Shown one piece after another: positions 1-38,030 of a stretch of 38,030 bases of DNA. The first letter of the stretch is position 1. Every line of letters starts with the position of its first letter. The notes beneath the pieces are model-generated. The model was given only the letters and a program-made list of their open reading frames with translations. It had not been told where the DNA came from and did no database searches. The translations under genes were made by a program, and so were the position numbers. Source of the DNA: a virus (lineage: Duplodnaviria > Caudoviricetes); the IMG/VR virus record IMGVR_UViG_3300027644_000030, positions 1 to 38,030 of that record; one strand, written 5' to 3'.

Positions 1-605
1 TATATGCCAGTAGAATTGTTATACTGGTGCATAGTCGCGTTGATCTTGACGATAAACTCAACAAATGTATCAGCGCCTGTTGCTGTCTCACGAACCACAT
101 CAATGATGCGGATAGGCAGCGTGTTAGTAGTAGTTTGAGTGCCTTCATCAATCGCTACTGCTGAATTACCAGTGGTGGTAGAGCCAGCGTTTTGAATCAA
201 AGCAATGTTACTACCAATAGCAGCGATGCCCATTCCGGCCACGGTTGTGGTTGCAGAACAAGAGACTACTTGGAACAGCGTATCAGGATCATCTGCAACA
301 ACTGCAAAAATCTGCGTGCCAGACTTGATAGACTGACTTGCTGGATAAAATTGCTGTTGCTGGACTTGACCATTACTGTTAGTAAAACTTACGCCCAAGA
401 ACACACCGCAAGGAGTGGCAGTTGTTGTGCCATTATCTAACTCGATTGTTCCTGATGTAATACGCTTTACCAAATCACCATAGAAAATGCTGGTGGCATA
501 ACCACTTGCAATTTCCATCAGACGGGTTGCACCCGCAAATACCTGTCCACCTATTAGGTTTACAGGCTTTAGACCGTAAGGGGCCGAGACTGTAGGATAA
601 GCCAT
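1..605 (-). CDS. Putative head structural (decoration/minor capsid-like) protein, about 201 aa, stop codon cut by the window edge; not in ORF track
   Basis: Manual translation MAYPTVSAPYGLKPVNLIGGQVFAGATRLMEIASGY...HQYNNSTGI; AGGAG RBS upstream; Gly/Thr/Ala-rich; downstream of the scaffold gene. Confidence 0.7.
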   Translation of the reverse strand, partial: MAYPTVSAPYGLKPVNLIGGQVFAGATRLMEIASGYATSIFYGDLVKRITSGTIELDNGTTTATPCGVFLGVSFTNSNGQVQQQQFYPASQSIKSGTQIFAVVADDPDTLFQVVSCSATTTVAGMGIAAIGSNIALIQNAGSTTTGNSAVAIDEGTQTTTNTLPIRIIDVVRETATGADTFVEFIVKINATMHQYNNSTGI

Positions 606-621
606 AAAGACTCCTATTTAT

Positions 622-1095
622 TTAAGTACCAGAACCGAAAGTAACCTTAGACTTTTTCTCTGAAAAAAGAGGCATTCTAGGATCATTTTCACGAAGGAAA
701 TTGTTATCCACCGAGTCAATCTGAGACTTATTTTGCTTGTCGTAATAATCGGCACGCTGTTTTAAGAACTCTTCAGGAATACGGCACAATAACAACCCAC
801 CAATTTCAATACCGCCTTTAAAGCGGCCTTCAACGGTGGCGTGCATCATAAGCTCGGGATAATCCTCTGCTTTGCAGGGTTCATATCCTTCACGTAACTT
901 AGAAGAAATATTACTAGGATCAGCTATACCCATTGTACTAATGCGAACGTATCTATGTTTCCAACCGGGACGGTCTTCAGGCATAGGCAGTGTCTCGGGC
1001 GGACGCCACGCTTCAGGGCGCTGCATCTTCTGACGAGTATCCGCTTCACGGGCAGTACGATTTTGTGTCTTCTCAGACGATAAAACTTGATCCAT
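622..1095 (-). CDS. Conserved-looking phage head-module protein, function unknown
   Basis: 157-aa ORF coupled to the scaffold gene stop; lies between scaffold and head protein genes. Confidence 0.7.
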   Translation of the reverse strand: MDQVLSSEKTQNRTAREADTRQKMQRPEAWRPPETLPMPEDRPGWKHRYVRISTMGIADPSNISSKLREGYEPCKAEDYPELMMHATVEGRFKGGIEIGGLLLCRIPEEFLKQRADYYDKQNKSQIDSVDNNFLRENDPRMPLFSEKKSKVTFGSGT

Positions 1096-2096
1096 TATTC
1101 ACCTCTTCTTAGTTGAGCAACCTGTTTAGCGTATTCTTCCAAAGGAACCCCAAGACGGCGAGCAATCGCTGCTTCAGATGCCTTCAGCCTAATACGATTA
1201 GGCGGAGTGCTACGGGAGGCGGGTGCCACCACGTTAGCGGGCTTTGTTGCACGGCGCGGGGTTTCATCCTCGTAAGCCGGTTCTGATGCCTTTTTCGAAG
1301 GGGCGTCATCTTCATAGCTCTGAGCACCGTCATAGTACTCAGGAAATCGTCGACGCATTGTAGCGTCTACTTGTTTGTAGTAGTCATCAGACCCCACAAA
1401 GTTAGCACCATGTTCCTTTGCCAGCTTTTGATGCAACCCAAGGGCGGAAGCTGTCATTTCAGGATCGGTGCCAAACCAAGTGTTTTTCTGCATCCAACTT
1501 TCATCTTTTGGAGTAACAGAGGGTTGATTTGTACTACGTTGTTGTATTTGTACATTATTTTCTTCGGCTTGTAAAGGCCTCATGTTCTGAACTTTATCTA
1601 AATTCAGCGTTGCCCGTGAAACTTCAGCCTGTGCTTCTACAACAGCATCAGAATCCCCAGACTCATAAGCCTCTTTGTATCTCTTCTTGGCATTCTCAAA
1701 TTCCATCCCAGCGGAACTCTTTGACTGCTCGATGTACGCTCTTGACCCAAGCGAGACTTGCTCCTGTAGCCTGCGGTTTTGATCCCACAATTGCTTGGTT
1801 ATTCTTTCAGCCGCCTCACGCTCGCGCAGTGCTTCTTCTTTGGCACGGCGTTCATCATGGTAGCCACGTGTAAATTTCTTTAGGCGCAACTGGACTTTCT
1901 CGTCATAAGTGGCGAGTTCATCTTCAGTGGGGTCTTCAGGTGGTGAATCGTCGGGCTTACGGCCACGATCTCTACGAGGCGTATCGTCTTCAATTTCTAC
2001 ATCAAAGCTACCATCGTCTGTATCTACGGGTTTACCCTTAGCTTCTTCATCCTCATGAGGAAACTTAAAGTCGTCTTTTAACTCAGCTTGTGCCAT
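1095..2096 (-). CDS. Putative capsid scaffolding protein
   Basis: Acidic N-terminus, long charged coiled-coil, C-terminal helix-loop-helix (EAAIARRLGVPLEEYAKQV); downstream of portal; GGAG RBS. Confidence 0.7.
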   Translation of the reverse strand: MAQAELKDDFKFPHEDEEAKGKPVDTDDGSFDVEIEDDTPRRDRGRKPDDSPPEDPTEDELATYDEKVQLRLKKFTRGYHDERRAKEEALREREAAERITKQLWDQNRRLQEQVSLGSRAYIEQSKSSAGMEFENAKKRYKEAYESGDSDAVVEAQAEVSRATLNLDKVQNMRPLQAEENNVQIQQRSTNQPSVTPKDESWMQKNTWFGTDPEMTASALGLHQKLAKEHGANFVGSDDYYKQVDATMRRRFPEYYDGAQSYEDDAPSKKASEPAYEDETPRRATKPANVVAPASRSTPPNRIRLKASEAAIARRLGVPLEEYAKQVAQLRRGE

Positions 2097-2106
2097 GTGT
2101 TACTCC

Positions 2107-2517
2107 TTATGATGCACGTGTAATGCCACGGGGGTCTTCCACGACTGCTTCAACCGAATCATCATTGAGGATGCGGAATTCACGGCCATGAATCTTCAGG
2201 CGTGTACCTGAATTAGGGCGGATGATGACAAAGTCACCCTCCTTGCAACTCGGCCCGCTTGGGAAACGAGTGGTATCTTTGTAGCAGTCAGGCCCAAGCT
2301 TGACCACAAACAACACGGGTGTCAGCACTTCTTCATGGTGCATGACTTGGCTTGATTTAATTAAGCCAACTTCGCTATCAGCAAACTCTTCCATAGCTTC
2401 CGGCACTACACAAAGTAGGTGAAAAGTTTTAGGGTCAGGCAACTGCTTAGCTTTATCTTCGGACGGCTTATTAAGAATGCCAGATAAGTCCACAGCAGCA
2501 ACGTTAAATTCAGTCAT
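2107..2517 (-). CDS. groES: GroES/Cpn10-like co-chaperonin
   Basis: GroES-like pattern (LLCVVPE...GLI...VVKLGPD...KEGDFVI...GTRLKIHGREFRILNDDSVEAVV); start moved to ATG 2517, which follows a GGAG RBS. Confidence 0.8.
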   Translation of the reverse strand: MTEFNVAAVDLSGILNKPSEDKAKQLPDPKTFHLLCVVPEAMEEFADSEVGLIKSSQVMHHEEVLTPVLFVVKLGPDCYKDTTRFPSGPSCKEGDFVIIRPNSGTRLKIHGREFRILNDDSVEAVVEDPRGITRAS

Positions 2518-2707
2518 CAGATTTCTCCATTTTTTGCACGAGGTCATTAATTACATTCTCTGCTAGGTTAAGACCCCGGATTACCCCACAGATACTTCGA
2601 TACTCTTCAATGTCAGCGGCTCTGCCGTTGGCAAGGTGAAAAGCCTGTTCCGCTCTAAGTCGTTCTATCTCGTTAGTGATATACGACAAAAGTTTGTAGT
2701 CGTTCAA
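2510..2707 (-). CDS. Small hypothetical head-module protein
   Basis: 65-aa helical ORF overlapping the portal stop and the GroES-like start. Confidence 0.7.
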   Translation of the reverse strand: MNDYKLLSYITNEIERLRAEQAFHLANGRAADIEEYRSICGVIRGLNLAENVINDLVQKMEKSDD

Positions 2708-5202
2708 TCTCTCTCCCTTTTAGGTTTCTGATTTGCTCTTTGGCCTGCCATTTGGATGGCCATCTGAGCCTTGTGCTTGGCGATATCAGCGCCAATTCGA
2801 GTGCCTTCAAGAAGTTGTTGCTTTTGAAGTTTGTCTTTAGCAGCAGCAGCGCTTGCGCCCACTTGCATAGCTGCAATTTCTTTTTGAGCTGCAATACGTG
2901 ATTCTTCAATACGGAGTTGGTCAGCCTTAGCCGCCGCATCAATTTGTTGCTTTTGGACTTTAAGTTGAAGCTCTTGCATCTTGATTTGCAACTCTTGCTG
3001 CTGCATCTGAATAAGCGGGTCTTGCGCTTGCTGCTGAGCCTGTTGTTGCGCGGCCATTGACTGGGCTTGCTGAGTCATACGAGTAGACGCTTGTGCAGCT
3101 AATTGTGCAACTTGTGCAGCTACTTCTGGAGCCATGTTCTTTTCTTGATCCTCTGTAGGCAACAACAATCCAACTGTTTGCTCAATCTCTTTGCGATATG
3201 CGTACGCCAAGTGCTCGTTGATGTGAGCCATCATCGCAGCTATAAGTGCTTGACCCTGTGGGGTCTGCCCAACTAAACCCATGATCTTGGGGTTCTGAAG
3301 CATGCTTGTGTGCACTGCAATATGCGCTTGGTGATCTTGCTCAATAAACGCCTTTACAGGCTTGCCTGTTAACACGTTCTGGTTCTCTTGCACTGGGTCT
3401 GTAGCTGTTGCATCATCCTCAATTGGGATTAACTTAGCTGCGTTCTTAATGCCCAACACCTCGATCATCTGACGGTGCAGGAGTGGCAAGTTGTAGAGTT
3501 GTGGTGCTGTTTGCGCTAATTGCAGTGCAGCTTGGTATTGCACAATCTTCTGCGCCATTGTTGCAGCGTTTGGATCACTCACAGGAATCACAGCGACCAT
3601 GTCGTAGTCAGACTTCTTAGCACGGCGTGAACCATCGACTGGCTCGTAGTCATACTCTTCTGGTGTGTAGTCAGCAATGATTGCTTTTAAAAGACGGAAC
3701 TCTTGACGCATCGAGTAGTGCATACGCGCTTGCACTGCACCCATCACTTTTAACGTACGCTCAAGAATAGCCAGCGTTGTACCCACGGGTGCTTGCGCAC
3801 TCATGTCACTGACGTTCATATCTCCTGCGGATGCAAACTGTCTACCCTCTTGCACAATGTTCTGGAACAAGGCAAAGAGAACCTGACTGGGCTCCTTGTA
3901 AGGCAGAGGCAAGATGTTGTCTCGGATGGATCCGCTTGGTACGTCAACATCACGAAACTCTCCCGGTGCGATAGGCGTGTCGTCGCCCTTGACTCGGAGT
4001 CCCCGTGACTTGAGGCCACCCGGTAAGTTAGATAGCGTACCTGCATCAACGAGCTGCCTGATGAGCATGGTCGCGCTCTTCGCATATCCGCCGATAAGGT
4101 GAATGAGACCATATCCATAAAAGCCAAACCCCGGTATGTATTGATAGTGAACAAAGTGTTGGCGCTTAATGTGCAGCGAGTCATCCTCATACCAATTGCG
4201 GCGAATGGCAAGAATCTTAGTTGTTGCTTTCTCAACAGTTACAACATACGGCAGTGCGATACCCGTCATCTCACCATCTTTATCAACGTGCTCGTATCCC
4301 TTCAAGTCAAGGTCAACGTGCATCTCAAGTATGCGATACCTCTCATCCTGCACCGCTGACATGCCTGTCTCTTCAGCTTTCTGTTTCTCAATATCATCAA
4401 GCTCACCGGACGGCTCACCCAACTCTACGTCGCTGTAGAACCCAGCATCCTGCAACTTAAGAATCTCATTCTCAGTCTTACGCATCACGTGCGTAACCCG
4501 CTCGGCACGCTCTAAGTTAGACGCGCCATAAGGAACAACAATGTCTTCCGCTGGGATGAACATCGCAACTTGACGTCCAATGCTTGGGTCGTAGTAGACC
4601 TTCTTAAACGCCGAACCAGACAGAGGTAAATTCCACAACAACTTCTCATGCTCTGGGCGATACTCAACCATCACCTCAGTGAGTTGGTAGTTCATGTCTT
4701 CTCTTACGCGAGCAGACGCTTCTTCTTTACCGGGAGTATCTTTCCCCAAGATTTGCGTCTTCACTGGGCCAGCGGCGGGGAACGTCTCCATGATGCCTTC
4801 ACTTTGAAATCTAACGACGCTTTCTGTCAACATGGGGTGGAACACACCACAAGCACCGGCCCACGGCTCTGTTCTTTCCTCGTACTTTAAGCCTAGTAAC
4901 TTTAAGCCGTCAACATAGGTTCTAATCCAATCTTTGCGATCACCAATGTCTTTATCAAACTCAGCAACCAACTCACCACCAAGAGAGTTAAGCGCACTGT
5001 CGTCCATGAAGTCAGCAAGGTTGGCATCAAAATCTTCATCATCTTCTTTACCGGGCTCCAGTTCAATCTCAATATCACCCATGCTAATACGCACACCTTC
5101 GGGGTCTTCAATCTCAATCTCTATTGGGGGAGCCATATCCATATCGTCTTCGATACCCAAGGGGGCTGCGTACAAACCTTTGTCTATTGAATTCGTTGCC
5201 AT
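2704..5202 (-). CDS. Portal protein with long Gln-rich C-terminal coiled-coil (P22-like barrel)
   Basis: 832 aa directly after TerL; portal-like segments (GSAFKKVYYD, GFYGYGLIHL); Q/A-rich helical tail. Confidence 0.88.
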   Translation of the reverse strand: MATNSIDKGLYAAPLGIEDDMDMAPPIEIEIEDPEGVRISMGDIEIELEPGKEDDEDFDANLADFMDDSALNSLGGELVAEFDKDIGDRKDWIRTYVDGLKLLGLKYEERTEPWAGACGVFHPMLTESVVRFQSEGIMETFPAAGPVKTQILGKDTPGKEEASARVREDMNYQLTEVMVEYRPEHEKLLWNLPLSGSAFKKVYYDPSIGRQVAMFIPAEDIVVPYGASNLERAERVTHVMRKTENEILKLQDAGFYSDVELGEPSGELDDIEKQKAEETGMSAVQDERYRILEMHVDLDLKGYEHVDKDGEMTGIALPYVVTVEKATTKILAIRRNWYEDDSLHIKRQHFVHYQYIPGFGFYGYGLIHLIGGYAKSATMLIRQLVDAGTLSNLPGGLKSRGLRVKGDDTPIAPGEFRDVDVPSGSIRDNILPLPYKEPSQVLFALFQNIVQEGRQFASAGDMNVSDMSAQAPVGTTLAILERTLKVMGAVQARMHYSMRQEFRLLKAIIADYTPEEYDYEPVDGSRRAKKSDYDMVAVIPVSDPNAATMAQKIVQYQAALQLAQTAPQLYNLPLLHRQMIEVLGIKNAAKLIPIEDDATATDPVQENQNVLTGKPVKAFIEQDHQAHIAVHTSMLQNPKIMGLVGQTPQGQALIAAMMAHINEHLAYAYRKEIEQTVGLLLPTEDQEKNMAPEVAAQVAQLAAQASTRMTQQAQSMAAQQQAQQQAQDPLIQMQQQELQIKMQELQLKVQKQQIDAAAKADQLRIEESRIAAQKEIAAMQVGASAAAAKDKLQKQQLLEGTRIGADIAKHKAQMAIQMAGQRANQKPKRERD

Positions 5203-5211
5203 AATTTATCC

Positions 5212-6732
5212 TTAAACTGTATAGAACCGCTCGCGGCGGTGACTTTTAAACCATTTAATCTCTTCGGGCTCATCGCTTGGTAAACGTAAGAACCCACCCT
5301 GACGAAAGCGCATAAGCGCTAAAGTTGTTGAGTCAACCAAGTCATCATGCTCGCCTGACGGAAATGCTGCAACTTCATCTACTAGCTCTTCTGCCCAGCG
5401 GGTCTGTGGAACCCACACTTTCCCACTCGCAATTATGTCTGAGACCGAGTTCAAGCGGGCAATTTTGTCTTGGCCTTTACCCGGTGTAAACTCTTGCACA
5501 GGTATACCCATTGCTCTTAAGTCATAAATTAGCGGCGCACCGGACGCCTTCTTCTCTACGATCAGTGAGTCGGGCTCATACTCGTTGTACTCTCTGAGCA
5601 CATCTCGCTTTAGTTCTGGAAACTCAACCCGCTTCTTATACGTGTTGAGCAAAATAATGTTAGGGGCAAAGTTATCTTCTTCGCAGTTAAAAATGCCCCA
5701 CGTTGTCCCTGCGGAATAGTCAGCACGCTGGGATTTTTCAAACGCCGTATCCCACGACTGTAGAATATAGTCGCAAACTGGCGGATCGTCTTTCTCCCAC
5801 CACTTCCACCAATCACGCTTAACAATTGCGCTCTCGTTGCCAATAGGGTTCTGCTGATACTGCGCTTGCCACTTACTATTAGGCAACTCTTCCCGTAAAG
5901 CCTCAAGTTCTTCTCTGCTCCAAAACTGTGGCCACACTGGATTACCTGAAGGCAAGATTGCAGGAAACTCAATCACTTCCCACTCTTCACCTGATCTTTG
6001 CGCCGCAGATTTAAGCACCTGACCCGTCAAATCTCTTGCTGCCCAGCGTGTCATCACGATCACAATTGCTCCACCCGGCTGCAGACGCTGACGAGGGCCG
6101 GATGTGTACCACTCATACACCTTGTCGTAGATGTCTGGGTTACTAGCTGCCATTGCAGCCTCTTGTTCTGAGTGCGGATCGTCAATAATGAGCACATCTG
6201 CACCCTTACCGGTCACTGTACCGCCTACACCAATCGCAAAATAGTCGCCGCCCTTGCTGGTATTCCACCTTCCGGCTGCTTTTGAGTCCTGTTGGAGTGC
6301 TAAATTAGGAAAGATACCGTTATAAACGTCCGAATCCACCAAATTTCGCACTTTTCGACCAAATCCGACCGCCAATTCGCCCGTGTTAGACGCCTGAATA
6401 ACTTTTTTATGTGGAAACTTGCCCAAAAACCAAGCTGGAAGCAGGTATGAAGCAAACTCAGACTTAGTATGACGGGGAGGCATATTAATAATAAGCCGCT
6501 TGCAAGTACCATTTGCCACACGCTCAAAGGCTTCTGCCATTCGCTTGTGGTGTGCACCAGATATGAATGTGGGCCACACTCGTTCAACAAATTTGATGAA
6601 TTTTTCTTGGCAAAGTTCACGGTCTTTGAGTTTCTCGAGTTTAACAAGCGAAGCTTCTAGCACGCGCAGGTCAGCGTCCGACAGTTTGCCGGTACTTATT
6701 GCCGCTTCAATGTCTTTAAGCGTTAGGCTCAT
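5212..6732 (-). CDS. terL: Terminase large subunit
   Basis: Walker A-like MPPRHTKS, Walker B LIIDDP, coupling motif MTRW, RNase H-like nuclease motifs SWDTA and HDDLVD. Confidence 0.96.
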   Translation of the reverse strand: MSLTLKDIEAAISTGKLSDADLRVLEASLVKLEKLKDRELCQEKFIKFVERVWPTFISGAHHKRMAEAFERVANGTCKRLIINMPPRHTKSEFASYLLPAWFLGKFPHKKVIQASNTGELAVGFGRKVRNLVDSDVYNGIFPNLALQQDSKAAGRWNTSKGGDYFAIGVGGTVTGKGADVLIIDDPHSEQEAAMAASNPDIYDKVYEWYTSGPRQRLQPGGAIVIVMTRWAARDLTGQVLKSAAQRSGEEWEVIEFPAILPSGNPVWPQFWSREELEALREELPNSKWQAQYQQNPIGNESAIVKRDWWKWWEKDDPPVCDYILQSWDTAFEKSQRADYSAGTTWGIFNCEEDNFAPNIILLNTYKKRVEFPELKRDVLREYNEYEPDSLIVEKKASGAPLIYDLRAMGIPVQEFTPGKGQDKIARLNSVSDIIASGKVWVPQTRWAEELVDEVAAFPSGEHDDLVDSTTLALMRFRQGGFLRLPSDEPEEIKWFKSHRRERFYTV

Positions 6733-7337
6733 GGCGACGAGCTCTGCTCGGGTGAAGGCTCATTGTTAGGTACGTCTTCGCGGGTATCTTCTGCTGGGCC
6801 TAGTAGCGTATCCAGATCATCTAAGGGCGTTACGTCTGTAATCTCTGCATTCATGAGCCGCTTGATGCGCTCTTTAATAGAATCTTCGAGCCCTTTGCTC
6901 GTAGTGTGGTGCACAGTAATCTCACTGCGTTCAGTAAATAGACCAATATCTGAATGTTTGCCAAGAAGCTCAAGCGCTTTGATCTCAATCTTCGGATCAC
7001 CACAATCAGTCATCTTGACTAACTTATTTGTAATAAAGGTGCGGGCCTGTTGTATATCTGCAAATGCTTGAAAGTCAAACGTCTGGATAAGGACTGAGGC
7101 AGCTTTGGCTTCAGCAGCACTTTGTATGTGTTTAGGCGCAAGGGGTTTATCAACACCTTTGATTACTTCGGCAACCGAATGTAAGTCTTTATCAGCAAAA
7201 TCAATGGTGGGGCCTAGAGATTCCAACGCAGCCGTAGTGTTTACAGCGATAGCGATGCCGTCCTTGTGAGTCTTGGGCTGCTCATCGGACAGATCGAACG
7301 GTAGCTTGTGCTCCGTTGTTGGTTGGATTTCAATCAT
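6729..7337 (-). CDS. Putative terminase small subunit
   Basis: Immediately upstream of and overlapping terL; KALELLGKH segment typical of TerS oligomerisation helices; ATG 7337 preferred as start. Confidence 0.55.
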   Translation of the reverse strand: MIEIQPTTEHKLPFDLSDEQPKTHKDGIAIAVNTTAALESLGPTIDFADKDLHSVAEVIKGVDKPLAPKHIQSAAEAKAASVLIQTFDFQAFADIQQARTFITNKLVKMTDCGDPKIEIKALELLGKHSDIGLFTERSEITVHHTTSKGLEDSIKERIKRLMNAEITDVTPLDDLDTLLGPAEDTREDVPNNEPSPEQSSSP

Positions 7338-7641
7338 AGGCACCGTAGGTAAACGGGAATGCCCAGAATGTAACATAACTTTTTAAATTTTTGCAAAATT
7401 TTTTTGAGTGGGCCTTTTATTTTTGCACCGGGGGGTGTTTCTATATTGGGCTTTATATCATTGTGGTACAGAAAACATAAGGGGGAGGGGGGTATTTTTA
7501 AATGAAGTCATCGAGTGAGCAACACAGTGTGTATGTGGTTGGGGGACTCCTTGCTGTCAATTTGGGGTGTGCCCCCTCGCTGGGCGCGGGTTTCTAACTT
7601 TTGTTAGGGTCACCCCCATCGAATTATCGTATAGAAAAGGC

Positions 7642-7670
7642 TTGCAATGTATACCACAATTTGCTAAGAT
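7642..7670 (+). promoter_or_regulatory. Sigma70-like promoter for the first early gene
   Basis: TTGCAA-17 bp-TAAGAT with extended -10 TG, upstream of ORF 7744. Confidence 0.6.
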
Positions 7671-7743
7671 AGACCTATGGCAACGGATTTGTTGCTGTAC
7701 CGGTTAGGCGGTTTCCTAACATACGTTAGAAGGTATCAGTATC

Positions 7744-8250
7744 ATGACATCAGTTATCACCACAAACACAAACGATTCTATTCTCGATCAAGCCGAGATT
7801 GCATTAGTTGACGGCGTAAGCAAAACGGGTGACCTTATTCAGAATTATGCGAATGTGTTGTGCCAAGTGTTCGATCGTAAGGACACAAACGGCAACACTA
7901 TCGAGAAATGGTTTAACCTTGTCGGTGCGGAGAAAAAGGGTATCAAGGCACGTCGTGCGTCATTCGTACAACGTATGATTGTTAGGGGTCACGTCAAACC
8001 CGACGGCAAACCCACGGCAACAGTTGACACATATTGGATGCGGGTTAAGGAAGCTAGCGGATATGTGCCAAAGGGTAGAGTGTTAGGCGGTACAGACGTA
8101 GACAGTAAGACCATGGCAGAACTGAAAACCATGATAAACCGCATCTTGAAATCGGAGGAAGACGGACAAGATTGCAACGCATCACAATGGAAACGTGAAC
8201 TGATGCAAGTATTCGAGGGCATGGGCGGAGACGTTGACACCCTCGGCTAA
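7744..8250 (+). CDS. First early gene, hypothetical protein
   Basis: 168-aa ORF with AAGG RBS behind its own promoter. Confidence 0.8.
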   Translation: MTSVITTNTNDSILDQAEIALVDGVSKTGDLIQNYANVLCQVFDRKDTNGNTIEKWFNLVGAEKKGIKARRASFVQRMIVRGHVKPDGKPTATVDTYWMRVKEASGYVPKGRVLGGTDVDSKTMAELKTMINRILKSEEDGQDCNASQWKRELMQVFEGMGGDVDTLG

Positions 8251-8257
8251 GTAAGGG

Positions 8258-8281
8258 GAACCTAGGGGAAACCCTAGGTTC
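8258..8281 (+). other. 10-bp hairpin with GAAA tetraloop
   Basis: GAACCTAGGG-GAAA-CCCTAGGTTC directly after the ORF 7744 stop, abutting the palindrome at 8281. Confidence 0.75.
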
Positions 8282-8312
8282 TAACATTTGTTAGATTTTA
8301 TCGGAGAAAATT

Positions 8313-8441
8313 ATGCACAAGATTTGGTTCCGCCCTCATGGTTCATCAGGGGCTCTTAGCGTAGAAGTTAACACGGTTTTTGCTTCGCACGTTTGGGACT
8401 TGCTGAACAAAGAATTTTTAATGGTTTCAGACCGCCCCTAA
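8313..8441 (+). CDS. Small hypothetical protein (42 aa), not in ORF track
   Basis: GGAG RBS, MHKIWFRPHG...MVSDRP*, followed by a terminator. Confidence 0.6.
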   Translation: MHKIWFRPHGSSGALSVEVNTVFASHVWDLLNKEFLMVSDRP

Positions 8442-8461
8442 ACCTAACATTTGTTAGAACC

Positions 8462-8486
8462 AAGCCCCGCTAGTCGGGGCTTTTTT
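8462..8486 (+). terminator. Rho-independent terminator
   Basis: AAGCCCCG-CTAGT-CGGGGCTT followed by a T-run. Confidence 0.88.
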
Positions 8487-8550
8487 GCGTCTGTTCCTAA
8501 CAAATGTTAGCGTACCACTATGTTATTTTTCTCCAGAATTTTTGCGATGT

Positions 8551-8643
8551 ACCAGTTCTCTGTGCGGGGGTAGGGGTAAGCATCGTGGGCTACAGAGCTT
8601 GGCTTAAAAGTATCGTTGCACCAGTTCTCTGTGCGGGGGTAGG
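8551..8643. repeat. 24-bp perfect direct repeat, two copies
   Basis: ACCAGTTCTCTGTGCGGGGGTAGG at 8551-8574 and 8620-8643. Confidence 0.9.
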
Positions 8644-8681
8644 ATTAAGCCTTTCTAACAAATGTTATGTTTCTGTGTGAC

Positions 8682-9174
8682 GTTTTTAGGGGTAATGTTA
8701 CGTTACGTTTTACGTAAGTCGTTGATTTTAAAGCAATGTTACATGTTACGTTTTTTTTGAAATGAGTGTGAGAGTCCGCAGGGACAAAGCAAGGCAGAAA
8801 GTGCAATCTGTGGTATAGGATAATCTAGGAAAGCCTTATATATAATATTGTAAAAAACTTAACTTTATAACATTACACAATTTTTCTTCCGCAAACCCTT
8901 GATTCTATTGGGTTTCATAATGTTATATGTCAAAACTTTTCAACGTAACATTCCACAACATTGCCCCTAAAAACATAACACTCAAAACGTAACATTACTG
9001 CACCGATGCACACCCCGAAATACTTGACTTATATGTAACTTTGTGGTATAATATAAAGATGGGTTGGGGTTATTGTTTTGTAACATTACCAAGCCCATGA
9101 AGCGCAAACCTAACATTTGTTAGGAATGTAACATTAGAAAATTAGAAAGGTCAGAGAATGGTAAACGTAACATT
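8682..9174. other. Putative replication origin or nucleoprotein hub
   Basis: About 10 GTAACATT/AATGTTAC-type octamers, 18-bp inverted repeat (8682-8699 / 8957-8974), AT-rich core near 8836-8886, two IHF-consensus matches. Confidence 0.5.
9024..9052 (+). promoter_or_regulatory. Strong sigma70 early promoter
   Basis: TTGACT-17 bp-TATAAT with extended -10 TG. Confidence 0.88.
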
Positions 9175-9394
9175 AGATTGGAAACTATGCCGTGATTGCG
9201 GTGATGAGGTACACATTGAGCGATGGCACTTGGGTTATCGCCACTGCCTATTCTGCGGTGAAGAAGCCGCCAAGGTCGAGCGCATGAGTTGGTGCGTAGT
9301 CCAAGAGTACGGCAAGGGTAACTACCAACTTGTTACACCTGCGAGTGCACGTACAACGCTCAAACAGACTAATCAAAAAGAACTGAGGGGCTGA
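9158..9394 (+). CDS. Small putative zinc-finger protein
   Basis: CRDC...CLFC motif; AAAGG RBS; first gene after the promoter at 9024. Confidence 0.72.
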   Translation: MVNVTLDWKLCRDCGDEVHIERWHLGYRHCLFCGEEAAKVERMSWCVVQEYGKGNYQLVTPASARTTLKQTNQKELRG

Positions 9395-9397
9395 GCC

Positions 9398-9568
9398 ATG
9401 AGTGCAACACCAAGGTACAAGAAGGTAGACAAGGTTACGCCTGTGCGTCAGACCGACTACTTACAAATGTTAGGAGAGGCGATGAAGTTTGCAAGGGTGC
9501 AAGAGTCCAAGCCCATGCTGTCAGTTAAAGAGTTGCCCATACAAACCAAGAAGGAGATACAAGAATGA
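9398..9568 (+). CDS. Hypothetical protein (56 aa), not in ORF track
   Basis: GAGG RBS; MSATPRYKKV...KKEIQE*; ATGA overlap with next ORF. Confidence 0.6.
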   Translation: MSATPRYKKVDKVTPVRQTDYLQMLGEAMKFARVQESKPMLSVKELPIQTKKEIQE

Positions 9569-9735
9569 CACCTGATGAAATAAAACAACACTTTGGCGAG
9601 GACTCGCTGAACCTTTTATACGACTGCATATTGCAGAACACTACGTATGCGCTAGCCGATTGGATACTTGAGCTAACGTCTGAGAAGGACATTGCCACTT
9701 GGATAGCTGATTTAAAAGCTGACGAGGAGGGCTAA
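9565..9735 (+). CDS. Acidic hypothetical protein (56 aa), not in ORF track
   Basis: AAGGAG RBS; MTPDEIKQHF...KADEEG*; stop TAA lies inside the palindrome at 9732. Confidence 0.65.
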   Translation: MTPDEIKQHFGEDSLNLLYDCILQNTTYALADWILELTSEKDIATWIADLKADEEG

Positions 9736-9738
9736 CAA

Positions 9739-9828
9739 ATGTTAACAAGATGGGAGAAGATCGAACGCGTGGTGATACTGCTTGCCTGTATTGTGCTAGC
9801 CCTTGACTTGCTTTACTGGAGACCATGA
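9739..9828 (+). CDS. 29-aa single-TM peptide, not in ORF track
   Basis: GGAGG RBS; MLTRWEKIERVVILLACIVLALDLLYWRP*; ATG supplied by the palindrome. Confidence 0.6.
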   Translation: MLTRWEKIERVVILLACIVLALDLLYWRP

Positions 9829-10070
9829 TGCCGAGGCGCAAGAAGAAGTACATGCTTCTACGTGGGTACTCGGGTAGATTCATTGTGGTTGGGCGGGAAT
9901 GGTACGACCACAAAGGAATAGCCAAGCTACGAGGCGACCGCAAGCAATGGTGGATTGCCGCACAAAGTAACGACCAAGTAATGTTACAAAAGATGGCAGG
10001 GCTTACTGGTAAACACTTAAAGATGGAGGTATACCATGAACAAGATGGGATTGTTACAAGACGAGAGTGA
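9825..10070 (+). CDS. Hypothetical protein
   Basis: ORF track; ATGA coupling to the previous ORF. Confidence 0.6.
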   Translation: MMPRRKKKYMLLRGYSGRFIVVGREWYDHKGIAKLRGDRKQWWIAAQSNDQVMLQKMAGLTGKHLKMEVYHEQDGIVTRRE

Positions 10071-10254
10071 GGGGTACGAGCCCCAACGACTGAGCAAGTG
10101 GTTCGCTAGCCGACTGGATGCGAGAGAAGTGGTACGAAATAACTTTAGAAAGGAACTAACAAATGTTAGAAGCAAGTCTCAAGATGAAACTGTTCTACCC
10201 TGTGCGACCATGGGAGAACGAGCCCGACCATGCCGAGTGGGTGCAAGAACCTAG
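10036..10254 (+). CDS. Hypothetical protein
   Basis: GGAGG RBS; overlaps the next ORF. Confidence 0.5.
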   Translation: MNKMGLLQDESEGYEPQRLSKWFASRLDAREVVRNNFRKELTNVRSKSQDETVLPCATMGERARPCRVGART

Positions 10255-10639
10255 CGGATACAAATGCCGTATATCTAGGATGGAAGGTTCGGGTGCGCTA
10301 TGTGGTTACGTGGGCATACCCAAAGGGCATACGTATTGGGGCGTGATCTATGACGAGGGTAACGAAGAACTAGATGCCATTGCTGACGATGTGCATGGTG
10401 GGTTCACCTATACGGAGGAAGGCAAAGATGGGTTTTGGTACTTTGGGTTCGACACAACCCATATCAATGACTTTGCACCTAAGTTGGTAGAGCTACTGAT
10501 TGAGTTCGGTCGCAAGGACTTGCCGTTCACCGACTGCATGAACTACAAGACATGGGAGTTTGTCGAAGACCAAATCCATTGGCTAGGCAAGCGACTATGG
10601 TCGTATGACCAGTATCACGGGGGGTGCAGAAATGTCTAG
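10163..10639 (+). CDS. Hypothetical phage protein (CGYV...VHGG.TY...GFD motif)
   Basis: AAGGA RBS, start inside a palindrome; motif recurrent in phage early proteins. Confidence 0.75.
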   Translation: MLEASLKMKLFYPVRPWENEPDHAEWVQEPSGYKCRISRMEGSGALCGYVGIPKGHTYWGVIYDEGNEELDAIADDVHGGFTYTEEGKDGFWYFGFDTTHINDFAPKLVELLIEFGRKDLPFTDCMNYKTWEFVEDQIHWLGKRLWSYDQYHGGCRNV

Positions 10640-10841
10640 AGAGCAGTACTACCTATGCCGAGTGCCAAGTACTAAGTTAGTAATCATATTGAAGGAGGGG
10701 GACTACAACTACATGCGTAACCATGAGAGAAGTTTGCGTGTGCCTGACCCTGAGTACAACATTGTTCTGCTAGCACAGGGGTACAAGGAAGAGGTGAAAG
10801 CGTTTTACGAACTAATCAACGGAAAGGAACTAAATGTATAG
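10632..10841 (+). CDS. Hypothetical protein
   Basis: ORF track 10605-10841; ATG at 10632 after GGGGG overlaps the previous gene end. Confidence 0.6.
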   Translation: MSREQYYLCRVPSTKLVIILKEGDYNYMRNHERSLRVPDPEYNIVLLAQGYKEEVKAFYELINGKELNV

Positions 10842-11046
10842 GGTTGCAGGGTGGTGGGTGTTGTACCTAGACCACAGAAAGTATGCGGATGTTGTACGAG
10901 AAAACGACTTCCATGAGTTCAAGCGACTTAAAGGTTGGACTCACGTAGCAGATGGTAGATGTGAGGATATGGAAGCAATGGCAAAACTATTGAATTGCCA
11001 AGGGACAAACTTTTTTAACTATGGAGGTCTAACAAATGTTAGCTAG
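10834..11046 (+). CDS. Hypothetical protein
   Basis: AAGGA RBS; coupled to neighbouring ORFs. Confidence 0.62.
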   Translation: MYRVAGWWVLYLDHRKYADVVRENDFHEFKRLKGWTHVADGRCEDMEAMAKLLNCQGTNFFNYGGLTNVS

Positions 11047-11197
11047 GTACTACGTGACAGGGTGGAGTGGTAGGTTCGGCATGTGGATTGCCGAGAGCCT
11101 CGAAGCCAAGAGTAAAGTAGCGGCAAGGGAAAGGTTTACGACCAAGTACCCAACGCTTAAGACTATTAAGGCATACAAATTGAGAGGGGGGAACTAG
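11036..11197 (+). CDS. Basic hypothetical protein (53 aa), not in ORF track
   Basis: GGAGGT RBS; MLARYYVTGWSG...KLRGGN*; ATG supplied by the palindrome at 11029. Confidence 0.6.
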   Translation: MLARYYVTGWSGRFGMWIAESLEAKSKVAARERFTTKYPTLKTIKAYKLRGGN

Positions 11198-11217
11198 GAA
11201 AACATACCATGAAATAC

Positions 11218-11246
11218 TTGACATACCCATTTAAATGTGGTATAAT
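11218..11246 (+). promoter_or_regulatory. Consensus sigma70 promoter for the AAA/vWA operon
   Basis: TTGACA-17 bp-TATAAT with extended -10 TG. Confidence 0.92.
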
Positions 11247-11372
11247 ATAAGTTGATATGGATAATTGTGTCTGTATCAGCGTAGGTGTAGGCATGTTACA
11301 AATGCAGAGTAATTTTGTAAACGTCAACACTAACAAATGTTAGAAATATCAGAGTAATCAGAAGGATTGAAA

Positions 11373-12437
11373 ATGGCAGAAATCAATTTTGGTAAGAGCA
11401 TCACGCTTAAACAAGCGGCAAACCTTATCCGCACAAACCCAACGACTCGGTTCTTGTTGCAAGGCGAGCCCGGGATTGGGAAGTCCTCCCTACTAGAGAA
11501 TATCGCCGACTCCCTCGGCTTTGAGTATGCCTATATCGACGTACCCAATATGGACTTGGGCGATATCGCAATGCCTGTGATCGACCACGACTCCAAGACC
11601 ACACGCTACTACCCCAATGCACGTTTTCGTATCCATGAGAACAAGCCATTGGTCATCATGCTCGATGAGTTCACGAAGGGTGCTGACCCTGTGAAGAACA
11701 TGCTTCACCCTATGCTTGAGAAGGCAAACCCACGACTCGGTGACATACCCCTGACCGCTAATACCATAGTGTTCTTAACAGGCAACCTAACGACCGATGG
11801 GGTGGGCGACTCCCTCAAAGCGCATAGCCGTAACCGACTAGTCCCAGTAACTATTGCCAAACCCGATGCCGAGCAGTGGATTGAGTGGGCTATTGGTAAG
11901 GGACTCGAAGCCGAGGTGATTGCATGGGTGAATCGATTCCCTCACGTACTCGCAAGCTATACCGATGCGGCACAAGGTGACAACCCATACATCTACAACC
12001 CACGCAAGGCTCAGCATGCGTTCGTATCACCACGCTCATTGGAGACAGCATCGAACATTGTACAGACCCGCAAGCAGAACGACCCTGATTCGGTGATTGC
12101 CGCTTTGACCGGTGCGATTGGTGAATCGGGTGCTAGAGATATGCAAGCGTACATTGAGTTCTCAGATCAACTGCCCACATGGGAAGCCACGATCAAAGAG
12201 CCAAAGACTACGACTGTACCCACAAGTCCGGGCGCATGTGCCATTGTGGTGTTCGGTGCTATCTCTCGGATTACGAAAGACACCATTAGTCCATTCATGG
12301 ATTACTTGTCTCGATTCGATGCCGAGTGGCAAGCCGTGTTCGCTATCAACATTGCCAAGAACCCTGCGAAGCAGAGTATCGCTTTCTCAAGCAATGCGTT
12401 CAAGGACTGGGTCGTTAAGAACCAAGACCTACTGTGA
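11373..12437 (+). CDS. MoxR-like AAA+ ATPase
   Basis: Walker A GEPGIGKS, Walker B IMLDEF, sensor TGN, arginine finger region SRNRL, SPRS motif. Confidence 0.88.
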   Translation: MAEINFGKSITLKQAANLIRTNPTTRFLLQGEPGIGKSSLLENIADSLGFEYAYIDVPNMDLGDIAMPVIDHDSKTTRYYPNARFRIHENKPLVIMLDEFTKGADPVKNMLHPMLEKANPRLGDIPLTANTIVFLTGNLTTDGVGDSLKAHSRNRLVPVTIAKPDAEQWIEWAIGKGLEAEVIAWVNRFPHVLASYTDAAQGDNPYIYNPRKAQHAFVSPRSLETASNIVQTRKQNDPDSVIAALTGAIGESGARDMQAYIEFSDQLPTWEATIKEPKTTTVPTSPGACAIVVFGAISRITKDTISPFMDYLSRFDAEWQAVFAINIAKNPAKQSIAFSSNAFKDWVVKNQDLL

Positions 12438-12449
12438 GATACCTAACAA

Positions 12450-12686
12450 ATGTTAGAAGGACTAAACGGAATGAGCGCATCAGACTTCAGAAGGTACATC
12501 ACCCAATGGGTAACAGAGCATGACAAGTGCGGCAAAACTGCGGAGAGCATAAAGATTGTTGGGTATTGCGTACGTGACACAGATTCTTTCGAATGGACAA
12601 CTGTGTTCGAGCATGCCGACAAGGTTGTGTGCGAGAAGGTAGCAAACATACTTAACGAAGGAGAAGGTAATGGGATACAGAAGTGA
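12450..12686 (+). CDS. Hypothetical protein
   Basis: ORF track; ATG lies within the palindrome at 12443. Confidence 0.6.
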   Translation: MLEGLNGMSASDFRRYITQWVTEHDKCGKTAESIKIVGYCVRDTDSFEWTTVFEHADKVVCEKVANILNEGEGNGIQK

Positions 12687-13050
12687 TGTTATGGCGGTGT
12701 TCTACACCTACGACCCTACGGAGTACCCTGCAATGAAGCTATTCATTGACGAGAACGTGCCTGAGTTCTTCAGGGGTGACGAGTACATGCGGTTGTTTAG
12801 TGGTGGTATGCCTAAACACGTACAGGGTATTAAGTTCACCATGAATGGGATGAAGTGGTATCCATCGTACCCCGATGTACAGGGGTTCGAGCAAGCGATC
12901 GAGAAGTTTGAGAAGCTCAGCGATGGTGGAGATAAGTGGATGTGGGAGTTTGTGCGTCTAGGAGAGGAGGTGGAAGACGTAGAGGAGAGATGTGGTGGGG
13001 AAGCCGAGGGCTTACTGTATGTGAATAGAAGTATTGAGTGTGATTTTTAA
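12670..13050 (+). CDS. Acidic hypothetical protein (MGYRSDV N-terminus)
   Basis: AAGGAG RBS; 126 aa. Confidence 0.72.
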   Translation: MGYRSDVMAVFYTYDPTEYPAMKLFIDENVPEFFRGDEYMRLFSGGMPKHVQGIKFTMNGMKWYPSYPDVQGFEQAIEKFEKLSDGGDKWMWEFVRLGEEVEDVEERCGGEAEGLLYVNRSIECDF

Positions 13051-13067
13051 ACAACGAAAGGTAACAA

Positions 13068-14330
13068 ATGTTAGAAGAACGTAAGGTACAGAAGGCGAAG
13101 ATTACATTGATGCGTGACCCGAGGTTCGCCCTTTGGTCTGGTATCTTGATGGTTGGGCGTACGAGTGTAGTGGATAACATCCCAACTGCATGCACCAACG
13201 GAAGAGACGAGAAGTATGGTCGTAAGTTCGTGGCTATGCTCAAAGAGCCTGAGTTGAATTTCGTGGTACTCCATGAGAATCTGCACAAGGCTTTCCGTCA
13301 CTTGACTACATGGCGTAAGTTGCATGACGAGAATCATTCGCTGGCAAATGCGGCTTGTGACTACGTGATTAACCTCAAGCTCAAAGACCTCGATCCTAGC
13401 GAGCGTGTCATTGCCATGCCACGTTGGGCAGATGGTGAGTTGAAGGGTAAGCCGATGGGCTTGATCGATGAGAAGTATCGTGGACTCAATGCCAAGCAAG
13501 TGTTCGACCTACTCAAAGAGGAGGAGAAGAGTGGTGGATCTGGCAAAGGTGAAGGCGAAGGCAATGGCTCAGGTGAGGGCGAAGGTGGTACAGGTACGAG
13601 CCAAGGTCAAGGTCAGGGCGGGTTCGATGACCACGATTGGGATGGTGCGAAGGAGATGACCGAGGAGGAGAAGAAGGTTCTCGAGCGTGAGATCGATCAG
13701 GCTATTCGCCAAGGAGTAATGGCGCATCAAAAGATAGCGGGAACTGGTGGAGGTGATCTCGATCGGGACTTACTCGAGTTGCTCGAACCCAAGGTCGACT
13801 GGCGTGAAATGTTGCGTGATTTCGTGAAGGCTACGTGTAGCGCAAAAGATACATCGTCATGGCGTAGGGTGAATCGTAGGTTCTTGTCTATGGGTACGTA
13901 CATGCCTAGCCTGATCGGTGAGAAGGTTGGTCACTTGGTTATTGCTGTGGATACGTCAGGGTCAGTAGGTCAGGAAGAGCTGTCGGGATTCCTAACAGAA
14001 GTTAGGGGCATCGCAGAAGAAGTTAAACCTAGCCAAGTGGACTTGATCTATTGGGATAGCCGAGTAGCCGCACACGAAGAGTACACCGAGAGCGATGTAT
14101 CTAACATCATCAATTCTACTAAACCTAGAGGCGGTGGTGGTACTTCACCCTCATGTGTATCTGAGTATCTAAAAGAGAAACGTATCGAGCCCGAGTGCAT
14201 CATCGTTCTAACCGATGGGTACGTGGGTAATGATTGGGGTCGTGATTGGACTGCCCCTGTACTGTGGGCGATCGTAGGAGGAAACGATTGTGTTGCAGAC
14301 AACGGTAAAACGATTCTTGTCAAGGATTAA
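13068..14330 (+). CDS. Metallopeptidase-like plus vWA domain protein (DUF2201-like)
   Basis: HENLH (HExxH) motif, Gly/Glu linker, MIDAS motif DTSGS, GGGGT, VLTDG. Confidence 0.88.
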   Translation: MLEERKVQKAKITLMRDPRFALWSGILMVGRTSVVDNIPTACTNGRDEKYGRKFVAMLKEPELNFVVLHENLHKAFRHLTTWRKLHDENHSLANAACDYVINLKLKDLDPSERVIAMPRWADGELKGKPMGLIDEKYRGLNAKQVFDLLKEEEKSGGSGKGEGEGNGSGEGEGGTGTSQGQGQGGFDDHDWDGAKEMTEEEKKVLEREIDQAIRQGVMAHQKIAGTGGGDLDRDLLELLEPKVDWREMLRDFVKATCSAKDTSSWRRVNRRFLSMGTYMPSLIGEKVGHLVIAVDTSGSVGQEELSGFLTEVRGIAEEVKPSQVDLIYWDSRVAAHEEYTESDVSNIINSTKPRGGGGTSPSCVSEYLKEKRIEPECIIVLTDGYVGNDWGRDWTAPVLWAIVGGNDCVADNGKTILVKD

Positions 14331-14367
14331 ATGGTGGTGGTTCATAACAAATGTTAGGAGGTATCAG

Positions 14368-14619
14368 ATGGTAGTAGTTGACATTGGATATAAGAAGTTA
14401 GTGATGAGCAAAGACAAGGCAATGCTGTTGGTCGAGTGCCTTGAGAGTGCTGACGTATACGAAGAGAAGTGGTGGAGTGATGACGTGCGCAAAGAGAAAG
14501 GGATGGATAGCACTTACACCTACCACGTGTATCCGAACGAGGCATCGTTCAACATGAAGATCGTTAGTGACACACATTATCAAATGGCTAGATTAGCCGG
14601 AAAACCAATTAAGGAATAA
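14368..14619 (+). CDS. Hypothetical protein (83 aa)
   Basis: AGGAGG RBS supports ATG 14368 rather than the track start 14290. Confidence 0.7.
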   Translation: MVVVDIGYKKLVMSKDKAMLLVECLESADVYEEKWWSDDVRKEKGMDSTYTYHVYPNEASFNMKIVSDTHYQMARLAGKPIKE

Positions 14620-14621
14620 TC

Positions 14622-15470
14622 ATGAGTATTAGTGCATCAGCAGTATTAGTAGAGTTGAACATCAGCGTTTGGCCCGCCGCAAAGATCGATCGTGAAATCA
14701 CGAGCCAAGTCAATGCAAGCGCATCAGCACACAAAGATGCGTCACAGACCAAGAAGAATCTGTTTGCGGGTACAAGCCTACGAGCAGACATTGAGAAGTT
14801 TGCCGCAAGGGTTCGTCTTTACAACAACCAACACACCTTACCTTGGGCAGACAAGGGTGAGCGCATGTTGCCGACCAAGTTGTTCATGGACTACAAGCAG
14901 ACCATGAATGGGTACGAGCGTACGTTTGACATGTTGTGCGATAACTTCTTTGATGAGTACGAAAGGTTGGTTGACGAAGCCAAAGTGAATCTAGGTTCTA
15001 TGTACAAGGCAGAGGACTACCCCGACCTAACAGATGTTAGGACTAAGTTCAGCTTTAAGCGTAGTGTGAAACCTTTACCCGAAGCTGGTGACTTTCGCCT
15101 AGACATACCTGCGCATGACCTAGAGGAGATGAGGTCAGCGTATGAAGTTCAATACTCGGAGAAGCTAGCCGATGCAATGCGTACACCATGGGAACGCCTC
15201 CATGAAGTTCTCTTGGGTATGTCCAAGAAGTTGGGAGATACAAGTGACAACAAGAAGCGGTATCACGACTCATTGATTACCAACCCATTGGAGTTGTGTG
15301 AGTTGTTGACGAAGCTGAACGTGACTAACGACCCCAAGTTAGAGGATGCACGTAGGCAAGTAGAGCTAGCTATGCTTGGTGCTGACATTGAAGAGGTCAA
15401 GGATAGCCCGTTGGTTCGTGAGAATCTAAAGTCTAAGGTCGATGCGATCTTGGGTAAGTTTGAGTGGTAA
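14622..15470 (+). CDS. Helical protein, DUF3150-like
   Basis: LVELNISVW...TKKNL...TLPW pattern and coiled-coil; position next to the AAA/vWA pair. Confidence 0.6.
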   Translation: MSISASAVLVELNISVWPAAKIDREITSQVNASASAHKDASQTKKNLFAGTSLRADIEKFAARVRLYNNQHTLPWADKGERMLPTKLFMDYKQTMNGYERTFDMLCDNFFDEYERLVDEAKVNLGSMYKAEDYPDLTDVRTKFSFKRSVKPLPEAGDFRLDIPAHDLEEMRSAYEVQYSEKLADAMRTPWERLHEVLLGMSKKLGDTSDNKKRYHDSLITNPLELCELLTKLNVTNDPKLEDARRQVELAMLGADIEEVKDSPLVRENLKSKVDAILGKFEW

Positions 15471-15493
15471 TTTATAACATTTGTTAGGAGTAA

Positions 15494-16390
15494 GTGAATA
15501 TGTCTATGAATACATTGAGTTTGAGTAACGTAGTTGTTGGTGAAGACTTGCAGAAGACTATGGACAAGGAGGGGTTTAAGTTGTCAGGCGTGTACGGGAT
15601 GCTTGACCCTGTGGTTAGCCGACTGGCTTCATTGAATCCATTGTGGACTTTTGTTATCAATAACAGTGGTTTGGGTACAGGTAACAACCGAGTGGCATCA
15701 GGATTTCAAGTCAAGCTAGATGGTGAAGAGCTAGGGTCTATCGGGTTGAGTTACATGGGTCAACGCGGAAAGGTTATCGCTATCTGTAACGATCGTATTG
15801 GTAAGGGTAGGCAACGTACTGATTCGTATCGCACTGTGGATGCGGATAAAGCTATCCTCATGGCGAAGAAGATGTTTGGCAAGATGAACCCCAATGAGCG
15901 TATCAGTAAGGCTAAAGATGCGGCGGAACGTGTAGTGTCTCGAGCAAGCTGGAACAAAGAGCGTGATCGTACCTTGCACCAAGGCAATATTAAAAATGAG
16001 ATGTTGGTATGGGCTGAGACTAAAGGTAATGCTTTGTTCATGGAATACCTAAAGGTGGAAGCAATACCCTCGCTTAGACACAAAGTTACTACCTCTATGG
16101 AAAAGGTAGAGTTACTCGATACCGAAATGAAGACTATCGAGAGAGTGCAACAGGACTTCAGTAAGAATAAAACCGCATTGGTGGTTAAAGATACAGGTAA
16201 GTACCTAGTCAAAATAGGTGACAAAGTTGATCTGTACGATGATAATACGCTCCCCGTGGATATGCGTATGAAGATAGGTATGCTTAAACTTGTGGAGGAT
16301 GAGCATTACCTTACCGATATAGGTTGCAAGGTATCGAGTGAGATATTTGTGTTGTTGGTCGATCTAACAAATGTTAGCGAAGGAGTATGA
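15494..16390 (+). CDS. Hypothetical protein
   Basis: 298-aa ORF with AGGAG RBS. Confidence 0.78.
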   Translation: MNMSMNTLSLSNVVVGEDLQKTMDKEGFKLSGVYGMLDPVVSRLASLNPLWTFVINNSGLGTGNNRVASGFQVKLDGEELGSIGLSYMGQRGKVIAICNDRIGKGRQRTDSYRTVDADKAILMAKKMFGKMNPNERISKAKDAAERVVSRASWNKERDRTLHQGNIKNEMLVWAETKGNALFMEYLKVEAIPSLRHKVTTSMEKVELLDTEMKTIERVQQDFSKNKTALVVKDTGKYLVKIGDKVDLYDDNTLPVDMRMKIGMLKLVEDEHYLTDIGCKVSSEIFVLLVDLTNVSEGV

Positions 16391-16391
16391 A

Positions 16392-16559
16392 ATGAACGAA
16401 GAAATTAAATATAGCTCAAGGGCTATCCCCCTACGGGGGTGTAACGACCCCAAGTTTAAATATTTTAGCGCCGCCAATACCGATATACGCAGAACATGGC
16501 GTAAGGCGCGCTTGCTTATACGCATCACCAAAGGGGCAGCATATGAAAGCCGTACTTGA
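16392..16559 (+). CDS. Small basic hypothetical protein
   Basis: AAGGAG RBS; alternative start 16371 inside a palindrome. Confidence 0.6.
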   Translation: MNEEIKYSSRAIPLRGCNDPKFKYFSAANTDIRRTWRKARLLIRITKGAAYESRT

Positions 16560-16719
16560 GTTCACGTACCCACAAGACGAGGGCAAGCTCAAGCATGCGC
16601 TAAGAGGTGAAGAGTATTACCTAGCATTGGTTGAGATTGATAGGGCGCTAACAAGTTCGGACAGAGATGACATGCTGTTTAAGGTTAACCGAATACTAGA
16701 AAGAATATTAGAGGAGTAA
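16543..16719 (+). CDS. Hypothetical protein (58 aa), not in ORF track
   Basis: AAGGGG RBS; MKAVLEFTYPQDE...RILEE*. Confidence 0.62.
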   Translation: MKAVLEFTYPQDEGKLKHALRGEEYYLALVEIDRALTSSDRDDMLFKVNRILERILEE

Positions 16720-16723
16720 ATAA

Positions 16724-16900
16724 ATGCCAAGACCTAAACCGCCTGAACCTATAACGTTCAGAAACATACGAATGTCTGATAGACAGTGGATTATTTTTAA
16801 TCACTTTGGTGGTGCGCAGTGGCTACGTGAGTTTTTAGAAAAGAAAGACCCATTTCCTAAAAAGTATTACGAAGGATTAAAAAATGACAACAGGAATTGA
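16724..16900 (+). CDS. Putative ribbon-helix-helix DNA-binding protein (58 aa), not in ORF track
   Basis: GAGGAG RBS; MPRPKPPEPITFRNIRMSDRQWIIFNHFGGAQWLREFL shows a strand-helix-helix pattern. Confidence 0.55.
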   Translation: MPRPKPPEPITFRNIRMSDRQWIIFNHFGGAQWLREFLEKKDPFPKKYYEGLKNDNRN

Positions 16901-17090
16901 ATACCTAAAACCGGAACAAAAAAAGAAAGGGCGGGGGTTTGGTAAGAAACCCGCACTATTCTGTACGAGCTTGCGTCTAACAAAGGATGTGATGGATTAC
17001 TTCAACACAAACTATGCGTATACAAAGCAAGCCAAAATGAGAGAAGTTCTTACCGAGTACGTTAACAATCAAACAGGAAATAAATCATGA
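16884..17090 (+). CDS. BrnA-antitoxin-like ribbon-helix-helix protein
   Basis: TSLRLTKDVMDYF...QAKMREVL resembles the BrnA RHH domain. Confidence 0.55.
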   Translation: MTTGIEYLKPEQKKKGRGFGKKPALFCTSLRLTKDVMDYFNTNYAYTKQAKMREVLTEYVNNQTGNKS

Positions 17091-17665
17091 TTCAATTAGC
17101 AACAATACCAAAGTCAACCAAGTCAGCACAAATACGTGACTACGTTGCGGCAAACCCAAAAGCTAAGTCAGCAGACGTAGCCGAGGCGGTAGGCGTAACC
17201 CCTGCGTATGTAGCCACAGTAATGTGGAACGCAAAGAAGAAAGCCAAGATAGCGAAGAAAGTTGGGGGGATGCAAAAGAAGAAAGCCATGACCGACAAAT
17301 CTAATTGGAAGACGATTGCGTTTGCTTCATCGGACATTCCTTTTTATAAGGATTCAGTTATAGATACGACACCCAAACGTATGGCACAACTTGCGTATGA
17401 AGCGGGTGTAGCAAAAGCAAAATTGCGTATGCAAGGACAACGCCAGATCGAAATGTTTGAGCCTAAGCCCGACCCAGTTAATCACCCTACTCATTACAAA
17501 GTAGGTGGGATAGAGACGATCGACTTTATCGAAGCTAAGAAGCTTGGGTACAACCTCGGCAATGTAGTGAAGTATCTGACTCGTGCCGACCACAAAGGCA
17601 ACAAGTTGGAAGACTTACGCAAAGCTCAGTGGTATCTGACACGTGAGATCAATTCGCTCAAGTGA
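17087..17665 (+). CDS. N-terminal HTH fused to DUF3310-like domain
   Basis: KSADVAEAVGVTPAYV HTH; C-terminal DPVNHPTHY...GIETID...GNVVKY..RA..K...EDLRKAQWYL. Confidence 0.8.
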   Translation: MIQLATIPKSTKSAQIRDYVAANPKAKSADVAEAVGVTPAYVATVMWNAKKKAKIAKKVGGMQKKKAMTDKSNWKTIAFASSDIPFYKDSVIDTTPKRMAQLAYEAGVAKAKLRMQGQRQIEMFEPKPDPVNHPTHYKVGGIETIDFIEAKKLGYNLGNVVKYLTRADHKGNKLEDLRKAQWYLTREINSLK

Positions 17666-17686
17666 CACCTAACATTTGTTAGAACT

Positions 17687-17712
17687 AAGCCCGCCTAGTG
17701 CGGGCTTTTTTT
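17687..17712 (+). terminator. Rho-independent terminator ending the early operon
   Basis: AAGCCCGC-CTAGT-GCGGGCTT followed by a T-run. Confidence 0.88.
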
Positions 17713-17723
17713 CGTCTGTACTA

Positions 17724-17751
17724 TTGACAAAGTAAAAAGTTATGCTATCAT
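17724..17751 (+). promoter_or_regulatory. Promoter of the replication operon
   Basis: TTGACA-16 bp-TATCAT with extended -10 TG. Confidence 0.72.
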
Positions 17752-17780
17752 AAAGACTTGAAAAACTTTTTGGAGTATCA

Positions 17781-18120
17781 GATGAGTGAACGAATGGACA
17801 ACGCACTTGCCCTCGCTGACAAGTGTTGGTCAAAAGCAAGCGGAACAAACCCCGAGTTTGTTGAGCGCTACCTAGAGTTAGCAGAAGAGTTGCTAGTGTC
17901 AAAGCCCGTTGTTCTTGGTGATGAATTCCGAGAGTACTGCGGCAAGAAACTTTTATTCCGACCCAAAGAACTGCACCCTAACGTATGGGTATCAGGCGTA
18001 CGCGCTCTGAGTACGCTCGGATGGATTGCCCACAATGGTTACACGACACCGACCAAGTCACACAACCACATGCCCTCGGTCTCAGTATGGAAGAGCATGA
18101 TCTATGGCAACGACACCTGA
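17781..18120 (+). CDS. Hypothetical protein
   Basis: ORF track 17758-18120; GGAG RBS favours the ATG near 17781. Confidence 0.65.
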
Positions 18121-18400
18121 AGCCAAGGTCAAGGCAAAGATCAAGGCTATCTTAAAAGCTCACAACGTCTACTACGCTATGCCTATTGGTACTGGCTACG
18201 GCAATAGCGGTGTGCCTGACTTCCTGTGTTGCGTGAACGGCAAGTTCCTAGCGATCGAAGCCAAGGCGGGTAAGGGTCAAGCAACCGCGCTACAACTAAA
18301 GAATCTAGAAGCGATCAACGCATCGGGTGGGTATACGTGCATCATTCGTGAAGACAACCTCGAATACCTAACAAATGTTATAGCGGAGTGCATGCAGTGA
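18104..18400 (+). CDS. VRR-NUC domain nuclease / Holliday junction resolvase-like
   Basis: TPEAKVK...GVPDFL...AIEAKAG...Q PD-(D/E)XK motif. Confidence 0.88.
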   Translation: MATTPEAKVKAKIKAILKAHNVYYAMPIGTGYGNSGVPDFLCCVNGKFLAIEAKAGKGQATALQLKNLEAINASGGYTCIIREDNLEYLTNVIAECMQ

Positions 18401-20214
18401 ACATATTAACAATAGACTTTGAGACATATTATTCTCGGGAGTTCAGCCTAACAAAAGTTACCACGGAGGAATACATTCGTAGCCCTGAGTTCGAGGCTAT
18501 TGGCGTAGCTGTACAGGTAGACGATGGTGAGCCCGAGTGGTTCAGCGGCGATGGTGAATCGTTGCACCAGTTCCTCACCCGATACGATTGGGCTAACTCT
18601 TTGGCGTTAGCGCACAACGCCCCGTTCGATGGTGCAATTTTGAAGTGGGTCTACGGACTTAGCCCCAAAGGTTGGCTTGATACTTTGTCTATGGGTAGAG
18701 CGCTACATGGTACGGAGGTAGGCGGTAGCTTAAAGGTTCTGGCCCAACACTACGCCCTTGGTGAGAAGGGTACAGAGGTTGAGAACGCCTTGGGGTTACA
18801 TCGTGCCGATTTCAGCCCCGCGCAGTTAGAGCGTTATGGTGATTACTGTAAGAACGATGTTGCACTTACATGGGAATTGTTTGGGCAGATGAGCAAGGGT
18901 TTTCCCAAGGTTGAGTTACGCCTGATTGATCTGACTGTGCGTATGTTCACCGAGCCAGTATTGCGGTTGCATAAGGGGGATTTAATATCGCACCTAGCAA
19001 ATGTCCAATACACAAAAGAGATAGCGCAAGGCGCGTTTGCTAAAGAAGACTTGATGAGCAACCCAAGGTTTGCCGCTTTGTTGGAAGAACTTAACGTCAA
19101 GCCACCGATGAAGGTCAGCCCCGCCACAGGTAAGCAAACTTTTGCGTTCTCTAAGACAGACGAAGAGTTCAAGGCATTGCTCGAACATCCAAACCTTGAA
19201 GTTCAACTGTTAGTGGCAGCGAGATTAGGCACTAAGTCTACGATAGAAGAAACAAGAACTGAAAGATTTATTGGTATTGCCGATCGCGGTGCTTTGCCTG
19301 TACCCCTACGCTACTATGCCGCCCACACAGGGCGATGGGGCGGGGACGACAAGCTTAACTTACAGAACCTACCAAGGAACTCACCGCTAAAGGGCGCAAT
19401 CATTGCCCCGGACGGATACATGATGATCGATTCAGACTCATCACAAATTGAAGCCCGTACGCTCGCATGGCTTGCGGAACAGAACGACTTAGTTGACGCA
19501 TTTGATAGGGGCGAAGATGTATACAAAATCATGGCATCTGCTATCTATGGCAAGGACGTGTCAGAAATTACAAAGGACGAGAGATTCGTTGGTAAGACCA
19601 CTATCCTTGGTTGTGGGTACGGCATGGGTGCGAAGAAGTTCCAAGCGCAACTCAAAAACTTTGGAGTGGAGATTACGTTGGTCGAAGCGACACGGATTAT
19701 CGACACGTACCGCGCAACGTATCCGAAGATTGTTGAGTTATGGAAGTCTGCGGCGTCAGCCCTAAAGTCTATACTACAGAAACAGCACACTACGCTAGGC
19801 CGAGGCGATATTTTAAAGGTCGAGGGCATCAAAGGTATTCTGTTACCCAACACCTTGTACTTGCGTTACCCCAACTTGCGTAAGCTTCAAGACGATGACG
19901 GCGAAATCGAACTTGTATACGACACCAAGAAGGGCAAAGCAATTATCCCAACACGTATTTATGGTGGTAAGGTAATTGAGAACGTGTGTCAAGCATTAGC
20001 CCGTATCGTGATTGGTGAGCAGATGCTTATGGTTGCGAAGAAGTACCGAGTCGTGATGACTGTGCATGATGCCATCGCTTGTATCGTGCCGACTGAACAA
20101 GTTGAAACCGCTAAAGAATACGTTGAGATGTGCATGCGCACCCGCCCGAATTGGGGTATGGAGTTACCTTTGAACTGCGAAGCGGGGTACGGAGAGAGCT
20201 ATGGAGCATGCTGA
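18397..20214 (+). CDS. Family A DNA polymerase with 3'-5' exonuclease
   Basis: ExoI IDFET, ExoII HNAPFD, ExoIII YCKND; motif A DSSQIEAR, motif B RFVGKTTILGCGYG, motif C VHDA; GTG start overlapping the VRR-NUC stop. Confidence 0.95.
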   Translation: MNILTIDFETYYSREFSLTKVTTEEYIRSPEFEAIGVAVQVDDGEPEWFSGDGESLHQFLTRYDWANSLALAHNAPFDGAILKWVYGLSPKGWLDTLSMGRALHGTEVGGSLKVLAQHYALGEKGTEVENALGLHRADFSPAQLERYGDYCKNDVALTWELFGQMSKGFPKVELRLIDLTVRMFTEPVLRLHKGDLISHLANVQYTKEIAQGAFAKEDLMSNPRFAALLEELNVKPPMKVSPATGKQTFAFSKTDEEFKALLEHPNLEVQLLVAARLGTKSTIEETRTERFIGIADRGALPVPLRYYAAHTGRWGGDDKLNLQNLPRNSPLKGAIIAPDGYMMIDSDSSQIEARTLAWLAEQNDLVDAFDRGEDVYKIMASAIYGKDVSEITKDERFVGKTTILGCGYGMGAKKFQAQLKNFGVEITLVEATRIIDTYRATYPKIVELWKSAASALKSILQKQHTTLGRGDILKVEGIKGILLPNTLYLRYPNLRKLQDDDGEIELVYDTKKGKAIIPTRIYGGKVIENVCQALARIVIGEQMLMVAKKYRVVMTVHDAIACIVPTEQVETAKEYVEMCMRTRPNWGMELPLNCEAGYGESYGAC

Positions 20215-20344
20215 AAATGGTATGCGCATACTGTGGAAGTACATTAACAAAAGGACAAGGGACATCCACTTTTCGTGGGAACGTTGGAGCAGAGGCGACG
20301 CCTACGGGTTTTGGGAATTTAGATTACCACCTAAACAGGAGTGA
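20201..20344 (+). CDS. Trp-rich small protein (47 aa), not in ORF track
   Basis: GGAG RBS; MEHAENGMRILWKY...PPKQE*; preferred over the alternative frame 20130-20351. Confidence 0.4.
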   Translation: MEHAENGMRILWKYINKRTRDIHFSWERWSRGDAYGFWEFRLPPKQE

Positions 20345-20347
20345 TAG

Positions 20348-20443
20348 ATGACTTGGCCTTTTCCCCCATTCCCAAACCCCAAGGACAAGGGCACACGAGT
20401 GCCCAAGTTCAACCCTGACAACCATGAGGATGCGCCGGTATGA
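20348..20443 (+). CDS. Pro-rich 31-aa peptide, not in ORF track
   Basis: AGGAG RBS; MTWPFPPFPNPK...DAPV*; ATGA coupling. Confidence 0.5.
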   Translation: MTWPFPPFPNPKDKGTRVPKFNPDNHEDAPV

Positions 20444-20595
20444 ACGACGATGATGATATTCAAGAATACGTAAGCCCGAACAAGCAGCGGAATGATGTAT
20501 TGGAAGAAGTAGCCAAAGAGTTTGAAAAGATGAAAGCCTTTGAGAAGGACACAATGGCAAGCTTTGCCGCTTTTGTGCGGGGGATGAAGCGATGA
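20440..20595 (+). CDS. Hypothetical protein (51 aa), not in ORF track
   Basis: MNDDDDIQEY...RGMKR*; ATGA overlaps on both sides. Confidence 0.6.
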   Translation: MNDDDDIQEYVSPNKQRNDVLEEVAKEFEKMKAFEKDTMASFAAFVRGMKR

Positions 20596-20828
20596 TTAAG
20601 TACGACGGGTATGATGAAGCAATCATAGGCCCAGCAAGCATTTGGCGTGACAGTACAACCGTATCTGTATTAGTATATGACGCAGAGAAGATACGGGAAA
20701 TCCTTATGCGAGACGGCATGGATGCCGAGGAAGCTAGGGAGTTCATTGAGTTTAACATTGAAGGCGGCTATCTAGGGATTGAAACCCCTGTGTTAGTTTG
20801 GCCTAACGATATATGGGATGAGTCATGA
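20592..20828 (+). CDS. Acidic hypothetical phage protein
   Basis: DGYDEAIIG...EAREFIEFNIEG...TPV pattern; coupled to neighbours. Confidence 0.72.
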   Translation: MIKYDGYDEAIIGPASIWRDSTTVSVLVYDAEKIREILMRDGMDAEEAREFIEFNIEGGYLGIETPVLVWPNDIWDES

Positions 20829-21487
20829 GTATTGTTTGGTCATTCAGTAGCCTGAAAACATTTCAACAGTGTCCTAAGAAGTACTACCATACCAAGATAG
20901 CCAAGGACATTGTTGAGCCGGATACACAGGCAACACTGTATGGAAAAACAGCGCACACTGTGGCGGAGGAATACATTCGTGATGGGGTGCCAATCCCTGA
21001 ACAGTTTGCCTATATGCAAGCTACCCTAGACGTCTTAAAAGACATCCCCGGAGAGAAGTTATGCGAAGTAAAACTTGGATTGACGAAGAATTTAGAGTCG
21101 TGCGACTTCGATGCTCCGAATGTATGGTGGCATGGGGTAGCGGATTTGGTGATTATCAATTGGACTACGGGAACGGCACACTCCATAGACTACAAGACGA
21201 GCAAGAGTGCGAGATATGCGGATGTGAAGCAACTCGATCTTGTCGCTTGTGGATTATTCGCCAAGTTTCCGGAGATTCAAAGGGTGAAGTCGGCTCTCTT
21301 GTTTGTAGTCAGCAAGGAATTCGTGAGGGCAGTTCATCACTCGGAGATGATGCCAAAATACATAGAACCCGCCGCCCGAGACGTAGCAAGAATTGAAGCG
21401 GCGTTAGAAAACGGGGTATGGAACCCTATCCAAGGCCCACTGTGCAAGTTCTGCTCAGTGAAACAATGTGAATACAACAGGAATTAA
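20825..21487 (+). CDS. Cas4-like PD-(D/E)XK exonuclease with probable Fe-S cluster
   Basis: WSFSSL...CP, ADL...IDYKT, QL, C-terminal CKFC...C. Confidence 0.88.
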   Translation: MSIVWSFSSLKTFQQCPKKYYHTKIAKDIVEPDTQATLYGKTAHTVAEEYIRDGVPIPEQFAYMQATLDVLKDIPGEKLCEVKLGLTKNLESCDFDAPNVWWHGVADLVIINWTTGTAHSIDYKTSKSARYADVKQLDLVACGLFAKFPEIQRVKSALLFVVSKEFVRAVHHSEMMPKYIEPAARDVARIEAALENGVWNPIQGPLCKFCSVKQCEYNRN

Positions 21488-21488
21488 T

Positions 21489-21803
21489 ATGCCTTACGTA
21501 AATAAACCCCGCCCCTACAAAAAAGAATATCAGCAGCAGATTGAGCGTGGTGAAAGCCCAGCTCGCTTAGAACGTCAGCGTGCTAGAGAAGGTATAGATA
21601 ATAAAAATACAGACAAAAACAAAGATGGACGTGCCGACGTCCGTGAAGGAAAAGATGTTGCTCATATCAAGGCGCTATCTAAAGGCGGCTCCAACAAGAA
21701 CGGAACCAAACTTCAAACCCCATCAACCAACCGATCATTTAAACGTGGCTCAAACCACAAAGTTGTATCAGAAGTAAGTACTAAGGAACGTAAGAAAAAA
21801 TGA
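21489..21803 (+). CDS. HNH-like endonuclease
   Basis: DVAHIKALSKGGSN...NRSF motif; AGGA RBS before ATG 21489. Confidence 0.7.
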   Translation: MPYVNKPRPYKKEYQQQIERGESPARLERQRAREGIDNKNTDKNKDGRADVREGKDVAHIKALSKGGSNKNGTKLQTPSTNRSFKRGSNHKVVSEVSTKERKKK

Positions 21804-23203
21804 ACCTATCAGAGTATACGTGGCCTCGTCCTCCGGGGTTCACGCCGTTCGATCATCAGAAGACAACATCAGAATTCCTTACAATAAACCGCAAGGCGTT
21901 CTGTTTCAACGAGCAAGGTACAGGTAAGACAGCGTCAGTTATTTGGGCTGTGGATTATCTAATAACTATTGGATTAGTGAAGCGTGTATTAGTGATCTGC
22001 CCTTTGTCGATCATGAAGTCGGCTTGGCAGAATGATTTGTTTAAGTTTGCAATTCACAGAACCGTTTCAATTGCTTACGGAGCCGCACGTAAGCGCAAAG
22101 AGATTGTTAGTCTTGGTGCTGAGTTTGTCATCATCAACTTTGATGGTGTTGGCATTGTCAAGAAAGAAATTATTGCTGGTGGGTTTGACCTCATCGTAGT
22201 AGATGAAGCGTCAGCCTATAAGAATGCGCAGACAGAGCGTTGGAAAGACCTACGAGACCTAACAAAAGCTATTAAGGGCTTGTGGATGTTGACTGGTACG
22301 CCTGCCGCCCAATCACCTGTGGATGCTTACGGATTGGCAAAGCTTGTGAACCCCAAGGGTGTGTCACCTTTCTTTGGTCAGTTCAGAGACACAGTGATGA
22401 TGAAGCTCACTATGTACAAGTGGATACCCAAGCCAACCGCACAACTCATCGTACACAAAGCATTGCAACCCGCTATTAGATTTGAGAAGGCCGACTGCCT
22501 TGATCTGCCGCCCGTTACCTTTGTTGAACGAGATGCACCATTAACACCGCAGCAGTTAAAGTTCTACAACATACTCAAGAAGCAGATGATGATTGAGGCT
22601 GCTGGCGAAGAAGTATCAGCAGTTAATGCTGCCGTGCAAATTAACAAACTCTTGCAAATAGCTGGAGGTGCGGTGTATACGGATACAAGCGAAGTCATTG
22701 AGTTTGATGTGAGCAGTAGGCTTAACGTAGTTCAAGAAGTAATTGAAGAGTCAAGCCACAAGGTGCTTGTGTTTGTTCCGTTTACGCACACCATACAATT
22801 ACTTGAGAAGCATTTACAAAAAAACAACATCACGTGCGAAGTAATTAACGGCGCGGTGTCAGTCAACAAACGCTCAGATATTGTCAAGCAGTTTCAAGAG
22901 CAACAAGAACCAAAAGTATTAATCATCCAACCGAAGGCGGCGTCACACGGGTTAACTCTAACTGCCGCTAACACAATCATTTGGTATGCTCCATGCACAA
23001 GTGTTGAAACGTACTTGCAAGCCAATGCACGTATTGATCGCCCCGGGCAAGTTAACAACATGACCATCGTACACATTACGGGTAGCCCCATCGAAGCTAA
23101 GATGTACACGATGCTTCAGGGCAACATCAACAACCACCAAAAAGTAATTGATCTTTACAAGCAAGAAATTTCTTCGGAAACTCTTGACAATGTAAAAAGT
23201 TAG
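21800..23203 (+). CDS. SNF2-family (SF2) helicase
   Basis: QGTGKT, VVDEA, LTGTP, HGLTL, QANARIDRPGQ motifs. Confidence 0.93.
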   Translation: MNLSEYTWPRPPGFTPFDHQKTTSEFLTINRKAFCFNEQGTGKTASVIWAVDYLITIGLVKRVLVICPLSIMKSAWQNDLFKFAIHRTVSIAYGAARKRKEIVSLGAEFVIINFDGVGIVKKEIIAGGFDLIVVDEASAYKNAQTERWKDLRDLTKAIKGLWMLTGTPAAQSPVDAYGLAKLVNPKGVSPFFGQFRDTVMMKLTMYKWIPKPTAQLIVHKALQPAIRFEKADCLDLPPVTFVERDAPLTPQQLKFYNILKKQMMIEAAGEEVSAVNAAVQINKLLQIAGGAVYTDTSEVIEFDVSSRLNVVQEVIEESSHKVLVFVPFTHTIQLLEKHLQKNNITCEVINGAVSVNKRSDIVKQFQEQQEPKVLIIQPKAASHGLTLTAANTIIWYAPCTSVETYLQANARIDRPGQVNNMTIVHITGSPIEAKMYTMLQGNINNHQKVIDLYKQEISSETLDNVKS

Positions 23204-23211
23204 AGTAGAAT
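23184..23211 (+). promoter_or_regulatory. Promoter of the SSB/primase operon
   Basis: TTGACA-16 bp-TAGAAT; spacer nearly identical to the promoter at 17724. Confidence 0.72.
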
Positions 23212-23217
23212 TAGATT

Positions 23218-23308
23218 TGTGTAGCAGTGATGGGTAACGGGTTAGCGCCGTTACAAACCTCCATAGTTTTGAAACACACTGCTTTATGTGAACTGCCACT
23301 GCTACACA
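23218..23308 (+). ncRNA. Putative structured RNA (three-way junction), family not identified
   Basis: 12-bp closing stem 23218-23229 / 23297-23308 enclosing two hairpins; begins at the predicted +1 of the promoter at 23184. Confidence 0.65.
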
Positions 23309-23329
23309 TTTAACCATTAGGAGAATTAG

Positions 23330-23755
23330 ATGGACGAAGAAGTCAAAGACAGAGTTACCTCTATGGACTTAGCAAAGCTAACGTCTATATACATCAAGAT
23401 CAGAGACAAGCGTGCCGACAACAAGCGCATGTTTGAAGCTGAAGATAACGATCTCAAAGAGCAAGCGGAAGTGTTAGAAGCACAAATGCTCGATGTATGT
23501 AAAGACATGAATGCTGATAGCATTCGCACCCCACACGGCACAATTATTCGCTCGGTAAAGTCACGGTACTGGACGAATGATTGGGATTCAATGTACACGT
23601 TCATCGAAGAACAAGGTGCATTTGGCCTGTTAGAGAAGAGACTTCATCAAACAAATATGAAGGACTTTCTTACTGAGAATCCCACAGTTCTACCACTTGG
23701 CCTCAATGTGGAGAATTCTTATTCCGTGGTAGTTAGACGTTCAAAGGAAAAATGA
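23330..23755 (+). CDS. Coiled-coil replication/recombination-module protein
   Basis: AGGAG RBS; YIKIRD...SIRTPHGT...DWDS...LLEKRL. Confidence 0.75.
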   Translation: MDEEVKDRVTSMDLAKLTSIYIKIRDKRADNKRMFEAEDNDLKEQAEVLEAQMLDVCKDMNADSIRTPHGTIIRSVKSRYWTNDWDSMYTFIEEQGAFGLLEKRLHQTNMKDFLTENPTVLPLGLNVENSYSVVVRRSKEK

Positions 23756-23756
23756 G

Positions 23757-24647
23757 ATGAGTAATTTAACAATCATCAACGAAGACTTGCCCGACTTCCT
23801 GCAAACTGCAGGTGTCAGCGCACTCACAAAACAACTCGCCGGTAAGACTGGCGTCAAGCGCATCGTGCCCAAAAACGGAATTTTCCGTAAGACAGTCGGT
23901 GGCGAAGAGATGGGCAAGGTCAAGGGTAACCTAGACGTTATCATCGTTAACGCATCCCCTGCTGTGGGTCGTATCTTCTATGCAAAAGCATGGACTCCCG
24001 ATGCCGAGCCAACTCCGCCCGACTGCTTCTCCAACGACGGACGCACGCCTGATGCCGGAGCCGAGAACCCACAGTCTGAGCGTTGCGATACTTGCCAACA
24101 GAACATCAAGGGTTCAGGCATGGGCAACTCTAAGTCTTGCCGCTACTCACGCCGTATCGCTATGGTGTTGAAAGAGGATTTTGGTACTTCACTTGAAGGC
24201 GAAGTCTATCAAATGAACTTAGCTTCTAAGTCATTGTTCGGTGACGGTTTTGGTGAGAACACTCACACTTTTGAAAACTACTCTAAGTACTTGTCCAACA
24301 ACGGCAAGAGCTTGGACTACGTCGTTACGCAGATTAGCTTCAACGAAGAGAACGACAACCAGTCTGTGCTGTTCACGCCGACTGGCTACATTAACAAAGC
24401 GCAGTACGCTGTGACTAGCGAAGTAGCTAAGAAGCCTGATGTGTTGAAGATGGTAGTTATGACACCATACCAAGCTGATATGGCAGGTAAAGCCGCTAAG
24501 CTAGAAGCACCAACCCCCAAAGCCGCCGCGCCTAAAGTTGAGTCTCCCATTGAGGAGCCGACTAAGCGTGAAAAGAAAACTGAACCTAAACCCACAGTTA
24601 AGAAAGACCTTGACTCTGTGGTGAAGGCTTGGAGTGACGAGGATTAA
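23757..24647 (+). CDS. Putative ssDNA-binding protein
   Basis: Cys cluster (PDCFS...CDTC...SCR), Pro/Lys/Ala linker, acidic aromatic tail WSDED; located before the primase. Confidence 0.6.
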   Translation: MSNLTIINEDLPDFLQTAGVSALTKQLAGKTGVKRIVPKNGIFRKTVGGEEMGKVKGNLDVIIVNASPAVGRIFYAKAWTPDAEPTPPDCFSNDGRTPDAGAENPQSERCDTCQQNIKGSGMGNSKSCRYSRRIAMVLKEDFGTSLEGEVYQMNLASKSLFGDGFGENTHTFENYSKYLSNNGKSLDYVVTQISFNEENDNQSVLFTPTGYINKAQYAVTSEVAKKPDVLKMVVMTPYQADMAGKAAKLEAPTPKAAAPKVESPIEEPTKREKKTEPKPTVKKDLDSVVKAWSDED

Positions 24648-24648
24648 T

Positions 24649-24897
24649 ATGCCCTATGGTTACAGCCAAAGCTTGGTGTTCGCAAATAGAAAAGCAAGCA
24701 TTAAGTCTTTGGGTGTGGCTTTGGGTCGTGTTTGTATCCGCGCAAACATCAGCGTTAGCGAGGTTGCAGGGTTCTTCGGGGTGACTCGAATGACTATCTA
24801 CAATTGGTTCAAGGGGGATGCCGTCCCCTACCACAGCTACGATGAAGCCATTAGCGATTACATAACTCATACCCAAGCTACCATCCAAATAAAGTAA
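24649..24897 (+). CDS. XRE/Cro-like HTH protein
   Basis: SVSEVAGFFGVTRMTIYNWFKG; GAGGA RBS before ATG 24649. Confidence 0.82.
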   Translation: MPYGYSQSLVFANRKASIKSLGVALGRVCIRANISVSEVAGFFGVTRMTIYNWFKGDAVPYHSYDEAISDYITHTQATIQIK

Positions 24898-24900
24898 AAC

Positions 24901-27753
24901 ATGTCATCTTTCGATCTACTCGATACGGTACTGCCACCGGAAGGGCGCTACTGTGTGATGGGGATTGGTAAGTATCCTGACCAGAATTTTGTAGATACTA
25001 AGGAAGAGGTTGAAGAGCTAGCGCAGCAGTTTGTTTTACGAAAGATTGACGTATTCTTTGGATGCGCCAAGTATGGTTCGTTAGACAACCGCACCCATGA
25101 AAATGCTAAATACTTCCGTGCTCTGTGGATGGACATTGACTGTGGCCCAACCAAAGGTGTACCCGACAAAAAAGGCATTATCAAAGGCTATCTCGATCAG
25201 CAAACCGGACTCGATGAGTTCAAGAAGTTCTGCATTGCGGTCGGCTTACCAAGGCCAATACTAGTAAGTTCTGGTTACGGCATACATGCGTACTGGCTAC
25301 TAGAAGAAACAGTGTCTCGCCGAGAATGGGAGCCACTAGCCAATCGGCTTCGTGAGTTGTGCGTTGAGCAAGGATTAATTGTGGACTCCTCAGTCTTTGA
25401 GGCTTCACGTATCCTGCGCATCCCCGGCACATTTAACTTTAAGCAAGAAGAGCCCAAAGAGGTAACAGTACTAAATGAACTGACGCCTCGCATGACATAT
25501 CAAGAAGTTAAAGACTTGCTTGGTGCGCCTGAACCAAAGGACGATGTACCCGATTTCATTCCGCGCTCAATGAGCCCGATGATGGAAGCGCTTATGGGTA
25601 ACAAGGTTAAGCGGTTTAAGACGATCATGATGAAGGGTGAAGGTGGGTGCGCTCAGCTTAACTATTGCTTTGAGAATCAGGACAGCATTGAAGAACCGTT
25701 GTGGCGCTCCGCTCTTTCTATTGCAGCTTTCTGCGTAGATGGAGACAAGGCCGCACATAAACTGTCGGATCAGCATGAGGGCTACGATGCCGTAGAAGTT
25801 GACAATAAAGTTAATAACCTACGTAGCAAAGGTGGCCCACATCACTGCTCGACATTTGCAAAACTCAATCCGCAAGGTTGCGAGGGTTGCATCCATAGAG
25901 GCAAAATTAAATCGCCCATCATGCTCGGTGTTGAGATTGAACAAGCCGAAGCAGAAGATAACGAATACGCCGTTGAAGATAAAGACGGTGAGGTTGAGAT
26001 ACAGCACATACCAGAGTACCCATTTCCATTTTTCCGGGGTAAGAAAGGTGGCGTCTACATTCGACCTGAAAGCGAAGATGCCGAAGCCGAACCCAAACTT
26101 GTCTATGAGCACGATTTTTATGTGGTCAAGCGTATGCGTGACCCTGAGATTGGCGAAGTAGCTTTGTTCCGCTTGCACCTACCGCACGATGGTGTTCGAG
26201 AGTTCAGCATATCTACGATGGCTATCTCTTCACCTGATGAGTTGCGCAAGCAGTTGGCACACAACGGCGTTGTAGCCCATAAGTCACAGTACGAATCACT
26301 TGCAAGATTTGTTGTGTTTTTTATTAAAAATTTGCAGTACGTTAAAAAGGCAGAGACCATGAGAACTCAGTTTGGTTGGGTTGAGGGGGACAGCAAGTTC
26401 ATCCTCGGCGATAGGGAGATTACAAAAGACGGAGTGTTTTACAGCCCGCCGTCAAGCATCACAAAAGATGTTGCCGAAAAACTTATCGTTAAAGGCACGA
26501 TGGAGAAGTGGAAAGAAGCGTTCAACATGTACGCTAAGCCCGGGCTAGAAGGCCATGCGTTTGCCGCACTTACAGCGTTTGGCTCACCACTGTTAAAATT
26601 TACAGGTCTTGAAGGCGCAATCATTAACTTGATTCACTCTGAGTCCGGTTCAGGTAAATCGACAGCGTTGTTTATGTGCAACAGTGTGTATGGTCAGCCC
26701 AAAGACTTGACCTCCATGTACAAGGATACGTTCAACGCAAAGATGCACCAGCTTGGCGTAATGAACAACCTGCCTAACACCATTGACGAGATCACCAACC
26801 TAAGTGGCATGGAGTTTTCCGACTTGGCATACAGCATTAGCCAAGGCCGAGGCAAAAATAAAATGAATGGCTCGACTAATACGTTGCGTGTTAACAACAC
26901 CAAGTGGCAAGGGATTACTTTAGCTTCAGCCAACGCCAGCTTTTATGAGAAGTTAGGAGTAGCAAAGAATACGCCTGATGGTGAGTCCATGCGCCTGCTT
27001 GAGTACAAGATTGAGCCTAACAACATCATCGACGTACAAGTAGGTAAGCAGATGTTTGACCACCAACTACGCGAGAACTTTGGGCATGCCGGTGAAATCT
27101 ACATTCAGTGGTTAGTTAACAACTTAGAAGAAGCCATAGCTTTGGTGCGTAAGATTCAAGCTCGGCTTGATAGGGAAGTTCAGTTCAACCAAAAGGAGCG
27201 TTTCTGGTCAGGTGTGTCGGCGTGCAACATAGCTGGTGGTTTAATTGCATCTCAGTTAGAACTGCACAACTATGATATGAAGGCTGTGTACGACTGGCTC
27301 AAGGGTATGCTTGGCGAGATGCGGTTTGAAATTCAAGCACCAAACTCTACACCCGTGACAATCCTTGGTGAGTTTGTTAACGCCCACATTATTAATGCTT
27401 TGGTTGTAAACGGTGAGGTTGATGCTCGTAGTAACCTGCAGTCAATGCCTATGCTCGAGCCCCGTGGAGAGCTACTCATACGCTACGAGCCAGATACCAA
27501 AGAACTCTTTATCGCGGCCAAGCAATTTAAAGACTTTTGCGTCAAACAGCAGATCAACTACAAGACTACTTTAAAAGAGTTGGGTAATGCCAAGATTTAC
27601 TTAGAAGGTGTGAACAAGCGAATGTCCAAGGGCATGAAGGTTGTATCCCCCGCAGTTCGGGTGCTAAAGTTTGACGCATCAGCCGCCGAGTTCTTACAGA
27701 TGGATGCCTTTGTAGCTACAGATGAAAATCGAGACGGTGACGTATCAAATTGA
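24901..27753 (+). CDS. Primase-helicase (AEP/RepB-like N-domain, Cys-rich domain, DUF927-like ATPase)
   Basis: WMDID, SSGYGIHAYW, RILRIPGTFN, HCSTF...CEGC, Walker A SESGSGKST, TIDE. Confidence 0.88.
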   Translation: MSSFDLLDTVLPPEGRYCVMGIGKYPDQNFVDTKEEVEELAQQFVLRKIDVFFGCAKYGSLDNRTHENAKYFRALWMDIDCGPTKGVPDKKGIIKGYLDQQTGLDEFKKFCIAVGLPRPILVSSGYGIHAYWLLEETVSRREWEPLANRLRELCVEQGLIVDSSVFEASRILRIPGTFNFKQEEPKEVTVLNELTPRMTYQEVKDLLGAPEPKDDVPDFIPRSMSPMMEALMGNKVKRFKTIMMKGEGGCAQLNYCFENQDSIEEPLWRSALSIAAFCVDGDKAAHKLSDQHEGYDAVEVDNKVNNLRSKGGPHHCSTFAKLNPQGCEGCIHRGKIKSPIMLGVEIEQAEAEDNEYAVEDKDGEVEIQHIPEYPFPFFRGKKGGVYIRPESEDAEAEPKLVYEHDFYVVKRMRDPEIGEVALFRLHLPHDGVREFSISTMAISSPDELRKQLAHNGVVAHKSQYESLARFVVFFIKNLQYVKKAETMRTQFGWVEGDSKFILGDREITKDGVFYSPPSSITKDVAEKLIVKGTMEKWKEAFNMYAKPGLEGHAFAALTAFGSPLLKFTGLEGAIINLIHSESGSGKSTALFMCNSVYGQPKDLTSMYKDTFNAKMHQLGVMNNLPNTIDEITNLSGMEFSDLAYSISQGRGKNKMNGSTNTLRVNNTKWQGITLASANASFYEKLGVAKNTPDGESMRLLEYKIEPNNIIDVQVGKQMFDHQLRENFGHAGEIYIQWLVNNLEEAIALVRKIQARLDREVQFNQKERFWSGVSACNIAGGLIASQLELHNYDMKAVYDWLKGMLGEMRFEIQAPNSTPVTILGEFVNAHIINALVVNGEVDARSNLQSMPMLEPRGELLIRYEPDTKELFIAAKQFKDFCVKQQINYKTTLKELGNAKIYLEGVNKRMSKGMKVVSPAVRVLKFDASAAEFLQMDAFVATDENRDGDVSN

Positions 27754-27916
27754 TTGGTCTAAATTCCGGCGTGGCTACTCTTTCTTTGTACTCTGCATTG
27801 ACGAGAAAGCCGCCCGAGAAACCATTACAACAATCTGTAGGCGGCTAAAGATGACTGTGGTTACGAAAGTAGTTATAGAAGAAGGCGTAAAAGGTCTGCG
27901 AGTCTGGCGAGTTTGA
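27722..27916 (+). CDS. Small basic hypothetical protein
   Basis: G.SFFV...GLRVWRV pattern; last gene before the terminator. Confidence 0.65.
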   Translation: MKIETVTYQIDWSKFRRGYSFFVLCIDEKAARETITTICRRLKMTVVTKVVIEEGVKGLRVWRV

Positions 27917-27964
27917 GCTATACTAAACCCTGAGATTTCCTGAGTCAGTTGCTACTCTCCTTTT

Positions 27965-27993
27965 ATCCCCGGCTAATCACCGGGGATTTTTTT
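27965..27993 (+). terminator. Rho-independent terminator at the convergence of replication and virion operons
   Basis: ATCCCCGG-CTAATCA-CCGGGGAT followed by a T-run; overlaps the stop of the 2219-aa gene. Confidence 0.8.
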
Positions 27994-30900
27994 CGGCCTT
28001 TCGTCTAGCCGCCATCTCTTCGGCTCGCTTATCCAAACGATCTTCAAGCGTACTTACGGCCTCTTCAACTATTGCAATATTTTTCTTCGTAACAGTTACG
28101 CCAGCACGAGAGCCTTCGCGTTGTTTGGCTTTTTCCCTTAGCGAGTTCTTAATACTATCGCCGTTGAGCTTATACGTTGGGTGCTTGACGTTAAATTTAA
28201 GTACTTCATTTTCTAAAATGTTATTGAAGTTCTCAATACCTTCGGGTGTGTCTTTACGTAGTTGGAAATCCAACTTGCTTAAGATCATATTGCGTTGGTT
28301 AACAATTCTTTGCTCAATACCGGTTAACTTAAATGCTGGGCCTTGAGTAGCCGCAAGAAGGTCAGGACGGAAACCAATTGCTTGACCGATCAACTCGCCC
28401 TTCTTCACATCGTCTTTGCTAACTAATTCTTTACCACGTGGAGTCTTCATACCCTCATCTGCATATTTGTTAGCAACCACGAGATTGCGCACGGCAGCGG
28501 GAAGCATTTTCTCCAGCATCTTCTGGTAATCACCCAATGCGTAGGCATCGTATGCGTCGGCAAAACCAAGTAGTAAGCTTGCAGTTGGGCCACCAAAGTG
28601 GTCTAGCATGAAAGCAATTGCGCTTTCGCGAGAAGTCTTAGTCTCTTTACTATCGCGGCCCCACAGATCATTCAAGCCAATACGGGAGCCAATGTCGTAG
28701 CCCGTGATTGCGTTCAATGGGCCACGGTCAACAATATCGCTTACAGGTACGCCGCCAATCTCAACGTCACCCAACTTCTCGGGCAAGAACACAGTGCGGA
28801 ACCAAGTCTCAAAGTCAAGGTCTTTGAGTTCTTCAGGCCAATCATCGTCAAGCCCTAACTGACCCCAAGCCCAACCCATTAACCCCATGATGGGACTAAA
28901 CAAAGCCATGTTTGCCGCACCAGCAAGAAGATAGGAAGTGCCCATCATGCCAAAGAACTTAGTAGCCGCTTCTTTTTTTCCTTCTTTATTAAGGAAGGGG
29001 ATCATTTTCTTGAAGTTGGTTAGCAGCAGTAAAGACATCTGCAATGGGTACGTCTTAAACTGGAACGCAATCTTGCCGATACCCTGTTGCATAAACCGTG
29101 GGCGGTTTGTAATGTCGTAGTTACCAAGTGCTTCGTTAGTAGAGTCAACCGCTTTTTGCACAGCATCATCGTAGCTAAGCCCTTGCTTCTTACCCAACCG
29201 ATACGCAGCTAGGTAGACGGCCTCACGGCTTAAACGCTCAGTGTTGTGCATCAGAGCGCCGACCATCAAGTTAGCTAGGCGCTTACCTTTTCCAGCAACA
29301 CCTTCAAACTGCTCGGTGGACATGCTTTTGTAGCCCCACACCAAAGAAGCGTAGGTAGACTCAGACACACCACGGGCTACCATTTCACTAACGGCTTTGC
29401 GTTCATCTTCGGGGATAGACTTACTGTTAGCAATACTTGGCGCAGTAATAGAAGTTGTGCCGTCTACGTTAGTGCGGAACACACTGTACTGATTGACCAA
29501 GGTGGTCATCTTTGCAAGCTCAGTAGCCGCACCTGTAGCGTCGTTGTAATTACCGGCAAGTACGGGCAAGCCAGAAATGAATACGCTAGAAGGCTGAATC
29601 AAAGCCGACGCAGCAGAAGACAAGTACCAGAAGTAGGATGCTTTGTTTGCAATCCCAGCAACGGACTCACTTAAAGAGCCGTGATCGCCAGACAACGCCA
29701 TGTCAATACGCTTCTCAGCTTCTTGCACAAACGGTGATAACTCTTCACGTTCGTTGATTGAATCACGTGCAGCCGACAATGAAAGGCGAAGCTTGGGTGC
29801 GTACTTCAAACGTGCCAACTGGATGGATTGCTTAGAAGCAGTAGTGGCAATATTGCGTTGCAAGTCTGTGCTAAAACCACCACGCCCTTTACGGTGAGTG
29901 AACTGCCTGCGGAATGACTGCTCTGGCATCGTAGTCAAATAGATTTGGTAGACCGCATCTTTTAAACCTTCCTTAGCCGAAGGAGAGCCTAAGTCTTTGG
30001 CGTCGATTGCTTCAAAGACTTTCTTAAGCATCTCACTTGAGTTCTGTGATGCGGCGCGTAGTGTCTTAAGGTCGTTACCTTGCACAAACTCTTGACGGAA
30101 CAATACGTCTTCGTAATCTTCTCCACGTTTTGCGGCTAACTCTTTAGCCTTAGCATTACGCTCTGCACGACTTTCAAACAAATAGAACAAGCGGTTTTCG
30201 CCCGAACCAATCGCTAACCAATAGTCACCACGACGCACCAATGGGAAGAAAGGTTTGATCCTTGCATCAGCCTCAAAGGTCTTGCGTATAAGAGCCATCA
30301 AGTTTTTCTTCTCTTCAGGAGCCATGCCCTGAATACTATTGATCTGCTCATCTAACAAATCGGAGTACAACTCAATGACTGACTCGTAGTAGTCCCGCAG
30401 TTGCTTGTACATACGCTGACCGACAGGGCCAAGCGCTTTGTAGTCGGCGGCAAGAGTTGTTGTTTTTGGTGCGGGCTTAGCACCCTTTTTAGTTTTCTTC
30501 TCTTTACGCTCTACTTCTACTTCGCGTGCATTTGGATCGGAAGGATCAACCTCTGCCAACGTAGTGGCGTATATAAAGTCTGAAAACTTAGAACGGCTAA
30601 GTTTAGGGTCTTCTTTAAAGCCACGATTAAGCGAGCCAATGACTTGTTCGGCACCAGCTAAGAACTGCTGAGACATACCTAACATGCGTTGTAGCTGCGT
30701 ATTTGTTTCACTCAGCGCAGAGATGCCTACATCAGCGGCCCACTTAGCCAAAAAATCAAACGTGGGTAAGCGCACTGAAGCTTGTAGTTTGATGTACCCC
30801 ATATCATCGACTGCGTTGGCTAAAATTTGCCGAACAGCTTTAGGATCACGTGCCGTCTGCATCAGACTTACATTTTTAGACTCCTCACCTTCGCGGGATA

Positions 30901-33900
30901 AACGCACTTTTTCTTTTGCAATCTTTACGTCTTTTGCAAGCTGGAGGGCGGAGCGTTTTGCTTTTGAGTCAGCCTCTTCGTCAAACTCGGGGGGAGTGAA
31001 CTTGCCCTTCTGTTGGAGCGCACCACCTTTTGTATCAATTTTGGTCAACCTTGTGCCAAGCATCTTGTCAGTAATATCAACCAGATCAGTAAACGCAGTT
31101 GCATCTCCGGCCTTAACACCAAACAAATCGCGGATGCTATCGACAAAACCAGAGAAGCCTGTGCCACGTTTACCTTGCACGGTCATCAAGAACTTCTGGA
31201 ACTCAGGGCTAGACATGCCGTAAGCCAAGAATTCATGGGGGTCAGAGAACACACCAATAGATACTTTGCCCGTTCTGTCGCGGTCAGTAGTGCCTTCAAT
31301 CATTTGTTGCACTTCTGGGGGTAGTTCGCCAAACAACACGCCTTCTTCATACGCTTCTTGCGTACGCTTCATTAGGCTTTCCATCTCGCGCATAAACTTC
31401 TGCAAGCTAGCGTTCTTAAACCCTTTGAATAGACCTGCGTCAATACGACTAGCCGTTGCTGCGTGCAGCAATTCGTGCAACACTGTTATAACGTTTATAC
31501 CTTGTTGGTCTCCGAAGCTACTACCACGCACGTATATGGTACGTTCTTTAGACCCCGGGGTATACACAAACAAACCACGCGCACCGCTTAGCTGAGCTGG
31601 TATTGAATCGCCCTTCTCAACCACCACAAACTTAACGTTAATTACAAAGTTACGGATACGTTGCGCTACAAATCGCTGGAATAGATTACCAGTCTTAATA
31701 ATGCGCGCAATTGCTTGTGAGCCGTTAGTCAGATTGCTAAACCCTGTGTCGGCTTTAGCTACTTTAACGTCCGATGACTTGCTAGCTTTAGATTCTGTTT
31801 TACCTGATACACCCGGGGCTGAGACTGCGCCAAGTACATCTTCTTTGGGGCCAGAAAGAACATCTTGAGCGGCTTTGATACCCCGGCGAATGTCAGCAAG
31901 CTCTGCTTCCGTAGCCTTAGAGTTTTTAATGTCTGCGCTAATCCGTTTGCCTATTGCGCTGCCACGAGCAATGTTAGGGTTACCCTGTAGTTCTAACAAA
32001 CCACGAAGCGCACTGCGCCGAGACTGTCGTGCGTCAATCTCAGCTTGCTCAGCTTCTTCAAAGCTAAGTTCTTCAATCTGCTCTGGCGTTAAAGTCTGGT
32101 TAAGTTGGGCAACAAACTTCTTTCGGTTGTACTCAGCGTCGTTGTTAATTCGAGTTTGTTCGTTACGGGTTAACTTTTTCTGTTCCTTAACTTCAGGGGG
32201 TGCGGTTGGACGACCACGAGTTTTACCGGCTACTGCTCCGGTTGTTGGTGCCGCTTGTTCTTCTTGCGTTGTTTCGATGGTTTCAGAGGTTTCAGGGCCA
32301 CTTATGTTTCCTTCTTGGCGTTGGGTTATTTCTGTCTTTACAAGGTCGTACTCAACATCGCTAAGACTAGTATTAGTAAGTTCTGCATCAAGCTGCTCGT
32401 CCGATAACGCACGGACTGCTTCAGGTGTAGCTGCCCCACGAGTTAACGCAAATGGCTGTGGCTTTGTTTCTGCGGGTGTTCCTTTTGACGCTTCCCTAGC
32501 TGCATCAAGTTCGTCAAGTTGTTTAATAACAGCATCAAATTTAGCTGAAGCCTCATTACGCTTGGCCTCTAAAACTTTTACAGATTCGTATTTTTTGTCT
32601 GAATCATAGTTACCGTTTTCATCAAGAGCTAACGGCTTGCCATCGTCGCCTAAAACATCTGCTGCGCGAACACCATCTAAATCAATTAGTTTGTCTAATA
32701 GAGCCGAGCTTTCTTCACTTGCTGCGTCAAGCTGTTTGATAAGTTCATCTCGTTTTTCAAAGTACGCTACCGTGTCTGATATGCCTTTGTCTTTTTCTTC
32801 GTCTGTTAATGCAGTCGGCTTGACTGTTTCTCCAGCAGTAACTCCTGCAACATCCGGTCTAGCAGATACCACTCCACTTGTGACAGGCTCAACAACTCCT
32901 CCGGCGGGGGGTTCTGCACTGGGCTGTCCAGCCACGCTAACGCTTTCTCCACTTGGAGTACTGATAGGTTCAACAACATTTGCTGTTCCTCCTGTTTCGT
33001 CCTTCGCAAGCTCATCTGCTTGTGCCTCCTCTTGGGCTAAGTTCTGGGCGTCAATCTTTGCCTGTTGAGGTGGAACCCCAATTGCAATCAGTTCTTGCGT
33101 AATCTGCTCAACACGACCTTCAGGTATTTTAACGGCTGCAGTCTTAGCTTCGGCTTTTAATTCTGCATCAACTTTACGTGTGGCAATGCCTTCAGCGTTC
33201 TCTGCGGGTATGCCTTGTTGTATATTAATTTTAGTAAGTGCGGCAATACGGTCGGCACGAACTTGTTCAGGCGTTGTCTTTGGTGGAGGCGCTTGTTTTA
33301 AGTCGTCGCTTGGGCGCACTGTCCCAAGTTCCCCTAAGTCTGTATCTGTTGGTTTTTTCTCTGCTGCAAGCTCAGCGTTAATTGTGGCTTGCTGCTCAGC
33401 CATTCTAGCGTTACGTAGATTAGAACGTGCTTCAATTGGAGCAGTAACGCCCTCGGCAATAGCTTCCAATAGCACATCGGCGGGTTTGTCCTCACCCGTA
33501 GCTTTTTGTGCGGCAAATTCACCACCTGCGCCACCACCCATTTGCAAGGCCAGTTCTTTACCCCACGCCGCCATCGTAGCTTTTTTAGCCGCAGAACCAG
33601 CAAGTTTACCTTCAGCAATAAGAGCCTGCGCGGGCTTCAAAAACCTACCAGCTATGCCCATAGACAAAGCATCAAACGTACCAATAATCAGACCACGCTT
33701 AGCACCCTTTTCCTTGATCTCGTCCATGATCTTAGGGTTAGACAAAGCTCTGGATATTGCGTTTGCATCCAGCATGTTGACGCCTTTGTCTTGTAAGACA
33801 TCAGCCATGACCGAGCCGTATTCAATACCGCCAGAACTAAGACCAGCCGCAGTTGAACGTGCTACAACTCCCGCCGGGCCGAGCACCAAAGAAGGCACCA

Positions 33901-34636
33901 TACCGGGCAAAGATACAGCTAAAGACTCCACCAACATTGTGAATGTTGCACGTGGGTTAGAAGCCAGAGCGGAGATAGCCTCACCGTAAGTTTCGGAGTT
34001 GCCAATTTCCATCATACCCGCACGGATATCTTGCGACGGGGCAGCGGCTGCTCTTTGTTTTGCGTTGCGTGCCAATATACGTCCAGCGGCATCTGCGTCG
34101 GTTACACCAGTTTGGAACAAGTAGCTTGTAGCAATATCACCCAGACTTGCATCTACACGCTTAAACATGTTGCCGGTTGCTTCTGTGGCGTACTGGTAAG
34201 GAGACTCAGTAAATTTAGTTTCAGGTGTGGCTTTAATTTCACCAGCAGGTTCAGCCGCAGCGCGAGGCGGGGCGGGCATAGCCATTGGCGCTTGCTGTTT
34301 AAAGTAGTCACTACCCCGTTGCTGTCCGTGCTTAATTACGTCCTCAAACTTAACACCCATGCTTTGGAGAGACTGTTTTAATTTTGCTTGGTCAGCGCCC
34401 TCTTCAAGAAGGTTAACGGCATCGTCAAGCATTTCAATTCGATTTTTATACGGGGCACGTTTAGGCGGCTCGGATACTCTTTCTACTACGGGGGTAGACG
34501 GAGTAGGCTTTGGCGCAGCGGGAGCGGCAGGGGGTGCTTCTTGAGCACCAAGGTAACCAAGAATTTTAGCTTTAGCTGCAGATGGATCATCAGTAGCAAT
34601 ATCGTATTGCTTACCTTGGTATTCGTAGATGGGCAT
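27977..34636 (-). CDS. Large internal virion/ejection protein with zincin-like metallopeptidase motif (polyvalent-protein type)
   Basis: 2219 aa; Gly/Ala hydrophobic segments; HELLH at 31463-31477 plus downstream HEFLAY; GAGG RBS. Confidence 0.75.
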   Translation of the reverse strand: MPIYEYQGKQYDIATDDPSAAKAKILGYLGAQEAPPAAPAAPKPTPSTPVVERVSEPPKRAPYKNRIEMLDDAVNLLEEGADQAKLKQSLQSMGVKFEDVIKHGQQRGSDYFKQQAPMAMPAPPRAAAEPAGEIKATPETKFTESPYQYATEATGNMFKRVDASLGDIATSYLFQTGVTDADAAGRILARNAKQRAAAAPSQDIRAGMMEIGNSETYGEAISALASNPRATFTMLVESLAVSLPGMVPSLVLGPAGVVARSTAAGLSSGGIEYGSVMADVLQDKGVNMLDANAISRALSNPKIMDEIKEKGAKRGLIIGTFDALSMGIAGRFLKPAQALIAEGKLAGSAAKKATMAAWGKELALQMGGGAGGEFAAQKATGEDKPADVLLEAIAEGVTAPIEARSNLRNARMAEQQATINAELAAEKKPTDTDLGELGTVRPSDDLKQAPPPKTTPEQVRADRIAALTKINIQQGIPAENAEGIATRKVDAELKAEAKTAAVKIPEGRVEQITQELIAIGVPPQQAKIDAQNLAQEEAQADELAKDETGGTANVVEPISTPSGESVSVAGQPSAEPPAGGVVEPVTSGVVSARPDVAGVTAGETVKPTALTDEEKDKGISDTVAYFEKRDELIKQLDAASEESSALLDKLIDLDGVRAADVLGDDGKPLALDENGNYDSDKKYESVKVLEAKRNEASAKFDAVIKQLDELDAAREASKGTPAETKPQPFALTRGAATPEAVRALSDEQLDAELTNTSLSDVEYDLVKTEITQRQEGNISGPETSETIETTQEEQAAPTTGAVAGKTRGRPTAPPEVKEQKKLTRNEQTRINNDAEYNRKKFVAQLNQTLTPEQIEELSFEEAEQAEIDARQSRRSALRGLLELQGNPNIARGSAIGKRISADIKNSKATEAELADIRRGIKAAQDVLSGPKEDVLGAVSAPGVSGKTESKASKSSDVKVAKADTGFSNLTNGSQAIARIIKTGNLFQRFVAQRIRNFVINVKFVVVEKGDSIPAQLSGARGLFVYTPGSKERTIYVRGSSFGDQQGINVITVLHELLHAATASRIDAGLFKGFKNASLQKFMREMESLMKRTQEAYEEGVLFGELPPEVQQMIEGTTDRDRTGKVSIGVFSDPHEFLAYGMSSPEFQKFLMTVQGKRGTGFSGFVDSIRDLFGVKAGDATAFTDLVDITDKMLGTRLTKIDTKGGALQQKGKFTPPEFDEEADSKAKRSALQLAKDVKIAKEKVRLSREGEESKNVSLMQTARDPKAVRQILANAVDDMGYIKLQASVRLPTFDFLAKWAADVGISALSETNTQLQRMLGMSQQFLAGAEQVIGSLNRGFKEDPKLSRSKFSDFIYATTLAEVDPSDPNAREVEVERKEKKTKKGAKPAPKTTTLAADYKALGPVGQRMYKQLRDYYESVIELYSDLLDEQINSIQGMAPEEKKNLMALIRKTFEADARIKPFFPLVRRGDYWLAIGSGENRLFYLFESRAERNAKAKELAAKRGEDYEDVLFRQEFVQGNDLKTLRAASQNSSEMLKKVFEAIDAKDLGSPSAKEGLKDAVYQIYLTTMPEQSFRRQFTHRKGRGGFSTDLQRNIATTASKQSIQLARLKYAPKLRLSLSAARDSINEREELSPFVQEAEKRIDMALSGDHGSLSESVAGIANKASYFWYLSSAASALIQPSSVFISGLPVLAGNYNDATGAATELAKMTTLVNQYSVFRTNVDGTTSITAPSIANSKSIPEDERKAVSEMVARGVSESTYASLVWGYKSMSTEQFEGVAGKGKRLANLMVGALMHNTERLSREAVYLAAYRLGKKQGLSYDDAVQKAVDSTNEALGNYDITNRPRFMQQGIGKIAFQFKTYPLQMSLLLLTNFKKMIPFLNKEGKKEAATKFFGMMGTSYLLAGAANMALFSPIMGLMGWAWGQLGLDDDWPEELKDLDFETWFRTVFLPEKLGDVEIGGVPVSDIVDRGPLNAITGYDIGSRIGLNDLWGRDSKETKTSRESAIAFMLDHFGGPTASLLLGFADAYDAYALGDYQKMLEKMLPAAVRNLVVANKYADEGMKTPRGKELVSKDDVKKGELIGQAIGFRPDLLAATQGPAFKLTGIEQRIVNQRNMILSKLDFQLRKDTPEGIENFNNILENEVLKFNVKHPTYKLNGDSIKNSLREKAKQREGSRAGVTVTKKNIAIVEEAVSTLEDRLDKRAEEMAARRKAEKNPR

Positions 34637-34644
34637 TTAGCGCC

Positions 34645-36114
34645 TCAAGGAATTTTGATTGGGTTTCCAGCAGTACCGGGCGCTGCTTCACCAGCACCGG
34701 TAAGCCCTTCTGTTCTTGAGTGGGTAGCACGGAAACCTTTTTCCGCTTCTCTTAGCAGCCGAGCGGCTTCTTGTGTGCCTCCAGCTTTCATAGCTCTTCT
34801 ATACGCTGCACCCTCTGGGCTAAACAGTTTGAAGTCAGCTATATCTTGTGCTACTGCGGCATCAACACGTTGTTGTATAGGAGCTATAGCCGCGCTCTGC
34901 TTGTTAGGCGCGTTCTCACTTGTAGAGAACGAAGTTGTACTTTTCATCTTAGCCGCTGCGCTACTTAGTGCATCCAAACGAGCTTTGTTTTCTTTACTTG
35001 GATCCATTGCGTATGCTTCTTCCGCATCAGCCAGACGCTCAGCCAATTTAGCCGCAGTAGCGCCCTTACCAGAAGTTTTACTATACCCAACAGTACGCGC
35101 TGCAATGTCTGCGCCGTAACGAAGTTTGTCGCCTTGGGCTCTGTTGGCATCTTGTTGGAATTTACGAGCCTCTGCCAAAGCAGCTTGAGCACCGCGATTA
35201 TCCCCCATACGTTCTTTGCGTTCTGCGTCGTTTAAAGCAAAATTCATCTGCTCAATAGCACGTTTTTCTTGTTGTTCAGCGCGTCTTGATTCACCAAGCT
35301 GTTGTGCAAATGCCGGTGCTGCTTCGCTTGCGCCTTCAGCTAAATTACGGCCTTTTAAAATTTTTCCAGCGGCAGTAAGGTATGCCATACCTTCGCCAAA
35401 TCTTCTGTCGCCAGCTAAAGCTTCTCTACGCGTTTTTAATTCTCCTCTAGCAGGAGCGTAAATATCTGGGCCTGCGGCTGCCTTTACACGCGCCATGTAC
35501 CTATCAAGAAAAGCTTCTTGTTCTGCGGTGGTCATTTCTTTAGGTGCAAAGTCCATGTACTTATTAAGCGCTTCCTCTGCTCTGCTTAACGCTGTTGAGC
35601 TTGGCGCTCCTGTGCCTTCAGCCTCGGCTAGCAACCTAGACAAAGGATCATCCGCAACTGCAGTTGCTTCCATACTTTCACCGCTATTTAGACCACCTGA
35701 TTGGAATGCAACAATACCGCCCTCGGCAAAGTCTTCTTCGGGTGTGTACATACCAGCTAAACCACCACCTGCGGCTTGCATAGTAGGCTGTGGCATCGGG
35801 GCTTGTTGTTGCGGCATTGGAGCTTGCTGCTGCGGCATTTGACCTACGGGAGCACCCATAGGGATCATTCCAGCCAGACCTTGTGGGGGTGCGGGGGGAG
35901 CCATGTTCTGAGCAACAATAGAAGGGGCAGAAGTTGGCTGTTGTGCTTGACCCGCCATCTCCATCATGTCGGCTTCTTTAACCAAACGCAATGCGTTTAA
36001 CGCTGTATAAGAGTCTAACTTAGGGTCAGGACTTTGGCCCATTACCGCAGCACGAAGCATGTCGGGTTGTTTTCTATACCGTGCGGCATAGACAGATGCC
36101 ATATCAATTGCCAT
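34645..36114 (-). CDS. Putative internal virion/ejection protein
   Basis: Ala/Gln-rich helical protein with AxGG motifs, upstream of the giant gene. Confidence 0.62.
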   Translation of the reverse strand: MAIDMASVYAARYRKQPDMLRAAVMGQSPDPKLDSYTALNALRLVKEADMMEMAGQAQQPTSAPSIVAQNMAPPAPPQGLAGMIPMGAPVGQMPQQQAPMPQQQAPMPQPTMQAAGGGLAGMYTPEEDFAEGGIVAFQSGGLNSGESMEATAVADDPLSRLLAEAEGTGAPSSTALSRAEEALNKYMDFAPKEMTTAEQEAFLDRYMARVKAAAGPDIYAPARGELKTRREALAGDRRFGEGMAYLTAAGKILKGRNLAEGASEAAPAFAQQLGESRRAEQQEKRAIEQMNFALNDAERKERMGDNRGAQAALAEARKFQQDANRAQGDKLRYGADIAARTVGYSKTSGKGATAAKLAERLADAEEAYAMDPSKENKARLDALSSAAAKMKSTTSFSTSENAPNKQSAAIAPIQQRVDAAVAQDIADFKLFSPEGAAYRRAMKAGGTQEAARLLREAEKGFRATHSRTEGLTGAGEAAPGTAGNPIKIP

Positions 36115-36124
36115 GATATTTTCC

Positions 36125-37648
36125 TTAAACCAAGTTATTCAAAGCAAGTGCGCCAAGACCGCCACCGTTAGACATAGTTACACCGCCGTTAGCCATAAGT
36201 CTACTAATACCAGCCGCACCAAGACCTAGCGAAGCAATATTCTGTGCTGTAGAAGGAGGAGGTTGATAAATCGTATTGGACTGCTGAGTTAATGGCAAAC
36301 CACGAAGCATGTCAGACATGAACCCCAACTGCTTGTACGGGTAGTTCTGGTAGTTCTGGAAGTCCTGCATCTGATTGTTCAGGATGTTCTGCGACTGTTG
36401 CTGTTGCTGGCCACCGTACGCGCTTTGCAACTGATTAATGCCCATACCTTGGGTGTACTGCTGATTACCCAACTGCCCTAACTGCCCTGCACCTGTCAGC
36501 GCTGTTTGTAGGCCTTGCAACCCCAAACCCGCACCATACTGGCGTGACTGCTCGGCTAATTGTTGTGCCTGCATTAATTGCTGTTGGTTGGCCATCTGCG
36601 CCTGTAAGTCCTGCCCAGCACCAAATTGTTGTACACCCAGCTTAGCTTGCAAGTTTTGACTGCCTAGACCTATTTCGGCTTGCTGGTTTGCCAGAGCCGC
36701 CTGCAGTGCTTGCTGTGCGTTCATCCCTTGCGTTTGCAGATGCGCCGCTTGATTCTGTACGTTAGCTTGTTGAGCAGCGCTCAAGTTAGCCAGTGCCGTT
36801 TGCAGTCCTGTTTGTGTGCCAAGCTGCTGAGTGCTAAGCATAGCGGCAAGGTTTTGCCCCCCAACTTGTAGACCGGCTTGCTGATTAGCAAGGTTTGCTT
36901 GCATTCTGGCGGCTTGTTCTTGGTTGAACTGTTGCTGGCCTTGAGTAAACGCCGCTTGTTGGCCTTGTGCAAAGATGTCGCCTTTTTGACGGGCTAAGTT
37001 TCCTGCCATCTGCCCACGCATCAAATAGTTACCACTTCCGCCGAACGCACCAGAACGTGCAGCTTGGGCATCCTGCGATTGCCCTGCAATAGCTGATTGA
37101 CGGGCGGCGTCTTGTTGCTGGCGCTCAACCACATTGCGCATGTAAGGCGACATGTACTGGTCTTGCGTACTAGGACGTGTAAAAGACTCAGTTGTAATCC
37201 CCTGTGAGGGAGCCATCTGGTACTGCTGTATCTTAGGATCGTAACTACTTTTTGCCGTCGCCATGGTTGGCGTAGACATATCACTGCCCTTAACACTAGC
37301 AACATTACCTGCTTGATAGTAATTTAGGTTGGGGTTCTGTGCTGTATACGCAGTAAACGTTCCGGGGTTGTATGTGCCGTAGTTCATAGCACCTTGTGAA
37401 GCTAACCGCGCAAGGTCTGATGCCTGTTGAATCTGGGGCGACGCCTGCATGTTCTGCGCACCCGTAAAGGCTTGCTGCTGCAAAGGTGTGAACTGTGCAA
37501 CTTTATCCCCCATGTACTGCATATAGGGGTTGGTGTTTACATTGGTAACCGCTGCGGCTTGACCCAGCAAATCCGTAACATACGGCTTGGCGTAATCAGG
37601 GATGGTTGTCTGCGACGACGATATTTGAGAGATTTGCGGTTCAGCCAT
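36125..37648 (-). CDS. Putative Gln/Ala-rich internal virion (DNA pilot/ejection) protein
   Basis: Repeated LANQQA-like units, GAFGGS segment; position in the virion operon. Confidence 0.62.
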   Translation of the reverse strand: MAEPQISQISSSQTTIPDYAKPYVTDLLGQAAAVTNVNTNPYMQYMGDKVAQFTPLQQQAFTGAQNMQASPQIQQASDLARLASQGAMNYGTYNPGTFTAYTAQNPNLNYYQAGNVASVKGSDMSTPTMATAKSSYDPKIQQYQMAPSQGITTESFTRPSTQDQYMSPYMRNVVERQQQDAARQSAIAGQSQDAQAARSGAFGGSGNYLMRGQMAGNLARQKGDIFAQGQQAAFTQGQQQFNQEQAARMQANLANQQAGLQVGGQNLAAMLSTQQLGTQTGLQTALANLSAAQQANVQNQAAHLQTQGMNAQQALQAALANQQAEIGLGSQNLQAKLGVQQFGAGQDLQAQMANQQQLMQAQQLAEQSRQYGAGLGLQGLQTALTGAGQLGQLGNQQYTQGMGINQLQSAYGGQQQQQSQNILNNQMQDFQNYQNYPYKQLGFMSDMLRGLPLTQQSNTIYQPPPSTAQNIASLGLGAAGISRLMANGGVTMSNGGGLGALALNNLV

Positions 37649-37658
37649 GATCTATTCC

Positions 37659-38030
37659 TTATGCTGGAAGGTGTTTGTCAGCACGGCTATTGGCCGCTAC
37701 TTTGTTTTTGCCTGTGGTTTTACCCCGCGCACGTTGCACACGATCCATCATGGCGTAGAGCTTCTTAGCACCGGCCTCTGTAGAGCCATTACCCAGTTCA
37801 GACACAATGCGAGCAGGTACTACAAACTCACCATCGGCAAGGCGTGCAGGTTGTTGCTTTTGGCCAATCGTTGCAGGGATGCTGTCAGACACGCCATCAC
37901 CGGGGCCTCTGAGCAAGCGGCCACCATCAGAGTAGGAACCCAAAGCACCTAGCCCACCGCCCATAGCTAAACGAGGCAAACCTCCTGCGGCCATAGCGTT
38001 GCCGGTACCAGCACCTGCGCCTGTTCCATC
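37659..38030 (-). CDS. C-terminal part of a putative virion protein (5' end outside the window)
   Basis: Frame open to the window edge; GPGDGVSDSIPA...ARLADGEFVVPA...LGNGSTEAGA motif typical of phage virion proteins. Confidence 0.7.
   Translation of the reverse strand, partial: DGTGAGAGTGNAMAAGGLPRLAMGGGLGALGSYSDGGRLLRGPGDGVSDSIPATIGQKQQPARLADGEFVVPARIVSELGNGSTEAGAKKLYAMMDRVQRARGKTTGKNKVAANSRADKHLPA

Follow-up and report, generated by a model that had tools for sequence, protein, structure and literature searches.

Gene layout of the window

The window, a stretch of 38,030 nucleotides, represents about 60% of a freshwater phage genome of about 62 kb that is kin to the HTVC023P-type podoviruses. 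Its genes are arranged in two opposed blocks, an early block on the plus strand and a late block on the minus strand (Table 1). Beside the DNA polymerase, the plus block also encodes an exonuclease, a helicase, and a primase, and near-consensus sigma70-like promoters were found at 9024, 11218, 17724, and 23184, all on the plus strand. A first gene of the size seen in the window was present in all 12 genomes compared (two clusters, which were aligned together); its product is not strongly acidic.

The large terminase subunit is 48-58% identical to those of HTVC023P-type, Pra-JY27, and MinM2-like phages (48-55% for HTVC023P and HTVC027P), with which the portal protein and GroES are also shared; the polymerase is only weakly similar. 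Pra-JY27 has the same two-block layout, an AAA ATPase, and a DUF3150-like gene. In contrast, the genes of HTVC023P are co-oriented, and the lake phage represents a related group, not a member. It also differs from the Autographiviridae in having two opposed blocks instead of genes on one strand. A phage RNA polymerase gave no match, neither to Pfam or PHROG families in the window nor to PF00940 in the 12 genomes (0/12, a search without a positive control). The 2219-aa protein was considered as a counterpart of P1 DarB, an injected protein with methyltransferase and helicase domains, and rejected, as the DarB-like PHROG match covered only residues 1449-2187, the PLxRFG domain, and Pfam returned LPD39 only.

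Table 1. Features of the window, in order of their coordinates
Feature	Coordinates	Strand	Remarks
Portal protein	2704..5202	-	GCWGC-rich
Terminase large subunit (terL)	5212..6732	-	unpurged in 31/31 loci tested
Putative terminase small subunit (terS)	6729..7337	-	position upstream of terL; no family match; unpurged
GCWGC-free stretch, core of purged zone	7282..16535		counts, codon shuffle, Markov
GGCC-poor stretch, sole site 14671	7415..18740		counts, codon shuffle, Markov
G-tract non-coding region, putative terS to element	7420..7495	+	contig ends cluster here
Conserved element (box A 7511-7532, box B ~7541-7550)	7511..7550		purge edge; candidate terminase/terminus site
Whole ramp, co-oriented early and replication block	7548..27916	+	O/E of purged words climbs from ~0.35 to ~0.75
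14-bp palindrome array, 22 copies, <=2 mismatches	7594..18461		gene junctions, over start codons, inside genes
First sigma70-like promoter, loose consensus	7642..7670	+	motif match
First early gene, 168 aa, helical	7744..8250	+	candidate regulator or protective gene
MoxR-like AAA_5 ATPase, N4 gp24-like	11373..12437	+	in 12/12 genomes; candidate protective module
DUF2201 putative metallopeptidase + vWA domain	13068..14330	+	in 12/12 genomes
DUF3150-like protein	14622..15470	+	27% to MinM2 protein so annotated; in 12/12 genomes
296-aa conserved protein	15500..16390	+	pLDDT 91 model, no clear fold match; in 12/12 genomes
Family A DNA polymerase	18400..20214	+	GGCC resumes inside
2219-aa probable virion/ejection protein, LPD39, PLxRFG C-terminal domain	27977..34636	-	plateau starts here

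Depletion of restriction-type words and its relaxation with distance

Exact counting revealed 80 GCWGC sites in the window, with a gap from the site at 7277 to the site at 16536, i.e. none in 9,254 bp versus 80 in the remaining 28,776 bp. The 70 GGCC sites included one at 7411, then only that at 14671, and then one at 18741, so that 1 site lies in 11,326 bp versus 69 in the other 26,704 bp. The original prediction, which had placed no GCWGC at 7282-16535 and a single GGCC at 7415-18740, was therefore exact. For these stretches, a maximal-order Markov model predicted 6.3 GCWGC and 26 GGCC sites. Synonymous codons were then shuffled within zones (1000 shuffles), and the early genes contained 1 GCWGC site versus 10.8 expected (O/E 0.09, P<=0.001) and 1 GGCC site versus 16.0 expected (O/E 0.06, P<=0.001). 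Since the depletion persisted in this codon-preserving test, codon composition does not account for it. The control word GCSGC occurred 13 times in the early genes versus 10.2 expected, and GCSGC, GCGC, and GANTC were unaffected in the codon shuffle as well as in the slope test described below. The first codon of Ala-Ala pairs in the early genes was GCC in seven cases, GCG in five, GCA in one, and GCT in none, although GCA and GCT together make up 91 of the 164 Ala codons of these genes.

Further words were depleted in the early genes in the codon shuffle, namely CGCG (2 versus 19.7 expected), AATT (8 versus 26.9), and CCGG (4 versus 9.8), and a word scan added CCAG, ACGG, and GATCC at the early end. 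CCWGG and GGWCC had no sites in the whole window. The depletion is thus not compositional, and the results support restriction-site avoidance. Such strong local selection is overlooked by whole-genome avoidance scores, as the O/E of GCWGC was 0.72 window-wide versus about 0.1 at the leading end.

In the codon shuffle by zone, starting with the early genes and proceeding round to the head genes, the O/E of GCWGC was 0.09, 0.23, 0.44, 0.73, and 1.17, and that of GGCC was 0.06 in the early genes, 0.20 and 0.62 in the replication genes, 0.78 in the virion genes, and 0.93 in the head genes. The purge had been proposed to affect only the early region; the early purge was borne out, whereas the sharp limit was not, because depletion persists through the replication genes. 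The pattern is a ramp and not a purged block; it begins abruptly at the 7.5-kb element, and some 20 kb further on it has faded. In the plus block of purging genomes, GCWGC increased 3.05-fold per 10 kb (p=6e-4), whereas it was flat in non-purging genomes, and the slopes of control words were not significant.

The distance at which depletion relaxed was specific for the word. The best steps in the window were at 8, 9, 11, 12, 13, 19, and 23 kb, and those in the relative G002 were at 12, 15, 19, 21, and 23 kb. A discrete leading segment of about 10 kb, as had been proposed, does not agree with relaxation at 8, 11, 19, and 23 kb for different words of the window. For the same reason, and because the pooled O/E climbed gradually in most genomes, we regard as quite unlikely a T5-like two-step entry, in which some 11-18 kb would enter as a discrete first segment up to a stop signal, with the remainder entering once protected. 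Nevertheless, step fits were better than ramp fits for GCWGC in G007 (dLL 29.5 versus 17.6) and in G006 and for several words in G009, the step in G009 being located at a contig gap without the polymerase. Predicted terminators following the palindromes at 8462 and 17687 would also suit two steps, and T5 itself is weakly depleted of CCNGG and AGCT in its first 10 kb.

Gain, loss and edge of the purge in relatives

Of 11 near-complete relatives, six showed a GCWGC purge over their first 15 kb (observed/expected 3/22, 1/11, 1/20, 0/20, 2/27, and 1/10), and five did not. At the same place, GATC, AGCT, CGCG, and GGCC were purged in other lineages; observed/expected counts in the first 12 kb were 0/35 for AGCT and 0/38 for GATC in G009, 2/32 for GATC in G006, 3/34 for CGNCG in G002, and 10/43 for AGCT in G003. 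Among palindromic words, 26 of 807 were early-depleted and 5 late-depleted at p<0.001, compared with 68 and 37 of 7199 non-palindromic words, respectively; these words overlap and are not independent. The ramp is confined to palindromic or restriction-type words. Four of the 12 genomes showed no clear purge of any word. The 14-bp palindrome array was present in all 12, including these four, so that the suggestion that palindromes and purge may be one system had to be abandoned; the array is a separate, family-wide feature. No gene cluster distinguished purging from non-purging genomes among the 12.

Three orthologous early genes were compared in 55 dereplicated loci, and 39 loci were purged of GCWGC (O/E<=0.3). 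For the 23 purged loci with terL, observed/expected counts were 9/110 in the early genes versus 196/152 in terL/terS, and none of 31 terminase regions was purged. The purge state changed at least eight times on the tree. In L015, a relative with 80-85% identity to the window, the three early genes contain 8 GCWGC and 9 GGCC sites, and the window lacks all of the former and 8 of the latter. The family is common and abundant in lakes, and most close relatives show the early-end purge.

As orthologous genes differ in purge state, even between relatives of such identity, gene origin does not explain the purge. A different gene pool for the early genes, or a codon-pair bias, is therefore very improbable and has been largely refuted, also by the codon shuffles and the unaffected control words. 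Purging lineages do tend to have a lower GC content; yet L063 and L072 are purged at 55% GC, and L067 is unpurged at 51%. The phage DSL-LC04 looked like a second ramp, but was rejected because its depleted zone consists of tail-fibre and lysis genes; its strong depletion shows that local depletion can have other causes, which speaks for composition or gene origin.

A terL scan of genome contigs retrieved a Polaromonas MAG contig (85%) and a Burkholderiales contig (84%), the other matches being binned with unrelated phyla, and the ATPase scan of genome contigs for a host link gave no match. The terL matches hint at a Burkholderiales-type host. The Polaromonas MAG contig was not purged of GCWGC and GGCC.

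The conserved element was found in 93 loci and aligned in 53. In 26 purging loci, the last 1 kb ahead of the element contained 100 GCWGC sites, whereas only 2 were located at +8 and 1 in +9..+1500, and the same test with CCGG gave 24 sites in -200..0 versus 4 in 0..+200. In many relatives, the sharp edge of the purge thus falls on the intergenic element at 7.5 kb. This edge bears on the possibility that the genome enters fast and as a whole, and that cuts are fatal in early and replication genes, while those in late genes are repaired by recombination. The ramp indeed coincides with the plus block and its replication enzymes, with almost no slope in the late block (1.03-fold per 10 kb), so that position is not fully separable from early/middle expression class. 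However, the purge covers non-coding DNA to the right of the element but not the DNA 100 bp to its left, the replication genes should be the most purged and are actually intermediate, the relaxation of very strong words comes only at 38-61 kb within the late block, and repair requires a second intact copy. Selection by expression class is thus distinctly improbable. The few surviving CCWGG sites are confined to positions past 29% of the genome.

Contig ends clustered near the element, with 13 of 64 in one 300-bp bin and 5 of 28 within 110 bp upstream of it; they scatter over about 330 bp, in G tracts able to break assemblies. In three of four runs, a contig piece began at 7548 and was deeper than most neighbours, and pieces at 8547-8910 were deeper still, as judged from assembled contigs only. 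The deeper pieces from 7548 might reflect a short repeat that covers the first gene, and the break could be a strain-variant branch instead of a terminus. Five circular records run through the 7.5-kb region. Pairwise comparisons aimed at a breakpoint of identity at the element yielded five pairs; in each of them the terS side was the more similar one, and none had a sharp change at 7548. We infer that the left genome end lies near 7548. The earlier proposal of an entry end near 7.4-7.6 kb is in agreement with the purge edge, and a fixed genome end near 7.55 kb is plausible; the more direct evidence, the 7548 piece and the contig-end clusters, is weak.

Proposed genome entry, host restriction and candidate protective genes

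We favour the explanation that a fixed end near 7.55 kb probably enters first and slowly, and that exposure to host restriction falls with distance from it; words would be removed from the leading DNA because it enters while host restriction is still able to cut. The selective agent is very probably a sequence-specific defence of the host, met when the host strain is switched. It is likely that the end lies near 7548 and that the genes follow in the order early, replication, virion, tail, head, terL, and terS. Phage DNA is generally ejected in a last-in-first-out order, and the early end would be the first to emerge if packaging ran from the terS side. With slightly more confidence than doubt, we propose that an early phage product closes the window of attack, so that a site becomes less costly the farther it lies from the end; long or genome-wide purges, as for CCWGG and GGWCC, would be due to enzymes that are neutralised late or not at all. 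Entry might be slow because the host RNA polymerase pulls in the plus block from the sigma70 promoters, a part of the explanation that we hold only tentatively.

Experimental precedent supports the preferred explanation of selection on first-entering DNA. According to the parts consulted, T5 and BF23 tolerate sites of type II and type I enzymes alike when these lie outside the DNA that enters first, and the means by which later-entering DNA is protected from type II enzymes are described as undetermined (PMC10644984); Murciavirus and T7 (Autographiviridae) escape type I R-M through their leading region (PMC12455610). The lake phage resembles T5 and BF23 in keeping sites out of first-entering DNA and in its unnamed protective factor. 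In contrast to the discrete terminal repeat of about 10 kb with a stop in T5, its signal is graded over about 20 kb of a 62-kb genome, and it is near-complete for several 4-5-bp words, whereas T5 was only weakly depleted in the leading-region test (CCNGG 1/9). T7, which had been invoked together with T5, showed genome-wide avoidance only and no leading ramp, so that T7 as a model for the signature is not supported. T7 and Murciavirus share sub-genomic selection on first-injected DNA, and their transcription-linked entry is a model for slow uptake, but these phages encode their own RNA polymerase, T7 also has Ocr, and the motif targeted is of type I. The ramp was also absent from the controls Pra-JY27, N4, and HTVC023P. 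Target depletion in first-entering DNA has also been considered for conjugative plasmids, and one study, in the part consulted, concludes that evidence for a systematic effect is lacking (bioRxiv 10.1101/2025.04.03.647016), whereas the lake-phage signal is large and word-specific. The principle is therefore already known, and the long multi-motif ramp seems to be a new form of it; no description of it was found in the literature, with papers on T5, BF23, BASEL, and Murciavirus being nearest and most subscription journals outside the scope of the search.

Methylation might replace cleavage as the agent, if host methyltransferase marks hampered early transcription or attracted type IV nucleases until an early product blocked them. 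Every strongly purged word has a methylatable C or is a known methylase target, and CCAG is among the early-depleted words. In Lake Biwa genomes, the enzymes that methylate GCWGC, AGCT, and GATC are tabulated without a cognate R-M system (PMC6329791, in the part consulted). Furthermore, only 8 of 301 genomes in the hinted host family carry EcoRII-type genes, which do not explain the near-universal loss of CCWGG; this also counts against the favoured explanation. However, the purge is as complete at coding positions far from promoters as in regulatory DNA, HTVC023P and Pra-JY27 show no positional pattern, and ordered entry or an early/late switch would still be required, so that the agent is altered more than the geometry. 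We therefore give methylation only a small chance.

No protective gene was identified in family and fold searches for methyltransferases and known anti-restriction families or folds. The C5 and N4/N6 methyltransferase families PF00145 and PF01555 were each absent from the 12 genomes, with positive controls detected. An Ocr-type DNA mimic had no Pfam match in the window or in 51 early proteins of relatives; this Pfam scan, of proteins of 95-900 aa and one per cluster absent from the window, returned only NinX, Rap1a, DUF6378, and DUF4846. T5 pre-early families including A1/A2 had no match among 49 window proteins in PHROGs and Pfam. Searches with the first gene in Atlas, PDB sequences, Foldseek (PDB and viral), and VIA retrieved no clear match (best Z 6.2), and the same was true of the 296-aa gene (best Z 6.3); these blanks do not imply new folds.

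The best candidates are the first gene, the MoxR ATPase with its vWA-metallopeptidase partner, the DUF3150-like gene, and the 296-aa gene, because they are kept in all 12 genomes. The lake phage thus offers an unrelated, small-genome case of the T5-type question with four or five universally kept early candidate genes. A bolder proposal, which we consider speculative and rather unlikely, is that conserved early genes without a known fold, or a MoxR/vWA-metallopeptidase machine, provide a new broad anti-restriction function against many 4-5-bp type II enzymes, with time bought by the host RNA polymerase reeling in about 20 kb; the ramp would then read out the genome end, the entry direction, the host restriction repertoire, and the speed at which each enzyme is neutralised. 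The ramp may serve, from sequence alone, to place genome ends, infer fixed-end packaging, and guess the host R-M sets of uncultured phages.

The anti-restriction pair Vcrx089-090 of IncC plasmids includes an AAA_5 ATPase that is, in the part consulted, expressed on entry and protects against restriction (PMC7498323). Vcrx089 carries a CbbQ_C domain and is directed against type I enzymes, whereas the phage AAA_5 ATPase had no CbbQ_C match, and the resemblance is an analogy only. Plasmid matches of the phage ATPase comprised 70 records, mostly from Burkholderiales, at 21-26%.

Depletion of restriction-type words in the window

The window record, a single virus record of 38,030 bp, is about 60% complete; close relatives are 61-67 kb long and have the same gene order. 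Its terL is 48-58% identical to those of DSL-LC04, HTVC027P, HTVC023P and MinM2/Pra-JY27, and the sequencing runs containing the phage are mostly freshwater metagenomes.

Features of the window and their positions
Feature	Position	Strand	Remarks
Head genes	1-7.3 kb	-	GroES, portal, terL, putative terS
terS/first-gene gap			G tracts, conserved element, first palindrome, sigma70-like promoter
Conserved element	7511-7550		found in 93 loci
Early and replication genes	7.7-27.9 kb	+	
First gene	7744..8250	+	168 aa
MoxR-like ATPase	11373..12437	+	AAA_5; N4 gp24-like
296-aa gene	15500..16390	+	
Near-consensus host promoters	9024, 11218, 17724, 23184		+ block; all directed away from the candidate end
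Palindrome array	7594-18461		22 copies: over start codons, at junctions, within genes
37-bp direct repeat	8545, 8614		
Repeat-rich stretch	8650-9150		AT-rich, non-coding
Duplicated 53-bp unit	8442-8494, 17667-17719		89% identical
Virion genes	28-38 kb	-	
2219-aa protein	27977..34636	-	shares just a C-terminal domain with DarB-like proteins

The counts in the original prediction were exact: 7282-16535 contains not one GCWGC (W = A/T), and 7415-18740 just a single GGCC. Codons were then shuffled synonymously within zones, preserving protein sequence and codon usage. Because this shuffle still gave expectations of 10.8 GCWGC and 16.0 GGCC for the early genes, where one of each was seen, amino-acid and codon composition does not account for the depletion. 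The control word GCSGC (S = C/G) had a normal count in the same genes.

The words had been proposed to be purged only from the early region. Depletion is indeed strongest there, but it fades gradually through the replication, virion and head genes: the observed/expected ratio (O/E) of GCWGC was 0.09 at 7.7-16.5 kb, then 0.23, 0.44 (to 27.9 kb), 0.73 (virion) and 1.17 (head), and that of GGCC in the same zones was 0.06, 0.20, 0.62, 0.78 and 0.93. Followed round the circular map, the depletion forms a ramp that breaks at a single point, between terS and the first early gene. A weaker version of this ramp was seen for CGCG, CCAG, ACGG, AATT and CCGG.

CCWGG and GGWCC have no copies anywhere in the window. 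Among the 12 genomes (the window and 11 near-complete relatives), CCWGG is absent or nearly absent in all (coding O/E 0-0.07), its few remaining sites all lying in the far 70% of the genome, and GGWCC is absent or nearly so in six (O/E 0-0.14). TCGA shows the reverse pattern, with normal early and depleted late genes (47 seen against 44 expected early, 18 against 41 late in the window); this reverse pattern recurred in two relatives, G002 and G008.

Lineage-specific purges in relatives

Relatives were sampled from the best 80 of 281 ATPase matches; every record in that set with a completeness of at least 96% was used, 11 in all, and their maps were rotated to start at the terS/first-gene gap. 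GCWGC was purged from the first 15 kb in six of the 11 and not in the other five. When about 670 words were scanned in each genome without prior selection, other early-depleted words emerged: AGCT, GATC, GTAC and CGCG in G009, GATC in G006, CGNCG and CCAG in G002, and AGCT in G003. In G001, G008, G010 and G011 no early-depleted word of the roughly 670 scanned per genome fell below p=4e-4. Early-depleted words (p<0.001) were enriched in palindromes (26/807 palindromic, 68/7199 non-palindromic); late-depleted words at this threshold numbered 5/807 and 37/7199, several being fragments of the palindrome array. At least eight words are purged from the first 15 kb of G009, and G004 lacks CGCG for 38 kb, relaxing beyond.

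The sample was widened with three orthologous early genes, all present in 76 loci, of which 55 remained after dereplication. O/E was 0.3 or lower in these genes for GCWGC in 39 of the 55 loci, for CGCG in 21, for GGCC in 14 and for GATC in seven; none of 31 terminase regions tested was purged. The GCWGC state changed at least eight times along a FastTree tree, and a non-purging relative of 80-85% nucleotide identity carries 8 GCWGC and 9 GGCC in the same genes, against 0 and 1 in the window. The purge is real, robust, family-wide and lineage-specific. It is an editing of the same genes lineage by lineage, as expected if hosts differ in their restriction sets, and a foreign module is not its source.

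Because purging genomes were picked by their GCWGC level, slope rather than level served as the test. In these genomes GCWGC rose threefold per 10 kb over the + block (p=6e-4) to a plateau at 0.88, with a slight slope in the late block (1.03-fold per 10 kb); GCWGC was flat in non-purging genomes, and control words had no significant slope in the + block. A step fitted about as well as a ramp for most words, and clearly better for GCWGC in G007 and for G009, where the best-fit step coincides with a contig gap. Best-fit step positions varied among words of one genome, ranging overall from 6 to 61 kb.

The edge and a candidate genome end

The conserved element is spanned by 38 non-redundant loci, of which 26 were classed as GCWGC purgers from the DNA at -2500..-500 and +1500..+6000. 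These 26 contained 100 GCWGC in the 1 kb before the element, a range half of which overlaps the DNA used for classing, two at +8, and one over the next 1.5 kb. CCGG remained present as far as the element's edge (24 in -200..0 versus 4 in 0..+200).

Contig data hint weakly at an end here. In three of four runs a contig piece starts at 7548, within box B of the element, with depths of 249, 269 and 131; most of the other pieces listed for these runs had depths of 111-173, 95-213 and 27-53, respectively. In the remaining run, pieces covering 7621-8250 had 268-270 against 110-157. Pieces at 8547-8910 were even deeper than those at 7548, and strain mixtures confound the depth comparison. Contig ends clustered 600-900 bp upstream of terL (13 of 64; other bins 0-6), and five of 28 lay in the 110 bp preceding the element, with two more just downstream by eye. 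The clustered ends are scattered within G tracts. Five circular records run through the edge region, which is compatible with a terminal repeat or concatemers. Most homologues of the first gene sit on contigs of only about 0.5-1.5 kb, as if assembling as an isolated unit.

Order of entry, protection and the palindrome array

It is reasonably likely that the ramp is best explained by a fixed end near 7.5 kb that enters first and slowly, under a restriction exposure that fades with distance. An end near 7548 would put the early genes foremost and terS at the far end, fitting a leading-DNA geometry. According to passages of PMC12455610, a type I site matters experimentally only in the first-injected DNA, and no such effect is predicted for headful packaging; an excerpt of PMC10644984 reports the same effect in T5-like phages for type I and type II systems and describes their protection as undetermined. 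The underlying principle is already known; a graded purge of many 4-5-bp words over 15-25 kb is a variation on it.

No phage RNA polymerase was matched among the window proteins, nor in a 12-genome search run without a positive control, and the + block carries near-consensus host promoters; uptake driven by host RNA polymerase would therefore be a natural route to slow entry. The cost of a site to each enzyme would drop with distance from the end, as in a race, and strong or never-neutralised enzymes would leave long or total purges.

Local depletion by itself is no proof of entry order, since DSL-LC04 shows a strong loss of AGCT, CCWGG, CGCG, GGCC and GATC at 46-59 kb, where its tail-fibre and lysis genes lie. 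In the same test as used here, T5 showed weak depletion in its first 10 kb, and no leading-region depletion was found in T7 (lowest p=6e-3 among about 180 words), N4, Pra-JY27 or HTVC023P, the record ends of the last two possibly not being physical ends. Passages of PMC9599517 give no termini for the HTVC023P type. Parts of bioRxiv 10.1101/2025.04.03.647016 conclude that conjugative plasmids show no systematic depletion, and GCWGC, AGCT, GATC and GGCC methylases are documented in lake microbes in a portion of PMC6329791.

Pra-JY27 (L221/L222), listed as a cyanophage, lacks GANTC (112 expected) and GTAC (117 expected). GANTC methylation is typical of alphaproteobacteria, so the listed host may deserve a re-check.

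The graded purge sits in a phage without a recognisable anti-restriction gene. No methyltransferase is encoded in the 12 genomes. All 12 share these early genes: the first gene, the MoxR-like ATPase, a vWA-metallopeptidase, a DUF3150-like gene and the 296-aa gene. In IncC plasmids, according to part of PMC7498323, an AAA_5 ATPase counteracts restriction; no homology was seen between it and the phage ATPase. Predicted structures of the first gene and the 296-aa gene gave no clear fold match. The G001 early region encodes a Rap1a immunity-family protein (L082:10189-10518).

Purge and palindromes had been suggested to be one system. They share the early arm but are separate systems: all 12 genomes, including four non-purgers, carry 11-20 exact palindrome copies each, and in most purgers the purge extends beyond the last copy. 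The palindrome, TAACA-N-TGTTA, has a genome-specific spacer (one base in seven genomes, two in four including the window, three in G006), which suggests that it co-evolved with a dimeric DNA-binding protein; the copies are most likely operators. The repeat-rich stretch, with its direct repeat, high contig depth and many short TGTTAC/GTAACA-like repeats that have the half-site of the palindrome in common, is a possible replication origin. In both copies of the 53-bp unit, a palindrome is directly followed by an intrinsic terminator.
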